This document shows, one piece after another, positions 1 through 64,000 of a DNA stretch of 64,000 bases. Under the pieces are notes generated by a model. That model saw only the letters and a list, made by a program, of their open reading frames with translations. It was not told the origin of the DNA and did no database searches. The DNA comes from Myxococcota bacterium (GTDB taxonomy: Bacteria > Myxococcota_A > UBA796 > UBA9615 > JAKLKC01). Both the position numbers and the translations under genes were made by a program. How positions within the stretch are numbered: position 1 is the first letter of the stretch; the number at the start of each line of letters is the position of its first letter. Location of the stretch: the NCBI GenBank assembly GCA_023150875.1, contig JAKLKC010000024.1:9119-73118 (forward strand), read 5' to 3'.

Positions 1-127
1 CGACGTGGACTTCGCCGAGGAGACGGCGGACTTCAACCGCAACACGACGTTCCAGCAGGCCGGGATCTCGGTGCTCGCCCAGGCGAACTCGGCGTCCCAG
101 CAGGTGCTCCAGCTCCTCCAGGGCTAG
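1..127 (+). CDS. fliC: Flagellin C-terminal fragment. Partial: the 5' end lies upstream of the window. Stop TAG at 125-127.
   Basis: Frame 2 translates to DVDFAEETADFNRNTTFQQAGISVLAQANSASQQVLQLLQG. This is the conserved flagellin C-terminal D0 helix (QAGxSxLAQANxxxQxVLxLL). It is followed directly by fliD and fliS. Confidence 0.8.
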   Translation, partial: DVDFAEETADFNRNTTFQQAGISVLAQANSASQQVLQLLQG

Positions 128-360
128 CCCGCGACCGCGCGCCGGCGATCCCCATCGTCGCCGGCGCGCGGTGAGCGGGGCGGCCCGACGCCGCGTCAGG
201 GGAAGGCGCGGCCTCGGGACGCCCCGGCGGGCCCCCGGAGACCGACCAGAGCCTTGTCCGTTCACCCTCCCGCCGCCGCGCCGCCTCATGGCGCGGCGGC
301 GGGATCCGAAAGGCAGGGAAGGGACCGAGGGCGGCGCGCGGTCCGATCCGGAGCGGAACG

Positions 361-1704
361 GTGGGAAGCGTATTCATCAGTGGCCTGGCGTCCGGACTCG
401 ACACCACCGGCATCGTCAGCCAGCTCGTCGAGGTCTACTCCACGCCCCAGAGCACCCTGGAGAGCCAGAAGAGGGACGCCGAGACGGAGCTGGACCTCGT
501 GGAGGAGCTCCAGTCCTTGATGGAGGCCCTCCAGGAGACCATCCAGGGGATCGACACCGCCGAGGAGCTACGCTCGGTCACCGTCGCCAACCCCGGCACG
601 AACGCCGTGTCGGTCACCGCCGACCCCGAGACCGCCATCGCCGGCTCCTACACCCTCGACATCGCCGACCTCGCCACCGCCGAGACCGAGTACTCGGTGG
701 AGGGCTTCGCCACGGCGGACGCCTCCCTCGGGAGCGGCACGGTGACGCTGACCGTCGGCGGGGTGGTGACGGAGATCGTGGTGGACGCCGCCTCCGGCAA
801 CGACACCCTGGAGGACCTCGCGGCCTGGATCTCCGAGAACGTGGAAGGCGTCAGCGCCTACGTCATGAACGACGGCAGCGGCACGGACGCCTACCACCTG
901 GTGCTCCAGGGGACCGAGACGGGGGAGGCCAACGACATCTCCGTCAGCGCCACCCTCGGTACCTCGCTGACCTTCACCGAGACCGTGGCCGCCAGCGACG
1001 CCCACTTCAGCCTCAACGGGATCGATATCCAATCGGCTTCCAACTCCGTGGAGGGGCTGGTGCCGGGCCTGACCTTCGACCTGTCCCAGGGCGGCGGCGG
1101 ACCCATCGAGATCCGCGTCGAGGAGGACGTCGACGGGATGGTGTCCAACATCCAGGGCTTCGTCGACGCCTACAACGCGGTCATCGACTTCTTCAACGAC
1201 CAGGCGTTCGACGCCGAGACCGGTGAGGGCACGGCCCTGACCGGCGACTCCCTGATCCGGAACCTCCAGAGCGACCTCGCGTCGGTCATCGCGTCGTCGT
1301 ACCCGGGTGGGGCCTACGAGGTCCTGTCGTTCATCGGCTTCTCGACGGAGGACGACGGATCCCTTGCGTTGGACGCGGAAGAGCTGAAGGAGGCGCTCCA
1401 GGCCGATCGGGAGGCGGTGGTGGACCTCTTCACCGGCGGCGGGAACGTGTTCTCGCGCCTGAACGAGGAGATCGTCCAGGCCCTCGACGGCGACAGCGGA
1501 GCCATCGCGGTGCGGATCGACAGCCTGAACGACCAGATCGAGGACCTGGGCGAGCAGGTGGACGACTGGGACCGGCGGATCGCCGACTACGAGGCCCGCC
1601 TCACCAACCAGTTCGTCCAGCTCGAGCTGATCATCGCCGAGTACCAGGCGACGGGCGATTACCTGACTCAGCTCTTCGAGAGCATGTCCAGTGGCAGTGA
1701 CTGA
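361..1704 (+). CDS. fliD: Flagellar filament cap protein FliD (hook-associated protein 2), 447 aa. GTG start.
   Basis: The N-terminus GSVFISGLASGLDTTGIVSQLV is the typical FliD start. The C-terminus has the conserved coiled-coil (YEARLTNQFVQLELIIAEYQAT). A GGAG sits 8 nt upstream. The gene lies between flagellin and fliS. Confidence 0.85.
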   Translation: MGSVFISGLASGLDTTGIVSQLVEVYSTPQSTLESQKRDAETELDLVEELQSLMEALQETIQGIDTAEELRSVTVANPGTNAVSVTADPETAIAGSYTLDIADLATAETEYSVEGFATADASLGSGTVTLTVGGVVTEIVVDAASGNDTLEDLAAWISENVEGVSAYVMNDGSGTDAYHLVLQGTETGEANDISVSATLGTSLTFTETVAASDAHFSLNGIDIQSASNSVEGLVPGLTFDLSQGGGGPIEIRVEEDVDGMVSNIQGFVDAYNAVIDFFNDQAFDAETGEGTALTGDSLIRNLQSDLASVIASSYPGGAYEVLSFIGFSTEDDGSLALDAEELKEALQADREAVVDLFTGGGNVFSRLNEEIVQALDGDSGAIAVRIDSLNDQIEDLGEQVDDWDRRIADYEARLTNQFVQLELIIAEYQATGDYLTQLFESMSSGSD

Positions 1705-1753
1705 TGGGGGGGCCGGAGGCCCACCCGAAGCGGAGCGGCGAGGTGCAGGGAAG

Positions 1754-2134
1754 ATGAGCCTCAATCCCTACGTGAAGCGGTACCAGCAGGCCCAGGTGGC
1801 GACGCTGACCCCGGACCAGCTCCTGCTGATGCTCGTGGACGGTGCCCTGCTCCGGGCCGAGCAGGCGGAGGCCGGCGAGACGGCCGAGGTCCGCCGTACC
1901 GCCCTGGACAAGCTGCGCCGCATCGTCGCCGAGCTGGTGGACTCCCTGAACGTCGACGTGGGGGGCGAGGTGGCGGTCGGGCTGATGCGCTCCTACGCCG
2001 CCCTGCTCCGTCTCGTCGCCCGGGCCCACGCCACCGACGACCCGGCCGCGCTGGGGGAGGTGGCGAGGAGGGTCCGAACGATGCACGACCTGTGGCACGC
2101 CACGGTCCGCAAGGCCCGAGAGGAGGAGGACTGA
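1754..2134 (+). CDS. fliS: Flagellar export chaperone FliS.
   Basis: An internal ATG gives MSLNPYVKRYQQAQVATLTPDQLLLMLVDGAL, the FliS signature (NPYxxYxxxxVxTASPxxLxLMLYDGA). The gene follows fliD immediately. The ORF-track start at 1691 is a 5' extension. Confidence 0.8.
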   Translation: MSLNPYVKRYQQAQVATLTPDQLLLMLVDGALLRAEQAEAGETAEVRRTALDKLRRIVAELVDSLNVDVGGEVAVGLMRSYAALLRLVARAHATDDPAALGEVARRVRTMHDLWHATVRKAREEED

Positions 2135-2135
2135 G

Positions 2136-2483
2136 ATGGCGGCCGACGCCGTGTCCCTCCTCGCCGGCATGGTGGCCCTGTCCCAGGAGATGCGCGCCGC
2201 GGGGGACGACGGCCTCGCCTACGACTGGGTCGCCGCCGCGGGGAAGTGCCGCCGCCTGGGCGCGCGCCTGCGGCGGACCGATCCCGCGGACTTCGCCAGC
2301 GCCGACGCCGACGCCGTGGGGTCGCTGATCGGGAGCCTCCGGCGCGAGGTGGAGGCCCTGGAGCGGGACCGCGCGGCGGCGGGGGACGAGATGGCCCGGC
2401 TGCGCCGGGGCCGGACCGCCCTGAAGGGCTACCGCGAGGCGACGGCCCGCGCCCCCCGGAGGCGGATCCGCGACCGGAAGTGA
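2136..2483 (+). CDS. Small hypothetical protein (115 aa) in the position usually held by FliT or FlaG.
   Basis: ATG lies 1 nt after the fliS stop, so it is translationally coupled. The composition is predicted helical and Ala/Arg-rich. I recognise no family motif and assign it by context only. Confidence 0.4.
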   Translation: MAADAVSLLAGMVALSQEMRAAGDDGLAYDWVAAAGKCRRLGARLRRTDPADFASADADAVGSLIGSLRREVEALERDRAAAGDEMARLRRGRTALKGYREATARAPRRRIRDRK

Positions 2484-2741
2484 GCCGCCCGGCTCCCCTG
2501 CGACCGGGGGGCCAGCGTCGGATCGCCGTCGCGCTACCGTCAATCCCGCGTCGCTCCTGGGACCCGGCCGGGGATGGGTGGGCCGGGATCCCGACCTTCG
2601 GTGAGGCCGCCACCGGGCCGGAGGGCGAGCCCCGTCGCGGGGATCCGGTCCTCCGCGCCCCGAATGGCCCCTCCCTCCCCCGGTGGCACGCATCCTGCTC
2701 GGGTGGGGAGCGGCCGAGGACGGCCACCGGAGGCGCCAAGA

Positions 2742-3317
2742 ATGCACTCCATCGGCCCAGCGCCGGCCACCGCCCCCGATCGCACCTGGCACCGGGTGGA
2801 GACGTGGCTCCGCGTCCGCGTCGACCCCGCGCCGCCCCAGGGGGAGGGCGACGCGCCCCGGGAGGCCCTGACCGAGGTCGCCCGGACCTGCTACGGCGTG
2901 CTGGACTCCCTGCGCCACCTGCGGCTGGAGCTCGACTCCGCCGACCGGGTGGTCGCCGAGCGGATCCAGCGGTTCTGCGCCGCGGTGGCCTCGGCCATCG
3001 AGGACCTGGAGGCCCGGGCCGACGGCGAGGGCTTGCCCCCTCCCTCCCCCGGGGACGTCTCCGGCGGGGGCCTCGGGGTCGCCTGCCCCCGCGCCCACGC
3101 CGTGGACGACCGGGTCCGGGTGGCGTTCCGGCTGGAGGAGACCGCAGCGCCCCTGACCTTCCGCGCCGCCGCCCGGGTGGCCTCCTGCCGCCGGGTGGAT
3201 GCGCCCCCCGGGTACCGCCTGGGGCTGGAGTTCGTGGACCTGGACGAGGAGTCGCGGGAGAGGCTGGTGGCGTTGCTCTTCGAGGTCCAGAGGCGGCAAC
3301 GGAGGGCGGAAAGGTGA
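2742..3317 (+). CDS. PilZ-domain protein. Possible c-di-GMP-responsive flagellar brake of the YcgR type.
   Basis: DVSGGGLGV matches the PilZ DxSxGG motif. The C-terminal beta-barrel pattern RVRVAFRLEE...GYRLGLEFVDLDEESRERLVALLFEVQRRQRR is PilZ-like. The upstream RxxxR motif is degenerate (RIQR, RVVAER). The internal ATG at 2742 is favoured over the 2574 extension, which is Pro/Arg-rich. Confidence 0.55.
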   Translation: MHSIGPAPATAPDRTWHRVETWLRVRVDPAPPQGEGDAPREALTEVARTCYGVLDSLRHLRLELDSADRVVAERIQRFCAAVASAIEDLEARADGEGLPPPSPGDVSGGGLGVACPRAHAVDDRVRVAFRLEETAAPLTFRAAARVASCRRVDAPPGYRLGLEFVDLDEESRERLVALLFEVQRRQRRAER

Positions 3318-4891
3318 GAGATCCTGCTGACATCCGGCGGGGCCGGGCCGGCGCGGCGGCCCTGGCGGCCCTGGCGATGGGGGCGACGGCGGCGACGGCG
3401 GCGGCGGGGGACGCGCCTCCGATCCGCGCCGGGGGCGGGGTCGCCTGGGCCCTCCAGGGGAGCGGCGCCACCGCGACCGCCTACCCGGAGCCGGGGACGG
3501 TCGAGGGCATGGCCCGCGTGGGCTGGGTCTTCGCCCCGTTCGCCGAGGCGTCCCTGCGGGTGGGCTTCCAGGTCCGGAAGGGCCTGGCCCACGACGTCGA
3601 GAGCGGGCTCGCCGTGGACGGGGCCGCCTCTCACCTGTACCAGGTGCCCCTGCTGCTGGGGGTGGACCTGCGGCTGGACCGCTCCCCCCGCCAGCCGGTG
3701 GTCCCCTACGCCGGCGCGGGGCTGACGTCGGTGCTGTGGCACGAGGCCGTCGACGGCGGGCCCGCCCGGACCGGGGCGGACTGGGGGCCCTACGCGGTGG
3801 TGGGGGTGGGGATCCGGCTGGTGGGGCGGGAGGGGGCGTGGCGGGGGAGGCCGGTGCGGGGCCGGTCGTTGGCGGACGTGCTCCTGAACGTGGAGGCCGT
3901 CGCCGCCCGGGCCGACTCCTTCGGGGACGGCATGGACCTGTCGTCCCTGCGGGTCATGGCGGGGCTGACGGTGGCCTTCTCGGAGGGCGGGGATCCCGGG
4001 AGGCTGGCGATCCGGGCGCCGCCTCCCCCCGAGGCGCCGCCGCCGCGTCCCCCCTCGCCTCCCCAGGTGACGGGGATCCTGGCGGAGGGGGGAGAGCCCC
4101 GCTACCAGCTCGACGTGGGAGGGGAGTGGGGGGTGGTGCCGGGGGCGCTGCTCAGAATCTTCCGGGCGGTGGAGGTGCCCACCGCCGACGGCAGGCCGGC
4201 GCCCCCCCTCATGCATCCGGTGGGTTGGATGGAAGTGGAGTCGGTGGGCCCGGGGACGGCCCTGGCCCGCCTCCGGGCCTTGGAGCCCGGCCAGAAGCCG
4301 AGGATCGGGGACCGCCTGCTGGGGAGCGGCGCCCTGGGCTCGCGCCCGGCGACGGCGGAGATCCGGGTGGCGGCGGACGAGGTGCTGGCGGGGGGCGGTG
4401 AGCCCGGAGCCAGCGGCCTCGCCCTGTCGGCGTGGGCCGGGCGGATGGCGCGGGTGGAGGGGCTCGTCACGGTGTCGGTGCGCCTGCCCGCCGCGCCGGG
4501 CATGGGGGAGGCGATGGCCGCTCCCACCGACCTCACCCGGGTGGACGGGGAGGGTGCCGAGGGGGGAGAGGGAGTGCGGCTGGTGGGGATCGAGAGGAAG
4601 AGGGACGCCGCCACCGTCGCCCTGGAGGGGGCCCGGAGCCTCGCGGCGGCGCTGGCCGGCACCCTGGGCATCCCGGCGGAGCGCGTGGTCGCCATGGTGG
4701 AGCCCCCCGATCCCGGGGGCCTGCCGGGGGGCGAGGTGGTGGTGCGGGCCGAAGGGGTGACCTGGTCCGGCACCGAGGGCGTCCCCGTGCCCGAGCCCGA
4801 CCGGCGGCCCGCCCGGAAGGGGCCCAGGAAGAAGCCGAAGGAGGACCGGGAGGACGCCGTCGGGGGCGAGGTGGTGGTGCCCTTGAGCTGA
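3314..4891 (+). CDS. Secreted protein of unknown function. Signal peptide, OMP-like beta-rich N-domain, Pro-rich linker, C-terminal domain.
   Basis: GTG at 3314 overlaps the upstream stop (GTGA) with GGAGGG upstream. The N-terminus RRGRAGAAALAALAMGATAATAAAGD is signal-like. A PPPPEAPPPRPPSPP linker follows. The 2246 ORF-track start is a 5' extension. Confidence 0.55.
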   Translation: MRDPADIRRGRAGAAALAALAMGATAATAAAGDAPPIRAGGGVAWALQGSGATATAYPEPGTVEGMARVGWVFAPFAEASLRVGFQVRKGLAHDVESGLAVDGAASHLYQVPLLLGVDLRLDRSPRQPVVPYAGAGLTSVLWHEAVDGGPARTGADWGPYAVVGVGIRLVGREGAWRGRPVRGRSLADVLLNVEAVAARADSFGDGMDLSSLRVMAGLTVAFSEGGDPGRLAIRAPPPPEAPPPRPPSPPQVTGILAEGGEPRYQLDVGGEWGVVPGALLRIFRAVEVPTADGRPAPPLMHPVGWMEVESVGPGTALARLRALEPGQKPRIGDRLLGSGALGSRPATAEIRVAADEVLAGGGEPGASGLALSAWAGRMARVEGLVTVSVRLPAAPGMGEAMAAPTDLTRVDGEGAEGGEGVRLVGIERKRDAATVALEGARSLAAALAGTLGIPAERVVAMVEPPDPGGLPGGEVVVRAEGVTWSGTEGVPVPEPDRRPARKGPRKKPKEDREDAVGGEVVVPLS

Positions 4892-5012
4892 GCTGTCAGG
4901 CGCCGGCACTCGGCCGAAGCGTAGGGGGCGCGCGTCCTTCCGGGCGCGGAGGCGGCCCGGGATCACCCGTCGGGGTGCGGGGAGGTTGCAACGCGCGGCG
5001 GGCGTGGGGTCG

Positions 5013-6692
5013 TCAGGGCTGTCCGGCGCCTTCCACCAGGTTCGAGAGCTGCTCGGCCGAGAGGAGATCGCGCGCGGCTGCCTCCTCGACCAGCTCCAGC
5101 CAGCGGTGGCTCCACGGCCGATCACCCAACCGGGGTCCCCCGAGTCCGTTCGGCTCGGGGAACGGAAGCCGGAAGGTCCCGGACCACGCAAGCTCGACTG
5201 CCTGGGAGGAAGCCTCCTCCCAATCCCGATGCTTGCCGGAGGCAACGAGGGCGGCCAGCCTGCCCCGGACGTCGTCCAAGTGCAGGTGATTGAGCAGGTG
5301 CGCGCAAGCGGTGCGGGGTGTGACGCCGAACGCGAGGGCGACGTCCCGCGCTGCTGCGCGGAGGCTGTCATCGTCGATGCCCGCACGGGGGATCTCCAGG
5401 ATCTGGTTCATCCTGTCCCGAGGTGCCAGGAAGTACACCGAGAACGCATTCGCGAACGCCTCGCTACGGCTGCGCGGGTCCTCTGAATAGCCGCAGGCGC
5501 CCTCCGGATCCCCCGCGACGACGTGCCCGAGGAGGTGCCCGATCGCGAACCGGAGGCGACCTGGCCCATGGAACGCCCAGTCCGACCCGATCACCAGGGT
5601 TGGTTGCCCAGCCACGCCGGATGACCACGTCCCGAGGGCCTTGGGGCTTGGGAGCTCGCCGGCGGCGACGTCGAAGCCGATCCCGCGAACGAATTCCATG
5701 AGGTCGTCGATGTCCGGCCGTTCCCTGTGGAACACCCTTCTTCGAAGCTCGTTCGCCGCGAGCTCCGCGCGCTTCCAGACCTGCGCGTAGTTGCTGTTCG
5801 ATCCGTCGCGCCGGATTTCGGAGATCTGCCTTGCCGCTTCCCACCAGCGCCGGAGGGGATCCGTGCTCGCCACCCGGCGGGAGAGTGCCCCGAGTTCGTC
5901 GGCGAACCTCATCGCGACACGGTTGAACGCGATGGAGGACCGCCGGATGACCTGCGGCGTCAACCAGTTCTTCCGGGCGTCGTTCAAGGGCTCCCCGGCA
6001 ACCTGCATCGCCTTCCGCAGTGCCTCGAACCCGGCGCTCGCCGTGACCGCCCAGGGCGTGTCGAGATCGGGCTCGTGCGAGGTCGCGAGATCGGCGGCGG
6101 CGAGGAGTCGTCGGCCGATGGTCGGGTCCTCCGACATCGCTTCGAGGCCGCTCCGGTTGAATTCCGAAAGGAGTTCGCCCGCGCCAGACCGGAGACGGGA
6201 GCGGAGCTCGGCGACGACCGCCGCCCGCGGCACGTACCGCTCGCCGAGATCTTCGGCCAGCGCGAGCCGGGCAGCGCTGACCAGCGGACTCCCTTCGAGC
6301 AGGCCGTCCGCGCGGACCAGACGTCCCAGTCGCTCCAGCGGATCTCCAGGCCGGAGGGCGGTCAGGATCTCGTTGGCCGCCTCGCGGCGGCGAATCCTCT
6401 CGACCGCGCCGTGGTCCACGAACCGGATGGCCGGGGGCTCCCTTGCGTCCAGCAGGGGCACGCGGCGCCGCTGCCAAGGCGCTGGGCTCGGCAGGTCGGT
6501 CCACGGGCCACTCCTCGGGTCCCGCGGACCCTCCGAATCGTATCCGAGGAGGGTACCCGTGCTGGTCTCTGCGACGGGAATGAACCAGTCGCCCGTTGCT
6601 TGCCGGAACAGCAGGACCCGAGCGGGCCGCCCTACACTGTCGCATGCGTGGACGTGCGTGACCACCCATCCCTGGGCTGGGCGCCCCCTCAT
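5013..6692 (-). CDS. 559-aa protein with a C-terminal ImmA/IrrE-family (M78, COG2856, DUF955) metallopeptidase-like domain. The HExxH motif is non-canonical (HLLGH). The roughly 400-aa N-terminal region is uncharacterised.
   Basis: RLRFAIGHLLGHVVAG...EAFANAFSVYFLAP matches the ImmA/IrrE signature (FtiaHELgHlllh...E.eAnrFAaelLmP), but Leu replaces the catalytic Glu. ATG at 6692 overlaps the upstream stop as ATGA, and GGAGGGAG lies immediately upstream. The region has lower GC. Confidence 0.65.
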   Translation of the reverse strand: MRGRPAQGWVVTHVHACDSVGRPARVLLFRQATGDWFIPVAETSTGTLLGYDSEGPRDPRSGPWTDLPSPAPWQRRRVPLLDAREPPAIRFVDHGAVERIRRREAANEILTALRPGDPLERLGRLVRADGLLEGSPLVSAARLALAEDLGERYVPRAAVVAELRSRLRSGAGELLSEFNRSGLEAMSEDPTIGRRLLAAADLATSHEPDLDTPWAVTASAGFEALRKAMQVAGEPLNDARKNWLTPQVIRRSSIAFNRVAMRFADELGALSRRVASTDPLRRWWEAARQISEIRRDGSNSNYAQVWKRAELAANELRRRVFHRERPDIDDLMEFVRGIGFDVAAGELPSPKALGTWSSGVAGQPTLVIGSDWAFHGPGRLRFAIGHLLGHVVAGDPEGACGYSEDPRSRSEAFANAFSVYFLAPRDRMNQILEIPRAGIDDDSLRAAARDVALAFGVTPRTACAHLLNHLHLDDVRGRLAALVASGKHRDWEEASSQAVELAWSGTFRLPFPEPNGLGGPRLGDRPWSHRWLELVEEAAARDLLSAEQLSNLVEGAGQP

Positions 6693-7450
6693 GCTCCCTC
6701 CGCGAGGGTCCGGACGAAGCGTGAGACCTCCTCCCGGATCGGTGGGACTCCTGCCTTCCGTCGGACCTGGGAGAAATGCGCCCCCACCCTCCACGCCGTC
6801 GCTTGGAGGGCAGCCAGACCCCTCAACCAGTCCGAGCGGGCGAGCCGGTCATCCTCGGGATCGATGAACACGGCGAGGAGCATGTCGTCCAGGACCAAGG
6901 CACCGTCGAAGCGTGCCTCGGGCGTGGTAAGCCAGTCGAGCGTGCAGCCCGCCTGGAACACGCCGGCCGCATCGGACGCAGAGGTCGGCTCGAATCCCAA
7001 GTAAGAGTCCAGGTCCCGAAAGACCGTCGCCAGGTGCTTGCCCATGTAGGACTCGTCGCCGGGTGATGGCAGGGACCAGGTGCCCACGACGGCCGGACCT
7101 ACGCGCTTGGCCGCTTCCCGGGAGTCCCACGGAGACGACGTTCGAGATGCTCGCGCCCGATGGATGGGACCGAACAGCAGGACGACGGGTGGATCGAAGT
7201 TCGGTGATCGCGCGAACGAAGCGAACACCGACCGATCAGTCCCGATCTCCTTCCTCCTCTCCTTGGAGCCCGGAGGTGCGAGCACCAGTCTCGGAGGGGC
7301 ACCCTCGATCCGCGGGGACTCGCCCATGCGATGGACCAGCGGCAGCGCAGGAAGACACTCGAAGTCGCTATCCGCCCAGCCCCCATCCGGCGCCCGGATG
7401 GATGTCCGATGGGCGCTGAGCATAGCAGCGATGTCGAACGCGTCCGGCAT
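6689..7450 (-). CDS. Hypothetical protein (253 aa). First gene of the two-gene operon with the ImmA/IrrE-like protein.
   Basis: An ORF with codon bias sits in a lower-GC block. Its stop overlaps the start of the downstream gene (ATGA). I recognise no domain. No clear SD precedes the ATG at 7450. Confidence 0.5.
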   Translation of the reverse strand: MPDAFDIAAMLSAHRTSIRAPDGGWADSDFECLPALPLVHRMGESPRIEGAPPRLVLAPPGSKERRKEIGTDRSVFASFARSPNFDPPVVLLFGPIHRARASRTSSPWDSREAAKRVGPAVVGTWSLPSPGDESYMGKHLATVFRDLDSYLGFEPTSASDAAGVFQAGCTLDWLTTPEARFDGALVLDDMLLAVFIDPEDDRLARSDWLRGLAALQATAWRVGAHFSQVRRKAGVPPIREEVSRFVRTLAEGA

Positions 7451-7700
7451 GGTCTGACACGCAGTCCACGGGGAGAAGTCCTGGCGAAGGGGACCCAGCC
7501 GAGGACCAGGGGAGCGACTACGACGGTAATCATACTACCGGCACCTGATGGCGGCGAGGACTTCCGCGGCCGGCTGGGATACCACCTCGATCCGGGCCGG
7601 GACCGCCATTTCCGCGGCTCCGCGAACGGGCGCGCCAGAGAGAGTGCGGAGGCTTCCGGGCCTAGTGGCCGCGCCATGTCGGCGTGGGACGGCCGGACGG

Positions 7701-9212
7701 TCAGCCCCCGCCACCCCCGAACCGCTCCCGGAGCGTCGCCTTGGTCACCTTCCCCATGGCGTTCCGGGGGAGGTCCGACAGGAAGTGCAGTGTTTTCGGG
7801 ACCTTGAAGCCTGCCAGGCGGGTCCTGAGGTGGGAGATCAGCTCCTCCCCGGAGGGGGACCACCCGGGTTGGAGCACCACGGCGGCCGCGACGGCCTCGC
7901 CGAAGTCGGGGTGGGGGACGCCAAAGACCGCTGACTCCGCCACCCCGGGCAGGGCGTCCAGGGCGTCCTCGACCTCCTTGGGGTAGACGTTGAGGCCGCC
8001 GGTGATGACCAGGTCCTTGGCCCGCCCCGAGAGGGTGACGTACCCGTCCTCTCCCGCCGTGCCGGTGTCGCCGGTGCGGAACCACCCGTCCCCGGCGAAC
8101 TCCGCCCGGGTGCGCTCCGGGAGGCGCCAGTAGCCGGGGAAGACGCCGTCTCCCCGCACCTGGACGTGCCCGACCTGCCCCGCCGGCAGGGGGAGGTCCT
8201 CGCCGTCCACGATCCGCAGCCCGACCCCGGGCAGGGGGCGGCCGACGCTCCCGGGGCGGCGCTCGCCCCGGACCGGGTTGGAGCAGAGCATCCCCGTCTC
8301 GGTCATGCCGTAGCGCTCCAGCACGGCGTGGCCGGTGCGCTCGCGGAACGCGCGGAAGGTGTCCGGCAGGAGGGGCGCCGAGCCGGCGAAGAAGAGGCGC
8401 ATGCCGGCGCACGCCTCCCGCCCCAGCCCGGGTTCCGCCAGCAGGCGCGTGTAGTAGGTGGGGACCCCCATGAACACCGTCGCCCGGGGGAGCAGGGCCA
8501 GGACCCGGGGGGGCTCGAAGCGGGGCTCGAAGAGGATCGGCGCCCCCGAGAGCAGGGCGCAGTGGGTGGCGACGAAGAGCCCGTGGACGTGGAAGATCGG
8601 CAGGGCGTGGAGGAGGACGTCCCCCTCCCCGAACTCCCAGGCCCCCACCAGGACCGTGGCGTTGGAGGCGAGGTTCCGGTGGGTGAGCATCGCCCCCTTG
8701 GGCCGCCCGGTGGTGCCCGAGGTGTACAGCAGGGCCGCGAGGTCGCTCCCCTCCCGGGGGACGACGGGGGCGCGGGCGGGGCGGGCCCGGGCCTCGGTGA
8801 CCAGGGAGCCGGCGCCGTCCCGGCCGAGGGTGAACCGCCTCGCCCCCGGGGCGATCCCCGCCAGCTCCCCCTCCCGCTCGGGGGCGCATACCCACGCCCG
8901 GGGCTCGGCGTCCCCCAGGAAGAAGGCCAGCTCGTCCCGGGTGTAGGCGGGGTTCAGGGGCATCCACACCAGGCCGGCGCGGATCGCCCCCAGGTACAGC
9001 GCAACGGCCTCCGGGCTCTTGTCCACCTGGGCGGCGACCCGATCGCCGGGCTCCAGGCCGGCGTCCAGCAGCAGCCGGGCGATCCGCGCCGACTCGGCCA
9101 GCAGCTCGCCCCCCGCCACGGTCCCGCCCCCGGGGAGCACCAGGACGGGGGCGTCCGGGACGGTGGCCAGGCGGTCGGCGAGGAGGGCGTAGAGGTTGTC
9201 TCGGGCGTCCAT
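7701..9212 (-). CDS. AMP-dependent synthetase/ligase (acyl- or malonyl-CoA synthetase family).
   Basis: LLYTSGTTGRPKGAMLTHRNL is the AMP-binding box. YGMTETG, WFRTGDTG and LPRNAMGKVTK are the adenylate-forming enzyme motifs. Start ATG at 9212 (MDARDNLYALL). Confidence 0.85.
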   Translation of the reverse strand: MDARDNLYALLADRLATVPDAPVLVLPGGGTVAGGELLAESARIARLLLDAGLEPGDRVAAQVDKSPEAVALYLGAIRAGLVWMPLNPAYTRDELAFFLGDAEPRAWVCAPEREGELAGIAPGARRFTLGRDGAGSLVTEARARPARAPVVPREGSDLAALLYTSGTTGRPKGAMLTHRNLASNATVLVGAWEFGEGDVLLHALPIFHVHGLFVATHCALLSGAPILFEPRFEPPRVLALLPRATVFMGVPTYYTRLLAEPGLGREACAGMRLFFAGSAPLLPDTFRAFRERTGHAVLERYGMTETGMLCSNPVRGERRPGSVGRPLPGVGLRIVDGEDLPLPAGQVGHVQVRGDGVFPGYWRLPERTRAEFAGDGWFRTGDTGTAGEDGYVTLSGRAKDLVITGGLNVYPKEVEDALDALPGVAESAVFGVPHPDFGEAVAAAVVLQPGWSPSGEELISHLRTRLAGFKVPKTLHFLSDLPRNAMGKVTKATLRERFGGGGG

Positions 9213-9268
9213 GGCCGGGCCAGGATAGTCGGTCCGGCCCGGGGCCGCGAGGGGCCGGGCGTCCCCGC

Positions 9269-9628
9269 TCAAGCCGGGCCCGCCCGCACCACATCGAGCA
9301 TCGCCCCCACCACCTCGCCGACGTCGAGCGCCGTCGAGTCGATGCGCACCGCGTCATGCGCGGGGCGGAGGGGGGCGACGTCCCGCGTCGAGTCCTGGAG
9401 GTCCCGCTGGCGGATGTCCGCGGTGACCGCGGCCAGGGAGCGCCGCTCGCCCCGGGCCTGGAGGTCGCGCAGCCGGCGCCGCCCCCGCTCCTCCGCCAGC
9501 GGCTCCAGGTAGATGTAGCCCAGCGCCCCGGCGAGCGCCTGGGCGACCGTGCTCTTCACGTCGGAGTCGGGGCCCGCCCGAGGCGAGGCGGGGGGGGCCG
9601 GTGTCGTTGCCCGGCCCGTCGCCTGTGG
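9269..9628 (-). pseudogene. cmk: Cytidylate kinase (cmk) remnant. The P-loop is degenerate and has no start codon. The central NMP-binding part is missing, so about 100 aa are absent in frame.
   Basis: The frame reads ...RAGPDSDVKSTVAQALAGALGYIYLE then RGRRRLRDLQARGERRSLAAVTADIRQRDLQDSTRDVAPLRPAHDAVRIDSTALDVGEVVGAMLDVV. Real Cmk reads GPAGSGKSTVAK...LG...LDSG then about 100 aa then EERAxRR...R...ApL...DAxxIDST. The P-loop Gly is replaced (GPDSDVK). The first in-frame start is GTG at 9559, which lies after the P-loop remnant. Confidence 0.5.
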
Positions 9629-9653
9629 CTACAATGGCCGCAGGAGGTGCATC

Positions 9654-9941
9654 GTGTCCGTCGTCAGCACCCGTGTCCTGAAGGATCGTCTGTCGCACTA
9701 CCTGCATCGGGCCGAAGCCGGGGAGCGCATCGTCGTCCTGCGCGATGGTCGCCCGGTGGTGGCGCTCGTTGCCGCGGACCGGCTCCCGGAGCCGGACGAC
9801 GACGCCATCCTTGCCGACCTTGCGGCCGAGGGCCTGGTGGAGCTGCCGGTGGCGGGGAGCGCCAGGGGTTTCGCCGGACCGGTGCTGCCGGATGACGGAC
9901 TCCGGCCCCTGTCCATGACCGTGATCGAGGACCGGACCTGA
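9654..9941 (+). CDS. vapB: Type II antitoxin, Phd/YefM or VapB-like.
   Basis: GTG start with AGGAGG 5 nt upstream. The N-terminus SVVSTRVLKDRLSHYLHRAEAGERIVVLRDGRPVVALV is the Phd/YefM antitoxin fold signature. The stop overlaps the vapC start by 1 nt (TGATG). Confidence 0.7.
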   Translation: MSVVSTRVLKDRLSHYLHRAEAGERIVVLRDGRPVVALVAADRLPEPDDDAILADLAAEGLVELPVAGSARGFAGPVLPDDGLRPLSMTVIEDRT

Positions 9942-10384
9942 TGTTGTTCGCGGACACGAGCGCCCTGGTGAAGCTGTACGTTGCCGAGGCGGGGTCCGAG
10001 CAGATGCGTGCGTGGACGGATGGCCAGTCCGTAGCGGTCAGCGTACTCGCGTACGCCGAGGCGCACGCGGCGTTCGCGCGCCACCGGCGCGAGGGGCGGT
10101 GGGACGATCAGGCTCACCAGCAGCTTGCCGGCCAGTTCGACGCAGAGTGGTCCGGGCTCGTCCGGGTGCCCCTCGCGGATGCCACCCTTTCCACCATCCC
10201 CGCGCTGTGTGCGAGGCACCCCCTTCGCGCGGGGGACGCGGTCCAGCTTGCCAGTGCGCTGGTGCTCTCCGCGCGCGGGCTCCCGGTGACGTTCGCGAGC
10301 GCCGACGCGCGCTTGCTTGCAGCGGCACGAGGCGAGTCGCTGGCGGTCCGGGATCCGTGTGCACAGGTGTTGCCAGCGCGGTAA
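9941..10384 (+). CDS. vapC: PIN-domain toxin VapC.
   Basis: MLFADTSALVKLYVAEAGSE is a PIN N-terminus with a conserved Asp. An acidic residue pattern follows later. The gene is coupled to the upstream antitoxin. Confidence 0.75.
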   Translation: MLFADTSALVKLYVAEAGSEQMRAWTDGQSVAVSVLAYAEAHAAFARHRREGRWDDQAHQQLAGQFDAEWSGLVRVPLADATLSTIPALCARHPLRAGDAVQLASALVLSARGLPVTFASADARLLAAARGESLAVRDPCAQVLPAR

Positions 10385-10524
10385 TCGAGGCGCGCGGGCG
10401 GCGGCGACCGGTCCTCGGCCATCGACGTCCTCGTCGTGCACACGCCTGACCGAACCACGCCTCGTCGGTCCCCCGCTCAAGCCAGGCCCGCCCGCGCCGA
10501 TGAGGGGCCGACGAGGGCCTTCCG

Positions 10525-13500
10525 ATGCGCGTCCACCCCGTGTCCCCGGCGGTGCCGGGGCGTCGCTCCGCATTCCGCATCGCGGTCGCCGCCGCGTCCG
10601 CGCTCCTCGCGTTCCGGGGCGGTGAAGCGGTCGCGGTCCAGGCGTACCTGGAGGACCCCACGGCCTACGGGGACGCCGCGGCGGCGGTGCCCCGGGGGAT
10701 CGAGCAGGCGGTGGGCTTCGAGGAGCCCGACGTCTCCCTCGGCCAGGTCCTCACCACCCAGTACACCGCCCGGGGCGTGACGTTCGCGGGCAGCCGGTCG
10801 TTGCGGATCGTCGACAACGTCGAGGAGAGCTGGCCCCGGGGGCTCCTGGCCGCCGGCATCGACTTCGGCGCGGGGACCAGCGAGATCCGCATCGCCTTCC
10901 TCGTCGATCCCCAGCACGCGGTCTCGCTGTACGTGCTGGACGTGAACCAGCTCGTCGTCGAGGGGTGGGCGGGCGGCGTGGTGGTGGAGAGCGCCACGGT
11001 CTCCCCCGGCGCCGAGGACCTGCCCTCGGGACGCTTCCTGGGGCTGGTGTTCGACGGCCCCGTCGAGGAGGTGGTCCTCCGCTCCGCCACCGTCTCCGAC
11101 GGCTTCGGCATCGACGACCTCGCCTTCGCCGAGCCCGGGACCATCGACAACGACGGGGACGGCCAGACCGACGCCGAGGGCGACTGCGACGACCTGGACG
11201 CCGCGGTGGACGGGGTCGACGGGGACGGGGACGGCGTCACCTCCTGCGACGGGGACTGCGACGACGCCGATCCCTCGGTCCATTCCGGCGCGGTGGAGGC
11301 CTGTGACGGCCGGGACGACGACTGCGACGGCCAGGTGGACGAGGGGTTCGACGCCGACCTGGACGGGTACACCACCTGCGCGGGCGACTGCGACGACACC
11401 CGGGCCACCGTTCGCCCCGGGGCGGTGGAGACGTGCAACGACCGGGACGACGACTGCGACGGCGCGGTGGACGAGGGGTTCGACGCCGACGGCGACGGGT
11501 CCACCACCTGCGGCGGCGACTGCGACGACGGCCAGGCGTCCCGCCACCCCGGCGCCCCCGAGGCGTGCGACGGGGTGGACCAGGACTGCGATGGGCAGGT
11601 GGACGAGGACTTCGACGCCGATGGCGACGGCCACCGGACCTGCGACGGGGACTGCGACGACGGCCGGGCGGACGTGAACCCCGGCGCCGCCGAGACCTGC
11701 GACGGCGCCGACCAGGACTGCGACGGAGAGGTGGACGAGGGCTTCGACGGCGACGGAGACGGCTTCGCCGCCTGCGACGACTGCGACGACGCCGATCCCG
11801 CGGCGCACCCCGGCGCGGCCGAGGCGTGCGACGGGCTGGACCAGGACTGCGACGGCCTGGTGGACGAGGACTTCGACCAGGACGGCGACGGCGCGACCTC
11901 CTGCGACGGGGACTGCGACGACACGGACCCGTGGATCGCCCCCGGCGCCTACGACGCGTGCGGCGACGGGGTCGACGGGGACTGCGACGGGACCGTGGAC
12001 GACGGCCGGGCCGAGGAGTGCAATGGCCTGGACGACGACTGCGACGGCCTCGCCGACGAGGACTTCGACGCCGACGGGGACGGCTTCACCACCTGCGAGG
12101 GGGACTGCGACGACGCCTCCCCCACCACCTGGCCCGGCGCGGAGGAGCTGTGCGACGGGGTGGACCAGGACTGCGACGGCGACGTGTCGGAGGAGGTCGA
12201 CGGGGACCAGGACGGCCAGGCCCCCTGCGGGGGGGACTGCGACGACGCCACCGCCGGGATCGGCCCGGGACGGTTGGAGATCTGCGACGGGGAGGACCAG
12301 GACTGCGACGGCCGGGTGGACGAGGGCTGTGTCGACACCGGCGAGCTGACCGCCACCTACGAGCTCCGGGGGGGCGGCTGCCTGTGCGCGGGGGCCGGGG
12401 CGGGCGCGACGCCCCCTCCGGCGGCGGCGCTGGCGGCGGCCCTGCTGGGGCTGGCGGGGGCGAGGCGGCGGCGGGGGAGGGCCGGGACCCGCGCCGCGGG
12501 CGTGTGGGGGGCCGCGGCCCTGGCCCTGGCGCCCTCGGCGGCGGCCGCCGGGGAGGACGAGGGACCCGACCGGGGCCTCCCCTCGGAGCGCATGGAGCTC
12601 CCCATCGACGGGGGCCCCTTCGCGGTGGGGGAGGCGGCGGAGATCCTGGAGCCCCTGGAGGTCCGGGCGGCGCTGCTGGTCCACTACAGCCACGCGCCCC
12701 TGGTCTCCTGGGACGCCGTGGCGGAGGAGGAGCGGGAGGTCGTGGCCCACCGGGTCGGGGCCGACCTGGCGGCGGGGATCGGCCTGGCCCCCTTCGCCTC
12801 CCTGGGGATGCGGCTGCCGGTGACCCTGTGGCAGGCGGGGACCGATCCCGACTCCCTGGAGTCCCTGTCGGGGGCGGGGATCGGGGACCTCTGCATCGCG
12901 GGGCGCTTCCGGCTGCTGGAGCAGGGGCGCGCGCCCATCGGCCTGGCGGTGGGGGTGCCCCTGACGGTCCCCACCGGCAACGAGGGGGGGTGGCTGGGGG
13001 AGGCGGGTCCAAGCTTCTCGCCCCAGGTGACGGTGGACCGGCGGGCGGGGAGGCTGCGGGTGGCGGGCACCCTGGGGGCGAGGCTCCGGGCGCCGGAACA
13101 GGTGGGCACGGTGACCCTGGGCCCCGAGCTGCTCTACCGGGCGGGGCTGGCGGTGGACCTGGCGCGGGGGCTGACGGTGGCCACCGAGGTCGCCGGGGCG
13201 GTGGGGGGCGCCGCCGACAACAGCCCCCTGGAGTGGCTGACGACCCTCGCCTGGACGCACCCCCGGGGCGTGGAGGCGGCGGCGGGGGCGGGCTTCGGCG
13301 TACTGCCCGGGTTCGGCACCCCCGACGTCCGGATCTACGCCCGGGTCGCGTGGAACGTGCCGGTGGGACGGCGGCCCGCGAGCCCCCGCGCCCCCGTGGT
13401 CCTGGAGGAGGGGGCGGAGGGCGCGGAGGTCGCGGCGACGGCGGTGGCGCTGGTGAAGGAGAGGCGGCTGCTCCTCGCCGACGCCGTGCGGTTCGACGTG

Positions 13501-13860
13501 GGGCGCTCCGCCATCGAGGCGTCGTTCCGTCCGGCGCTGCTGGCGGTGGCCCGGTGGCTGGGCGCCCACCCCGAGGTGGCCCGCCTGAGGATCGAGGGAC
13601 ACGCCGACCACGTGGGGACCGACGCCTACAACCTGGACCTCTCCCGGAGGCGGGCCTCGGCGGTGCGGGAGTTCCTGGTGCGGGAGGGCCGCGTGGACCC
13701 CCTCCGCCTGGAGGCCCGGGCGTTCGGCGAGGGACGCCCCGCGGCGTCCAACGGCACCGAGGAGGGGAGGGCGGTCAACCGGCGCGTGGAGTTCTTCGCC
13801 TCCGCCCCGCCGCCCGAGCCCGCGCCGACTGCCCACGCCGGGGACGACGGGGGCGGCTGA
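10525..13860 (+). CDS. Secreted Cys-rich repeat protein (MopE-like putative metal-binding motif, about 11 repeats) with a C-terminal OmpA/MotB peptidoglycan-binding domain. 1111 aa.
   Basis: Signal peptide MRVHPVSPAVPGRRSAFRIAVAAASALLAF. The repeat unit DGDGxTTCxGDCDDxxAxxxPGAxExCDGxDxDCDGxVDEGFD recurs. The C-terminus NLDLSRRRASAVREFLVREG...NRRVEF is the OmpA-C signature. Confidence 0.75.
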   Translation: MRVHPVSPAVPGRRSAFRIAVAAASALLAFRGGEAVAVQAYLEDPTAYGDAAAAVPRGIEQAVGFEEPDVSLGQVLTTQYTARGVTFAGSRSLRIVDNVEESWPRGLLAAGIDFGAGTSEIRIAFLVDPQHAVSLYVLDVNQLVVEGWAGGVVVESATVSPGAEDLPSGRFLGLVFDGPVEEVVLRSATVSDGFGIDDLAFAEPGTIDNDGDGQTDAEGDCDDLDAAVDGVDGDGDGVTSCDGDCDDADPSVHSGAVEACDGRDDDCDGQVDEGFDADLDGYTTCAGDCDDTRATVRPGAVETCNDRDDDCDGAVDEGFDADGDGSTTCGGDCDDGQASRHPGAPEACDGVDQDCDGQVDEDFDADGDGHRTCDGDCDDGRADVNPGAAETCDGADQDCDGEVDEGFDGDGDGFAACDDCDDADPAAHPGAAEACDGLDQDCDGLVDEDFDQDGDGATSCDGDCDDTDPWIAPGAYDACGDGVDGDCDGTVDDGRAEECNGLDDDCDGLADEDFDADGDGFTTCEGDCDDASPTTWPGAEELCDGVDQDCDGDVSEEVDGDQDGQAPCGGDCDDATAGIGPGRLEICDGEDQDCDGRVDEGCVDTGELTATYELRGGGCLCAGAGAGATPPPAAALAAALLGLAGARRRRGRAGTRAAGVWGAAALALAPSAAAAGEDEGPDRGLPSERMELPIDGGPFAVGEAAEILEPLEVRAALLVHYSHAPLVSWDAVAEEEREVVAHRVGADLAAGIGLAPFASLGMRLPVTLWQAGTDPDSLESLSGAGIGDLCIAGRFRLLEQGRAPIGLAVGVPLTVPTGNEGGWLGEAGPSFSPQVTVDRRAGRLRVAGTLGARLRAPEQVGTVTLGPELLYRAGLAVDLARGLTVATEVAGAVGGAADNSPLEWLTTLAWTHPRGVEAAAGAGFGVLPGFGTPDVRIYARVAWNVPVGRRPASPRAPVVLEEGAEGAEVAATAVALVKERRLLLADAVRFDVGRSAIEASFRPALLAVARWLGAHPEVARLRIEGHADHVGTDAYNLDLSRRRASAVREFLVREGRVDPLRLEARAFGEGRPAASNGTEEGRAVNRRVEFFASAPPPEPAPTAHAGDDGGG
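11150..12330. repeat. Tandem repeats of about 105 nt, imperfect, encoding the Cys-rich MopE-like motif.
   Basis: GACGGCGAC...TGCGACGACGCC...GAGGCGTGCGAC...GACTGCGACGGC units recur about 11 times at the protein level. Confidence 0.6.
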
Positions 13861-13871
13861 CGGCGGACCCA

Positions 13872-14807
13872 CTACTCCCCGTTGATCCGTCCCTCCCCGA
13901 GGCGGCGCCGGATGGACGCCCACCCGGACCGCAGGCGGCTCCCGGCGGTCGCGTCCCGGGGGGCGAGAAGGGCGGCGGGATCGAGGAGGGGGTAGAGGCG
14001 GTCCGCCAGGCGGATCCCCACCGCGGAGAACGCCATCCCGGCGAAGATGTCGATGGCGTAGTGGTAGCGGCAGTACACGGTCGAGACCGTCACCCCCAGC
14101 GTGAACGGCAGGCAGACCCAGGCGTAGCGCCGGTCGTAGGCCCGCAGCGAGGCCCAGCAGGTCCACGCCACGGCGACGTGGGAGCTGGGGAAGGCGCCGC
14201 CGAAGTGGTGGGTCTTCGCGTAGATGTAGTCCATGACCGCGACGAAGGGCGTGGCCTGTAGGTAGTCGTCGCCCCGCAGGGCGTGGGGACCCGCCACCGG
14301 GAGCGCGATGTAGACCAGGGAGGCCATGATCCACACCACCGCGAGGCGGATCTGCAGGCGGTAGAGGGCGGGGTGGCTCCGCAGCTCCAAGGCGAGGGCC
14401 GAGCCCGCGATGATGGGGAAGTAGCTGAAGTAGAAGAGGTGCATGGCCTCGTTGAACCAGGGCCACGGGAGCGCCTCCCGCATCCACCACGCCGGCTCGA
14501 CGCCGAGGAACAGCCGCCTCTCGAACTCCCGGAACTCCGGGTCCAGGAACACGGGGTGCAGCAGCCCGCTCAGGCGGCAGATGTCCAGGAACGCCTGGGG
14601 CATCAGGAAGAAGCCGTAGTTCCGGCGGAGCAGGCGGAGGGGGCCCGGGAGCCGGTCGTAGGTGGCCGCCAGCAGCACGATCCCCCCCGCCACCAGCAGG
14701 TAGCCCACCACCGAGCTCCCCACCACCGCGGTCGGCGGGACCACGAAGGAGTGCACGCCGGCGAGGAACACGCACCAGCCGACGATGAGGAGGTCAATCG
14801 GTCCCAT
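13872..14807 (-). CDS. PAP2-superfamily membrane phosphatase.
   Basis: FPSSHVAVAW (PSGH-like) and CRYHYAIDIFAG (SRxxxxxHxxxD) are the PAP2 motifs. Several TM helices. Start ATG at 14807 (MGPIDLLIVGW) with GGGGGAA upstream. Confidence 0.75.
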   Translation of the reverse strand: MGPIDLLIVGWCVFLAGVHSFVVPPTAVVGSSVVGYLLVAGGIVLLAATYDRLPGPLRLLRRNYGFFLMPQAFLDICRLSGLLHPVFLDPEFREFERRLFLGVEPAWWMREALPWPWFNEAMHLFYFSYFPIIAGSALALELRSHPALYRLQIRLAVVWIMASLVYIALPVAGPHALRGDDYLQATPFVAVMDYIYAKTHHFGGAFPSSHVAVAWTCWASLRAYDRRYAWVCLPFTLGVTVSTVYCRYHYAIDIFAGMAFSAVGIRLADRLYPLLDPAALLAPRDATAGSRLRSGWASIRRRLGEGRINGE

Positions 14808-15224
14808 CGGGATTCCCCCGTCAGGTCCGGCCGTAGCCCAGCAATCATCGGGCCAGGGGGCCGGCGGGCCGGGCCGGCGGTGGCCGGCGGGCACAGGCGG
14901 GTTCTATGACAATTCGGGGGCGTTTTAAAGACTCCGGCGCCCCCCGTCCACCCCCGGGGGAGTGGAAGGGCCCCGCCCGTTCCCGGAGCGCCCCCCCGCG
15001 GGGCCGGCTCCGTTCCCGGGGGGAGCGCGGAGGGGACCCCGTCTTCGGCGTTGACACCCCTCGCCCCGGGCGCGATCATCGCGCCGCGCGCGGTCGCGAC
15101 GGCCGCCGCGATCCGCCCCGAGGGGGGGCATCCGTCCGTTCATCCGAGTCCGGCACCCGAGCCCACCGGCGCGATGGCGCGCGCGGCGGGCCCGCGGCCG
15201 TCCGGACCCCAAGGGAGGCCGCTC

Positions 15225-15932
15225 ATGCGCCGCAAGCTCTTCGCGTCACTGTCGTTCGCCGCGTGCCTGGTCGCGGTCCCCGCGGTCGTCATGGCCGGCT
15301 TCCCCCGCCCGCCGGTGCCCGGCGGGTCCGGTGGGGGCACGGGGATCCAGGCGGTCCTGGACCTGGGCGAGGGGATCTCGTTCCGGTTCTACGTGGCCGC
15401 CCGCGCCGCCATCCGCGCCGAGTTCGTGCTGATGGAGGCCGCCGGCCTCGCCGAGAAGGTGGCGGTCCTCGAGAAGAAGCTCTCGAACATCGAGAACTCC
15501 TCCGACGACGTCGAGAAGGCCGCGGTCGCCGGCGAGGTGATGAGCGAGACCGACAAGCTCGCCGAGGAGTCCCGCCAGGCCCTCGCCAAGAAGGAGAGCC
15601 TCTCCGACGACGAGAAGGAGCAGATCCGCAGGGCCGACCAGCTCCACTTCTGGGCGGGGCTCAACCTCGCCGCCATCGGGCTCGACATCGCCGCGGCGTC
15701 GGTGAAGGTGACCAACGCCATGCTCCACGCCAACCCCATCGCCGAGGCCACCCAGCTCGGCAAGCTCAAGCGGATCGACAAGGCGTTCAAGACCGCCGAG
15801 TCGAACCGCAAGGCGTTCGAGTCCTCCAAGAAGCGCAACGACGAGCTGATGGACCAGATCTACAAGGCCCACCAGATCGAGAAGCCCGACATGGCCTCCG
15901 TGAAGGCCGAGGACAAGGAGCCCGAGCTGTGA
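15225..15932 (+). CDS. Secreted coiled-coil protein of unknown function (235 aa). First gene of a three-gene secreted-protein operon.
   Basis: ATG with AAGGGAGG 6 nt upstream. Signal peptide MRRKLFASLSFAACLVAVPAVVMA. Lys/Glu-rich helical remainder. GC is lower than the surroundings. Confidence 0.55.
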   Translation: MRRKLFASLSFAACLVAVPAVVMAGFPRPPVPGGSGGGTGIQAVLDLGEGISFRFYVAARAAIRAEFVLMEAAGLAEKVAVLEKKLSNIENSSDDVEKAAVAGEVMSETDKLAEESRQALAKKESLSDDEKEQIRRADQLHFWAGLNLAAIGLDIAAASVKVTNAMLHANPIAEATQLGKLKRIDKAFKTAESNRKAFESSKKRNDELMDQIYKAHQIEKPDMASVKAEDKEPEL

Positions 15933-17500
15933 GGCCCGCCTCCGCGACCCGCCGGCTGGCGTCGTTCCTCGCCCTGGTCCTGGCCGCGCTGTGGATCGGC
16001 GCCCCCGCGGCCCTCGCCGCCGAGGTCCCCTTCGTCGGGCAGGGCAAGGCGAACTACCTCAAGAAGAAGGAGGCGATGCGCGCCCGCTCCGAGGCCCTGG
16101 ACTCCGCCACCGCCGACGCCGTCAAGAAGGCGCTGCCCCGCTACGTCCCCAAGGACATGCTGGCGGAGCGCCAGGAGGAGATCGAGTCCCAGGTGCTCCC
16201 CCTCTCGGTGGGTTTCGTCAAGCGCACCGAGATAGTGAAGGAGGAGGACGTCGACAAGTGCTACACCATCACGGTGAAGGCCTGGATCGACGAGGCCACC
16301 CTGAGGCAGAGCCTGGACGGCCTCGGCTTCAGCCAGGACGTCTCGTCGCGGCGTTCCATCGCGGTGATCGTCGACGAGTTCTTCCAGGGGGACCAGAAGC
16401 CCCAGGACCCCAACACGCCCATCCTCAAGAAGAAGGTGGACATCGAGAAGTACGACGAGTCGTACGACCGCTCGGTGGACGCCAGCCACGACCGCTCCGT
16501 CGACGCCCGGGCGCGCTCGTCGGTGGCGGCGTCCCACGACGCCTCGGTGAACGCCTCGGCCCGCACCTCGGGGGCGGTGGTCACCGGGCGGGGGGCGGCC
16601 TACGGCTCGGCGTCGGGCAGCGTGAGCGCCGCGGAGTCCGACCGCTACGCCGCCAGCCGCAGCGCCTCCTACTCCGAGAAGGAGAAGGACCGCTACAAGG
16701 AGAGGGAGAGCGCCCGCGCCAGCGCGTTCAAGATGCACGTCGAGGAGTACTTCCCCCCGACGCTGCTCCAGATCAAGAGCCCCGATCCCGCCAGCCGCGC
16801 CGCCTTCGAGAAGCGCATGCTGGAGCGGGACGTGCGGATCGTGGACCAGAAGACCGTGGACGCCGTGCGCTCGGAGCTGATCGGCCCCAAGGGGGTCGTC
16901 ACCGACGTGCTCAAGGACGAGCAGATGCTCGCCAAGAAGGCGATGAGCCTCGGCGAGAAGTACGGCGCCGACGCCATCGCCGTGGGCGTGGCGACGGTGG
17001 TGTACGAGGGCGAGAAGGGCGGCGTCCACAGCTCCAAGACGGGCCTCGCCATCCGGGTGATCGACACCGCCACCGGCGACGTGCTCGCCAGCCAGATCGC
17101 GGTGCAGGGGGGCGTCTCCTCCAGCGCCACCGCCTCGGGCCAGAGCTCCGCCACCCGGGTCGGCGACGTGCTGGGCCAGGAGATCTCCGAGCAGCTCTTC
17201 CAGTACTGGAAGAACCGCGACGAGAAGGGCATCGAGGTCACGGTCCGGATCGCCGGCCTCGCCAACACCCGCCAGAAGCTCGCCGCCCTGGACGCCATCA
17301 CCGCCACCGAGGGGGTCGTGGAGGTCGAGGAGAGGTCCTACGACAACCAGAACGGCCTGGTGGAGTTCGTCCTGACCACGAAGCTGAACGTGGCCAAGGT
17401 CAAGAACGGCGTGCTGAGGTCCCTCTACAAGGTCGAGGGGTTGGAGGGCCTGGAGGAGGAGATGTCCCTGGGCGCCAACATCAGCCTCGTCCGCCACTGA
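15929..17500 (+). CDS. Secreted protein (523 aa) with a low-complexity Ser/Ala/Asp middle and a C-terminal alpha/beta domain. Possibly LPP20/CsgG-like.
   Basis: GTG overlaps the upstream stop (GTGA). Signal peptide RRLASFLALVLAALWIGAPAALAAE. The C-terminal region AIAVGVATVVYEGEKGGVHSSKTGLAIRVIDTATGDVLAS resembles LPP20/CsgG/LpoB-type lipoprotein domains. That resemblance is an inference. Confidence 0.5.
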   Translation: MRPASATRRLASFLALVLAALWIGAPAALAAEVPFVGQGKANYLKKKEAMRARSEALDSATADAVKKALPRYVPKDMLAERQEEIESQVLPLSVGFVKRTEIVKEEDVDKCYTITVKAWIDEATLRQSLDGLGFSQDVSSRRSIAVIVDEFFQGDQKPQDPNTPILKKKVDIEKYDESYDRSVDASHDRSVDARARSSVAASHDASVNASARTSGAVVTGRGAAYGSASGSVSAAESDRYAASRSASYSEKEKDRYKERESARASAFKMHVEEYFPPTLLQIKSPDPASRAAFEKRMLERDVRIVDQKTVDAVRSELIGPKGVVTDVLKDEQMLAKKAMSLGEKYGADAIAVGVATVVYEGEKGGVHSSKTGLAIRVIDTATGDVLASQIAVQGGVSSSATASGQSSATRVGDVLGQEISEQLFQYWKNRDEKGIEVTVRIAGLANTRQKLAALDAITATEGVVEVEERSYDNQNGLVEFVLTTKLNVAKVKNGVLRSLYKVEGLEGLEEEMSLGANISLVRH

Positions 17501-17586
17501 CCCGCGCCGGGGAGGTCGGCGCTCCGCCTCCGGCCGGGCGCCGGCCTCCCCTCCCCACCGCCCTTCGTCCCCCTTCCGAGGTCCCC

Positions 17587-19758
17587 ATGCCCTTCCCGCC
17601 GGCCCTCCTCCGCCCGCTCCGCCGCCCGTCCCTGCTCCTGGCGCTGCTGGGGCTCGTGCTCGCCGCCGCGCCCGCCCGGGCCGAGGTCGCCCTGCGCGCC
17701 CTGAGCCCGGTGATGGTCTCGGAGGGAATGCGGAAGGCCGCGGACCCCGCTCTGCGGGCCGCCCTGGAGGAGGTCGCGGGCGGTGCCCTCGCCGGTGCCC
17801 TGGACGCCCGGTTCCCCGAGGCCGCCGCCGCCGGCCGCACCCGGGAGGAGTCGTCGCGGATCCAGCTCGAGCTCCAGGACCTGCTCCACCTGGGCCTGAG
17901 GCTGTCCCGGGCCCAGCTCCGCACCATCCACTTCGGCGAGGACCGCACCGACTTCCAGCTCTCGGTGACCGGCACCCTGTTCATCGTGAACCTGGGCACC
18001 GGCGAGGTCCTGGACGCCCGCTCCGTCACCTCGAAGACGACCTCCAAGAAGTCGGGGCGTGTGGCGGCTCCGCCCCGGGACGTGGTGGAGGCCCTGGCGG
18101 AGGCGGGGGCGAAGCAGCTCGTGGGGGAGCTGGCGGGGCGGCTCGCCAAAGACTTCCGGCCCGGCCGCATCGAGGCCCGGGTCGCCGACACCCACCGGGG
18201 GGCGCTGGTCCTGGCCCGGGGCTACATGGACGGCGCCTACAACGGCGAGGTCTTCCAGCTCCCCTCGGACGACGGCAAGCCGCCCCGCACCTTCCAGGTC
18301 TTCCAGACCCAGGAGAAGCTCAGCCTCGCACGGCCCACGTCGGCGGGGGGGCTGCCCAAGGCGGGGACGGTCCTGGCGCGGATCGGCATGACGGCCAGCG
18401 CCGGCAACACGCCCCGGCTGATGGTGGCCCGGGCCGAGGGGGAAGGGGAGGCGGTGCGGGGCGTGGCCCCCGAGGACATCGACCAGTGGGCCGAGGACCT
18501 GCTGGCCGACTCCGGCTTCGTGGTGCTGCCGTCGGCGGGGGACCTCGTGCGGGCGCAGCTCGCCGAGGCGGCCCGGGTGGACGTGGCCGAGAAGGCGCTG
18601 GTGGGGGCGCAGGTGCAGCCGGACCTGCTGGTGGTGGCGCGCATGGAGAGGGCGACGCTGACCTCGTCCTTCGACGAGAAGACCTCGTCGGACCTTATGA
18701 TCGCCGAGGTGACGGCGTCCCTCTCCTTCGTGGACGTCCGCAGCGGCGCCGTGCTGTACGGCACCGACGCGACGGAGAAGCGGCAGGACTACGTGCAGGA
18801 GGGCGGCAAGCAGTTCGACGCCGACGACCTCTTCCCCGGCCTGGCCAAGGACGCGGTGCTGGCGGCGGCCAAGAAGGCGGCGGCGGGCTTCAAGCCCCGG
18901 CGCGCCTCGGCCAAGGCGACGGCGGCGACGCCGAGCCGCCTGTCGTGGTCGGTGCAGGACATCCCCTTCGGGGTGGGGACCGTCGCCGAGGTCTACCGGG
19001 GGGCCAAGGAGGTCAAGGACGGCAAGGGGGGCTCCCTCGGCTTCGTGGAGGAGCTGGTGGGCACGGCCCGGGTGGTGGAGTCGGACGGCAAGAAGGAGAA
19101 GGCGCAGCCGATGGTGCTGGCCACCGCCGCCGTCCCCGGCCTCCGGCTGAAGGCGGTGGCGGGGACGGCGACCAGCGACGCCCGCCTGGTGGCCCTGGGG
19201 GAGGTCCGCCTCCAGTCGTCCCCGGGCTCGGCGGTCCGGGTGCGGGTCGGGGACCGGGAGCGCGACCACGCCCGCACCGCCCTCTACGGCAGCGGCGCGT
19301 TCCAGGCGGTGGTGGACGGCGACCTGGCCCGGCGCCTGGACACCGCCTCGTCCTTCCTCAACTCCGGGGCCTTCGCCGCGGGGGGAGACGCCGTGGCGGA
19401 GGTGAAGGCGGCCTCCCCCACCCATCGCTGGGACGTCGAGGCGACGGTGACGGTGGGGGCCCTGGAGAAGAAAGGGGGCAAGCTGGCGCGCACCCTGCGG
19501 GCGGACGTCGCCGTCAGCCTGGTGGACGCCGAGAGCGGCCAGCCGGTGACCCTGAAGCGTCCCAACGGCGAGACCATGACCCGCTACACGAACTACTACC
19601 TGGAGCGGACCCTCTCCGCCCGCGAGAAGAAGGGGGTGGTCGCCGTGGGTCTCGCCGACGACGATATGCCCGCGGCGGTGGAGGTCCTGCTCCTGGACGC
19701 CTTCCGCGAGGCGGCCAGCCGCACCCGGAAGCTGGCGGACGCGGGCCAGTCCCCCTGA
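17587..19758 (+). CDS. Secreted protein (723 aa) of unknown function. Third gene of the operon.
   Basis: Signal peptide MPFPPALLRPLRRPSLLLALLGLVLAAAPARAEV. Repeated alpha/beta modules, for example RMERATLTSSFDEKTSSDLMIAEVTASLSFVDVRSG. No enzyme motif. Confidence 0.5.
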   Translation: MPFPPALLRPLRRPSLLLALLGLVLAAAPARAEVALRALSPVMVSEGMRKAADPALRAALEEVAGGALAGALDARFPEAAAAGRTREESSRIQLELQDLLHLGLRLSRAQLRTIHFGEDRTDFQLSVTGTLFIVNLGTGEVLDARSVTSKTTSKKSGRVAAPPRDVVEALAEAGAKQLVGELAGRLAKDFRPGRIEARVADTHRGALVLARGYMDGAYNGEVFQLPSDDGKPPRTFQVFQTQEKLSLARPTSAGGLPKAGTVLARIGMTASAGNTPRLMVARAEGEGEAVRGVAPEDIDQWAEDLLADSGFVVLPSAGDLVRAQLAEAARVDVAEKALVGAQVQPDLLVVARMERATLTSSFDEKTSSDLMIAEVTASLSFVDVRSGAVLYGTDATEKRQDYVQEGGKQFDADDLFPGLAKDAVLAAAKKAAAGFKPRRASAKATAATPSRLSWSVQDIPFGVGTVAEVYRGAKEVKDGKGGSLGFVEELVGTARVVESDGKKEKAQPMVLATAAVPGLRLKAVAGTATSDARLVALGEVRLQSSPGSAVRVRVGDRERDHARTALYGSGAFQAVVDGDLARRLDTASSFLNSGAFAAGGDAVAEVKAASPTHRWDVEATVTVGALEKKGGKLARTLRADVAVSLVDAESGQPVTLKRPNGETMTRYTNYYLERTLSAREKKGVVAVGLADDDMPAAVEVLLLDAFREAASRTRKLADAGQSP

Positions 19759-19914
19759 TCGCCGCGAGTCCGCCGCGCCAAGGGGCAAGGGGGACGGAGC
19801 GCCCGCTGGGGTGGACCGAGGGGCGGAGACCGCCCGACCTCTCCCGCGGGGTCCGAGGACGGCGGGAGCCCGTGTGGTGTGTTCGCGCGAGAACAACCCC
19901 GGTATCCGCCGCAG

Positions 19915-19947
19915 GCGCTTGCATCCAGCGGGGTTGGCTGCAAGCGA
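19915..19947. terminator. Hairpin (8-bp stem CGCTTGCA/TGCAAGCG, 15-nt loop) in the convergent intergenic region. Possible terminator or regulatory stem-loop.
   Basis: The inverted repeat is seen directly. There is no U-tract, which is common in high-GC genomes. Confidence 0.2.
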
Positions 19948-20195
19948 CGCCCATCGCCCGCGGACCTTCTCGGTGGTCAACCTGGAGTTGGAGGCGGAGG
20001 AGCGGATCGGGGAGACCCGGGTGCTGTGGCGGCCGGTGGAGGCCCTGGCAGCGGTGGAGGAGGTGCTGTGGGGGAGAGGCTGAGCCGACGGCCCCCACCG
20101 ACCGCGAAGGGAAGGGAGTGGTCGCCTTGGACATCGCCGAGGGCGGTGTGCGTCCGAGGGGTGCCCTCCGGACCCTTGCCCGGTGGAACACCCTG

Positions 20196-21611
20196 TCAGG
20201 GCTGCGCGAAGGCCGCCATGAAGGGCGCGCGCCCCGTCGGGTTGGCGCCGGTGAGGGTGCCCACGCTTCCGCCGAGGTCGAGGTCGTGCTCCATGAAGCC
20301 GGCCAGGACGACGGTGCCGTCGTCCGCCACGGCCATCATCGTGTTGAGGTTGTCGGCGTCCATCGGGTACAGCGCGCTCCAACGGGGGGCGCCGGTGGCC
20401 CCGTCGAAGGACGCGAGGAAGAGGGCGTCGCCCCCGGCGCCGGCGGCGCCGCAGCCGGCGTCGAAGTCCTCGTCGGCCGTCGTGGTGTTGCCGGCGACGT
20501 AGACGTTGCCCAGGGCGTCGAAGGCGACGGCCTGGACCTCGGAGTTCACGTAGCCTCCGAACCGGTGGACCCAGGCGAGGCCGCCTTCGTTGTCGTAGAG
20601 CACGACGTACCAGCCGTCGACCTGCCCGGTGTCGCCGCCGAAGTCGCTGGCCATGTAGCCGGTGCCCGCCATGGCCCAGTACCCCGAGCCGTGGCTCGCG
20701 ACCCGGTCGGCGGCGGGACCCTCGAAGGGGGCGAACATGTCCGGGACGCCGTCGGGATCCAGGCGGACGACGAAGCGGCCGCTCGGCGTGCCGATACCCA
20801 GGTCGACGCCGGACTCGCCCTCGGTGATCACGTAGGTGCCGCAGGCGTCCCCGGCGACGTCGTCGATCTCCTGCGTGGCCTCGTCACCCCACGCCCCGCT
20901 CCAGACGTGGTCGCCCGCGGAGTCGAGGCGAAACGCGGCGAGGTCCTTGCCGCCGCCGTGGGGGAGGGTCCCGCCGCCCAGGTCCACCGCCGCCTCGACG
21001 TAGCCGGCGAGCACCACGCCGCCGTCCCGCTGCACGACCATGCCCAGCTTGGTGAGGTCGTCGTCGTCCACGAGGACGCCGGTGCTCGCCCCCGTGCCGT
21101 CGGCGGCGGACAGGCGCCAGACCTCGTGCTTCACCGCGATCAGGCTCCCCGTATCATCGAAGTCGAGGGCCTCGATCCGCCAGATGTCGTCGCGCCGCCA
21201 CCGCTCGTTCCCCGTCGCCACGTCGACGGCGATGAGCGACTCGGCCCCCACGTAGGCGGTCCCCCCGTCCACGAGCAGAGCGAGGGGCTCCTCGCCCTCC
21301 CACGAGGTCGCCCAAAGCGCGGACGGCGAGCCGGAGCACGCCGCGCCGGCGTCGCCTCCGTGGCCGGTACCGTCGCAGGTGGACGGGGGCTCGGTGGTGT
21401 CGTCGTCGCCGCCGGTGTCGTCGTCGCCGCCGGTGTCGTCGTCGCCGCCGGTGTCGTCGTCGCCGCCGGTGTCGTCGTCGCCGCCGGTGTCGTCGTCGCC
21501 CCCGGCGTCGTCGTCGTCGCCGGTCGGGCCGCAGCCGGCCGGGCCCAGGGGGGAGGAGACGAGGGCGGCGAGGAGGAGGAGGGCGGGGGTAGGCGAGGAC
21601 GTGGAGCTCAT
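20196..21611 (-). CDS. Lipoprotein with an N-terminal acidic (DDDTGG)x6 repeat linker and a beta-propeller-like body.
   Basis: ATG at 21611 with GGAGGA 7 nt upstream. Lipobox LGPAGC. Then GPTGDDDDAGGDDDTGGDDDTGG... follows. No enzyme motif. Confidence 0.6.
   Translation of the reverse strand: MSSTSSPTPALLLLAALVSSPLGPAGCGPTGDDDDAGGDDDTGGDDDTGGDDDTGGDDDTGGDDDTGGDDDTTEPPSTCDGTGHGGDAGAACSGSPSALWATSWEGEEPLALLVDGGTAYVGAESLIAVDVATGNERWRRDDIWRIEALDFDDTGSLIAVKHEVWRLSAADGTGASTGVLVDDDDLTKLGMVVQRDGGVVLAGYVEAAVDLGGGTLPHGGGKDLAAFRLDSAGDHVWSGAWGDEATQEIDDVAGDACGTYVITEGESGVDLGIGTPSGRFVVRLDPDGVPDMFAPFEGPAADRVASHGSGYWAMAGTGYMASDFGGDTGQVDGWYVVLYDNEGGLAWVHRFGGYVNSEVQAVAFDALGNVYVAGNTTTADEDFDAGCGAAGAGGDALFLASFDGATGAPRWSALYPMDADNLNTMMAVADDGTVVLAGFMEHDLDLGGSVGTLTGANPTGRAPFMAAFAQP
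21404..21525. repeat. Perfect 18-nt tandem repeat (GTCGTCGCCGCCGGTGTC)x6, coding for DDDTGG on the minus strand.
   Basis: The repeat is seen directly in the sequence. Confidence 0.9.
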
Positions 21612-21806
21612 GGGGATCCTCCAATTCGTGGTGCGTGGGGGCACCTCCCTTCAGCGAGCAGAGTCTACCGCACGCGAGAGCGACCGTGGAGGTACCCCGT
21701 GGGCTCGGGTATGGTGGTCGTGTGTGACTCCGCACCGCGCGGGCCCGCCGCCGGGCGGGCGCCACCGGCGCCGACCTCGATGTTCCCCCGGCCCCCCTGA
21801 ACCCGC

Positions 21807-24800
21807 ATGGGGTCTTCCCATGCGGCCGAACACGGATCCGTGACGGCTCCGCCCTCGCCCCCCTGGCTCCTTCCGTTCTGCGACGCCCGCCGCGTCCGGC
21901 CCGCCGGGTGGGCGTTCCTGTTCTTGCTATACGGCACGGCCGCGATCCTGAGGATCGCCTGCTGGACCGAGCACCCCGCCGTCGCGGAGACCCTCTTCGT
22001 CGGCTCCGCCGCCGACATGTTCACCCGGGGGGAGGCGAGGTGGCCTTGGGAGCTCACCCAGGAGCCCTACGCCCTCGGGCCCGGGCTGGAGGCGATGGGC
22101 CTCGCCCTGGCGCACCCCCTCCTGGGGGAGAGGCTGCTGGCGGTGCGGGTGCTGGGGGCCCTGGCGGACCTGGTCACCACCGGGGTCGTGGTGGGCGTCT
22201 TCTCCCGCCTCTCCGGGGGGCCGACGGCCCTCCTGGTGGGCCTCGCGCTGGTCCTCGCCCCCGGCGCCGTCGCGGACCATCGCTACTACTGGGGAGTGCC
22301 CCACGCCCGGCAGTGGCTCTACGCGGCCCCCGCGCTGCTGGCCCTGGCCACCCTGCGGGACACCCCCGCCCCGAGGGCGATCCGCCGGTCGGCCCTCGCC
22401 GCCGTCGCGGGGCTGCTCCTGGGGCTCGGGTGCGCCGCGTACCTCCTGTTCGGCCTGGTGGCCCTGGCCTTCGGAGTCCTGGCCGCCTCGGGGTGGCTGG
22501 GGCCGCTCCGGCCGCGGGAGATCGCCGCCGCCGCCGCGGGCTTCGCCCTGGGGCTCTCCCCCCTCGGCCTGGCCCTCGAGGTCTCGGCGGTCCAGGGGGC
22601 GGGCGCGGACCCGGGCCGCTTCGCGGAGCTGGTCCGGTTCCACCTGCTCTCGCCCCAGCGGCTGCTCCTGCCCATCGGCTTCCCCGCCATCACCTTCCCC
22701 CTCCCCTGGGACGTGGGCGCGGGGTCCACCGCCCTCCGGGCCGCCCTGGCCCTGGTGGTCTCCGTCCCCACCCTCGCCTGCGCCGTCCGGGTGGGGAGGT
22801 CCCTCGCCCGGGCGCCGCGCCCCGATCGCGCCTCCCTGCCCCTCGCCGAGGGGGCGGCGGTGGTCCTCATCGCCGTCGTCGCCCTCTTCGGCCTCGGCCC
22901 GGCGACGCCCCCGTTCACGACCCTGCCGGGCACCACGGGCCGGTACGCCGTGGTGCTCTTCCCCGGGGCGGCGCTGCTGGCGGCCCGGGTGGCGCTCGAC
23001 GCCTCCGCGGCCCGCTGGATGCGGGCGGCGCTGCCGCTGGGGCTGGTCTCGGGGCTGGCGGTGCTGGGCATCGACGCCGCGCGGGGGCCGACCCCGGGGG
23101 TCCTGGAGCGCCCCGACGGCTCGGCGATCTGGCTGGCCCGCCACGACCGGCGCGTGGGAGCGAGCGGGGAGGAGGTCGCGGGGCGCCTGCTCGCGCGCGG
23201 GCCCGGGGACCGCTGGGGCTACGCCTTCGGCGCGGGGATCGAGGCGAGCTCGAGCCCCGGGGAGCCGCCGCCTCCCACCGCCGTCATCGCCGAGGATCCG
23301 GGCCTCGCGGACGCCTACGTCGCGGGGATCTGCTTCGGGTGGACCCTCTTCCGGAACGGCGTGGTGGGGGTCGGGGTGGCCCACGCGGTGGCGGTGCCCT
23401 CCCCCGAGCCCCCCTCCCACGCTGACGCCGGGCGGTTCCCGGCCGCCTGCGCCGCGGGCATCGCCGAGTACGTGCGCTACGCCGTCCCCGCCGGGGACCA
23501 GGACGAGGCCGCCGCCGCCGCCGCCGAGGCATTGGGCCCGATGGGCGACGCGCTCCGGGAGGCGTGGCGGAGGATGCCGGCGGAACACCTCTTCGCCCGG
23601 AGGGTGGACGCGGCGGAGCTCCGCGCCCGGGGGCTGGCGGCCGTGGGGGGGCGACCCGCCGGACTCGGGGGGGCCGCGGAGAGCGGGGGTGAGACGACGG
23701 GTTGCGGCCCGCCGTCGGAAGGGGGCGAGGCGAGCCCCGATCCGACGACCCTGGTGGTGGTCCACAGCGTCACGGGCCGGACGGCGCGGGTGGGAGCGGA
23801 GATCGCGGCGATGCTGGGGGCGCCGTGCGTCCGCTACCGCGACGCGCCCCCCCTCCCGGGCTACGCCCCCGGGTCGGGGGGAGCCCTCGCCGAGGTCCTC
23901 CCGACCCTCCGCCTGGATGGGGTGAGGGAACTCTACGTGGGGTTCCCCATCTGGGCGGAGGGGCCGGCTCCCCCCGCCCTCGCCTTCCTGGAGCGCCTGG
24001 ACCTGGCCGGGATCCGGGTCGTGCCCTTCTACACGTTCACCCACTACGCGGCGCCCGGCGCGCTGGCGGCCCTGGCGGACGCGGTGCGCCGAAGGGGGGG
24101 CTCGACCGCCCCGCCGCAGGGGTTCCTGTTCCCCCTGGCCGCCACCGACGACGATGTCGCCGCCGCCGCCCACCGGGCCATCCTGGGGCGCCCCGACCTG
24201 TGGAGCAGGGGGCGTACCGCCCGCGGGCCGGCGCCGTCCCCGGGTTGCGCCCCGGGACCGGAGGCCCACGGCGCGCCCCTGTGCGCGGTCCCCGAGGGGG
24301 ACGCCTGGCTCGGCGACGATGGCTCGCCGGGCAGCCCGAGGGGCTACCCGCCGCCCCGGCGGGTGCGGGTGCCCGCCTTTCGCGTCGACCGCCACGAGGT
24401 GACCATCGCCCAGTACGCGCGGTGCGTGGACGCCGGGGGTTGCCCCCCCGTCGCCCTGGACTCCATGGCGTGCCGCCCCCTCGGGGCCCTGGAGCCGGAG
24501 CTGCCCCTGCCCTGCGCGTCGGAGCGGGACGCCCGGGCCTATTGCGGCTGGGCGGGCCTGCGGCTGCCCACCGAGGCGGAGTGGATCCGGGCCGCCCGGG
24601 GCGAGTCCGCCACCCCGCGGCCGTGGGGGGAGGACCTGGGCGATCCCTCGACGCCGCTCCGCGCCAACCTGGGCGGGAAGGCGGGGACCACCCTGCCCCA
24701 CTACTCCCTGGTGCCCGACGAGCTCCCCTGGCCCGACGACGGCTTCCCCGGACTCGCGCCCCCCTGCGCCTTCCCCGCCGGCGAGAGCCCCTTCGGCGCC

Positions 24801-25022
24801 TGCGACCTGGTGGGGAACCTGGCGGAGTGGGTCGACGGAGCCCCCTCCCCCGGGCCGGGTTGGCTGAAGGGGGGGAGCTGGATGGACGCCGACCCCGCCG
24901 CGCTGCGGATCGGCTCCCGGGCCTCCCTGTCCCGGGACTTCGGCATGTACCTGACGGGGTTCCGGTGTGCGGGGCCGGCGGTGGGCGCTGGCGGGGGACC
25001 TCCGGGAGGGGGCGGCGGGTGA
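21807..25022 (+). CDS. Fusion protein. N-terminal polytopic membrane domain (GT-C/PMT-ArnT-like), a central domain, and a C-terminal FGE-sulfatase (SUMF1/formylglycine-generating-enzyme family) domain. 1071 aa.
   Basis: The first 330 aa contain many TM helices. The C-terminus RVRVPAFRVDRHEVTIAQYARCV...CGWAGLRLPTEAEWIRAARG...GNLAEWVDG...GGSWMDADPAALRIGSRASLSRDFGMYLTGFRCA matches the FGE-sulfatase domain motifs. Confidence 0.7.
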   Translation: MGSSHAAEHGSVTAPPSPPWLLPFCDARRVRPAGWAFLFLLYGTAAILRIACWTEHPAVAETLFVGSAADMFTRGEARWPWELTQEPYALGPGLEAMGLALAHPLLGERLLAVRVLGALADLVTTGVVVGVFSRLSGGPTALLVGLALVLAPGAVADHRYYWGVPHARQWLYAAPALLALATLRDTPAPRAIRRSALAAVAGLLLGLGCAAYLLFGLVALAFGVLAASGWLGPLRPREIAAAAAGFALGLSPLGLALEVSAVQGAGADPGRFAELVRFHLLSPQRLLLPIGFPAITFPLPWDVGAGSTALRAALALVVSVPTLACAVRVGRSLARAPRPDRASLPLAEGAAVVLIAVVALFGLGPATPPFTTLPGTTGRYAVVLFPGAALLAARVALDASAARWMRAALPLGLVSGLAVLGIDAARGPTPGVLERPDGSAIWLARHDRRVGASGEEVAGRLLARGPGDRWGYAFGAGIEASSSPGEPPPPTAVIAEDPGLADAYVAGICFGWTLFRNGVVGVGVAHAVAVPSPEPPSHADAGRFPAACAAGIAEYVRYAVPAGDQDEAAAAAAEALGPMGDALREAWRRMPAEHLFARRVDAAELRARGLAAVGGRPAGLGGAAESGGETTGCGPPSEGGEASPDPTTLVVVHSVTGRTARVGAEIAAMLGAPCVRYRDAPPLPGYAPGSGGALAEVLPTLRLDGVRELYVGFPIWAEGPAPPALAFLERLDLAGIRVVPFYTFTHYAAPGALAALADAVRRRGGSTAPPQGFLFPLAATDDDVAAAAHRAILGRPDLWSRGRTARGPAPSPGCAPGPEAHGAPLCAVPEGDAWLGDDGSPGSPRGYPPPRRVRVPAFRVDRHEVTIAQYARCVDAGGCPPVALDSMACRPLGALEPELPLPCASERDARAYCGWAGLRLPTEAEWIRAARGESATPRPWGEDLGDPSTPLRANLGGKAGTTLPHYSLVPDELPWPDDGFPGLAPPCAFPAGESPFGACDLVGNLAEWVDGAPSPGPGWLKGGSWMDADPAALRIGSRASLSRDFGMYLTGFRCAGPAVGAGGGPPGGGGG

Positions 25023-26785
25023 CCGCCCGGATCCGCAGGGGGGCGCATCGCGCGGCCGCCCCGGGAGCCCCGGGGACGCGGACCGATCCGGGTGGCGCGG
25101 CGCGGCCGCCCCCCGCGGGGCCCGCCCCGGGGAACGCACCCTCGGGGACCCTGCTGGGCCGCGGACTCGCCATCCTCGTCGTGGCGGCCTGGATCTGGCT
25201 CTCGATGACCCAGGTGCCCGCCCTGCGGGCCTGGGAGAGCACCCGGTCCTGGGGGTGGACGGCCTTGGGCCTCCTCTGGCGCACCGCCACGGGCGAGCCG
25301 GTGGTCGTCCATTCCGATCTCCCCCTCGGAGTGCTCGCCGCCGCGGAGGCCGCGGTGATCGCCGCGATCCTCTTCGCGGCCGCCGTGGCGCGGGAGGCGT
25401 CCCCCGCGTGGCGACTCGCGTGCCTGGTCACCTGGGCGCAGATCTTCCCGTATCTCCCCGCGATCCTCGAGCTGTCGGGCCTCTGGCTCGCCCTGCCCGC
25501 GGCCGGGGCCATTCCCATGCTGGTGGCGGCGAAGGGACGGCGCCCCCTCGGGCCGGCGGCGATGGTCCTGGTGGAACTCGGCTGGGTTCCCGCGTTCTTC
25601 CCCTTGGCGCTCTTCACCGGAGTCATCCTCCACGTCGCGCCGCGGGTGGTGCTGGTGGGCCTGCCGGGGTGCATGGCCCTCGCCGCGGCCGTGGCGTGGG
25701 GCACCCCCCGCTGGTTGGGGATCCGCCGGCCATGGCCCAGCCTCCGCCCCGCCGTGTCGGTCCTCGTCAGCGGGTTCGCGTGGGCCTACGTGGGCGGCTC
25801 GCGCCTGGGCGCCTGGCACGAGGCGACGGAGGCCGGCCCGCGCTGCCAGGAGGTGAGACGGGGGCAACCCGGGCTGAGATGGTACGACACGCCCCCCGGC
25901 CCCCCGCTGTGGTCGGCGGTCCCGGTCCCGGGCGGAGCGCTGGCCGTGGGGGACGGGTTCGCCGTCCTCGCTCAGGACGCCGGCGGTCCGCCGGAGAGGG
26001 TCGAGATCCCGGGCTGCACCCATCCGGAGTACCTCGCCCCGGCCCGCCCCTCGGGCTTCTGGACGGTGTGCGCGATGCGCCGCGCCGTCCGCCTCGAGTC
26101 CTCCCCGCTTCGGGTCGTCGAGGACCTGGAGCTCCCTGGCCCCGTCGCCGAGACGCGGGGGGTGGTGGATTGGGGACGGCACGGGTTGCTGGTGTCGACC
26201 ACCGGGGTGTCCGCCCTGCTCGCCCGCGACCGTGCCCACACCTGGCCCTGGAGGCAGGGGGTCGCCAACATCCCCGTGGACCTCGGCGAGCGCCTGGCCC
26301 TGCTCACCTTCCGCAACGTCATCGAGCTGGACGCCTCCCTGGGGGCCCGGAGGAACGCCACGGTCCCGACCGCGATGTTCACCAACGCCGCCCCCGCCGG
26401 CGGCGCGGCGGGGCTCTGGATCGGGGACGCGGCGCGCCAGGGACTCCACCGGTTCTCGACGGAGGCGTGGCGCGTGGAGGGCTTCGTCCCCCTGGGCTTC
26501 CCGCCCCGCCACGTCGTGTCCGACGACGCCGGCCGCGCCGCCGCCGTGGACCACATGAGCGGCGCGATGGCGCTGGTGGACCCGGAGCGCGGAGTGTATG
26601 CCCGCGCCGACGTCGGCCCCCGGGCGCGGAACCTCGCGTGGGCGGGGGACGGGAGCCGGATCGTGGGGGTGTCGTCGTGTGGCGTCTACGCGATCCACCC
26701 GCCGGCCACCGCCGGCCCCGGTGGCCGGGGGCACGCGCCCTCACCCGAGGAAGCGTCGCTCCCCGATGGTCCGCAGCATCCGTAG
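25019..26785 (+). CDS. Membrane protein with a C-terminal beta-rich (propeller-like) domain. Unknown function.
   Basis: GTG overlaps the upstream stop (GTGA). Several TM helices (ILVVAAWIWLSM, VIAAILFAAAVA, LWLALPAAGAIPMLVAA...). The start is uncertain. Confidence 0.45.
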   Translation: MTARIRRGAHRAAAPGAPGTRTDPGGAARPPPAGPAPGNAPSGTLLGRGLAILVVAAWIWLSMTQVPALRAWESTRSWGWTALGLLWRTATGEPVVVHSDLPLGVLAAAEAAVIAAILFAAAVAREASPAWRLACLVTWAQIFPYLPAILELSGLWLALPAAGAIPMLVAAKGRRPLGPAAMVLVELGWVPAFFPLALFTGVILHVAPRVVLVGLPGCMALAAAVAWGTPRWLGIRRPWPSLRPAVSVLVSGFAWAYVGGSRLGAWHEATEAGPRCQEVRRGQPGLRWYDTPPGPPLWSAVPVPGGALAVGDGFAVLAQDAGGPPERVEIPGCTHPEYLAPARPSGFWTVCAMRRAVRLESSPLRVVEDLELPGPVAETRGVVDWGRHGLLVSTTGVSALLARDRAHTWPWRQGVANIPVDLGERLALLTFRNVIELDASLGARRNATVPTAMFTNAAPAGGAAGLWIGDAARQGLHRFSTEAWRVEGFVPLGFPPRHVVSDDAGRAAAVDHMSGAMALVDPERGVYARADVGPRARNLAWAGDGSRIVGVSSCGVYAIHPPATAGPGGRGHAPSPEEASLPDGPQHP

Positions 26786-28276
26786 GGCGGTGCGGGCGAG
26801 GTGGCCGTAGCCCGCCGAGTGCTTGGAGCGCCCCCCGATCCGCGGAGCGTAGTGGACCGGCACCTCCGCCAGGCGGTGCCGCGCCCTCAGGACCTCGATC
26901 ATCATCTCGGGCGAGAACTCCGGGCCCACGCCCCGGACGCGGCCCCGGACCTCCAGCCAGACGTCCCGCCAGAGGGCCCGGTACGTGCAGCCCACGTCCG
27001 TCAGGCGCGTCCCGCTCCCCTCGCGCCGCCACAGCGCCCCCAGGAGCCCGGCGACGGCCACGTTCGCCCACCGTTGGGGCGGGTCCATGCGGGCGCCTTC
27101 CTCGATCATCGGGGGCGCGGTCCTGGTGCCCACCACCATGTCGGCGTCCTTGAGGGCCTCGAGGAGGCGTCCGAGGTCACGGGCCCGGAAGGTCCCGTCC
27201 GCCTCGGTGACGATCAAGACCTCCCCGCCGGCGTGATCGAGGCCGTGGGCGATGGCCGCGCCGTAGCCGCCCGGACTCCGGGTGAGGACCCGGGCCCCTG
27301 CCGCCTCGGCCTCCCGCGCCGTCGCGTCGCGGCTCCCGCCGTCCACCACCAGCACCTCGTCCACCCACGGGCGGAACTCCCGCACCACGAAGGCGACGCT
27401 GTCCGCCTCCTCGTAGGCAGGAATGACCAGCGAGCGCCGGCAGGTCGGGAAGGAGGCGGTCCTCACCACCGACCTCGCGGCGCGCAGGTCCTCGATCCGG
27501 TTCACGTTGACGTACTCCCCCCGCAGCTCGAAGGGCAGGACCGTCCCGCCGTCCCTTGCCAGGCGGTCCAGGGCGTCGGTGAGCTCCCGCCTGCCCGTCC
27601 GCCGGGACGGCGGCGTCCGGCGGAGGGCGTCGAAGACGGCGGGGCCGATCAGGTAGGTTCCGGTGCCCATCCACGGGCCGTCCACCCGCTCGGGGCGCTC
27701 CTCCAGCCCCACCAGGGCTCCGTCCCGCGGGGTGACGGAGCAGGTGCGGGCGATCACCCGCGGATCGGGCTCGCGCCGCACCCCCACCACGGCGTCGGCG
27801 CGCCGGGAGGCGGCCAGGGCCGGCAGCTCGGCGTGGTTGGACCCGTGGTAGACTTCGTCGCCCAGGAGGAGCACGAAGGGCGTGGGCACCTCCCCCTCCA
27901 CCCGGGCGATGCCGTCGCCCAGGCCCTTCTCGGGCGAGGGGTTGTGAAGGTATCGGACCCGGACCCCGAAGCGCTCCCCGTCCCCGAGCCAGCGTCGCAC
28001 CGCCTCGCCGAGGCGGCCGACGAGCACCACCACCTCCTCGATCCCGAGGTCTTCCCTCGCCATGCGGACCAGGCGCCCGAGGATGGGCTCGCCCGCGATG
28101 GGAAGGAGGCACTTCGGAGTGGTGGCGGTGAGCGGGAGGAGCCGCGTGCCGTGTCCCGCTGCGGCGATCACCGCGGTCCGTGGGGATCCGGGGCTTCCCA
28201 CGATTCGAAGGGGCCTCCTGTGCCGCCGGCCGCGCGCCGGGCGGGCAGGATAGCCCAGGTCCCCGGCGAGAGCCAT
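26741..28276 (-). CDS. Bifunctional sugar-phosphate nucleotidyltransferase / family-2 glycosyltransferase fusion.
   Basis: The N-terminus AVIAAAGHGTRLLPLTATTPKCLLPIAGEPIL is the NTP-transferase G-x-G-T-R motif. The C-terminus SLVIPAYEEADSV...VVDGGSRDATAREAE...VTEADGTF is GT2/DPM-synthase-like. Start ATG at 28276; the alternative is 28339. Confidence 0.75.
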   Translation of the reverse strand: MALAGDLGYPARPARGRRHRRPLRIVGSPGSPRTAVIAAAGHGTRLLPLTATTPKCLLPIAGEPILGRLVRMAREDLGIEEVVVLVGRLGEAVRRWLGDGERFGVRVRYLHNPSPEKGLGDGIARVEGEVPTPFVLLLGDEVYHGSNHAELPALAASRRADAVVGVRREPDPRVIARTCSVTPRDGALVGLEERPERVDGPWMGTGTYLIGPAVFDALRRTPPSRRTGRRELTDALDRLARDGGTVLPFELRGEYVNVNRIEDLRAARSVVRTASFPTCRRSLVIPAYEEADSVAFVVREFRPWVDEVLVVDGGSRDATAREAEAAGARVLTRSPGGYGAAIAHGLDHAGGEVLIVTEADGTFRARDLGRLLEALKDADMVVGTRTAPPMIEEGARMDPPQRWANVAVAGLLGALWRREGSGTRLTDVGCTYRALWRDVWLEVRGRVRGVGPEFSPEMMIEVLRARHRLAEVPVHYAPRIGGRSKHSAGYGHLARTALRMLRTIGERRFLG

Positions 28277-30327
28277 GGCGACCGGGGCGGAGGCGCTCGG
28301 ACGTGACCCCCTCCGCCCGCCCGTCCAAGGCCGCCCCACCGCGTTCCGCGCCCGACGGGCCTGCCCCGTGGCCCTGGGTGCTCGTGGTGGAGGCGGTGGT
28401 GGTGGGCGCCGTGCTGTCGAGCCGCACCAGTCCCGTGGGCAAGCTGCTGATGCTGGTCCTCTTCCACGCTCCCTGGCTCGGCTGGCCGATCTGGGTGGCG
28501 GCGGCGCGGAGGGTGGGGCTGTCGGCGAGGGCCACGGGCGCGGCGGTGCTCCTCCAAGGACTGGCGGCAGTGGCCGCGGCGCTCCTGGTCAGCGGCGTCC
28601 TTGCCTGCCTGCTGCGCTGGCCCGCCCCGGAGTCGGGGGCGCGGGCGACCCTGGCCCTGCTGCACCTGCTGGCCGGGCTCACCCTCGCGCTGCCCCTGGC
28701 CCTGTACCTGGGCCCCCACGTACGGGCGACGTGGACCCCGGGCCGCCTCCTCCACGTCGTGGCCGGGGGGACGGCGGCCGTCGCGGCGCTGCTGTGCGTC
28801 GCCACGGGCATGCTCCTGGTGGACGCGCTGCCCGCCCGGGTCGCCCCCTCGCCGGAGCACGCCGCCCTGGCGCGATCCCTCTGGCGCTTCCCCCGGGCGC
28901 CCCTCCTCGTGGTCCACGTCGCCGCGTCGGCGGCGGCCGTCTCCGTGGCCGCCGCCCACGTCGTCCGGGCGGTCCGCACGGGTCGCCGCTTCCCCGCCCT
29001 CGCCGCCGCCCCCCTCCGCCTCTTCGGATCGGGGCCCCGCGCCGGGGCCGCCGCGGGGATCGCCCTGGCCCTCGCGGCGGTGGCCTGGGGTGCCTCCCTG
29101 GACGCCGCCCCGCCACCCCCCGCCACCCCCCGCTCCGGCGGCCCGCTCCCGGCCGCCCTCGCCCGCCCCGCCGAGGGCTGCGCCTTCGCTGGGGGGTGCC
29201 ACGCCGTGGCGGTGGAGCAGTGGAGGACCTCCCCCCACGCCCGCTCTGGCGTCTCCCCCTTCCTGGAGGACGCCCGCTCCCTGCGGGTGGCCGAGGCGGG
29301 GACCGAGGGCGGACGCACCTGCCACACCTGCCACGCCCCCCTGGCGCGCCTGGGGCCGGCCCCGGAGGGGGTCGCCGATCCCCGGGTGGCCCGGGGCGTG
29401 GACTGCCTCGGCTGCCACTCCCTGCACCCCGGCCCGGAGGCCGCCGACGGCGACTACGCCCTGGCGCCTCCGCGGCCCTACCCCTTCGAGGGCTCCCCGG
29501 AGGAGGGGCTCCGGGCGACCCTGCGGTACCTGGCCGTGGCGGTGGCCCCGGAGCGCCACGCCGCGGACCTCGGGGGGCCGAGGCTCCGGGAGGCGGCCCT
29601 GTGCGCCTCGTGCCACCAGCAGCACACCGGGATCGACGGCGCGGTGCGGGGCCAGGACGCGCCCGCCTCCCTGGCGGCGGGCCCCGGGGCGGGGGCCGGC
29701 TGTGTCGGTTGCCACATGCCCGTCGTGGAGACCCGGGACCTGCTGGCGGTGGACGGCAGGATGCACCACCACGGGCTGGTGGCGGCGGAGCCGGACCTGG
29801 GTGCCTTGCTCCAGGGGGGGCAGGATGCGGAGCCGGGGATGCTGCCCGGGCGCGCCCGGCTGAGCTGGGCGGGGGAGGGCCCCGGGGCCGCCGGGTCCCG
29901 GGAGCTGCACTTCGAGGTGGAGGCGACGGGCACGGGGCACGCCTTCCCCGGCGGGACCCTGGACCAGGCCCGGCTGGACCTGGTGGTCCGGGACGCCCGG
30001 GGCGCCGAGGTGGGCCGGTCCCGGGTCGCCGGGGTCCGCCTCGTGGACGCCTCGGGCGCCCCCCTCCTCCGTCACCAGACCTGGCGCGCCGCCCGGGCGA
30101 TCCCCACCGGCGCCGCCCCGGAAGGCCCCCTCCTCCCCGCCCGCCCGGTGCGGGTGCGCGTGGCCGTGCCCGCCTCGTCCTCGCCCCAGACGGCGACCCT
30201 CCTCTACTCCGCTCGCCCCGCGGCCCTCTGGACGGCGGTGGTGGGGGAGGGGGCCCCCGCGGAGGTGGAGGTCGCGTCCGTGGCCGTGCCTCCCGCGGCA
30301 CCGTCGCCCGCGTCACCGGGGGGGTGA
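28180..30327 (+). CDS. Membrane-anchored multiheme c-type cytochrome (4 CxxCH).
   Basis: Heme-binding motifs CHTCH, CLGCH, CASCH, CVGCH. Several N-terminal TM helices. The start is uncertain; the real start is likely an internal codon between 28300 and 28450. The 3' end overlaps a convergent gene. Confidence 0.5.
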   Translation: MGIRGFPRFEGASCAAGRAPGGQDSPGPRREPWRPGRRRSDVTPSARPSKAAPPRSAPDGPAPWPWVLVVEAVVVGAVLSSRTSPVGKLLMLVLFHAPWLGWPIWVAAARRVGLSARATGAAVLLQGLAAVAAALLVSGVLACLLRWPAPESGARATLALLHLLAGLTLALPLALYLGPHVRATWTPGRLLHVVAGGTAAVAALLCVATGMLLVDALPARVAPSPEHAALARSLWRFPRAPLLVVHVAASAAAVSVAAAHVVRAVRTGRRFPALAAAPLRLFGSGPRAGAAAGIALALAAVAWGASLDAAPPPPATPRSGGPLPAALARPAEGCAFAGGCHAVAVEQWRTSPHARSGVSPFLEDARSLRVAEAGTEGGRTCHTCHAPLARLGPAPEGVADPRVARGVDCLGCHSLHPGPEAADGDYALAPPRPYPFEGSPEEGLRATLRYLAVAVAPERHAADLGGPRLREAALCASCHQQHTGIDGAVRGQDAPASLAAGPGAGAGCVGCHMPVVETRDLLAVDGRMHHHGLVAAEPDLGALLQGGQDAEPGMLPGRARLSWAGEGPGAAGSRELHFEVEATGTGHAFPGGTLDQARLDLVVRDARGAEVGRSRVAGVRLVDASGAPLLRHQTWRAARAIPTGAAPEGPLLPARPVRVRVAVPASSSPQTATLLYSARPAALWTAVVGEGAPAEVEVASVAVPPAAPSPASPGG

Positions 30328-32069
30328 GGCGGGATCGGCACGCCCCCCTCCACCCGGTAGACTTCGTAACCGCCGCGGCCGCCGGGCTCGGGGAAGCGGC
30401 GCTCCAGGACCAGCGAGAGTCCCTCTCCGTCGACCAGGTCGGTGAAGCGGGTGAACCACGGGTCCGGGCCGTCCGCGACGGGGGCCAGCAGGTCGGTCTG
30501 GACCTTGCGGACGTACAGGGCCTCGGGATCGGCGAAGGTGGGGCGGAAGTAAGCGTCCCGGTCCAGCTCCCGCACCGAGAAGTCGGCGCCGTAGGGGTTG
30601 CGGACCCGGACCCGGCCCTCGGTGTAGTACAGGGCGTTGAAGTAGGGCTGGGGCTGGAGGGCGTGGGGGCGGTGGTGGCCCCCGGCGTCCAGCCAGTGGG
30701 CCAGCGCGTACGACGTGTCGCTCATCAGCCGCGGGCCCCCCGTCCGGGCAAGGGCCGCCGCCCACGCCAGGTCGAAGCGGGCCGCCAGCGCCAGCCAGAG
30801 ACCGATGGACGCCACCGCCAGGGCCCGGCCGGTGCTCCGACGGCCCACATGCAGGGCCGCCGCGGCGATGGCCAGGTGTGGGAAGGGGTAGACCATCGCC
30901 ATGTGATGGGGGCCCAGGGAGGAGAGGGTGAAGGGGGTGCAGGCCCAGATCGCCGCCATCGCCCCCAGGACCGCCGCCGCCCGCCGCCGGTCCAGGCGAT
31001 CCGGCCGGGGCTCCCCCTCGCCGGCCTGCCCCGGGGTGGGGCGCGGCCCCAGGGCCACCGCCCCCAGCACCACGCACGCCGCGACGAACAGGGGAAGCCC
31101 CAGGGGGTTCCCCGGCAGCTCCAGCCCCGTGAAGATCCGCAGGAACGGGGCGAAGTCGAACAGCGAGACGGCCTGGGCGGTCCGCGTCCCCAGGTTCTCG
31201 GCCAAGGAGAGGGTGTCCACGCCGACATCGGTGCGGCCCAGGTTCCGTCGGACGAACTCGAAAGTACCCGCAGTGAGCAGGTTGTAGGCCAGGATCGGCC
31301 ATCCCCCGAGGGCCAGGCCCGCCCCCAGGGCGCTCCACCCCCGCCGCCCCCAACGCCGCCATCGCCCCGTCGCCGCCAGGCAGGCGCCCACCCCCAGCAG
31401 CGCCCAGGCGAAGATCAGGGAGTTGGTCAGGCCCAGCCCCAGCAGGGATCCCGCGGCCAGCAGCGCCGCCCGGGAGCCCGACGCGCGCTCCCGCTCGAAG
31501 GCCACCAGGGCCAGGAGGGCCATGGTCTGGAGGCGGAAGGGGATGGGGAGGGCCCGGGTCAGCACCTGGGTCATGGGGTCCACCGCCAGCAGGAGCGCGG
31601 CCAGGGCGGCGGTGCGGGGGCCCAGCCAGGACCGGGCGAAGGCGTAGGCCGCGGCGGCGTACACGCAGAGGTTCAGCAGCGAGAAGACCTTGAGGGCGAG
31701 GGGGGAGGCCGGCAGGGCCCCCACCGCCGCCCCCAGGACCATCACGTCCACCGCGTACTCCCGCAGGAAGACCATGAAGGGGTGGTAGGTGAGGACCCGG
31801 ACGCGGTCGCCGGAACGGAGCACCAGGATCCGGTCGGGGCCGACCCGCTCCAGGACGTGCCCGCCGGGGAGGTCCAGGACCGGGACCCCCTCCTCGCCCG
31901 GGTGGAGGTGCTCCAGGACGTCGCGGCCGGGGGCCAGGGCGTTCCAGACGACCTCGCCGTGGTACTCGCTCACCCCGCCGTGGGGCAGGGCGGGCAGGTG
32001 GGCCGCCGCCAGGGCCAGGGCCGCCACGAGGGAACCGAGGGCCGCGCTCCCCCTCCTCGCCCCCGTCAC
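30204..32069 (-). CDS. Polytopic membrane protein, GT-C fold glycosyltransferase-like (PMT_2/ArnT family-like).
   Basis: About 10 predicted TM helices in the N-terminal 400 aa are followed by a soluble C-domain. This architecture is typical of GT39/GT83-type enzymes. Family assignment is an inference. Confidence 0.5.
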   Translation of the reverse strand: MTGARRGSAALGSLVAALALAAAHLPALPHGGVSEYHGEVVWNALAPGRDVLEHLHPGEEGVPVLDLPGGHVLERVGPDRILVLRSGDRVRVLTYHPFMVFLREYAVDVMVLGAAVGALPASPLALKVFSLLNLCVYAAAAYAFARSWLGPRTAALAALLLAVDPMTQVLTRALPIPFRLQTMALLALVAFERERASGSRAALLAAGSLLGLGLTNSLIFAWALLGVGACLAATGRWRRWGRRGWSALGAGLALGGWPILAYNLLTAGTFEFVRRNLGRTDVGVDTLSLAENLGTRTAQAVSLFDFAPFLRIFTGLELPGNPLGLPLFVAACVVLGAVALGPRPTPGQAGEGEPRPDRLDRRRAAAVLGAMAAIWACTPFTLSSLGPHHMAMVYPFPHLAIAAAALHVGRRSTGRALAVASIGLWLALAARFDLAWAAALARTGGPRLMSDTSYALAHWLDAGGHHRPHALQPQPYFNALYYTEGRVRVRNPYGADFSVRELDRDAYFRPTFADPEALYVRKVQTDLLAPVADGPDPWFTRFTDLVDGEGLSLVLERRFPEPGGRGGYEVYRVEGGVPIPPHPPGDAGDGAAGGTATDATSTSAGAPSPTTAVQRAAGRAE

Positions 32070-32103
32070 CGGATCCCCCGCGGCCCGGGGCGCCGATCCC
32101 CCC

Positions 32104-33597
32104 TCACGCCGGGGCCGGGTCGCGGCCGAGGGAGCGGCGGATCCGGGGCCGGAGGTGGCCGTTCCAGATCGCGCTGCGGTAGCCGTCCAGCAGCGCCGCG
32201 CCCCCCTTGAGCAGCCGGCGCCTCGGGATCAGGTCCCCCCCCAGGTAGCGGGCGATGGTGCGGGGGCGCAGGTAGAACTCCATCATGCCCCGGCGCTGGA
32301 GGCGCACCAGCTCCGAGGCGGGGAGGCTCGCCCCCGACAGCAGGTGCTCGGTGTCGTTGAGGGTGGGATCGAACCAGCCCGAGTACTTCCAGGTGGGCTG
32401 GCCGGCCAGGCGATCGCGGTGCTCCTCCCACAGCGCCGTGCCGGGGTAGGGGACGCAGATGTTGAACTTGGCCATGTCGCAGTCCACGGCGCGGGCGAAG
32501 CGGATGGTGCGCTCCACCTGCTCGCGGGTCTCGCCGGGCATGCCGATCACGAACAGCCCGAAGGTGAGGATCCCCGCCTCGCGGCACCAGCGCACGGCGT
32601 CCAGGGCCTGCCGCGCCGCCGCCTTCTTCTGCATCAGGCCCAGCACCTCGTCGTCCCCGGACTCGATGCCGAGCTGCACGAAGCGGAGCCCCACCGAGTA
32701 CGCCTCCTTCAGCAGCTCCGGGTCCACCAGGTCCACCCGGGTCTCGGTGAACCAGGTGACCTTCTCGTGCAGGCCGCGGGCGCGCATCTCCGTCGCCAGG
32801 GCGTCGAGCTGCTTGCGACCGAACGGGAAGATCGCGTCGATGAAGCCGAAGACCCGGACCCCCCAGGTTCGGTGCGCCCAGTCCATCTCCTCCACCACCC
32901 GGCGCATGTCCCGCTTGCGGAGCTTCGGGTAGATGATGTCCTGGGAGCAGAACGAGCAGGCGTATGGGCACCCGCGGGAGGCCTGGATGGTGAACGCCTT
33001 GCCCTCCAGCACCCGGAAGCCCAGGGGCTCCGCCTGGTAGCTCTCGTCCACCAGCAGGTCCCAGGCCGGGAAGGGGAGCTGGTCCAGGTCCTCCAGGACG
33101 GGGCGGTCGGGGGCGTGGGCGATCCGGTCCCCGTCCCGGAACGTCAGGCCGGGGATCCCGTGCAGATCGCGGCCCTCCCGTAGGGCCCGGCACAGGTCGA
33201 GCGTCGCCAGCTCGCCTTCTCCCCGCACCACCGTGTCCGCCACCCCCGCGGCGACCAGCTCCCGGGCGAAGTAGGTGGCGTGGGCGTTTCCCAGGACCAC
33301 GTGGGCTCCGGGGAGCCGGGCCCGGAGCATCCCCACCGCGTCCTCGACGCTCTCCATGGCGAAGGTCAGGCACGAGAACCCGACCACGTCGGGCCTCCAC
33401 GCCTCCACCTCCGCGAGGAGCCGCTCGTTGTCCCAGCGGCGGGCGTACTGGTCGACGATCCCCACCTCGAACCCGTCCTGCCGGAGCACGCTGGCGATGT
33501 AGGCGAGCCCGGTGGGCGGGACCGCCACGGCGTACTTCCAGACCGTGCCGATCCGGCGCTGGGCGAGGGAGTTGGGGTTGACGAGCAGGACGCGCAT
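32104..33597 (-). CDS. B12-binding domain radical SAM enzyme.
   Basis: MRVLLVNPN...[17 protein letters not shown] is the N-terminal cobalamin-binding Rossmann region. [13 protein letters not shown] is the CxxxCxxC radical SAM cluster motif. Confidence 0.85.
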
Positions 33598-33666
33598 GAG
33601 GCTCCGCGCGGGCTCCCGCGGTGAGGGCGGCAGCGAGTATAGCCGAATGCCCCCGCTCCCCCGCGG

Positions 33667-36285
33667 TCAGGGGCCGAGGACCGGCCGGAGCACGTAGCGC
33701 CAGGGGGACCAGCCGTCCCGGGACTCCCGGCGCGCCGCCAGCGCCTGCACCCGGGACCCGTCGTCGGCGGTGAACTCGATGGGGGCGCCCGGGGGGAGCG
33801 CGAAGGGCACCAGGACCGCGCCCCCCTGGGCCGGAGCCCCCAGGATCGGCACCCGCGCCAGGACCCGCCGCCGATCCCCCACGGGCGTCGCCACCAGGGT
33901 GTCCCCGGGCCGGGCCCACAGCGGGAGGGGCATGGGGATCCCCGGCGCCGCCGCCGGCAGGGGCTCCTCCCGGGGGATCGACCACAGCGGGCCGGTCCGG
34001 GAGGCGACGGTCCCGTCCGCCGCCACGTCCAGCACCATCCACGCCTCCGCCTGCCCCGGCGAGGCGAAGGGCTGGCGGTGGGACAGCGCCGTGAGACCGT
34101 CCGGGAGGCCGGCGGCCCGCCACGCCGGGGGCACGGGCGAGTACCGGGAGGGATCCCCGCCGCCGTCGTCCCCCACCCGCCGGAGCAGGCGCAGCCGAGA
34201 GGGATCCACCGGGCCCAGCACCCGGAGGTCCACCCCGGCGCTCCCCTCGCCCGGGGCCCCGCCCGCGGCGCTCACCCGGGCCGCCCCCTCGGGGTACAGC
34301 CACACCGGGCTCGACCACGCGCGCCCTCCCCCGGCGTCGAAGGCGCGGACCCGGTAGACGGCCCGCCCCGGGGGAGGGGCGGGATCGGTCCAGGCGAAGG
34401 AGACGGCCCAGGCCGGCCCGTCGCCCCCCGCGGGCGCCCTCGCCTCGTGGACCACGACCTCGTCCCGGAGCACCTCCACGCGGTCCACCGGCCCCTCCCC
34501 GGCGTAGGCCACCCGGACCTCCACCGCCCTCCCCCGGGCCCCGACCCCCCCCATGGGGACGCCGCCGGCCCGGAGGTCCAGGAGCGGGCGCCCGCCGTCG
34601 GTGGCGTAGGTGGCGCCCCGGCGCAGCGCCTGGAACACCGCCCCCCGCTCCGGCCCTGCCCCCACCACCGCCGTCAGGCCTCCGGGGTAGCCGCCCCAGG
34701 CGGTCCTCCCCAGCCTGCCGTCGTGGCCGTCCCCGGCGGCGAGGAGGCGCAGGGGGATCCCCCGGCCCAGGGCCAGGGTGACCGCTCCGTCGGGGTCCGC
34801 CCCCGGCACCGCCCCCGGGGCGCGGGCGTCCTCGGACTGGCCGTGGGCGGAGTAGACCTCGATGGCGGAGGTCAGGCCGGCGTGGAGCCTCTCCAGGCCC
34901 ACCCCCATCCAGGGGGAGGCGGAGGTGTGGGGCACCACCAGGGCCTCGCGCCCCCCGAGCCACCGGAACAGGGACGAGGGATCGAGGGCCCTGGCGCCGG
35001 CCTCCACCGGCGGCACCGCGGGCATCCGGCGGCCCAGGGCCATCTCCCACAGCCTCCGCGCCCCGGGCGCCATGGGCAGCTCCCCCGCCTCGCCGGGGAA
35101 GTACACGCAGGCGTGGGGGCCCAGGTCGTACTCGAAGGCGTGGAGGGTGGCGAAGCGCCCGGGGCGCTGGGCGTCGTCGGCGGCGCGGCGGACCCGGGCC
35201 CACGCCTCGGGGTCGAGCTGCCAGTCGTGCTCGGTCAGGGCCGCGAAGTCCACCCGGGCCACGTCCCGGGCGTGGGCGTAGGCGTCCTCGGGGGTGCCCG
35301 CCCCGTCGGAGAGGGCGGTGTGGCCGTGGAGGTCGCCGAACAGGACCGGGGCCGCGGCGGCGCCGACCCGCACGGGGTTGCTGGTGCCCACCCGCTCCCG
35401 GCCCTCCCCGTCCCGGGCGCGGACCCGGAGCCAGGCCCACCCCTCCCCGCGGAGCACCAGCCCCCTCGCCTCTCCGTCCACCGCCGTGCCCCCCTCCACC
35501 GGGACCGACCCGCCCCCCTCGTCCCGCGCCTCCACCCGGATCCCCGCGGCGGGGGCGGGCCCGGCGTCGTTCCGGAAGGCGTCCTCGAACCGCACCGACG
35601 CCGCGAAGGGCTCGCCGGGGCGGACCGTCGTGGGGGCGATCACCCGCAGCCGCTCCGGCGCCGCCGACACCATCGGCAGGGGCGCGTCGGGGGCGACGGC
35701 GAACGGCGGTTCGGACCCCGCGGGCCGGACGATGACCTCGGGGGTGATCCCCCCCGACAGGCGGGAGCGGGGGAGGCGCAGCCGGCGCACCGTCACCGTC
35801 GCCACGTCGCCGGTGGAGAGGCCCCGGGGCGCCCGCAGGCTCAGGGCGCCGGGATCGATCCCCGGCGGCGCCGTTCCCAGGGTCACGGGCCGGGGGGCAT
35901 CGGCGCGGGCGTGGCCGGGCTCCCCGGGTTCGTCCACCTGGGGCGTCCCCCCCGCCGCGCCGAACCAGGGGTGGGGCAGCGCCACCACCACTTCGCCCCC
36001 CGGTGCCAGCCCCCCGGCGCCGACCCGGATCCCAACGACGAGGTCCGCCTCGCCCCCCGCCACCAGGGGGCCGTCCGCCTCGGTCCAGGCGGCCCATGGA
36101 GCGTCCGCCGCACCGCCTCCGCAGCCCGCGAACGCCACGGCGAACACGGCGCCCCGGAGGTGCCGGAGGCGCTTCGCTCCCCGCCTCTCCAGGCGCGCCG
36201 GCGGATGCGGTCCCTGCGTCGTCGGGGGCGGCCTGGACACGCGGGGAGTGTATGCTCCCGGCGCATGTCGGGTCGACCGCCCCAC
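33667..36285 (-). CDS. Secreted/lipoprotein with a PHP-like (CehA/McbA-type) metal-dependent phosphoesterase motif. 872 aa.
   Basis: AVFAVAFAGCGG is lipobox-like. FGDLHGHTALSDGAGTPEDAYAHARDVARVDFAALTEHDW matches PHP-domain His-rich motifs. Confidence 0.5.
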   Translation of the reverse strand: MGRSTRHAPGAYTPRVSRPPPTTQGPHPPARLERRGAKRLRHLRGAVFAVAFAGCGGGAADAPWAAWTEADGPLVAGGEADLVVGIRVGAGGLAPGGEVVVALPHPWFGAAGGTPQVDEPGEPGHARADAPRPVTLGTAPPGIDPGALSLRAPRGLSTGDVATVTVRRLRLPRSRLSGGITPEVIVRPAGSEPPFAVAPDAPLPMVSAAPERLRVIAPTTVRPGEPFAASVRFEDAFRNDAGPAPAAGIRVEARDEGGGSVPVEGGTAVDGEARGLVLRGEGWAWLRVRARDGEGRERVGTSNPVRVGAAAAPVLFGDLHGHTALSDGAGTPEDAYAHARDVARVDFAALTEHDWQLDPEAWARVRRAADDAQRPGRFATLHAFEYDLGPHACVYFPGEAGELPMAPGARRLWEMALGRRMPAVPPVEAGARALDPSSLFRWLGGREALVVPHTSASPWMGVGLERLHAGLTSAIEVYSAHGQSEDARAPGAVPGADPDGAVTLALGRGIPLRLLAAGDGHDGRLGRTAWGGYPGGLTAVVGAGPERGAVFQALRRGATYATDGGRPLLDLRAGGVPMGGVGARGRAVEVRVAYAGEGPVDRVEVLRDEVVVHEARAPAGGDGPAWAVSFAWTDPAPPPGRAVYRVRAFDAGGGRAWSSPVWLYPEGAARVSAAGGAPGEGSAGVDLRVLGPVDPSRLRLLRRVGDDGGGDPSRYSPVPPAWRAAGLPDGLTALSHRQPFASPGQAEAWMVLDVAADGTVASRTGPLWSIPREEPLPAAAPGIPMPLPLWARPGDTLVATPVGDRRRVLARVPILGAPAQGGAVLVPFALPPGAPIEFTADDGSRVQALAARRESRDGWSPWRYVLRPVLGP

Positions 36286-37932
36286 GCCGTCTCACCGGAG
36301 CTTCGCGCCTTCCTGCTGGCGGCGATCCCGTCCCTGCTCCTGTTCCTGACCTACTGCGACGTGACGGTGAACGCCTCCGACGAGGGGGCGTGGATCTCGG
36401 CTGCGTGGGTGCTCCGGCAGGGGAGGGACCCCTTCCTGGACTACCTCTTCCCCCACCCGTCGGTGATGCCCTGGGTGTACGCCGCCCTCTTCGACCTGTT
36501 CGGCGAGAGCGTGCTGGTGGTCCGGGTCTTCTGGGCGGTGGTGCGGGCCTGCGCCGCCGGGTTCGCCACCCTGGCCGCCCGGGCCCTCCTGCCGGGCCGT
36601 CCCCTCCTGGCCGCCTTCCCGGCGGTGGCCCTCGCCCTGGCCGGGGGGCCCTGGCACAAGACCCACGTCGGGCTGGGGCTCGCGGTGGGCTGCTGGCTGC
36701 TGCTGCGCTTCCTCGCGCGGCCCTCCCCGGGCCGGGGCCTCGCCCTGGGCGCCTCCCAGGGGCTCGTGGCCTGCCTGGACCTCCCCAACAACGTCTTCGG
36801 GCTCCCGGGCACCGCCGCCGCCCTCTTCCTGGCGGTCGCCTCCCGCCCGAGGGGGGACCGGACCGCGGCGGGGCTCGGGCTCGGGGCCTGGATCGCCGGC
36901 CTGGCCCTCGGCCTCGCTCCCCTGGCGGCGGCGATGGCCCCCCGCCTCGGCGCCTTCGTCCTGGCCACCGGCTCCGGCGATCCCGTGCCCATCGATCCCT
37001 TCGAGATCGCCCGGGCGTCCTGGATCGGCTGGCCGGGGGTGGCGGCGACCCTGGCCTCGGGGCCCGATCCCTCCCGCCTGGTGGGGGCGATGTACCTGGA
37101 CGGCATGGCGCTGCTCCCCTTCGCCGCGGCCGCCGTGGGGGCGCGGGGGCTCAAGGCGGCGGCGGGCCGGGGGGAGGCCCGGGAGGCGTACCTCGGAGAG
37201 GCGCGGGCGAGGCTGGCCCTGGCCGCGGTGGCGGCGGGCCTGGTGGTGAAGGTCGCGGTGCGGGCCGACGCCCCCCACATGTTCCAGAACGCGATCCCCT
37301 TCTCGCTCCTCCTGTGCGCCCTCTGCGCCGACGGTGCCCGGGCCCTGGCCGGCGCCCACCGCCCCCGCCGCGCCGCCGCGCTGGCGGCGGGGGCCCTGGC
37401 CGCGGCCGCCGCGGGGTTGCTGGCGTTCACCGCCACCTACCCCGATCCCTACTACGCCGGCTCGGTGACGGTGCTCGCCCAGGCCGAGTCGCGGGTGGGC
37501 CTCCGGCGGGTGCCGCTCCGGGACCGGGCCCGGGTGGCCCGGGACCTGGAGCGCTTGGACGCCTTCCTGCGGATGAACGTGCCCCCCGGAGCGCCGGTCT
37601 TCGCCGGGCCCACCTGCCCCCTGGTCCACTTCATGTCGGAGCGGCCCAACGCGACCCGCCTGATCTGGTACACGCCGCCCAAGGGGGGATCGGAGAAGGG
37701 CACCTCCGCCGCCCTCGTGGAGCTGGACCGGGTCCGTCCCGACTGGGTCGTGTGGAACATCGGGCCTCCCCCCCACGGCGAGCTGGCCCACTTCGAGGCC
37801 AGAGCGCCGGAGCTCGTCGCCTACCTGCGCCGCCACTTCGAGAGGGTCACCCTCGTGGGGCCCTACGAGGTCCGGCGCCGCGTCCCGGTCCCTTCCTCAC
37901 CGCCGTCCAGGCCGCCCGCCGCTGCGCCCTGA
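36265..37932 (+). CDS. Polytopic membrane protein, GT-C fold glycosyltransferase-like (PMT_2/ArnT family-like).
   Basis: ATG at 36265. A periplasmic-loop motif DEGAWISAAWVL comes early, then 10+ TM helices and a C-terminal soluble domain. This is the same architecture as the 30204-32069 protein. Confidence 0.5.
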   Translation: MSGRPPHAVSPELRAFLLAAIPSLLLFLTYCDVTVNASDEGAWISAAWVLRQGRDPFLDYLFPHPSVMPWVYAALFDLFGESVLVVRVFWAVVRACAAGFATLAARALLPGRPLLAAFPAVALALAGGPWHKTHVGLGLAVGCWLLLRFLARPSPGRGLALGASQGLVACLDLPNNVFGLPGTAAALFLAVASRPRGDRTAAGLGLGAWIAGLALGLAPLAAAMAPRLGAFVLATGSGDPVPIDPFEIARASWIGWPGVAATLASGPDPSRLVGAMYLDGMALLPFAAAAVGARGLKAAAGRGEAREAYLGEARARLALAAVAAGLVVKVAVRADAPHMFQNAIPFSLLLCALCADGARALAGAHRPRRAAALAAGALAAAAAGLLAFTATYPDPYYAGSVTVLAQAESRVGLRRVPLRDRARVARDLERLDAFLRMNVPPGAPVFAGPTCPLVHFMSERPNATRLIWYTPPKGGSEKGTSAALVELDRVRPDWVVWNIGPPPHGELAHFEARAPELVAYLRRHFERVTLVGPYEVRRRVPVPSSPPSRPPAAAP

Positions 37933-38240
37933 TCACCCAGCGTGACGGGGCTGTCAGGAGAGGGCGAGCCGCAGTTGGTTCGAGTCAGGCGCCTTGCCGT
38001 TCCCGTTCGTCTCCCCTTCGACTCCGCTCTCGAACCGAAACCGGCTTCACACACAGGGACATCGAGCGCCCGAGCGATGTCCTCGACCACCGAGATGGTC
38101 GGGTTCCGCGTTCCGCGCTCAATCCCGCCGATGTAGGTCCAGTGCTTTCCTGCGCGGTGAGCCAGACCCTCCTGAGTCCAGCCTCGCGCCAGGCGAAGCT
38201 CCCGCACCCGCCTTCCGAACCGATGCTGAATGGTCGGCAC
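37863..38240 (-). CDS. XRE-family helix-turn-helix transcriptional regulator.
   Basis: LRLARGWTQEGLAHRAGKHWTYIGGIERGTRNPTISVVEDIARALDV matches the HTH_3 consensus. It sits in a lower-GC patch of about 350 nt. Confidence 0.6.
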   Translation of the reverse strand: MPTIQHRFGRRVRELRLARGWTQEGLAHRAGKHWTYIGGIERGTRNPTISVVEDIARALDVPVCEAGFGSRAESKGRRTGTARRLTRTNCGSPSPDSPVTLGDQGAAAGGLDGGEEGTGTRRRTS

Positions 38241-38323
38241 TGGAAGCGAACCCTATTGGAGCAAGCGCCCAAGGCACAGAGACTATAAGTATCGCCGCCG
38301 CCTCGCCCCCCCCGCCGGTCCCG

Positions 38324-39241
38324 TCACCGCCCCGCCATGGCCCGGTCGAGCCTCCGGGCGACGTCGGCGTAGCCCCTCTCGTTGGGGTGCCAGCCGTCGT
38401 CGGACACGAACTCGGCGGCGGGGTGGCTCAGGACGCCGAAGTTGCGGTTGTCCACCAGCACCGCGCCGGGGCACTCCCGCGAAGCCTCCACCTGGGCCTC
38501 CCGGACGTAGCGCCAGCCCCAGTGGTAGGTCATCACCGCCACCCTCGCCCCGGCCTCGGCCGCCAGGGTGCACAGGCGGCGGTAGTCGTGGGCGAGCCAC
38601 TCCTTCAGGAAGGGCTGGTCCCGGCGGATCCCCGACTCCTCCACCACCGGCCGGGCGGAGCTGTAGGCGTCGGGGGCGTCGGGGTCGATCACCTCCACCG
38701 GCCAGGCGGTGCCCCGGGTGCCGAAGGCCGCCCAGGCCCGCCCGAGCCCGGTGGAGGCGGCCACCCGCTCCACCACGCCCGCGGGCACCGCCTCCGCGGG
38801 GAAGTCGGTCCAGAACGAGGCTCGCCGCAGGTTCCACGAGTTGTTGTTGCCGATGGCCGCCACCACCCAGCGGGGCCGGGCCCCCGCCTGGAGCGCCCCC
38901 TCCAGCACCTCGACCGCCTCCGAGGAGTTGGCCCCGGGCACGGCGAGGTCGATCACCGGCTCCACCTCGCCCCGGGCCCTCCGGATCCCCGCGAGCTGCT
39001 GGGGCCACGAGAGGCCGGGCGGCGCGCCGATCCCGTAGGTGAAGCTGTCGCCGATGGCCAGCACCGCGACGGTCCCCGCCGCCGCGGCCCGGGCGACCTC
39101 TCCCCGCACCGGCGCCCGGGCGGCGTAGCGGACCGCCGAGTGGAGGGCCTCGAACAGGAGCAGCCCCAACAACGCGGCCAGCGCCAGCGTCCTCGCCCCG
39201 GGCCGTCGCCCCGGCCCCGTGCGCCGCGCGGTGTCCGCCAT
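38324..39241 (-). CDS. SGNH/GDSL-family hydrolase (secreted).
   Basis: Signal or TM segment LALAALLGLLLF. Block I is AIGDSFTYG. Block V is DGWHPNERGY. Confidence 0.75.
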   Translation of the reverse strand: MADTARRTGPGRRPGARTLALAALLGLLLFEALHSAVRYAARAPVRGEVARAAAAGTVAVLAIGDSFTYGIGAPPGLSWPQQLAGIRRARGEVEPVIDLAVPGANSSEAVEVLEGALQAGARPRWVVAAIGNNNSWNLRRASFWTDFPAEAVPAGVVERVAASTGLGRAWAAFGTRGTAWPVEVIDPDAPDAYSSARPVVEESGIRRDQPFLKEWLAHDYRRLCTLAAEAGARVAVMTYHWGWRYVREAQVEASRECPGAVLVDNRNFGVLSHPAAEFVSDDGWHPNERGYADVARRLDRAMAGR

Positions 39242-39463
39242 CCTCTCCGAGGGCTCCCGTGGCCGGCAGGCTACCCGCGGTCCCCCGGTCCTTCAAGCCA
39301 CCCGGCCGGTCCTCCGGTCCTCCCTCGTCCTTGACACGCCCGGGAGGGCGGTGCTAGCAGGAGCGTGGGCGTCACCCCTCCGAGCGGTCCACGAGGCCGC
39401 CGGTCCTCCCCGAGTGGGGCGGCGGGGCGCGGGTGCGCCGCTGGGACGACGGGAGGGAGGGAG

Positions 39464-40912
39464 ATGGCGCGGATCCTGTTGGTGAAGGTGGCCCGGTTCG
39501 GCCGACCGCTGCCCGGCGCCCCGCCCATCACCGTCTCGCCCCCCCTCGGGATCCTCTCCCTGGCCTCGCTGCTGCGGGAGCGCCGGGGCGACCGGCCCGC
39601 CGTGCTGGACATGAGGCTCTCGGGGGACCTCCGGCGCGCCCTCGACGACCTGGCGGGGGCGCTTCGGGCAGGGCGGCCGGAGATCGTGGGGCTGTCCGCC
39701 CTCTCCGTCGAGCACGAGTGCACCCACGCCGCGGCGGCCCTCGTCCGGCGGGAGCTGCCCGGCGCGAAGGTCGTCGTCGGGGGGCCCCACGGCACCGCCT
39801 ACCCCCGCCGCGTCCTCCAGGATCCGGCGGTGGACTTCGTGGTGCGGGGCGAGGGGGAGGAACCCCTGCTGGCCCTGCGGGACCACCTCGTGGAGAACGG
39901 CGGGCGCGGCGCGCCTCCCGAGGGGCTGGGGATCTGCCACCGCGTCCCGGGGGAGGACCCGGTGGTCCCGGACAGCCACGTGGGTGTCGCCCCCCTGGAC
40001 GAGTGGCCCATCCCCGCCTGGGACCTCTTCGACTTCGACCGCTACGCCCGCCACCCCGTCCGCATGGGGCAGGTGTCCGACGGCCTGCGCCACGCCGCCA
40101 TGTCCACCACCCGGGCCTGCCCCTACCGCTGCACCTACTGCCACAACATCTTCGGCAAGGACTTCCGCACCCGGAGCGTCGACCGGGTGCTGGAGGAGCT
40201 GGAGCTCCTGCGGGGTCGTCACCGGGTGCGGACCATCGAGTTCTACGACGACGTGTTCAACCTGGACCGCCGCCGCATGGGGGCGATGCTCACGGGCATG
40301 ATGGACGCCGGCCTGCGATTCAACCTCTACTTCCCCAACGGCCTCCGGGCGGACCTCCTGCGGGACGACGAGGTGCGGCTGCTCAAGGCGGCGGGGACGA
40401 AGCTGGTATCGGTGGCCGTCGAGAGCGCCTCGCCCCGGATCCAGAAGCGGATCCGCAAGAACCTCGACGTGGACCGGGTCTTCGACGTCGTCGACCTCGC
40501 CGCCCGGGAGCGCCTGTTCGTGCGGGGCTTCTTCATGCTCGGCTTCCCCACCGAGACCGAGGAGGAGGCCCGCGCCACCCTCGACTGGGCGGTGCGGAGC
40601 CGGCTGCACCTCGCCTCGTTCTTCACGGTGACTCCGTACGGGGCCACGGAGATGGCCGACGGCCTGGGCCTGGACGAGCACACCGCCCCCCTGGACGCGA
40701 TGGACTTCCAGACCGGCGTGAACACCCTCAGCGCCGTGGCTCCCGAGCGCCTGGCCGCCCTCCAGCAGGAGGGGTGGCGGCGCTTCTACTTCGACCCCGA
40801 TCGGATCCGGCGGATCGTCCGGGACAGCCCCGCCCTTCCCGGCATGCTCCACGCCCGCCTCCTCGCCGAGCGCGTGTTCCTGGACCGCTTCGCCGGACAG
40901 CGGAAGGGGTGA
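39464..40912 (+). CDS. B12-binding domain radical SAM enzyme.
   Basis: ATG with GGGAGGGAGG upstream. MARILLVKVARFG...LGILSLASLL is the cobalamin-binding domain. TRACPYRCTYCHN is the CxxxCxxC motif. Confidence 0.85.
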   Translation: MARILLVKVARFGRPLPGAPPITVSPPLGILSLASLLRERRGDRPAVLDMRLSGDLRRALDDLAGALRAGRPEIVGLSALSVEHECTHAAAALVRRELPGAKVVVGGPHGTAYPRRVLQDPAVDFVVRGEGEEPLLALRDHLVENGGRGAPPEGLGICHRVPGEDPVVPDSHVGVAPLDEWPIPAWDLFDFDRYARHPVRMGQVSDGLRHAAMSTTRACPYRCTYCHNIFGKDFRTRSVDRVLEELELLRGRHRVRTIEFYDDVFNLDRRRMGAMLTGMMDAGLRFNLYFPNGLRADLLRDDEVRLLKAAGTKLVSVAVESASPRIQKRIRKNLDVDRVFDVVDLAARERLFVRGFFMLGFPTETEEEARATLDWAVRSRLHLASFFTVTPYGATEMADGLGLDEHTAPLDAMDFQTGVNTLSAVAPERLAALQQEGWRRFYFDPDRIRRIVRDSPALPGMLHARLLAERVFLDRFAGQRKG

Positions 40913-41053
40913 GGGGGGGGCGTGACCGCCCTCCGGCCCTCCTCCCCCCTGGCTTCGGGCCTGCTCTACAATGCCCCCCTCCGGGGGCGCTCCCGGAGGG
41001 ACCGGTCCCGCGGTGGGGGCGCGGTCCTCGTCCCACTCCCGGCCCGGCGCAGG

Positions 41054-41806
41054 ATGCCCGATCCCGTCTCCTTCCTCGGCCTGCCCCTCCACCCGGTGAC
41101 GGTGGAGCAGGCGGTGTCCCTCGTCGAGGGCGCCGTGTCCCGGGGCGGCCGGCTCAACCACGTCGCCCTGAACGCCGCGAAGGTGGCCACGGCGCGGCGG
41201 GTGCCCGCCCTCGCCCGGGCGATCCGCGCCGCGGGCCTGGTGACGGCGGACGGCCAGGGGGTGGTCTGGGGGGCCCGCCTCCTGGGCCTGGGGGTGCCCG
41301 AGCGGGTGACGGGGATCGACCTGATGGACCGGCTGGTGGCCCTGGCGGCGGAGCGGGGCTTCCGGACCTACTTCCTGGGGGCGCGTCCCGAGGTGGTGGA
41401 GGCCACCGTCGCCCACTACCGCCGCGCCCACCCGGACCTCGCCGTCGCCGGGGCCCGGGACGGCTACTTCGGGGAGGGCGAGGAGGCCTCGGTCGCCCGG
41501 ACCGTGCGGGACGCCGGCGCCGACCTCCTCTTCTGCGCCCTGCCCACCCCGCGCAAGGAGGTTTTCCTGGACCGGTGGTTCGCCGAGACCGGGGCCCGCT
41601 TCGCCATGGGGGTGGGCGGCGCCTTCGACGTCGTGGCCGGGGTGAGGCGGCGGGCGCCCCCGTGGCTCCAGGAGGCGGGGCTGGAGTGGTTCTACCGCTT
41701 CGCCCAGGAGCCGGTGCGCCTCGGGCGCCGCACCTTCGTCGACCAGGGGACCTACCTGCTCCTCCTCGCCTCCGCCCTGCTCCCCCGGAGGGGCCCGCGC
41801 CCGTGA
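41054..41806 (+). CDS. WecB/TagA/CpsF-family glycosyltransferase.
   Basis: FLGLPLHPVTVEQAV...GGRLNHVALNAAKVA...GVGGAFDVVAGVRRRAPPWLQEAGLEWFYRFAQEP is the WecG/TagA signature. Confidence 0.8.
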   Translation: MPDPVSFLGLPLHPVTVEQAVSLVEGAVSRGGRLNHVALNAAKVATARRVPALARAIRAAGLVTADGQGVVWGARLLGLGVPERVTGIDLMDRLVALAAERGFRTYFLGARPEVVEATVAHYRRAHPDLAVAGARDGYFGEGEEASVARTVRDAGADLLFCALPTPRKEVFLDRWFAETGARFAMGVGGAFDVVAGVRRRAPPWLQEAGLEWFYRFAQEPVRLGRRTFVDQGTYLLLLASALLPRRGPRP

Positions 41807-43227
41807 GCCGCCCCCAGAGGAGCGCCGCCCGCGTCGCCCGGGGAGGGGCCGACGCCGCCTTGATCCTGCTCTCGTTCTGCGCCGCCTACGTGGTGCGCTT
41901 CGAGTGGCTGCCGGCCTACACGCGCCCGGAGTCCCTCGCCGCCCACTTCGAGACCAACGGGTGGCTGCCCCTGCTGGCGGTCCCCGCGTGGTGGCTGCTG
42001 CTCTACGTCCAGGGGGGCTACGCGCCCCTGCGTTCCGCCCTGCCGTGGACGTGGGCGGGGCGGGTGTTCCGGGCGGGGGCGATGGTCCTGCTCCTCCTCG
42101 GGGCCGCGGTCTTCCTGGGGAAGGTGGAGGACTTCAGCCGGGGCTTCTTCGTGGCGTTCGTGGGCCTGTCCGCGGCCTCCCTCTCCCTCGTCCGCGCCGC
42201 GGGGCGCGCCTCCCTCCCCCTGGCCCTGGGGCCCGGGGACGTGGCGGAGCGCCGGGTGCTGGTGGTGGGCACCGGGGAGGAGGCCCGCCTCTACGACCTG
42301 GCCCTGGCCGCGCCCGAGAGGGGGGCCCGGGTGGTGGGGTTCCTCGATCCCTCGGGGAACGTCCCCCCCGCCGTCCCCGCGGGCCGGGTCCTCGGCACCC
42401 TCGAGGACCTGGACGGGCTCGTGGAGCGGGAGGGCGTGGACGAGGTCGCCTTCGCCGTGCCCTTCCGGCAGCTCGACGGGATCCAGGAGCACCTCGCCCG
42501 CTGCGAGGAGGTCGGCGCCGAGGTCCGGGTGGTCGCCGACTTCCTGGGCCTCTCCCTCAGCTCCGTCCACGTCGAGTCCGTGGGCGGCCTGCCCATGCTC
42601 TCCTTCGTCCCTACGCCCTCCTGGCGCCTCCAGTTCTTCCTGAAGCGGGTACTGGACGTGGTGCTGGCGGCGACGATGCTCGCCGCCCTGTCCCCGGTGA
42701 TGCTGGCGGTCGCCGCGGGGGTCAAGCTCACCTCGCCGGGGCCGGTCCTGTTCCGGCAGACCCGCTGCGGGCTCCGGGGCCGCCCCTTCCAGTTCCTGAA
42801 GTTCCGCTCCATGTACCGGGACGCCGAGGCCCGCCGGTCCGCCCTGGAGCCCCGCAACGAGCAGCGGGGCCCGGTGTTCAAGATCCGGGACGACCCCCGG
42901 ATCACCCCCTTCGGGCGCTTCATCCGCCGCCGCTCCCTGGACGAGCTGCCCCAGCTCGTGAACGTGCTGCGGGGCGAGATGAGCCTGGTCGGACCGCGGC
43001 CCCCCCTGCCCCACGAGGTGGACCGGTACGAGCGGTGGCAGCGCCGGCGGCTGTCCATGCGCCCGGGGCTCACCTGCATCTGGCAGGTCAGCGGGCGCAA
43101 CGAGGTCCCCTTCGAGCGGTGGATGGAGATGGACCTCCGCTACATCGACGAGTGGTCCCTCTGGCTCGACGTGAAGATCCTCCTCCTGACGGTCCCGGCG
43201 GTGCTGAGCGCCCGGGGAGCCAGTTGA
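41803..43227 (+). CDS. Polyprenyl-phosphate sugar phosphotransferase (WbaP/WcaJ/EpsB bacterial sugar transferase family).
   Basis: GTG overlaps the upstream stop. The C-terminal domain KRVLDVVLAATMLAALSPVMLAVAAGVKLTSPGPVLFRQTRCGLRGRPFQFLKFRSM...DELPQLVNVLRGEMSLVGPRP is canonical. Confidence 0.85.
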   Translation: MSRPQRSAARVARGGADAALILLSFCAAYVVRFEWLPAYTRPESLAAHFETNGWLPLLAVPAWWLLLYVQGGYAPLRSALPWTWAGRVFRAGAMVLLLLGAAVFLGKVEDFSRGFFVAFVGLSAASLSLVRAAGRASLPLALGPGDVAERRVLVVGTGEEARLYDLALAAPERGARVVGFLDPSGNVPPAVPAGRVLGTLEDLDGLVEREGVDEVAFAVPFRQLDGIQEHLARCEEVGAEVRVVADFLGLSLSSVHVESVGGLPMLSFVPTPSWRLQFFLKRVLDVVLAATMLAALSPVMLAVAAGVKLTSPGPVLFRQTRCGLRGRPFQFLKFRSMYRDAEARRSALEPRNEQRGPVFKIRDDPRITPFGRFIRRRSLDELPQLVNVLRGEMSLVGPRPPLPHEVDRYERWQRRRLSMRPGLTCIWQVSGRNEVPFERWMEMDLRYIDEWSLWLDVKILLLTVPAVLSARGAS

Positions 43228-44810
43228 CCGGGGCACCGGCCCCCGGGGCCGCCGGGGTCTCCACCGTCCCGCCTCCCGATCCCGGGAGCGGCGACCTGCG
43301 GGACGTGGGGAGGGGCGCCTCGGCCTTCCTGCTGGGCCAGGTGGGGCGCCGCGTCCTCCAGTACGCGCTGCTCCTCCTCCTGGCGCGGGCGATGGGGGAG
43401 GCTCCCCTGGGCCTCTTCGTCCTCGGGGCGACCCTGGTCCAGCTCCTGGGGGCGTCCACGGGGGCCGGGATCCGGGACGCCCTGATCCGGGAGATCGCCG
43501 CGTCTGCCGGCCGCGATCCCGCCCGGGCGGGGATCGCCGCCCGCGCCGGCCTCCTGCTCGGGGCGGCGATCTCCCTGCCCACCGCCGCCGTCCTCGTTGC
43601 CTTCCGCGACCCCATCGCCGCCGGGGTCTTCGGCAAGCCCGAGGCCGCCGTCGTCGTCGCCGTGGCCGGCGCCGCCGTCCCCCCGGTGGTGGCGATGCAC
43701 TGGGGGCTCGCCGTGCTCCGGGCCCTCCGGAGGGTGGACCTCCAGGTCCTGGTGGAGGACCTGGTGTGGCCCGGGGCGACCCTCGCCGCCGCGGCGGTCC
43801 TGGTGGCCCTGGGCCCGACCCCCGGGCGGGCGATGATGGCGCTGCTGGTGGCTGCCCCCCTCGCCGCCGCCGTCGCCGGAGCCCTGTCCCTGCGCCAGCT
43901 CGCCGCCCGGGGGGTGCCCCGCCGCCCCGCCGGGACCCTCGCCGCCCTCCCCGGCTTCCTGCGCCTCGCCTCGCCCCTGGTGGGGACCGGGTTCCTCTCC
44001 ACCGCGGGCATGTGGCTCGACTCCCTGATGCTGGGCGCCCTGGCGCCCGCCGAGGAGCTGGGGGTGTACGGCCCGGTGTCCCGCACCGCCCTCGTGCTGC
44101 CCGTCGTCCTGTTCGCGTTCAACGCCCTGTTCAGCCCCGTGGCCGCCCACCGCCTCTCCACCCAGGGCCCCGGCGCGCTGGCCCCCGCGTTCCGCACGGT
44201 GGCCCGGTGGACGTTCGCCGGGACCCTGCTGGGGGCGATCTGCCTCGCCCTGGGGGGGCGGGACCTGCTCTCGCTGTTCGGTCCCGGCTTCGTCCGGGGC
44301 ACCGGGGCGTTGATGGTCCTGGCCTTCGCCGGCCTGGTGAACGGCGCCGTGGGATCGGTGGGGGTGCTGCTGAAGATGGGGGGCCGGCAGGGGTGGATGC
44401 TGCTGGACGGCCTGCTCTCCCAGGTGGTCGCCGCCGCGCTGGCCTGGTGGCTCATCCCGCGGATGGGCCTGATGGGGGCGGCGGTGGCGGCGTGCGCCGG
44501 CTCCCTCGTCCTCCAGGGGGCGATGGTGGTCCAGGTCCGGGCCTTCTTCGGGATCCACGCCTTCGGACGAGGGTACGTGTCGCCCCTGCTGGCGGGCGCG
44601 GGGGCCCTGGGCGCGGGGATGGCGACCCACGCCCTCGCCGGGGAGTGGCCCCCGGCCCTCCGCCTCGGCGCCGTCCTCCTGGCCTGCGTCGCCTCGTTCG
44701 CGGCGGTCTTCGCCGCCCTCGGCCTCTCCGCCGCCGACCGGGACCTGCTGCGGGGTCTTCTCTCCCGGGGGGGAGGGGGCGGGGCGCGCGCCGTTCGTGC
44801 CCGGTCTTGA
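43224..44810 (+). CDS. Polysaccharide flippase-like MOP/Wzx family membrane protein.
   Basis: About 12-14 TM helices. The Wzx-like N-terminus is LLGQVGRRVLQYALLLLLARAMG. The TTG at 43224 overlaps the upstream stop. Alternative starts are GTG near 43306 or a later ATG. Confidence 0.55.
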   Translation: MTGAPAPGAAGVSTVPPPDPGSGDLRDVGRGASAFLLGQVGRRVLQYALLLLLARAMGEAPLGLFVLGATLVQLLGASTGAGIRDALIREIAASAGRDPARAGIAARAGLLLGAAISLPTAAVLVAFRDPIAAGVFGKPEAAVVVAVAGAAVPPVVAMHWGLAVLRALRRVDLQVLVEDLVWPGATLAAAAVLVALGPTPGRAMMALLVAAPLAAAVAGALSLRQLAARGVPRRPAGTLAALPGFLRLASPLVGTGFLSTAGMWLDSLMLGALAPAEELGVYGPVSRTALVLPVVLFAFNALFSPVAAHRLSTQGPGALAPAFRTVARWTFAGTLLGAICLALGGRDLLSLFGPGFVRGTGALMVLAFAGLVNGAVGSVGVLLKMGGRQGWMLLDGLLSQVVAAALAWWLIPRMGLMGAAVAACAGSLVLQGAMVVQVRAFFGIHAFGRGYVSPLLAGAGALGAGMATHALAGEWPPALRLGAVLLACVASFAAVFAALGLSAADRDLLRGLLSRGGGGGARAVRARS

Positions 44811-44921
44811 CAGCGGGGGTCCCCTGGGGTGGGATCCCTCGGGCGGGCCGGAGGCGATGGACGCGCCGGCCTCCCCCGGGGCCCTCCCGAGGGTCGCCGC
44901 CCCCGCGGAGCCGTCGAGAAC

Positions 44922-45413
44922 ATGCGTTTCCTGCCGATCCTCGCCGCCCTGACCTCCCTGGCCGCCGCGTGCTCCTCCGACGAGACCGGGCCCGCCTGCT
45001 CCGCCGAGTACAAGGTCGTGATCTCGGTGGAGCAGTCCTCCTGCTCGGACGCCGCGGGCGTCCCCGACGAGACGTACTGGTACTGCATGGAGGCCGACGG
45101 CTCCCAGGTCGCTCTCCATTACGCTGCCCGGGACGGCGACGAGAGGCCCGAGCCCGCGGACTGGCACTTCCTCGCCGAGGGCACCCTCCAGAGCGGCGCC
45201 ATCCTCGTGTACGAGACCGACGTCCTGGAGGACCGGGATCCCGAGGAGGGCTCGGTGCTCTACAGCATCTCCGGCGAGGCGACCCTGGACGCCCAGAACG
45301 TGCTGTGGGACGGCACCGAGACCATCACGGTCTACGCCGACGCCGACTCGCGCTTCCCCGACGGCTGCTCCCACGTCTCCACCGTGAAGAGCGAGATCGA
45401 CACGGGGACCTGA
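44922..45413 (+). CDS. Small lipoprotein of unknown function.
   Basis: MRFLPILAALTSLAAACSSDE is a lipobox with Cys. 163 aa. Confidence 0.5.
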   Translation: MRFLPILAALTSLAAACSSDETGPACSAEYKVVISVEQSSCSDAAGVPDETYWYCMEADGSQVALHYAARDGDERPEPADWHFLAEGTLQSGAILVYETDVLEDRDPEEGSVLYSISGEATLDAQNVLWDGTETITVYADADSRFPDGCSHVSTVKSEIDTGT

Positions 45414-45433
45414 GGTCCCCGGGGGGAGCGGCG

Positions 45434-46750
45434 ATGCCAGTCGAGGACGTCGCCCGGCTCCTCTCCGATCCCGCCACCCGCGCCGCCGTGGCGGTGGCCG
45501 CGGCCCTGGCCGCGGGGCTGATGTGGGCCGCGCTCCGCAGGCGGCGGCGGGGGGCCGCGACGGTGGCCGCCCAGGCGCGGCGGGCGGTGCGCCTCCAGCG
45601 CCGGGGGGATCTCCTCGGGGCGGGATGGGTCCACGAGAGGGCGGGGCGCCTCCGGGACGCCGCCGAGCTCTACCAGCGGGCCGGGGATCCGGTCCTCGCC
45701 GCGGTGACCTTCGCCCGGGCGGGCCTGCCCGCGCGGGCCGCGGCGTTGCTCCTCTCCGAGGGCTACGGGGCCCACGCCGGAGAGCTGTGGTCCGGGGCGG
45801 GGATGCACGCCGAGGCGAGCCGCGCCTTCCGCATGGCGGGGTACGCCGGGCGCGCCGCCGCGGAGGCCCTGCGGGCGGGCTCCCCCGCCGACGCCGCCGC
45901 CCTGCACGAGTCTCTCGGGGACTGGCTCCCGGCCTTCCGGGCCTGGCGGGCGGCGGGGCGGGGGCCCCAGGCGTCCCGGGTGGCGGCCCTGGCCTGGGAC
46001 GCCGGGGAGCGGTGGATGGCCGGCGAGGAGGGGGCGGTGGAGCTGCTGGCCGCGGAGCGCTTCGCCGCCGCCCTGGAGGTCCTCCGGGCCGGAGGGCGCC
46101 TCCCCGAGGCCCTCCGCCTCTGCGCCGCCCACGGCCAGTGGGTCCACGCGGCTCGGGGGATCCGCGACGACCCCCCGGGCGCCTTCGCCGCCGTGCCGGG
46201 GCTGATCGCGGCCGGCTTCGGGGACGGATCCCTGTGGGCGCGGGCCTTCGACACCGCCGGAGCCGCCCCCCAGGCCGAGGCGCTCCGCCGCGCCCACCGC
46301 GTCGTCCCCACCCCCGTCCCCGAGGCCCTGCGCCCCTCTTCCCCGCGGTCCCCGGCGGTCCCCCCACCTCCCCGGGGGGCCGGCATCCGGGACGACGGCG
46401 CGATCCCCTTCGAGTCCACCGCCCCCTCCCTGGTGACCTCGCCGGGCTCCCCCGCCCGCCGTCCGCCTCCCCGGGCCTCCCTCCAGGGCGACGGGGGGGC
46501 GGCGGAGGCCACCGTTCCCCTACCCCGGGACGCTCCCGCACCGGTGGCCGCCCGGGACGATCCCGGGGCGGACGCGATCCGGGCCCTCTTCGCCGGCGTC
46601 GACTCCGCGGCGGAGGCCGCCGACGACCTGCACGGCGTCGCGGCGTTCTCGTCCGAGTTCCCCGCGCGGCCCGATCCCGGCTCCCTGGGCCCCATGGAGG
46701 AGGACCCCCCGGAGGGGCAGGGTGGCGGGGACCGCGGCGGCGGATCCTGA
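45434..46750 (+). CDS. Hypothetical Ala/Arg-rich helical-repeat (TPR-like) protein.
   Basis: ATG at 45434 with a G-rich SD. It has an N-terminal TM or signal-anchor AAVAVAAALAAGLMWAAL. Repeated A-rich helices follow. The C-terminus is a Pro-rich disordered tail. Confidence 0.45.
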   Translation: MPVEDVARLLSDPATRAAVAVAAALAAGLMWAALRRRRRGAATVAAQARRAVRLQRRGDLLGAGWVHERAGRLRDAAELYQRAGDPVLAAVTFARAGLPARAAALLLSEGYGAHAGELWSGAGMHAEASRAFRMAGYAGRAAAEALRAGSPADAAALHESLGDWLPAFRAWRAAGRGPQASRVAALAWDAGERWMAGEEGAVELLAAERFAAALEVLRAGGRLPEALRLCAAHGQWVHAARGIRDDPPGAFAAVPGLIAAGFGDGSLWARAFDTAGAAPQAEALRRAHRVVPTPVPEALRPSSPRSPAVPPPPRGAGIRDDGAIPFESTAPSLVTSPGSPARRPPPRASLQGDGGAAEATVPLPRDAPAPVAARDDPGADAIRALFAGVDSAAEAADDLHGVAAFSSEFPARPDPGSLGPMEEDPPEGQGGGDRGGGS

Positions 46751-46805
46751 GCCCGGGCACCGGCACCCGGGGCCAGAGGGCGGGCCGTTTGACCCCCGCT
46801 CGGGG

Positions 46806-47884
<1,079 letters not shown>

Positions 47885-47888
<4 letters not shown>

Positions 47889-49030
47889 GCCCGGACCCCG
47901 CCCCGGGCGGCGTGATCCACCTGCACCGCCCCACCCTCGGGGAGGAGGAGGCGCGGGCCATCGCCGAGGCGCTGGAGTCCGGGCAGCTCGTCCAGGGGCC
48001 GCGGGTGCGGGCGTTCGAGGCCGCCCTGGAGGGGCTGCTGGGGGTGCCCCACGCGGCGGCGGTCTCGTCGGGGACGGCGGCCCTGCACCTCGCCGCCCTC
48101 GCCCTGGACCTGGGGCCCGGCGACGAGGTGGTGGTGCCGGACTACACCTTCCCCGCCACCGCCGCCGCCTTCGCGCGGGTGGGGGCCTCGCCGGTCCTGG
48201 CCGACGTGGACCCCGACACCGCCAACGTCACCCCGGCGACGGTGGAGGCGGTGCTCAGCCCCCGCACCCGGGCCCTGGTCGCGGTGCACCAGTTCGGCCT
48301 CCCCGCGCCGGTGGAGCCCCTGCGGGCCCTCTGCGACGCCCGGGGGATCGCCTTCGTGGAGGACGCCGCCTGCGCCCTGGGGGCGGAGGTGGCGGCCCCC
48401 GGAGGCCCGCGCCGCTGCGGCACCTTCGGTCGGCTGGCCTGCTTCTCGTTCCACCCCCGCAAGGCGATCACCACCGCCGAGGGGGGGCTGGTCACCACCG
48501 CGGACCCGGCCCTGGACGCGCGGATCCGCCTGCTCCGCAACCACGGGATGACCCCCGGCGGGCCCACCGGCTTCGTCTTCGTCGAGGCGGGCCTGAACTA
48601 CCGCCTCACCGAGGTCCAGGCCGCCATGGGCCTGGTCCAGCTCGGCCGCCTGGGTGGGATCCTGGCGGCCCGCCGCCGCCTCTCCCTGGGCTATCGCGAG
48701 CGCCTGGAGGCCCTGCTGCCCGACCTGGGGCTCCCCGCGGACCCTGAGGGCGCCCCCCACACCTACCAGACCTTCCTGGTGCGCCTGCCCCCAGGGGTGG
48801 ACCGGGCCGGGGTGATGGCGGACCTCCGGGAGGCGGGCGTCGAGTCCTCCGTCGGCGCCCACTGCCTGCACCGCCAGCCCGCGTACTCCCGCCCGGACCC
48901 GGGGGACGCGCCCTTCCCCGGCGCCTCGTCCCTGGGCGACCGCGGGCTCGCCCTGCCCCTGCACCCCGGCCTCGGGGACGCCGACCTGGACCGGGTGGTG
49001 TCGGCGCTGGCGGGGGCCCTGGGCCGGTAG
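47885..49030 (+). CDS. DegT/DnrJ/EryC1/StrS-family PLP-dependent sugar aminotransferase.
   Basis: ATG overlaps the upstream stop (ATGA). The family signature is present, with the PLP-lysine region FSFHPRKAITTAEGG. Confidence 0.85.
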
Positions 49031-49033
49031 CGG

Positions 49034-50053
49034 TCAGAAGTCCGGAGGCGCCACCGCCACCGGCACCGGCAGGCCCTCCACCCCCACGGCGAGGCGGTCC
49101 ACCCCGTCCCCGTAAAGCTCCGTGAAGTAGATGGAGCAGGGATCCCAGTCGTCGCCGGCGCCGAAGGCGAGGCTGGCGGGGGTGTCGAGGCTGTCCGCGA
49201 AGGGGGCCGCGTCGCCGGTGGCGGTGTCGACGCGCCAGATCTGGCCGGCGAGGTTCGCGGCGACCCACAGGCCGCCCTCCACGTCCAGGGCGACGCCGTC
49301 GGGGGTGGAGCCGGCGGGCAGGTGGGCCAGCACCTCCGCCTCGCCCGCGGTCCCGTCGGCCTCCACCGCCACCCTCCACACCGGGGCGTCCGGGGCGAAG
49401 GTGCTGACCGCGTACAGGGACGCTGCGTCGGCGGAGAAGGCCATCCCGTTGGCGCTGGGGACGGCGTCGGTCCACACCGTCACCTCGCCGGGATCCGACG
49501 ACTGGTAGTCCACCTGGTAGAGGGGATCGCCGGTGTCGTCGCTGACCAGCACCGCGCCCCAGGGGGTGGCGGCGACGAAGTTGGGGTTGGGCATCCCCGC
49601 CGCCAGCTCCCGGGTGAAGGTGCCTCCGAGGGAGGCGTACCACAGCCGCCCGTCGTCCCCCGAGCCGTCGAAGGTGAACTCCCCGGGATCCGCCACCAGA
49701 AGCCCCCCCTGGGCGGGGGCCAGGCCCAGGGCGGCCTCGAAGGGGGCGTGGGGGACGACCTCGCCGCTCGGCAGGACCTCCACGAGGGCGTCGGGCCGGG
49801 TCACCCACAGGCGCCCCTCGTGGAAGGAGATCCCCTCGGTGCCCCCATCGAGGCCCGAGACCACCGTCTCCACCGCGCCGGGGGCCAGGTCGTCCCAGCA
49901 CGCCGGAGGGGGCCCGGTGTCGTCGTCGGCGGTGTCGTCGTCGGCGGCGGAGTCGTCGTCCCCGGGCGATCCGGGCCCGCAGGCGCCGGAGGGGAGGGCG
50001 AGGAGGGCGAGGAGGACGGCGGCGGCGTGTCGCATGGCGGGGGGATAGAGCAT
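49034..50053 (-). CDS. Lipoprotein with an SMP-30/gluconolactonase/strictosidine-synthase-like beta-propeller.
   Basis: Lipobox LPSGAC, then an acidic GDDDSAADDDTADDDTG linker. The propeller body (e.g. LWVTRPD, LLVADPGEF) is SGL-like. ATG at 50053 with GGAGGG upstream. Confidence 0.6.
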   Translation of the reverse strand: MLYPPAMRHAAAVLLALLALPSGACGPGSPGDDDSAADDDTADDDTGPPPACWDDLAPGAVETVVSGLDGGTEGISFHEGRLWVTRPDALVEVLPSGEVVPHAPFEAALGLAPAQGGLLVADPGEFTFDGSGDDGRLWYASLGGTFTRELAAGMPNPNFVAATPWGAVLVSDDTGDPLYQVDYQSSDPGEVTVWTDAVPSANGMAFSADAASLYAVSTFAPDAPVWRVAVEADGTAGEAEVLAHLPAGSTPDGVALDVEGGLWVAANLAGQIWRVDTATGDAAPFADSLDTPASLAFGAGDDWDPCSIYFTELYGDGVDRLAVGVEGLPVPVAVAPPDF

Positions 50054-50202
50054 CCCGCGCCCTCCGGTCAACCCCGGGCCGCCGCGCCGGCCGGAAGCCA
50101 TGTCCCCTTGCCACCCTGCCCCCGGGTCCGCCATGCTCCGCGCGGCGCGGGGCGGCGCCCCCCCGCGCCCCCCGTCCGGCTTCCTTGCGAACGAGGCCGC
50201 CC

Positions 50203-50556
50203 ATGCTCCCCCAGATCCCCGTCGTCCTCCAGACCACCCTGCTGCTGGCGGCGTCGAACGTGTTCATGACCTTCGCGTGGTACGCCCACCTGAAGAACCT
50301 CAACGACCGCCCCTGGTGGTTCGCCGCAGTGTTCTCGTGGGGGATCGCGCTGTTCGAGTACCTGCTCCAGGTGCCCGCCAACCGCATCGGCGCCGCCGAG
50401 CTCTCCCTCGGGCAGCTCAAGATCCTCCAGGAGGCCATCACCCTGACGGTCTTCGTCCCCTTCGTGCTGCTGTACATGGGCCAGCCCCTGAAGCTCGACT
50501 ACCTGTGGGCCGGCCTGTGCATCCTCGGCGCGGTCTACTTCGTCTTCCGGGCCTGA
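50203..50556 (+). CDS. Small 4-TM membrane protein (DMT-like/DUF486-type).
   Basis: ATG with GAGG 6 nt upstream. MLPQIPVVLQTTLLLAASNVFMTFAWYAHLK...WFAAVFSWGIALFEY is strongly hydrophobic. Lower GC. Confidence 0.55.
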   Translation: MLPQIPVVLQTTLLLAASNVFMTFAWYAHLKNLNDRPWWFAAVFSWGIALFEYLLQVPANRIGAAELSLGQLKILQEAITLTVFVPFVLLYMGQPLKLDYLWAGLCILGAVYFVFRA

Positions 50557-50593
50557 ACGCGCCCCTCCGAGAGCACCTGGAGAGAGTGGGAGC

Positions 50594-52186
50594 ATGGACC
50601 CGCGCCGCGACATCGACTGCCTGATCCTCCACCCCGTGCAGCGGGCGGGGTACTACCCGGTCTTCGGGCGGCTGAACTTCATCTGGATCATCCCCCAGGG
50701 GCTGTGGACCCTGGCGGGGCGCCTGGTCCGGGCGGGCCGCTCCGCCCGCATCGTCCACCTGGGGGTCTGCCACCGGGACTCCACCCAAGAGGCGGTGCGG
50801 CGCGCCCTGGCGCGCTACCGGCCCCGGGTGGTGGCCATCGCCCTGCACTGGCACCACCAGACCCACGACGCCCTCCTCGCCGCCGAGGAGGTCCGGCGGC
50901 TGGACCCGGGGATCTTCGTGGTGATGGGGGGGATCACCGCCAGCACCTTCGCCGAGGACCTGGTGCGGGAGCACCCCTCGGTGGACCTGGTGATCCAGGG
51001 GGACGCCGAGGAGCCCATCGTCGAGGTCGTGGAGGCCGTCGCCCTGGGCCGGGGGGACGTCCGCTCCGCCGCCAACGCCGTCAGCCGGGGGCCGGGAGGG
51101 GAGGTGGTGCGCTCCCCCCGGACCTACGTGGCCCGGGACGGGGACGTCACGGTCCGGGACACCATCGACTTCGGGCTCCTGGACGACTTCCCCGCCTACC
51201 GGGACCGTTGCTCGAACCCCTGGTGGGTGCCCGCGAGCCCCCTGGGCCGCCGCGCCCTGGACCGGCTCGTGGGGGGACGGCGCTTCTTCCCCATCCCGGT
51301 GGCCCGGGGCTGCGTCCACTCCTGCCTGTTCTGCGGGGGGCGGGCCTCCCACCTGGCCCGGGTCTACTCCCGCCGGGGCGTCCTGCACTTCCCCCTGGAG
51401 CAGGTGCTGGCCAACGCCCGGGCGGCCCGGGAGGCGGGTTTCGACCAGCTCTACGTGGACTTCGTGGAGCCCATGGGTGCCACCCGGCGCGACCACTACG
51501 TCGCGCTGCTCCGGGGCCTACGGGACCTCGCCCCCGCCCACGTCCAGCTCGACTGCCGCACCCTCCCCGGCCCGGAGGTCCTGGAGGCGGTCCGGAGCCT
51601 CCCCCGGGCCACGGTGATCGTGAGCATCGAGTCGGTGGAGCAGGTGGTCCGCGGGCGGCTCCAGGGCAAGAAGTGTATCGGCGACGCGGACTTGCACGCC
51701 TTCCTGCGCGCCACCCGGGACGCGGGGATCCCGGTGGAGATCTTCCTGGGGCTGGGCTACTTCGAGGGGGACGGCGATCCCCGCGAGCCGCTCCGCCGCT
51801 TCCTCCGGGAGCTGCCGAGGGAGTTCCCCCACGCCCGGGTGGTCACCAACCTCATCGAGATCGAGCCCGGATCCTCCCACCAGCAGGAGGCGGAGCGCCA
51901 CGGCTTCGTCGCCGCCCGCCGCAGCTTGGCCGACTACCGCCGCGCCGCCGGGACCTCCAAGCCGCCGGTGAACTACCGCCTGGGCTACGCGCCGAGGCGC
52001 CTGTACGACGAGGCCGTCGCCCGGGGCGCTGCGGACCCGGTGGCCGAGGCCGTGGCGGAGTACGAGCGCTTCTGGGGCGACTTCTACTGCCGCAACCTGT
52101 GCCTGGTCTCCCCCCAGGCCGGCCCCCTCCGCAACGCCGCCGCCCGCGCCGGCTGCCGCCTGGCGGAGGCCCTCCACCCGGCCTGA
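50594..52186 (+). CDS. B12-binding-domain radical SAM-like enzyme (divergent).
   Basis: The N-terminal Rossmann-like segment CLILHPVQRAGYYPVFGRLNFIWIIPQGLWTLAGRLVRAG and the cluster motif ARGCVHSCLFCGG (CxxxCxxC) both match. Confidence 0.7.
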   Translation: MDPRRDIDCLILHPVQRAGYYPVFGRLNFIWIIPQGLWTLAGRLVRAGRSARIVHLGVCHRDSTQEAVRRALARYRPRVVAIALHWHHQTHDALLAAEEVRRLDPGIFVVMGGITASTFAEDLVREHPSVDLVIQGDAEEPIVEVVEAVALGRGDVRSAANAVSRGPGGEVVRSPRTYVARDGDVTVRDTIDFGLLDDFPAYRDRCSNPWWVPASPLGRRALDRLVGGRRFFPIPVARGCVHSCLFCGGRASHLARVYSRRGVLHFPLEQVLANARAAREAGFDQLYVDFVEPMGATRRDHYVALLRGLRDLAPAHVQLDCRTLPGPEVLEAVRSLPRATVIVSIESVEQVVRGRLQGKKCIGDADLHAFLRATRDAGIPVEIFLGLGYFEGDGDPREPLRRFLRELPREFPHARVVTNLIEIEPGSSHQQEAERHGFVAARRSLADYRRAAGTSKPPVNYRLGYAPRRLYDEAVARGAADPVAEAVAEYERFWGDFYCRNLCLVSPQAGPLRNAAARAGCRLAEALHPA

Positions 52187-52496
52187 TCCGGTTGGCCGCG
52201 CGGCTGGAGCGAGAGCGCCCCGGGCGAGGAGGATGCTCGCGGGGACCGATCACCACCGCGAAGTTCGGACCGTTCGTGCGCCTGGTGCTCATCGTCCAGG
52301 ACGCCGCCGCCTCGGGGCTCCAGTCCCTCGTGGCGGAGATCGCGGCCGCGGGGAAGCCCTTCTAGCCTCCGCCCTGGCCCGGCCGCCGCGACGTGCCGGG
52401 TCGCCGCGACGGTCGGTGCCGGGGTTGGGCGAATGGGTGTAGGATCTCGGGGACGGGCCGTCCCCGTTGACGATGGACTCCGGGGAGGGAGGCGCC

Positions 52497-55400
52497 ATGG
52501 GTTGTGGGTGCGCGGGAGGGTGGGACTCATCGAACGGTGGGGGTTGCCGCAGCGAGTGGGGTCCACCGAGGACGTGCGGTTGTGGGGGGAGTTGCGGGAA
52601 GCCGGCGGCGGGGAGCGGGTGCGGGCTGGCGGGGGCATCGGCCCCTTCCGATGCCGAGCGTCCCGTCCCGTTCCGCGCGGGCCCGGGCCGGCGTCGTCCC
52701 CGCCGGTGGGCACCGGACCCCCACGACCTGGCAAGGGCCCGCCTCGCGTCCGTGCTTCCGTGGCTCCGCCGCGCGTTCGACGAGGCGGACGAGGCCCGTA
52801 GCGAGCTGGCCTCCCGCTTCGTCGGCGTGGACGGGGATGGCGATGGCGGCACGGCCCCCGATCCGCGGACCGATGGGACCGACCGGGAAGTCTTCCCCCC
52901 GCTTCGGCCGAAGCGCCTCCCCGCTGACCGAGAACGCCTGGCGCGGCTCCTGCCCTGGCTCCGCCCGATGCTGTTGGAGGCGACCCTCCGGGACGAGGAG
53001 GCGGAGGCGGACGAGGGAGCGGGGGAGACGCCCGAGGCCCCGTCCCGCATCCTGGGAAGGCCTCTGGTCCTGACCCCCGCCCTCGGCCGTCTCCTGGCGG
53101 AACAGGACCGGGCCCGCCGGGAGTTCACGACCGACGCCTTCGTCGAGTTCGCGCGGACACCGCTCGCCGCGGGGATCGCGCCGCCCACGGTCGCGGTGGC
53201 TCCGCCCTGGACCCAAGGCGAGGATGCGCCGTCGAAGGAGGACGCCAGCTCCAACGGGGGGGGCCAGGGGAAGGGGGAGCCGACCCTTCCCGCGGGAGCG
53301 GGCGGCGAGGCCGGCCTGGTCCTCCCCGAACCCTGGACCGAGGCCCGCACGGGGGTCTGCCACTGGGAGTTCTCGGTGATGGCGGAAGGGTCGTCGCGTT
53401 CCGCGGACGTGACGGACCGCCGCGTCGTCCACGGCACGGCGGCGGAGCTGCTGCGGGACGCGCAACGCCTCCAGATCGGGTGGCTCCGGCAGCCCGGCGA
53501 TGCGGACGCGCACCCGGAGACAATGTGGAAGGGGTGTTGGGACTACGGATCTCTCGACGCGGAGCCGGCGAGCTACTGGAAGTTGGCGAGCGACGGAGTC
53601 GCGGGTGACGCTCTCGGCTGGCCCTGCGTCCCCGGCGCGGACCCGGGGGGTGCGTCGACGTGGGAGGATCCGGCCCCCCCGGGCTGTTCCGACTCGCCGC
53701 TGGCATGTCCAGCCGCGGGATACGTCGGTCCACCGTGCGAGGTCCCGACCCACGTTCCCGCGGTGATGACCGACGTTCTCCACGACCTCGCCGACACTGC
53801 GGCCCCGGGCGGGCAGGTCCCCCTCCCAGTGTTGCTGGGGAGGTCCGATCGGTGCGAGCTGATCGAGGGTACGAAGGAGTGCGATCCCGCCGTTCCCCGG
53901 TACTTCGACTGGCCGTTCGTGGATAGCGATGGAACCATGCAGTCGGGAGAGCTGGCCTCCCGCTTCAACCTCCACTCCGCCGATGATCGCGTGGCCGACG
54001 TGGGCTCGAACGAGGACGTCCTGCTCCAGGAGTTCATGCGACAGCTCCTGCTGGAGGATCCGGTGCTCGGCCAGGTCCGATGGGGCACGGGCCGCTCTCT
54101 TCCCTACCTCCAGCTCGGGAACGAGTTGGTGGGGACGACGGGGGCGCCGGAGCTGGCGTGGCTCATCCTGAGGCTCTGCGAGCTGGCGCACCGCTGCGCC
54201 CCGGACCTGGTGCGGATCTTCCCGGGCCTCGCCAGCCCGAGCAACCGGGCGGCGCCCGGCGACCCGGAGCACTACCTTACGGGGACGTCGGCGGCCTTGG
54301 ACGAGGTCTTCTACCACTTGGTGCGTGCCGCCACCCTGGTCCGGGTCGGGACCGGGGACCCGACGCGGTTCGAGGACGTGCTCCCCGGGATCGGCCTCGC
54401 CTGGACCGACGACACGGACTCCCTCCTCTCCGCGCTGAACGGCGTCGAGCCTTCCCCCGGGTATTCCGTCCTGACGCACAGCCCGGCCGACGTGTTCCCG
54501 CTGGACTTCGCGGCCATGGTGGGCGGCCACGTCGCGGCGATGAAGGCGTGGTGCGCGGCCCACCTCGCCGCGCCCTTCCACGTCATGGACTTCCACTGGT
54601 ACAACAGCCGCGGACACCCGGGGGGGTTCTTCTACCTCCACGCGCTCCGTCCCCTCGCCCGCGCCCTGCGGCTTGCCCTTGGCGCCTGGTGGAACGGGGG
54701 AGCCGCGATCCCCCTCTGGTGTACCGAGACGGGGATCTCCAGCGACCGGAACCCCGAGCATGTGGGTGGGGCTGCGGTGGAGGTGGAGGCCGGTGGAGAG
54801 CACTGGTCCTGCTTCGCCCACCTCGGTCGCTGCACGCAGTACACCGTCGGTCCGGTGGAGCCCGACGACCCCATGGGCGCCCAGGCCGCGGACCTCGAGT
54901 TCCGGAGCGACCCTGCGGCGGTGGCGGCGGCGGTGGCGGGACACGGCCCCGGCTTCCCTACGGTGGCGGTGGAGCACTGGCCGGCCTGGGTGTTCACGTC
55001 GGAGTTCGAGCAGGCAGTCCAAATGTGGTCGCGGCTGTGCTTCCTGGCGGCGAACAGGGTCGAGAAGGCGTGGTGGTACAGCAACGTCGTCGCGGAGACG
55101 ATGAGCGACGGGAGCGCGACCGAGTTCTACACCTATGGCCTGACCGACGACCTGATGGTCTCGACCTTCGACGTGGCGGTCGGGTGCGAGAGCTGCGCGC
55201 TGACGGATCCCTTCACCGACGCCGCGACGCCCTACCGGATGCGGTCGAAGAAGCGGGCGTTCTGCGCTCTGAAGCGGTGGAACCAGTACCTCGGGCGCTA
55301 CCTGTGCGCCGACGTGCTGCTGCGCTTCGACGGCCTGGACGCCGACCACGCCAACGCGAACCAGGGCTTCTACGCGGTCGTGTTCCGGATCGGCGCGGAC

Positions 55401-55934
55401 ACGGACGCCCACCCCTTCGCCCTGGTGACCTGGACCGATCCCCAGGTCTTCTCGGCGTGCGCGGAAGCGGCGGCGGCGGAGCCCCTCGGGGACTGCGTTC
55501 CCCGCCGGCCGGTGATCTTCGTGCCGGCGGATCCGGCGGGTGTGGTCCCCCGGGTGGTGCAGACCATCCCCAGCGAGGAGGAGGTGGACCCCGCGGTGTA
55601 CGACCCGACGGGGGGGACCCCTGGGGCGTGGACGGAGGTCGACGACCCCTGCCTGGCCGACCTCGAGGAGCTGGCGGAGCCGGAAGCGGGCTCGCCGGGC
55701 TATGCCGGTGCAAAGGTGTGGCGGTTCGGCCCGGACCGAGACCTCGCGTACACGCCGGCGCCGGGGATCCTTCCCGAGATCCTGGGGACGCGGGTGGGGG
55801 TGCATGCGTTCCATCCTCCGGTGCTGACGCTGCTTCCGGCGGGGGAGCTGTTCCTCTACGACGAGGCGGAGGGCGCGGTGGAGTCGCTGCGGGAGCTGGG
55901 CTCGGCGGTGCTGAACCCGCCGGGATGCGGGTGA
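52497..55934 (+). CDS. Large (1146 aa) protein of unknown function. It has a Cys/Gly-rich N-terminal 45 aa and a probable GH-A-clan TIM-barrel glycoside-hydrolase-like domain.
   Basis: ATG at 52497 with GGGAGGGAGG 5 nt upstream. The N-terminus is MGCGCAGGWDSSNGGGCRSEWGPPRTCGCGGSCGKPAAGSGCGLAG. LQLGNELVG is a candidate acid/base NEP-like motif. About 200 aa later, PLWCTETGIS is a candidate nucleophile TExG motif. No signal peptide. Confidence 0.55.
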   Translation: MGCGCAGGWDSSNGGGCRSEWGPPRTCGCGGSCGKPAAGSGCGLAGASAPSDAERPVPFRAGPGRRRPRRWAPDPHDLARARLASVLPWLRRAFDEADEARSELASRFVGVDGDGDGGTAPDPRTDGTDREVFPPLRPKRLPADRERLARLLPWLRPMLLEATLRDEEAEADEGAGETPEAPSRILGRPLVLTPALGRLLAEQDRARREFTTDAFVEFARTPLAAGIAPPTVAVAPPWTQGEDAPSKEDASSNGGGQGKGEPTLPAGAGGEAGLVLPEPWTEARTGVCHWEFSVMAEGSSRSADVTDRRVVHGTAAELLRDAQRLQIGWLRQPGDADAHPETMWKGCWDYGSLDAEPASYWKLASDGVAGDALGWPCVPGADPGGASTWEDPAPPGCSDSPLACPAAGYVGPPCEVPTHVPAVMTDVLHDLADTAAPGGQVPLPVLLGRSDRCELIEGTKECDPAVPRYFDWPFVDSDGTMQSGELASRFNLHSADDRVADVGSNEDVLLQEFMRQLLLEDPVLGQVRWGTGRSLPYLQLGNELVGTTGAPELAWLILRLCELAHRCAPDLVRIFPGLASPSNRAAPGDPEHYLTGTSAALDEVFYHLVRAATLVRVGTGDPTRFEDVLPGIGLAWTDDTDSLLSALNGVEPSPGYSVLTHSPADVFPLDFAAMVGGHVAAMKAWCAAHLAAPFHVMDFHWYNSRGHPGGFFYLHALRPLARALRLALGAWWNGGAAIPLWCTETGISSDRNPEHVGGAAVEVEAGGEHWSCFAHLGRCTQYTVGPVEPDDPMGAQAADLEFRSDPAAVAAAVAGHGPGFPTVAVEHWPAWVFTSEFEQAVQMWSRLCFLAANRVEKAWWYSNVVAETMSDGSATEFYTYGLTDDLMVSTFDVAVGCESCALTDPFTDAATPYRMRSKKRAFCALKRWNQYLGRYLCADVLLRFDGLDADHANANQGFYAVVFRIGADTDAHPFALVTWTDPQVFSACAEAAAAEPLGDCVPRRPVIFVPADPAGVVPRVVQTIPSEEEVDPAVYDPTGGTPGAWTEVDDPCLADLEELAEPEAGSPGYAGAKVWRFGPDRDLAYTPAPGILPEILGTRVGVHAFHPPVLTLLPAGELFLYDEAEGAVESLRELGSAVLNPPGCG

Positions 55935-55943
55935 GGGGGGAGC

Positions 55944-57881
<1,938 letters not shown>

Positions 57882-58017
57882 GGTGTGCGCGAGCCACGCG
57901 AGGTTCGGTCCCATCACGAACCGCGTGGTGTTCGTTCGGGATGCCGCCGGCTCGTCGCTCCAGTCCGTCACGGTAGAGTCACGGGGGTCACGTCACGGGG
58001 GTCGCGTACCAGCAGTC

Positions 58018-59439
58018 TCACGTTTCCCCCGCCCCCCGGCCCTTGCCCCGCGCCAGCACCGCCGCGAAGAAGCCGTCGGTCCCGTGGACGTCGGGGGTCA
58101 CCTGCAGGAACCGCCCATCTCCGACCCGGCCGGCGGGGCCGGGGCCGAGGATCTCCGCCAGGGGGAGGAGGGCGAAGCCGGGCTCGGCGGCCAGGAAGGC
58201 GTCGACCACTTCCTGGTTCTCGGCGCGGAGCACGGAGCAGGTGGCGTAGACCAGGCGGCCGCCGGGGGCCACGAGGGGGGCCATGCGCCGCAGGATGGCG
58301 AGCTGCCGCGGGGGGTGGGCGTCCAGCTCGGCGGAGGTGAGGGCGTAGCGGCGCCCCGGGTTCCGCCGCAGGACGCCGCTGCCGCTGCACGGAGCGTCCA
58401 CCAGGACCCGGTCGGCGCGGCCGGCGAGGCGGGCGACCTCCGGCGGGAGGGGGCCGTGGGGCGCGATCCGGACGGCCCGGAGTCGGGCCGCCCCGGCGCG
58501 CCGGGCCCTCCGTCCCAGCTCCTCCAGGGCGGAGCCCCGGGTGTCCAGGGCCACCACCTGGCCGCCGCCCATGGAGGCGCAGAGGGAAAGGGTCTTGCCC
58601 CCCGCACCCGCGCAGGCGTCCACCGCCAGGCCGCCCGGCGGCGGCGCGACGGCCTCGGCCACGAGCTGGCTGCCCTCGTCCTGGACCCAGAAAAGCCCGT
58701 CCCTGTAAGCCTGGAGGCCCTGGGCGTTGACCCGGGACGTCAGGATCGCCCCGTGCCGGGACAGGGGGCAGGGGAGGGCCACCACCCCCTCCCCGGCGAG
58801 GCGGGCGACGAGGCCGTCCCGGTCGATCCGCGCGGTGTTGGCGCGCACCGCCAGGGGAGCGCGGTGGTTCATCGCCGCCGCCAGCGACCGGCCCCCCTCC
58901 TCGCCGTGGTCCTCCAGCAGGCGCTCCGCCAGCCAGGTGGGGAGGGACGCCTCCACCCCCAGCCGCTCCGCCGCCGAGGCGCCCGCGGCCTCGGCCCACG
59001 CGGCGATCTCCTCGTCCTTGCGGAGGAACCGGGCGAAGTCGGGCCGCCCCCCATGCCCCTCCCTCTCCCAGGTCGCCGCGGCGTCCTCCGGCGGCAGGCC
59101 CTCCGCCAGCACCAGCCACCCCAGCCACCGCGCCAGCCCCTCCGGCCCGCCCCGCCCGTCGTCGCCGCCCCGGGCCAGCAGGAAGCCCAGGGTGAGGTCG
59201 CTCCGGAAGAGGCCGTACAGGGCATCGGCCACGAAGCGCCGCTCGCGGCTGTGGAGGTGGCGCGCCTCCCGGAGCATCCGCCCGACGTCTCGCTCCGCGC
59301 CCCCCGGATCCGCGCGGAAGGCGGCGGAGGCCCGGAGCGCCAGGTCCCGGATCCGTCCGGGCCGCGCCGCGGCGAGGACGAGGGGTGTGGGCGTCGCCGG
59401 TCCGCCGGGGTCGGGCGGGGTGAGGGGATCGCGGGACAC
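58018..59439 (-). CDS. rsmB: 16S rRNA (cytosine967-C5)-methyltransferase RsmB/Sun family.
   Basis: The N-terminal NusB-like domain is followed by the MTase motifs VDACAGAGGKT (motif I), VLVDAPCSGSGVLRRNP (motif IV, catalytic Cys) and LVYATCS (motif VI). Start GTG near 59439; the long 5' extension in the ORF track is rejected. Confidence 0.75.
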   Translation of the reverse strand: MSRDPLTPPDPGGPATPTPLVLAAARPGRIRDLALRASAAFRADPGGAERDVGRMLREARHLHSRERRFVADALYGLFRSDLTLGFLLARGGDDGRGGPEGLARWLGWLVLAEGLPPEDAAATWEREGHGGRPDFARFLRKDEEIAAWAEAAGASAAERLGVEASLPTWLAERLLEDHGEEGGRSLAAAMNHRAPLAVRANTARIDRDGLVARLAGEGVVALPCPLSRHGAILTSRVNAQGLQAYRDGLFWVQDEGSQLVAEAVAPPPGGLAVDACAGAGGKTLSLCASMGGGQVVALDTRGSALEELGRRARRAGAARLRAVRIAPHGPLPPEVARLAGRADRVLVDAPCSGSGVLRRNPGRRYALTSAELDAHPPRQLAILRRMAPLVAPGGRLVYATCSVLRAENQEVVDAFLAAEPGFALLPLAEILGPGPAGRVGDGRFLQVTPDVHGTDGFFAAVLARGKGRGAGET

Positions 59440-59757
59440 GGGGTGCCGGGATGGGGTGGAGATCGATGCCGAAGACCCGTAATAGGCACCCCTCCCCCGG
59501 AAGGTCAAACGGGGTCGGACTGGGGGTCTCGCCGCCGGGGCCCCGGACCTCCCGCCCAGGGCGGGCGAGCCCCACTCAGGGGAGCCACCGCCTGGCCCGA
59601 CCCACGACGGGCCTTGACGAGGCGCCCTGGCATCCCGATTGCTGAAGCCCCCCCCGTGCCCGCGCCGATCCTGGCGCGGCGACGCGCCGCCCCGACGGAG
59701 CCGCCCTCCCCGGGGCCCTCTTCGTCCCAGGTCGGGACGCCCGCGGAAAGAACCCCC

Positions 59758-60558
59758 ATGAGCGGCAATCCGGCGGCCCCGGAGTTGTCCCATCCCCTCT
59801 ACCGGGACGTGCTGGGCGAGCTCAACCGCTCGGGCCTGCCCTACCTGGTGGGGGGCGCCTACGCGCTCCGCCACTACACCGGCACCTGGCGCGACACCTT
59901 CGACCTGGACGTCTTCGTGCTGCCCGGGGCCGCACCCGCCCTCCTGGGCGCACTGGAGGAGGCCGGCTGGCGCGGCGAGATGACCGATCCCGTGTGGCTC
60001 GGCAAGGCGTTCCGGGGCGACCTCTTCGTCGACGTGATCTTCAGCTCCCGCAACGGGATCGCCCGGGTCGACGAGGGGTGGTTCCAGCACTCCGAGGCCG
60101 GCGAGGTGCTGGGCGTGCCGGTGCGGCTGATCCCGCCGGAGGAGATGATCTGGTCCAAGGCGTTCGTCCAGGAGCGCCACCGCTTCGACGGCGCCGACAT
60201 CAACCACGTCCTGCGGGTCCGGGCGGACCGGATGGACTGGGACCGGATGCTGGATCGGTTCGCCGGCTGCTGGGAGGTGCTGTCGGCGCACCTGCTGACC
60301 TTCGCGTGGGTCTACCCGACCGAGCGCACGAAGGTCCCCGCCTGGGTCTGGAAGCGGCTCGCCGGACAGGTGGGGGACCTCGCCCGCCCCTCCCGGGAGC
60401 GCCGCCCGGTGTGTCGGGGGACCCTCCTGTCGTCGCACTCCTACCAGACCGACATCCTCGAGTGGGGTTTCCGGGATGCCCTCGAACTCGTCCGAGACCA
60501 GGAAAGAGAGCCGGAAGACCGGGGCCGCGCGCAAGTTGCGGGTGGCTGCCCTCGGTGA
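59758..60558 (+). CDS. Uncharacterised nucleotidyltransferase-family protein (NTP_transf_5-like).
   Basis: ATG with a GGAAAG-like SD. LPYLVGGAYALRHYTGTWRDTFDLDVFV matches the minimal NTase fold (GG...D.D). Confidence 0.5.
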   Translation: MSGNPAAPELSHPLYRDVLGELNRSGLPYLVGGAYALRHYTGTWRDTFDLDVFVLPGAAPALLGALEEAGWRGEMTDPVWLGKAFRGDLFVDVIFSSRNGIARVDEGWFQHSEAGEVLGVPVRLIPPEEMIWSKAFVQERHRFDGADINHVLRVRADRMDWDRMLDRFAGCWEVLSAHLLTFAWVYPTERTKVPAWVWKRLAGQVGDLARPSRERRPVCRGTLLSSHSYQTDILEWGFRDALELVRDQEREPEDRGRAQVAGGCPR

Positions 60559-61249
60559 CCTCCACTGCCGCGAGCAGTCCACCGGCGCCTTCGAGCCCCT
60601 CTTCGCCCGGATCTGCGCCGACTCGGACGTCCTGCTTCTCTGTGGGGACCTGACCGATCGCGGCACCGAGGCGGAGGCCCGGGTGCTGGCCCGGGAGATC
60701 GCCCTGGGCTGCCGGGTGCCGGTGATCGCGGTGCTCGGCAACCACGACCACGAGGCCGACGCCGGTGACGGGGTCCGGAGGGCGCTGGTGGAGGCGGGGG
60801 TGAGGGTGCTGGACGGCGAGGCCTGCGAGGTGGGGGGCGTCGGCTTCGCCGGCACCAAGGGCTTCGCGGGCGGCTTCGGGAACCGCGTCCTGGAGCCCTG
60901 GGGGGAGGACAGCCTGAAGTGCATGGTCCGGGAGACCATGGGTGAGGCGCTGAAGCTGGAGGGGGCCCTGGCGAAGCTCCACGCCGTGGAGAGGAGGGTC
61001 GCAGTCCTGCACTACGCCCCCATCCGCGAGACCGTCGAGGGGGAGCCCCTGGAGATCTACCCCTTCCTGGGCTGCTCCCGCCTCGCGCCCCCCCTGGACG
61101 CGTTCCGGGTGGCGGCCTGCTTCCACGGGCACGCCCACTATGGCACCCCCAAGGGCAAGACGGGGCAGGGCACGGCGGTGTACAACTGCGCCTACCCGCT
61201 GCTCCTGCGGACCTCCCCCGAGCGGCCCTGGCACGTGGTCGAGGTCTAG
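60476..61249 (+). CDS. Calcineurin-like metallophosphoesterase.
   Basis: Motifs GDLHC, GDLTDRG, GNHDH and GHAH. The real start may be GTG near 60542, which would give a 17-nt overlap with the upstream gene. Confidence 0.7.
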   Translation: MPSNSSETRKESRKTGAARKLRVAALGDLHCREQSTGAFEPLFARICADSDVLLLCGDLTDRGTEAEARVLAREIALGCRVPVIAVLGNHDHEADAGDGVRRALVEAGVRVLDGEACEVGGVGFAGTKGFAGGFGNRVLEPWGEDSLKCMVRETMGEALKLEGALAKLHAVERRVAVLHYAPIRETVEGEPLEIYPFLGCSRLAPPLDAFRVAACFHGHAHYGTPKGKTGQGTAVYNCAYPLLLRTSPERPWHVVEV

Positions 61250-61263
61250 CGGGCCCCCGGGGA

Positions 61264-61671
61264 TCAGGACGGATCGGCGTCGCGGAAGTCGATCTCCAGC
61301 ATCATCACCGAGCGCCCGCACCGGATGAGGTCGCCGTCCTTGATGGCGAACTCCTGGACGGGGGAGCCGTTCAGGAGGGTGCCGTTGGTGCTCTCCTCGT
61401 CCTTCAGGCGGAACTCCCCCTGGACGAACGACAGCGTGGCGTGGCGCGCCGAGACCCGGTCGTCGTGGAGCACGAGGTCGCAGCTCCGGCCGCGGCCGAT
61501 GAGGGAGACCGAGTGGGAGATCTCGATGGCCGCGCCCGCGTCGGGTCCCTCCACGACCCGCAGGACCGCGCGCAGGTCCTCCGGGATGGGTTCGGCGGCC
61601 GCGGGGCGCACGGGCTGGTCGATCACGGTCTTCGTCACGTCACGGGTCACGGCGGTTCCGCTCCGGCGCAC
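61264..61671 (-). CDS. FHA-domain protein.
   Basis: SLIGRGRSCDLVLHDDRVSARHATLSFVQGEFRLKDEESTNGTLLNG is the FHA core, with the conserved G-R, S-R-x-H and N-G-T residues. Confidence 0.75.
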   Translation of the reverse strand: MRRSGTAVTRDVTKTVIDQPVRPAAAEPIPEDLRAVLRVVEGPDAGAAIEISHSVSLIGRGRSCDLVLHDDRVSARHATLSFVQGEFRLKDEESTNGTLLNGSPVQEFAIKDGDLIRCGRSVMMLEIDFRDADPS

Positions 61672-61864
61672 GGTGGAGGCCCAGGATAGCCGGACACCCT
61701 CTCCCGGGCAAGCGGGCCCGGAACGTCAAGCCCGGGTCACAATCCGCGTTTCTCTAGCAATTTCAAGGCATTGGAATCGACGGCCCTCGGCGGCGTTGCG
61801 CGCGGCGGAGGGGCGGGCGAAGATCGGGGCCGGCGCGGCGGCGCGCCTGGGAGCGACGGACGAC

Positions 61865-63316
61865 ATGCGGGTGTGGATCGGGGCGCTGCTGCTCATCGCC
61901 GTGACCTCCCTCGGTTGCGCCTCGGCCGCAGAGCGGGCGCGGGCCGCCAGGGACAAGGGGCGCACCGACGAGGCCATCCGCCTCTACCAGGAGGCCCTCG
62001 CGGAGGGGCCCACGGCGGACGTCGCCGGAGAGCTCGCCCAGCTCCACCTGGAGCAGGGCCAGGTCCGGCTCGCGCTGGCGACCCTCCAGGGCGCGGGCGA
62101 CGGCGGGGACCCCGCCATGTGGGCCCGCCTGGGGCTCCGGCTCGCCGAGGCGGGGGAGCTCGCCGCCGCCGAGTCCTGCTACCAGAAGGCCCTCGCCGGG
62201 GACGGCGGGAACGCCCTGGCCCGGGCGGGGCTCACCATCGTCCAGGGGCAGCTCGCCCACCGCCGCCGCATCGAGGCGGTGCGCGCCACGGCCGCCGCCG
62301 ACCTCGCCGCCCTGCGGGGGGCCTTCCGGCCCGGCGTCGGAGAAGGGCCCGCCGGGGGTGGCGTCCAGGGCAGTCCCGTGCGCTTCCGCCCCTACCTCAC
62401 CCCGGGGCTGGAGATCTCCTACTCCCGTTCCGGCGAGACCCGGGGGATGGTCGCGGCGTTCGTGACCGACTACGACCGGCTCGAGCTGGACCTGCGGGAG
62501 CGGGGCGCCCTGGGGGTGCGGAGGGACGGGGACGGCCTGGCGGTCCGGGAGACCGTTGCGTCCATCGACCTCCGCCGCGGGCGGGAGCCGCGCTTCCGCT
62601 TCGAGCCCGCCGCGGGCCAGGAGCCGGTCCTGGAGTACGCCGTCTCGTCGGAGGGCGCGGTGCGGGTGACCGGAGGGGCGGACGCCCTGGCCACCGCCCT
62701 CGAGGTAGCGGCCCGCCAGCAGTCCGTGGCCGTGGATCCCCTGCTCAAGGTCGACGCCGAGGGCCTCCAGCGACGGCTGTTGGGGTGGATCGACGGCGCG
62801 CCGGCCTTCGAGGGGGGACGCCACGCCGGCGAGGCGGACGGAGTGGAGCGGCGCCCCGGGGACCGGTGGTTCGGCCTGGCGGTGCTGCGGACGGGGGCCG
62901 GTCCCACCCCCGTCCACTACGAGGCGGAGCTGGTGGGGTGGGCGACCTTCCGGGGGGTGCCGGTGGCCCGGGTGAGCTACGACTTCTTCGGCCACGCCCG
63001 CCACCGCTTCCGGGGCGACGCCCCCGAGGCCCAGGCCCTCTTCGACCTCAAGAAGGCCCTGGGGGGGGGGCTGGGCCGCTGGGGGGAGCCCGACGAGCCC
63101 TTCAGCGGCAAGGGGACCCGCCTGGTGGAGCCCCGGACGATGTGGGTCCTGTCGGAGCAGGTGCTGGTCCGGGGGTGGATGAGCCTCCCGAACCGGGGCG
63201 GCGGCCGGCGGGTGGAGTACGTCCACGAGGGCCGGTACGAGGTCGAGGGACTGGCCGTCCCGGCCGAGGGTGCCCCCGGCGAGCCCGGCCCGGCGGTGGC
63301 CGCGTCTCCTCCCTGA
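61865..63316 (+). CDS. TPR-containing lipoprotein of unknown function.
   Basis: MRVWIGALLLIAVTSLGCASA is a lipobox. TPR-like helices follow (AIRLYQEALAEG, AAAESCYQKALAGDG). Confidence 0.5.
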   Translation: MRVWIGALLLIAVTSLGCASAAERARAARDKGRTDEAIRLYQEALAEGPTADVAGELAQLHLEQGQVRLALATLQGAGDGGDPAMWARLGLRLAEAGELAAAESCYQKALAGDGGNALARAGLTIVQGQLAHRRRIEAVRATAAADLAALRGAFRPGVGEGPAGGGVQGSPVRFRPYLTPGLEISYSRSGETRGMVAAFVTDYDRLELDLRERGALGVRRDGDGLAVRETVASIDLRRGREPRFRFEPAAGQEPVLEYAVSSEGAVRVTGGADALATALEVAARQQSVAVDPLLKVDAEGLQRRLLGWIDGAPAFEGGRHAGEADGVERRPGDRWFGLAVLRTGAGPTPVHYEAELVGWATFRGVPVARVSYDFFGHARHRFRGDAPEAQALFDLKKALGGGLGRWGEPDEPFSGKGTRLVEPRTMWVLSEQVLVRGWMSLPNRGGGRRVEYVHEGRYEVEGLAVPAEGAPGEPGPAVAASPP

Positions 63317-63432
63317 GCGCGCCCCGGGCGGTAGAGGACGGCGGCGCGCGGGGACCGGCTCGGTGGCCGATCCCCGCGCGCCTTCAGGAGCCCGCCGCCC
63401 CCCGTCGCGAGGGGCGGCGGTTGCCCGGGGGC

Positions 63433-64000
63433 TCAGTACTCCGCGTCGATCCCCGCGTCGTCCACGTCGAGGCCGGCGTCGTCCACGTTCGTGCCGAAGC
63501 CGGCGCCCATTCCGGGGCCGATGCCCGCGCCGAAGCCCTGGGCGCCGAGCCCGACGCCCGCCCCGTGCACCGGCATGCCGGCGCCGAGCCCGAGCCCCGC
63601 CCCGTGCACGCCCGCGCCGATGCCCGCGCCGAAGGCGGGGACGCCGGCGCCGATGCCGTAGCCGGTGGTGGGGCAGGCGGCCGCGGCCCCGTACCCCAGG
63701 TTGACCGCGCCGAGGCCGTAGTTCAGCCCGACGGCGCCGTACGCGGGACCCACCAGGGCGGCGGTGGGCACGCAGGTCACGCCGTAGCCGAGGCCGCCGT
63801 AGCCGAGGCCGCCGTACCCGAGACCACCCCAGCCGAGGCCGCCCCAGCCGAGGCCGCCCCAGCCGAGACCGCCCCAGCCGAGGCCGCCCCAGCCGAGGCC
63901 ACCCAGGCCCCACAGGCCCCGGCCGAAGCCGAGGCCCCGGCCGAAGCCGAAGCCCCGGCCGAAGCCGAGGCCCCGGCCGAAGCCGAAGCCCCGGTGGAAG
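63433..64000 (-). CDS. Glycine-rich repeat protein. Partial: the 5' end lies beyond the window end.
   Basis: The minus-strand frame is open from the window edge and reads FHRGFGFGRGLGFGRGFGFGRGLGFGRGLWGLGGLGWGGLGWGG(LGWGG)n LGYGG...VTCVPTAALVGPAYGAVGLNYG...GAGIGAGVHGAGLGLGAG...DDAGLDVDDAGIDAEY, then a stop at 63433. Confidence 0.5.
   Translation of the reverse strand, partial: FHRGFGFGRGLGFGRGFGFGRGLGFGRGLWGLGGLGWGGLGWGGLGWGGLGWGGLGWGGLGYGGLGYGGLGYGVTCVPTAALVGPAYGAVGLNYGLGAVNLGYGAAAACPTTGYGIGAGVPAFGAGIGAGVHGAGLGLGAGMPVHGAGVGLGAQGFGAGIGPGMGAGFGTNVDDAGLDVDDAGIDAEY
63781..64000. repeat. Tandem 15-nt (GLGWG) and 18-nt (GFGFGR/GLGFGR) repeats inside the Gly-rich CDS.
   Basis: Forward-strand CCGAGGCCGCCCCAG x5 and CCGAAGCCGAGGCCCCGG units are seen directly. 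Confidence 0.85.

Follow-up and report, generated by a model that had tools for sequence, protein, structure and literature searches.

Three consecutive genes for exported proteins in a Myxococcota bacterium raise the question of what their products build in the cell envelope, and whether this is part of a flagellum. The genes, here called g1, g2 and g3, lie in a 64,000-nucleotide stretch of DNA that was analysed as a whole (the window). An initial annotation, made from the letters alone, had proposed flagellar outer-disk or ring components, with a CsgG-like secretion or assembly system as an alternative. Our analysis argues instead for a self-contained operon whose three Sec-exported products would form a periplasmic oligomeric scaffold, with a ring or collar as the likeliest shape, a reading to which we assign a probability of about one half.

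A self-contained operon for three exported proteins

The unit and its upstream signals comprise the following features:

15051..15079, + strand: sigma-70-like promoter TTGACA-17-GATCAT, 146 nt upstream of g1; 10/12 positions match, 0.0 expected in shuffles
15213..15218, + strand: ribosome-binding site GGGAGG, 6 nt 5' of the g1 ATG, read from the sequence
15225..15932, + strand: g1, 235 aa, exported, no known family; Pro/Gly-rich stretch after the signal peptide, remainder probably helical
15929..17500, + strand: g2, 523 aa, exported; GTG start overlapping the g1 stop
17587..19758, + strand: g3, 723 aa, exported; AlphaFold model with pLDDT 88.7 and pTM 0.88

All three genes follow one another on the + strand with a strong codon-position GC bias, and because a divergent PAP2 gene (13872-14807, - strand) and a convergent gene (20196-21611, - strand) lie on either side, they stand alone as a three-gene unit. 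The trio is a real, self-contained operon, as had been proposed for these same-strand genes with Sec-type signal peptides. Translational coupling, also proposed, applies to one junction only: the TGA stop of g1 and the GTG start of g2 overlap as GTGA at 15929, whereas g2 and g3 do not overlap but are separated by 86 nt, with a GAGG motif 8 nt 5' of the g3 ATG. In the relative L001, the g2 and g3 homologues abut. Judged by its match to the consensus, the sigma-70-type promoter probably drives all three genes; no sigma-28 or sigma-54 consensus was found in the region upstream of g1 (14808-15224). The slightly lower GC content noted at first is real (68.4% for g1, 69.2% for g2 and 74.6% for g3, against 75.0% for the whole window), yet all three values lie inside the gene-to-gene range of 65.8-80.5%. 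A second open reading frame of 723 aa in the window (53763-55934) was considered as a g3 paralogue and rejected on comparison.

The signal peptides, which the initial annotation had also recognised, are of the Sec type and were read by eye: g1 carries MRRKLFASLSFAACLVAVPAVVMA with cleavage before G, while those of g2 and g3 end in RRLASFLALVLAALWIGAPAALA and RPLRRPSLLLALLGLVLAAAPARA, with cleavage before AEV and EV, respectively. These hydrophobic N-termini are kept in homologues. Since a conserved lipobox cysteine is absent from the N-termini of g1, g2 and g3, the proteins are soluble exported proteins and not lipoproteins; as far as their sequences tell, all three are Sec-exported, soluble and periplasmic. 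The likeness to FlgO/FlgP-type lipoproteins drawn earlier consequently fails at this point, as FlgP, FlgO and CsgG differ from g1, g2 and g3 in being lipoproteins.

For g1, the suggestion of a coiled-coil protein stands only as a tentative one, its sole support being that coiled-coil regions of SbcC (E 1e-3) and COG6_N match weakly. Homologues of g1 lie just upstream of the g2 homologue at three loci (L001, L003 and L004; alignment A4), and open reading frames of 234-279 aa, similar to g1 in size, occupy the same position in L008/L009, L011 and the locus of P0024.

Family distribution and domain architecture

Pfam, NCBIfam and PADLOC scans placed g1, g2 and g3 in no family, returning only weak noise (COG6_N, SbcC, and LipL46 at E 4e-4), and 44 members of the g3 family were likewise without a match in Pfam and NCBIfam. 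A word-indexed homologue search of 5.8 billion proteins found only six relatives of g2 and four of g3, to which a profile search added a single weak relative on the g2 side (P0011, DUF6175); scans of GTDB genomes and JGI metagenomes gave three loci and three short contigs, respectively. An exhaustive profile search with g3 returned 102 representative clusters, mostly of 650-750 aa, none of them named. By these sequence searches, close homologues of the trio are extremely rare, and the cassette is confined to a few uncultured lineages, most of them of high GC. Besides the source MAG (locus tags L6R50_), its carriers include GCA_975651895.1, GCA_964426935.1, GCA_041443045.1, CALBET01, CAZBPN01 and the contigs of P0014, P0016, P0045 and P0112. 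Gene order is kept in L001/L002, L003, L004/L008/L009, L010, L011, L017 and the loci of P0024, P0030 and P0045, for the full trio down to about 35% identity and for the g2-like/g3-like pair further. This persistent pairing over diverged lineages argues that the products act together. Several host contigs of the cassette are rich in Ser/Thr kinases, and a DUF1425/YcfL gene lies 3' of the cassette in the P0030 locus.

The predicted domains of g2 and g3 are arranged as follows:

16019..16333, + strand: g2 residues 31-135, divergent FlgT_N-like alpha/beta domain; pLDDT 80-90, FlgT as best Foldseek match
16391..16771, + strand: g2 residues 155-281, disordered S/A/D/R-rich linker; pLDDT <50
16772..17497, + strand: g2 residues 282-523, two domains, LpoB/CsgG/LptE-type alpha/beta (282-433) and then beta-alpha-beta-beta-alpha-beta (435-523); pLDDT about 80-90
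17704..18162, + strand: g3 module A, residues 40-192, modelled as helices, three long strands and one long helix
18163..18456, + strand: g3 beta-barrel A (model), residues 193-290, carrying the motif RGYMDGAYNGEVF; weak MreC barrel matches
18457..18894, + strand: g3 module B (model), residues 291-436
18895..19230, + strand: g3 beta-barrel B (model), residues 437-548; TsaP beta-domain likeness by sequence
19231..19755, + strand: g3 module C (model), residues 549-723

Structure prediction with Foldseek comparison, the check suggested at the outset, was carried out against PDB structures and gave FlgT as best match of both proteins (E 4e-8 to about 1e-8). The g2 model matched 8z5n_0 at E 3.8e-8 and 3w1e at E 7.5e-8, and the g3 model 3w1e at E 7.5e-9 and 8z5n_0 at E 9.7e-9, all with probability 1.00; for g3, the FlgT E-value is about 1e4-1e5 times better than that of the next family. 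The target-normalised TM-scores to FlgT are, however, low (0.25-0.31), so that the superposition is one of single domains and not of the whole g2 or g3 chain. Below FlgT ranked CsgG (E 1e-4 to 1e-3), GNA1162, PelC and LptE, which in g2 match the C-terminal region, and weakly, at E about 1e-2, Lpp20 and the Campylobacter flagellar periplasmic-scaffold entry 9hmf. The resemblance of the alpha/beta modules to the LPP20/CsgG/LpoB fold, first suspected from the letters, is borne out by this list.

In g2, the long low-complexity linker was described correctly: it spans 127 residues, among them S 21, A 20, D 11 and R 11, and differs in length between homologues. Pfam FlgT_N did not match g2 at E<=1, whereas five g2-family proteins (P0002-P0005 and the L011 partner) reach 13.9-21.2 bits at residues of about 30-116, which falls below the Pfam gathering score of 28.8 bits, and the partner of P0045, itself a distant g3 relative, has a clear precomputed FlgT_N match. 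This similarity of the g2 family points to a remote homology of one domain rather than to FlgT membership. A g2 profile found no match among PDB sequences, and hhalign of g2 against g3 gave no significant relationship, with a common hairpin motif at 6-10% probability only.

The modules of g3, in contrast to the pair g2 and g3, are related to one another by hhalign, with probabilities of 97.7% for A vs B (E 2e-12), 96.2% for B vs C (E 2e-9) and 92.8% for A vs C (E 4e-7), and with 61% for barrel A vs barrel B (E 8e-5). On sequence comparison and model, g3 is an internal triplication of an alpha/beta module, in which a module and a beta-barrel occur twice and are followed by a third module; the packing between domains is confident (pTM 0.88).

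Among solved proteins, g3 has one significant sequence match only, that of barrel B to TsaP of Myxococcus xanthus (3jc8_Ta, E 3.8e-7, profile positions 439-514). The products could form a TsaP-like collar around a secretin, such as that of a type IV pilus or T2SS, or around some other ring complex of the outer membrane; type IV pili are general in Myxococcota. The FlgT_C-like beta-domains CI and CII of TsaP make spokes around PilQ (10.1101/2020.05.29.123786). The likeness, however, is limited to one beta-barrel, some 75 residues long, which MreC shares, and no pil or gsp genes lie beside any examined locus; moreover, Pfam finds in g1, g2 or g3 no LysM domain like that at the N-terminus of TsaP, and g3 is therefore not a TsaP orthologue. 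A secretin collar thus appears improbable.

The globular domains and linker of g2 also recall LpoB. Here, the 127-residue linker would let a globular domain cross the peptidoglycan and regulate or anchor a cell-wall enzyme, an idea consistent with the LpoB/CsgG-type domain at its far end, a weak Pfam match to LpoB in the L010 partner (E 0.04), the weakly MreC-like barrels of g3 and the YcfL-type gene of the P0030 locus. The LpoB and MreC matches nevertheless all lie far below threshold, neither PBP nor mre genes are adjacent, and g2, not being a lipoprotein, has no membrane anchor of the LpoB kind; we consider such a tether slightly more doubtful still than the collar. Least credible is the CsgG-like outer-membrane secretion or assembly channel offered as the first alternative, which we hold to be very improbable: CsgG does appear in the Foldseek list, but the likeness is that of a generic alpha/beta core common to LptE, PelC and LpoB, CsgG Pfam matches are absent from g1, g2 and g3 as is the lipobox, and the neighbouring genes include no CsgE, CsgF or amyloid-subunit-like gene and no substrate or partner.

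Gene context and the flagellar question

The 5' end of the window holds the 3' end of a flagellin gene (2-125), fliD (361-1704) and fliS (1754-2134). The cassette had been placed 10 kb from these genes, but the gap from fliS to g1 measures 13.1 kb and contains at least eight unrelated genes, some on each strand, with a toxin-antitoxin pair among them. According to a look-up of FliD, all assemblies of the source species stop at the flagellin gene, and the upstream flagellar cluster therefore lies outside view.

A flagellar accessory ring, in which g2 and g3 would be functional counterparts of FlgT and surround the LP-rings with an H-ring or a disk-like collar, draws on FlgT as the best structural match of both proteins, on the recurrent FlgT_N similarity in the g2 family and the P0045 partner, on Sec export without lipidation as in FlgT, and on the presence of flagellar genes in the genome, with fliC-fliD-fliS 13 kb away. 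Distance from core clusters has a precedent in the accessory genes flgP and flgQ of Campylobacter, which are likewise unlinked. Against this stand the unrelated genes in between and the sigma-70-like promoter in place of a sigma-28 or sigma-54 one. At about ten further loci, which carry the cassette or its g2-g3 core, no flagellar gene lies within 10 kb. Furthermore, neither g1, g2 and g3 nor the 44 g3-family members match Pfam FlgT_M or FlgT_C, and the window contains no FlgO, FlgP, MotX or MotY genes. Myxococcota are rich in Ser/Thr kinases and most of them are without flagella, and the kinase-rich host contigs would be typical of this group. We therefore judge the flagellar ring to be unlikely. 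The original proposal of outer-disk or ring components loses ground on the gap, the loci, the promoter, the missing lipidation and the fact that the best sequence link of g3 is to TsaP. A flagellar role of the cassette is not supported: the case for it is one of fold resemblance, and the gene context singles out no flagellum. A bolder version, in which g3, g2 and a helical g1 would build a periplasmic ring or cage of undescribed kind, an H-ring analogue of independent origin around the LP-rings in a flagellated lineage labelled Myxococcota, seems to us somewhat less likely again.

A proposed periplasmic scaffold and its relation to known systems

The periplasmic scaffold that we favour would combine a g2 protein, whose divergent FlgT_N domain is tethered by ~127 disordered residues to two LpoB/CsgG/LptE-type alpha/beta domains, with a rigid, tandemly triplicated g3 built from modules of the same kinds as FlgT of the H-ring and TsaP of the PilQ spokes. 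Both, probably with the helical g1, may co-assemble in the periplasm, most likely as a ring or collar beneath the outer membrane, although ring formation by g2 and g3 is an analogy only. Such a scaffold could attach to an envelope structure whose genes lie elsewhere; through the g2 linker, one end would be able to reach a second layer, e.g., the peptidoglycan or the inner-membrane side. What speaks against the scaffold is that its alpha/beta module has a fold common in the periplasm and found in LptE, PelC, LpoB and CsgG, which serve many jobs; among the genes of the examined loci, no partner machine was identified.

It is through FlgT- and TsaP-type proteins that bacteria surround their trans-envelope machines, high-torque flagellar motors and the secretins of pili, with periplasmic rings. 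The cassette offers these known elements newly arranged, as a triplicated protein of 723 aa, a FlgT_N protein on a tether and a helical partner. Identification of the partner structure would reveal either an H-ring-like motor elaboration in a new phylum or a new periplasmic collar on another machine. An H-ring analogue, if true, would add a new accessory structure to the flagellum beyond the Proteobacteria, where FlgT is known. A literature search for FlgT-like proteins found nothing. The trio is a rare, unnamed cassette covered by no Pfam or NCBIfam model; it represents an uncharacterised but well-defined family for which a good structural model exists, rather than a demonstrated flagellar component.

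Among known systems, FlgT of the Vibrio and Rhodobacter H-ring (3W1E, 8Z5N) resembles g2 and g3 in being periplasmic, Sec-exported and not lipidated (PMC7277832), and its N-terminal alpha/beta domain followed by beta-barrel domains represents the same kinds of module; its ring is a 26-mer in contact with FlgH and FlgI (10.64898/2025.12.02.691832). FlgT, however, has about 380 aa in one N-M-C unit, in contrast to the 723-aa triplication of g3 and to the N-domain, 127-aa disordered linker and two alpha/beta domains of g2, and the genes of g2 and g3 lie outside a flagellar cluster, with no flgO, flgP, motX or motY nearby. LPP20 and FlgP are outer-membrane lipoproteins of about 150 aa, whereas g1, g2 and g3 have neither a lipobox nor an LPP20 Pfam match. 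The two-layer alpha/beta core of the LptE/PelC/LpoB/CsgG/GNA1162/Lpp20-FlgP group is like that of g2 282-433 and g3 modules A-C; the members of this group are single-domain lipoproteins anchored in the outer membrane, while g2 and g3 are multi-domain proteins without lipobox or Pfam matches. TsaP (3JC8 chain Ta), finally, shares with g3 a periplasmic location and repeated FlgT-like beta-domains, from which g3 departs by lacking LysM and adjacent pil genes and by its three extra alpha/beta modules.

A conserved operon encoding three exported proteins

The genes g1, g2 and g3 (together the cassette), whose boundaries were set by codon-position GC analysis and ORF reading, form a conserved operon encoding three exported proteins. 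They are flanked by a divergent and a convergent gene and therefore represent an isolated unit:

13872-14807, minus strand: PAP2 gene, divergent, upstream
15225-15932, plus strand: g1, 235 aa
15929-17500, plus strand: g2, 523 aa
17587-19758, plus strand: g3, 723 aa
20196-21611, minus strand: repeat-rich gene with a match to the SBBP beta-propeller repeat, convergent, downstream

As read by eye, each product starts with a basic n-region, followed by a hydrophobic core and then a cleavage site of the AxA type, in line with the signal peptides named in the initial annotation, while a conserved lipobox is absent from all three. Of the suggested translational coupling, only the first junction holds, where the g1 stop overlaps the GTG start of g2 (GTGA); a gap of 86 nt lies between g2 and g3. 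The GC content of g1 and g2 is indeed slightly lower (68-69% vs. ~75% for the window), yet lies inside the spread of other genes. Upstream of g1, we observed a good sigma-70-like promoter (TTGACA-17-GATCAT; chance expectation none) and no sigma-28 or sigma-54 consensus. The convergent gene encodes a probably exported product that carries, besides the SBBP repeat, GGDDDT repeated six times in tandem close to the N-terminus.

The cassette is rare and without any family annotation. Pfam, NCBIfam and PADLOC models gave no match to g2 and g3, and a protein identical to g3 is on record as "hypothetical protein L6R50_13780 [Myxococcota bacterium]". In 5.8 billion proteins, word-indexed searches recovered no more than six g2 relatives and four g3 relatives, and scans retrieved three loci from 185,579 species genomes and three from JGI metagenomes. 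An exhaustive profile search with g3 led to 102 representative clusters, of which 48 lie at E<1e-10; almost all are 650-750 aa long, and none is named. Gene order was kept at every locus with readable context.

Protein lengths (aa) in gene order at related loci (L, contigs; P, relatives whose loci were read), g3-like protein last
L003: 234, 524, 729
L001/L002: 265, 508, 712
L004/L008/L009: 234, 520, 707
L011: 279, 602, 725
P0024 locus: 245, 483, 684
L017: 392, 713
L010: 395, 956
P0045 locus: 401 (FlgT_N), 754
P0030 locus: 538, 243, 703

The conserved core is therefore the pair of a g2-like followed by a g3-like protein, usually with g1 ahead. The g1 of the window aligns over its full length with homologues from L001, L003 and L004, and L001/L002 carry an additional g1-like copy of 213 aa (208 aa as called in L002). 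The closest relative, L003, retains the divergent PAP2 neighbour, directly beyond which synteny with the window is lost. At the P0030 locus (GCA_041443045.1), the g2-like gene precedes the g1-like one and a DUF1425/YcfL-family gene directly follows the cassette; in E. coli, ycfL adjoins lpoB. Two cassette-bearing MAG contigs, L005 (= L003) and L007, are titled "uncultured Rickettsiales bacterium" at a G+C content of 63-68%. Here, L005 shares 66-71% protein identity and the PAP2 synteny with the Myxococcota-labelled source, and the taxonomic labels of both contigs appear unreliable.

Predicted structures and fold relatives of g2 and g3

The g2 model, built from 7 sequences, reached a mean pLDDT of 66.5 (80-90 across folded parts), and the g3 model, built from 44 sequences, a pLDDT of 88.7 and a pTM of 0.88, with the following predicted parts:

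g2, residues 31-135: N-terminal alpha/beta domain
g2, residues 155-281: disordered linker
g2, residues 282-433: second alpha/beta domain, three long strands and a long helix
g2, residues 435-523: small beta-alpha-beta-beta-alpha-beta domain
g3, residues ~40-192, 291-436 and 549-723: three alpha/beta modules
g3, residues 193-290 and 437-548: beta-barrels after the first and second modules

The low-complexity S/A/D linker noticed earlier in g2 is S/A/D/R-rich and disordered in the model. A tether or regulator like LpoB, to which such a linker could be suited, appears improbable. In g3, the three modules are mutually homologous (probabilities 97.7%, 96.2% and 92.8%; E 2e-12 to 4e-7; local hhalign of sub-alignments) and g3 is thus an internal triplication, whose two barrels are probably related to each other as well (61%, E 8e-5, hhalign). 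Between g2 and g3, hhalign gave no significant sequence similarity.

Both proteins contain FlgT-type modules. FlgT provided the top PDB matches of g2 (8z5n_0, a Vibrio LPHT-ring structure, E 3.8e-8; 3w1e, the FlgT crystal structure, E 7.5e-8), followed by GNA1162, CsgG, CC_3750, CT253, PelC, LptE, Lpp20 and the Campylobacter flagellar scaffold entry 9hmf, and likewise of g3 (3w1e, E 7.5e-9; 8z5n_0, E 9.7e-9), followed by HpaA, CsgG and LptE, all at ~1e-3. The fold resemblance expected in the initial annotation was consequently recovered, with CsgG also among the matches; a CsgG-like channel is very improbable. TM-scores are low (0.25-0.31 of target), and therefore single domains match rather than a rigid whole. 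Pfam FlgT_N aligned in register each time in the g2-family proteins P0002-P0005 and in the g2-like partner at L011, at 14-21 bits and below the cut-off of 28.8, and the partner of P0045, a distant g3 relative, has a recorded FlgT_N match. FlgT_M and FlgT_C domains were not found.

Besides its triplication, g3 features a TsaP-like barrel: its family profile matched, at E 3.8e-7, the beta-domain in TsaP of Myxococcus xanthus (3jc8_Ta), and there were weak matches to MreC barrels. Both C-terminal domains of TsaP resemble FlgT_C, and they form the spokes round the PilQ secretin (10.1101/2020.05.29.123786). A comparable secretin collar, to which the barrel match would point, is rather improbable for the cassette.

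Flagellar context and other features of the window

The flagellar genes lie at the start of the window, and further features are scattered across it:

2-125: flagellin gene, 3' end
361-1704: fliD
1754-2134: fliS
within ~2136-4891, strand of fliS and downstream of it: 115-aa ORF in a FliT-like position
2796-3317, same strand: PilZ-domain protein
within ~2136-4891, same strand: protein of 460-525 aa that weakly matches an outer-membrane beta-barrel
5013-6794, minus strand: large ORF with an HExxH-type motif (IGHLLGHVV, read by eye) recalling ImmA/IrrE metallopeptidases
~9654-10384: PhdYeFM antitoxin/PIN toxin pair (coordinates from contig L015, shifted by 30)
10687-13860: 1057-aa protein that combines a C-terminal OmpA domain with eight MopE-type repeats, putatively metal-binding
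26741-52186: polysaccharide biosynthesis (WecG/TagA, Bac_transf, flippase, epimerase, DegT aminotransferase, GT2/NTP-transferase fusion)
32104-33597 (minus), 39464-40912 (plus) and 50594-52186 (plus): B12-binding radical-SAM genes
56022-57881: second MopE/FG-GAP protein

The distance from this flagellar cluster to g1 is 13.1 kb and not the 10 kb given initially. The interval, of mixed orientation, holds the 115-aa ORF, the PilZ, barrel-match and HExxH proteins, an AMP-dependent ligase, the PhdYeFM/PIN pair, the MopE-repeat/OmpA protein and PAP2. The remainder of the window comprises polysaccharide-synthesis, radical-SAM and housekeeping genes, without further flagellar genes. Flagellar Pfam families were found within 10 kb at none of ~10 other cassette or core loci, and searches for FlgO, FlgP, MotX and MotY genes found none. 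With flagellar genes adjacent neither here nor at those loci, the proposed disk or ring role failed the test of genomic context. Flagellar accessory genes can sit apart from core clusters, and a flagellar H-ring analogue, which the FlgT matches would suggest, is unlikely but the most probable of the alternatives; as we read it, the flagellar link of the cassette is one of fold resemblance only. Compared with the cassette, the genes at ~2136-4891 are more plausible as candidate accessory genes of the flagellum specific to this lineage. Other assemblies of the source species (Logan contigs L015 and L016) break at the same flagellin gene as the window start, which suggests several near-identical flagellin copies collapsing the assemblies.

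A proposed periplasmic scaffold and its relation to known systems

We favour, at a probability of about one half, a reading as a periplasmic scaffold that singles out no particular partner structure. The three products could work jointly as an oligomeric scaffold of the periplasm, for which the analogues FlgT and TsaP make a ring or collar the most likely shape. This scaffold might dock onto an envelope machine encoded elsewhere, and the disordered tether of g2 could span two layers. The cassette is a clean family, so far uncharacterised; its model is of high confidence and the hypothesis can be tested.

FlgT itself consists of domains N, M and C and forms a 26-mer H-ring touching FlgH, a scaffold for the T-ring (10.64898/2025.12.02.691832); it is Sec-exported and known in Vibrio, Aeromonas, Pseudoalteromonas and Rhodobacteraceae (PMC7277832). 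By their defining features, the cassette stands outside the FlgT, CsgG, LPP20 and TsaP families, whose modules it combines in a new architecture.

Follow-up and report, generated by a model that had tools for sequence, protein, structure and literature searches.

The analysed window, a stretch of 64,000 nucleotides, contains an uninterrupted 1071-aa ORF that runs from ATG to TGA at 21807-25022 (+), whereas the NCBI annotation places the start at a GTG at 21840. The ORF encodes a three-part envelope protein in which the following features were found:

21807..25022 (+), whole gene for the 1071-aa three-part envelope protein (ORF, GC3, ortholog L001)
21894..23084 (+), multi-spanning membrane region, aa 30-426, with 11 TM in the model, N-in/C-out (hydropathy of the target and the family alignment)
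21963..22127 (+), first periplasmic loop, aa 53-107, acidic (alignment A1 with P0003)
22047..22646 (+), segment aligning in register with the PMT_2 region, aa ~81-280, TM2-TM7 (hhalign)
23094..23651 (+), periplasmic all-helical domain, aa 430-615 (alignment A1; AF2)
23652..23741 (+), junction or linker, aa 616-645, Gly/Pro/Glu-rich (end of P0003 against start of the module family)
23742..24206 (+), flavodoxin-like (Flavodoxin_4-type) domain, aa 646-800 (profile against PDB, motifs, AF2)
24288..24974 (+), FGE-sulfatase fold domain of the Cys-less pFGE/PvdO type, aa 828-1056 (Pfam, PDB phmmer, Foldseek)
24870..24905 (+), equivalent of the FGE active-site loop, with 'GGSWMDADPAAL' in place of 'GGSYMCHRSYCY' (HMMER against human FGE and SUMF2)

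GC3 in the ORF frame stays at 0.92-1.00 along the full length and the frame shifts on either side. An ortholog, L001, was found in an independent assembly (Logan SRR32236739) with 91% nucleotide and 89% amino acid identity. It has 1071 codons as in the target, zero indels and matching downstream neighbours. Since this independently assembled copy carries the ORF intact, a frameshift or assembly artefact is excluded; the fusion proposed by the sequence-only reading is a single gene, and its alternative of two ORFs separated by a frameshift is ruled out by GC3 and the ortholog together. The dN/dS value between the target and L001 is 0.36 across the whole gene.

The three-part architecture is new and very rare. 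Searches of 5.8 billion clusters and 1.84 billion representatives found the fusion only in the target and the one 89%-identical ortholog, and our literature search found no published description of it, in agreement with the earlier remark that no described example was known to its author. The protein is located in the inner membrane with its soluble parts facing the periplasm, an orientation that follows from the topology, the signal peptides of the unfused homologs and the conserved Cys pairs.

Genes around the fusion

The genes listed below lie downstream of the target:

25019..26785 (+), orphan of 588 aa in which ~6 TM are combined with a soluble C-terminal part of ~350 aa (TM scan; ortholog in L001)
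26741..28339 (-), convergent NTP-transferase-GT2 fusion gene (Pfam; kept beside the pair in L001)
28180..30327 (+), membrane-anchored multihaem (c554-type) cytochrome (Pfam; ortholog in L001)
30204..32069 (-), PMT_2-like (GT-C) membrane protein (PMT_2 24.8-25.1 bits against a GA of 26.1)

The orphan gene is translationally coupled to the target, its GTG start overlapping the TGA stop ('GGGTGA'), and an 89%-identical ortholog occupies the matching place in L001. Its product gave no Pfam or PDB match. The glycan-synthesis genes identified in the surroundings are NTP-transferase-GT2, WecG, Bac_transf, Wzx, epimerase/dehydratase and DegT, which confirms that the region is one of glycan biosynthesis. 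The two neighbours earlier described as PMT/ArnT-type fared differently. The product of 30204-32069 scores just below the PMT_2 threshold and is also the top hhalign partner of the N-terminal domain of the target, whereas 36265-37932 (+) matched no HMM and resembles GT-C proteins in its motifs only.

The N-terminal membrane part

The N-terminal unit comprises about 615 aa, with ~11 TM (aa 30-426) followed by a periplasmic helical domain (aa 430-615), and the roughly 330-aa multi-TM domain of the earlier description was therefore the wrong size. The unit is an orphan with one relative, P0003, among the 1.84 billion representatives, where aa 1-615 are conserved as a whole; P0003 stops at the end of the helical domain. 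Every Arg-rich loop is cytoplasmic in the 11-TM model, consistent with the positive-inside rule. Both regions show similar dN/dS values between the target and L001 (0.34 for the polytopic region and 0.37 for aa 430-615). AF2 predicted helices only for the periplasmic domain (pLDDT 50-76), and its model of the N-terminal domain, with a pLDDT of 40, was unusable. The gene for P0003 lies near an ISC Fe-S operon and near genes for a Rieske-like protein, UbiA and a radical-SAM enzyme; neither glycan genes nor the flavodoxin-like/FGE-like module were found in this neighbourhood.

The first periplasmic loop is the best-conserved stretch of the N-domain family in alignment A1. Its conserved residues are W53, H56, P57, E61, R74, G75, E76, Q85-E86-P87-Y88 and E95, followed by 'LLGERLLAVRV', a pattern that resembles GT-C EL1 and the 'hPPL..fG.s..a.R' opening of the 36265-37932 product and of L010_704. 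At the EL1 'DE/DxD' motif the usual Asp is Ala in both the target ('VAET') and P0003. E61 is invariant ('VAET'/'EAEE'), as are E76, E86 and E95, in a set of three sequences only.

The evidence on the earlier assignment of this part as GT-C-like points both ways. Against it, Pfam searches with aa 1-640 and with P0003 gave no family at E <= 10, nothing in NCBIfam matched the N-terminal part, and the A1 profile found nothing at E <= 10 in the PDB. In its favour are the topology and a shallow hhalign signal. A1 aligned with the 30204-32069 product (win_30204m) with a score of 36.7 and a probability of 25% (Q93-254/T106-260) and with L006_595 with a score of 30.9 (Q81-280/T100-296), although the probabilities against PMT_2-like proteins were only 7-25% and two of the four PMT_2 proteins gave no alignment. 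All controls scored 22 or less, namely eight unrelated membrane proteins (up to 21.4), reversed sequences (up to 19.4) and 60 shuffles (16.4 +/- 2.6). Verified PMT_2 proteins compared with one another in the identical test reached only 15-23.

In common with PMT_2/ArnT-type GT-C proteins (PF13231, GT39/GT83-like), the target has an odd number of TM (~11), an N-terminus inside, a C-terminal periplasmic domain and an acidic conserved first periplasmic loop that leads into an 'LLGERLLAVRV'-type helix, and its gene has glycan genes around it and PMT_2-like genes close by. It differs from them in matching no HMM at E <= 10, in the Ala for Asp of the EL1 'DE' and in the added flavodoxin-like and FGE-like domains. 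The periplasmic domains of known GT-C proteins are MIR, TPR or alpha/beta domains, and we know of no GT-C that carries a flavodoxin-like or FGE-like one. We infer from topology and profile alignment that the most likely identity of the N-terminal domain is a PMT_2-type GT-C transferase that has diverged very far, or otherwise a protein sharing at least the topology of these enzymes.

The flavodoxin-like and FGE-like module

By comparison of the alignments, the similarity to P0003 stops at aa ~615, and that to the module family begins at aa ~640. The linker between them is the least conserved segment of the protein (67% identity and dN/dS 0.66 between the target and L001). It contains 'TTGCG' (C633), possibly what is left of the lipobox that an ancestral lipoprotein carried; the likeness to 'GTGCG' of P0004 is no more than suggestive, given that the leaders fail to align.

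The domain after the linker was overlooked in the sequence-only reading, and its presence alters the view of which parts are fused. Judged by profile and motifs, aa 646-800 are homologous to flavodoxins, and the homology extends over the FMN phosphate loop. The family profile A2 matched PDB flavodoxins (4j8p at E = 5e-14, together with 3klb and 4ici, ranging to 7.5e-12), whereas the target sequence alone scored 14.6 bits against a threshold of 24 for Pfam Flavodoxin_4 and also gave a weak NCBIfam match. The phosphate loop 'HSVTGRT' is followed by the motifs 'GFPIW' and 'VVPFYT'; S654, G657, T659, GFPxW and PFxT are near-invariant in 38 family sequences. AF2 predicted a beta-alpha-beta pattern with pLDDT above 90. 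With a dN/dS of 0.63 (target against L001), this is the least constrained domain of the protein. As in the Flavodoxin_4 flavodoxins (PF12682; 4j8p, 3klb, 4ici), the match covers 'S.TG.T', 'GFPIW' and 'PF.T' and the predicted fold is alpha/beta. The family differs from them in the sequence beyond 'PFYT', in being exported (by a signal peptide, a lipobox or its position after 11 TM) and in always having an FGE-like domain C-terminal to it.

The C-terminal FGE-sulfatase domain of the earlier description was confirmed by Pfam (PF03781, aa 828-1055, 95.8 bits, E = 4.5e-27) and by Foldseek comparison to human FGE, pFGE and PvdO (TM ~0.69, E ~ 1e-13). PDB phmmer matched FGE at E = 1.8e-16 and SUMF2 at E = 9.7e-16, and the best end-to-end sequence match of the domain is SUMF2, an inactive paralog. 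The domain has ten conserved Cys columns and many invariant polar residues in the 38 family sequences, with a dN/dS of 0.11 (target against L001).

The Cys pair of FGE is missing. In the alignment to human FGE the copper-ligand residues C336 and C341 are replaced by D1027 and A1032. Neither copper column holds Cys in any of the 38 family members, and 32 of them have Asp or Glu at the first. Because both copper-binding cysteines are absent, the domain is of the pFGE/PvdO-like type and not an FGE, and going by the alignment it should be unable to make formylglycine. No Sulfatase family match (a CxPxR client) was found among the ~50 window genes scanned. The SUMF1-type reading, with its periplasmic Cys oxidation, is thus not supported, given the loss of the copper cysteines and the lack of a sulfatase among those genes.

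With pFGE/SUMF2 and PvdO the domain shares the fold, the Cys-less copper site and the secretory or periplasmic compartment; the loop of the target, 'GGSWMD...', resembles 'GASWID...' of SUMF2, and the disulfide-type Cys pairs of pFGE/PvdO that match 'AYC.W' and 'FRCA' are kept in the module family. However, pFGE and PvdO are soluble and consist of one domain, whereas here the domain is joined to a flavodoxin-like domain and to an 11-TM protein, the latter being unique. EgtB, OvoA and SenA were the top partial matches in Foldseek and NCBIfam, and the NCBIfam scores (SenA 47.5 against 420 bits, EgtB 31.4 against 360) each span ~40-50 aa of the FGE domain. These enzymes show the same two-domain logic of an N-terminal cofactor-bearing domain packed on an FGE-like substrate-binding domain; in EgtB, the two form a composite site (bioRxiv 10.1101/2021.05.21.445229). 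They are, however, cytoplasmic with a DinB partner, whereas the partner here is flavodoxin-like and the location periplasmic, and the target has neither a DinB_2 match in Pfam nor the His triad that binds iron.

The flavodoxin-like and FGE-like domains form one rigid module in the AF2 model (pLDDT 90.8, pTM 0.90). This module recurs unfused in ~40 proteins of 380-520 aa (~450) that have signal peptides or lipoboxes and both domains. Their leaders are mostly of the Sec or lipoprotein type, with an RR pair in 7 of 27. In P0005 the module is fused to another partner, an epimerase.

GT-C neighbours (PMT_2 or GT-C-patterned) of the unfused module were found in three of ten other lineages. Pfam-verified PMT_2 genes adjoin the module in L089 and in L006/L007, where there are two and one of them overlaps the stop of the module. 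In L010 the gene directly before the module, ~100 bp away, encodes a GT-C-patterned protein of at least 10 TM, an order in which loss of a stop codon would fuse the membrane gene to the module. These lineages give independent support to the earlier suggestion of a functional tie to GT-C membrane transferases. The remaining seven show no GT-C neighbour, and the module is accompanied there by 2OG oxygenases, radical-SAM enzymes or a cytochrome. The 2OG-Fe oxygenases lie by the module in L090, L091 (overlapping genes), L088 (PhyH) and L006 (two WelO5), and radical-SAM genes occur in L006, L008 (two) and the window (three). A multihaem c554-type cytochrome was found near the module in two lineages; the cytochrome of the window matches a 666-aa protein beside the unfused module of L091 (BLASTP E = 1e-7).

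Possible roles of the fused protein

Of the earlier interpretation, the real and rare fusion and the link to GT-C proteins are retained, and the formylglycine and Cys-oxidation reading is not. We tentatively favour a membrane transferase-like protein fused to its periplasmic lipoprotein partner, with a role in envelope glycoconjugates. Two ancestral genes would have been joined, one encoding an ~11-TM protein with a helical periplasmic domain and the other a module lipoprotein made of a flavodoxin-like and a Cys-less FGE-like (C-type-lectin-fold) domain. Cys-less FGE-like domains are binding modules, typically C-terminal to diverse partners (PMC7159879), and by analogy we infer that the FGE-like domain would be the ligand- or acceptor-binding part. 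The flavodoxin-like domain may bind a phosphorylated ligand, FMN or another, where the two domains meet, and the membrane domain would perform or anchor lipid-linked transfer in envelope glycoconjugate synthesis. Any cofactor or substrate named for the protein is likewise putative.

The model of a binding module fused to a transferase gives no reason for a flavodoxin-like domain whose FMN motifs are intact. With most leaders of the Sec or lipoprotein type, it also offers no obvious route for loading a flavin, and the redox-type neighbours in seven of the ten module lineages point to redox chemistry, against a transferase partner.

It is possible, though unlikely, that the module is a new flavin- or metal-dependent periplasmic oxidoreductase on a membrane anchor or an electron or quinone conduit, with its active site at the domain interface as in the DinB-FGE sulfoxide synthases. 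The N-terminal domain would then be no glycosyltransferase, and the adjoining membrane multihaem cytochrome would supply electrons. The almost invariant FMN-binding motifs, the rigid packing of both domains and the acidic residue at the C336 position agree with such an enzyme, as do the coupling of module genes to 2OG-Fe oxygenases, radical-SAM genes and a c554-type cytochrome and the Fe-S, Rieske-like, UbiA and radical-SAM neighbours of P0003. PvdO, a Cys-less periplasmic FGE-like protein required for an oxidation step (bioRxiv 10.1101/2021.05.21.445229), is a precedent. However, the module is exported whereas 2OG oxygenases and radical-SAM enzymes are cytoplasmic. The few RR pairs argue that Tat export of a folded, flavin-loaded protein is not the rule, and the module of the fusion follows 11 TM and must cross the membrane unfolded. 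Furthermore, the flavodoxin-like domain is the least constrained one, no catalytic residues can be named, and the repeated adjacency to PMT_2 genes is left unexplained.

Rather improbable is a non-enzymatic structural or sensory envelope protein whose lectin-fold domain binds a surface or foreign ligand, in parallel to PorK/GldK, DGR variable proteins and Tsi3 immunity proteins, the fusion being a single shuffling event, specific to its lineage, in a phylum (Myxococcota) with many FGE-domain paralogs. The confinement of the fusion to a single lineage and the joining of the module to an epimerase in P0005 fit this explanation, and so does the binding role of FGE-like domains with their many N-terminal partners (PMC7159879); some FGE-like proteins also serve as immunity proteins (bioRxiv 10.1101/2021.05.21.445229). 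PorK/GldK similarity in NCBIfam is weak (25.9 against 350 bits), with PorK chains among the PDB matches, and no T9SS genes were found in the scanned window genes. The FGE-like domain, on the other hand, is under strong purifying selection, keeps invariant polar residues and has no DGR-type hypervariable region. The conserved flavodoxin phosphate loop argues for a bound small molecule, and the genes nearby belong to biosynthesis, not to secretion or conflict systems.

A true membrane-tethered SUMF1-type FGE that oxidises the Cys of a periplasmic client is hardly credible despite the Pfam match and the FGE fold, given D1027 and A1032 and the same loss in all 38 relatives, the best end-to-end match to SUMF2 and the missing sulfatase gene among the scanned window genes. 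The canonical copper/Cys-pair FGE mechanism is refuted by the loss of the Cys pair.

A bolder proposal, which we also consider improbable, is that the module represents an unrecognised class of periplasmic enzyme in which a flavin, or another cofactor with a phosphate, at a composite two-domain site takes the place that copper has in FGE and iron in EgtB, and that the module would serve GT-C-type membrane transferases as an obligate partner in modifying envelope proteins, lipids or glycans with an oxidatively tailored group. If this were true, the partnership between the module and GT-C proteins would be revealed by the fusion, as by a 'Rosetta stone'.

Coding frame, selection and domain architecture of the fusion

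Long open reading frames occur in every frame of the window because its G+C content is about 75%. The target frame at 21807-25022 (+) keeps a third-position G+C of 0.92-1.00 throughout, with a frame switch immediately outside it, and NCBI lists its product under the name 'formylglycine-generating enzyme family protein [Myxococcota bacterium]', the start being called at GTG 21840. An ortholog found in an independent Logan assembly (91% nucleotide and 89% amino acid identity) has exactly 1071 codons, contains no indel and shares the next two genes downstream. All segments of the target were observed to have dN/dS values below 1.

dN/dS of the target segments
Membrane region: 0.34
Periplasmic helical domain: 0.37
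Linker: 0.66
Flavodoxin-like domain: 0.63
FGE-like domain: 0.11

Since the ortholog is intact and dN/dS is below 1 everywhere, the fusion is genuine and is maintained by selection. A frameshift or assembly artefact, which would have left two reading frames where the sequence-only reading saw one, is ruled out by the single coding frame, the indel-free ortholog and the dN/dS values.

Above threshold, Pfam reported a single domain, the FGE-sulfatase domain at the C-terminus (aa 828-1055, E = 4.5e-27), with a sub-threshold hint of Flavodoxin_4. The remaining architecture was obtained by comparing aa 1-820 exhaustively with 1.84 billion representatives in phmmer. The single relative of aa 45-614 is P0003 (41% identity, E = 1e-81), a stand-alone protein of 583 aa whose end coincides with the start of the Gly/Pro-rich linker of the target. 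Residues ~640-815 were matched by about 100 proteins, of which the ~40 best, with lengths of 380-520 aa, carry a signal peptide or lipobox, a flavodoxin-like domain and an FGE-sulfatase domain; in P0005, a cytoplasmic NAD-epimerase domain with a single TM helix stands in for the lipid anchor. The P0003 boundary and the recurrence of the ~640-815 module identify the target as an orphan membrane protein fused to a recurrent periplasmic two-domain module. The two-part fusion described earlier thus exists, although it actually comprises three domains in two evolutionary units. Each of the three domains can be assigned, firmly or as probable, to a known superfamily. The full fusion is confined to one lineage in our homolog searches, including that of the 1.84 billion representatives, and no description of a GT-C-FGE or flavodoxin-FGE architecture was found in the literature searched, in line with the earlier remark that no described example was known.

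A word-indexed search with the full protein, the N-domain family profile and a membrane protein of locus L006 (L006_595) gave self-matches only among the 8000 candidates considered, which Ala/Leu-rich words probably saturated, and a genome scan with the flavodoxin-domain alignment retrieved mainly generic Flavodoxin_4 proteins, with L008-L010 as the only true module loci among its hits. A lipobox relic at C633 is a suggestion only, as the leader regions are unalignable. P0005 (L005 2761-4998, 745 aa) constitutes a second, different fusion of the module, in the order NAD-dependent sugar epimerase/dehydratase, TM helix, flavodoxin-like and FGE-like domains. The called TTG start of P0003 (L002 7055-7196) truncates TM1, and the upstream in-frame sequence encodes the absent half of this helix without ATG, GTG or TTG, which points either to a non-canonical start or to a sequence error in the MAG.

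The Cys-less FGE-like and flavodoxin-like domains

Myxococcota and other bacteria encode FGE-sulfatase-fold domains in abundance, most of them misleadingly annotated as 'formylglycine-generating enzyme family protein'. In the HMMER alignment to human FGE, the target has GGSWMDADPAAL in place of GGSYMCHRSYCY, with D1027 at the position of C336 and A1032 at that of C341. No Cys was found at either column in the family alignment (0/38), and the C336 column is Asp or Glu in 32 of the 38 sequences. C336 and C341 bind the catalytic copper of FGE (bioRxiv 10.1101/2021.05.21.445229); the absence of this pair therefore means that the domain is not a formylglycine-generating enzyme, and its earlier designation as SUMF1-type has to be given up. 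The best end-to-end match of the domain is the inactive paralog SUMF2, and no sulfatase gene was found in the window, of which about 50 genes were scanned. The module model (pLDDT 90.8) has the FGE fold, with human FGE, pFGE, PvdO, CalU17 and EgtB as matches (E 1e-15 to 1e-10). Membership in EgtB/SenA and in PorK was ruled out by score and architecture.

A flavodoxin-like profile built from 27 family members was searched against solved structures and matched three flavodoxins.

Solved flavodoxins matched by the 27-member profile
4j8p: E = 5e-14
3klb: E = 6e-12
4ici: E = 7.5e-12

The alignments span the FMN phosphate loop and the 'GFPIW' and 'PF.T' motifs, all of which are near-invariant across the module family, and in the AF2 model this domain shows an alpha/beta pattern with five strands. 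An AF2 pTM of 0.90 for the whole module indicates that its two domains are packed as a single body. Ten other Cys columns are conserved in the 38-sequence alignment; these columns and the leaders found on the unfused homologs indicate an oxidising, extracytoplasmic location. An RR pair is present in only 7 of the 27 module leaders, so that export is mostly of the Sec or lipoprotein type, and which leaves Tat export of a pre-folded flavoprotein unsupported as a general feature; flavin binding is putative.

Topology and fold of the N-domain

About 11 TM helices are supported by hydropathy, both for the target and for the N-domain family. A model with the N-terminus inside places all Arg-rich loops in the cytoplasm; the first loop (aa 53-107), which is conserved and acidic, and all residues beyond aa 426 then lie in the periplasm, in agreement with a module that is exported. 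Judged by eye, the first loop and next helix ('...VAETLFVGSAADMFTRGE...QEPYALG...LLGERLLAVRVLGAL') resemble a GT-C opening, as compared with 'SDEGAW...LFGESVLVVRVF' in the neighbour at 36265-37932 and 'VSDDSY...LVFGERIGLRLN' in L010_704, a membrane protein of locus L010; the usual GT-C Asp is Ala in the target loop. The profile searches did not bear out the GT-C-like assignment of the sequence-only reading, as the N-domain has no match in Pfam (E <= 10), NCBIfam or PDB profile searches, and BLASTP against the three neighbouring membrane proteins also gave none. The AF2 model of aa 1-640 had a pLDDT of 40, from an alignment of three sequences only, and its Foldseek matches were noise.

The N-domain family was aligned by hhalign with four PMT_2-type proteins, and in two of the four the alignments were long and in register with the Pfam PMT_2 region.

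hhalign scores against the N-domain family, with controls
win_30204m, window PMT_2-like protein, 30204-32069 (-): 36.7, probability 25%
L006_595: 30.9, probability 7%
Eight unrelated polytopic proteins: maximum 21.4
Five reversed sequences: maximum 19.4
60 shuffles: mean 16.4 +/- 2.6, maximum 22.0

Pfam-verified PMT_2 proteins of these loci score only 15-23 with each other, and the target and win_30204m form the highest of 21 pairs. By this calibration, in a test of low power, the N-domain is at least as PMT_2-like as the true members are among themselves. On balance a GT-C fold of the N-domain is favoured, if unproven.

Gene neighbourhoods and proposed function

The target is followed in the window by genes of which the following bear on its context.

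25019-26785 (+), orphan gene, 588 aa, ~6 TM and a ~350-aa soluble part
28180-30327 (+), membrane-anchored multihaem c554-type cytochrome, 715 aa, ~5 N-terminal TM, two genes from the target
32104-33666 (-), 39335-40912 (+) and 50492-52186 (+), B12-binding radical-SAM genes

The orphan has no Pfam or PDB match; its GTG start overlaps the target TGA stop (GTGA), it is translationally coupled, and its ortholog in L001, the Logan locus, is 89% identical. Beyond it lie a convergent NTP-transferase-GT2 gene and then membrane multihaem cytochrome, PMT_2-like, B12-radical-SAM and DUF3604 genes, followed by a classical glycan locus (B12-rSAM, WecG, Bac_transf, Wzx, epimerase/dehydratase, DegT).

Several other proteins of the window were noted. 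The product of a lipoprotein-like gene transcribed divergently (20196-21644, -) has about six tandem 'GGDDDT' 6-aa repeats at its N-terminus and beta-propeller (SBBP) repeats after them. A ~1100-aa protein (10504-13860, +) contains eight repeats of the MopE type, which putatively bind copper, and ends in an OmpA domain; MopE repeats are combined with FG-GAP repeats at 55935-57881 (+). Two large secreted proteins have a partial DUF3604 match only (33667-36285, -; 872 aa) and no Pfam match at all (52443-55934, +; about 1070-1160 aa). The flagellar cap protein FliD (175-1704, +) and a PilZ-domain protein (2484-3317, +) are encoded in this genome labelled Myxococcota, a group in which flagellar genes are unusual.

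The context of the unfused module was taken from ten further independent loci, a sample too small for statistics.

L010 7573-9687 (+), GT-C-patterned protein L010_704, 704 aa, >=10 TM, ~100 bp upstream of the module on the same strand
L090 1628-2572; L091 211-1164; L088 2164-4524; L006 12085-12933 and 14789-15634, 2OG-Fe(II) oxygenase-type genes
L006 15656-16975; L008 11217-13070 and 13153-15336 (both directly after the module); L002 10649-11701 (beside P0003), radical-SAM genes

In L006/L007 the module is flanked by PMT_2 genes above the Pfam threshold (28.0 and 27.2 bits), the downstream one overlapping the module stop, and in L089 such a gene (33.6 bits) lies 3' of the module. The gene order in L010 is the arrangement that loss of a stop codon would fuse. 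Since GT-C genes are few per genome, we consider adjacency in 3 of the 10 lineages, plus the fusion, unlikely to be chance. L010_704 has a textbook GT-C opening ('VSDDSY...SLVFGERIGLRLN') unrecognised by Pfam and may represent an unmodelled GT-C family.

Oxygenase-type genes (2OG-FeII_Oxy, PhyH, WelO5) adjoin unfused modules in four lineages; those of L090 and L091 are 49% identical, and the stop of the latter overlaps the module start. A homolog of the window cytochrome with the same architecture (L091 2500-4500, -; E = 1e-7) adjoins the unfused module on an unrelated contig, and this pairing may reflect a periplasmic electron-transfer link. P0003 has no module nearby; it follows an ISC operon and adjoins a Rieske-like protein, UbiA and a radical-SAM gene. 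Radical-SAM genes recur around the module and the N-domain family.

We tentatively propose that the target joins a membrane transferase facing the periplasm, of GT-C type or with GT-C topology at least, to the lipoprotein that is usually its partner. In this lipoprotein, acceptor or ligand binding would fall to the Cys-less FGE-like domain, and a cofactor or ligand with a phosphate group would be held by the flavodoxin-like domain. FGE-like domains are known to serve as binders on the C-terminal side of varied partners (PMC7159879), and composite two-domain sites are known in EgtB (bioRxiv 10.1101/2021.05.21.445229). A rather unlikely alternative is a redox enzyme of the periplasm whose anchor is not GT-C; the invariant FMN motifs and the neighbourhoods rich in redox genes speak for it, the compartment mismatch and the export route against it. 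Less probable still is a non-enzymatic binding or structural protein, and a true FGE is effectively refuted.

Of more general interest and use is that flavodoxin-like/Cys-less-FGE modules can now be recognised as a family, with a link to GT-C membrane proteins: a conserved secreted sub-family that cannot be FGE is tied, by the fusion and by operon neighbours, to GT-C-type polytopic membrane proteins and oxidative tailoring enzymes. Should this link have no function, the target is a single lineage-specific domain shuffle of modest interest. If it is functional, the module would be an undescribed accessory subunit, for acceptor recognition or redox chemistry, of bacterial periplasmic glycosylation-type reactions, and would provide a testable handle on the orphan 11-TM family as well.
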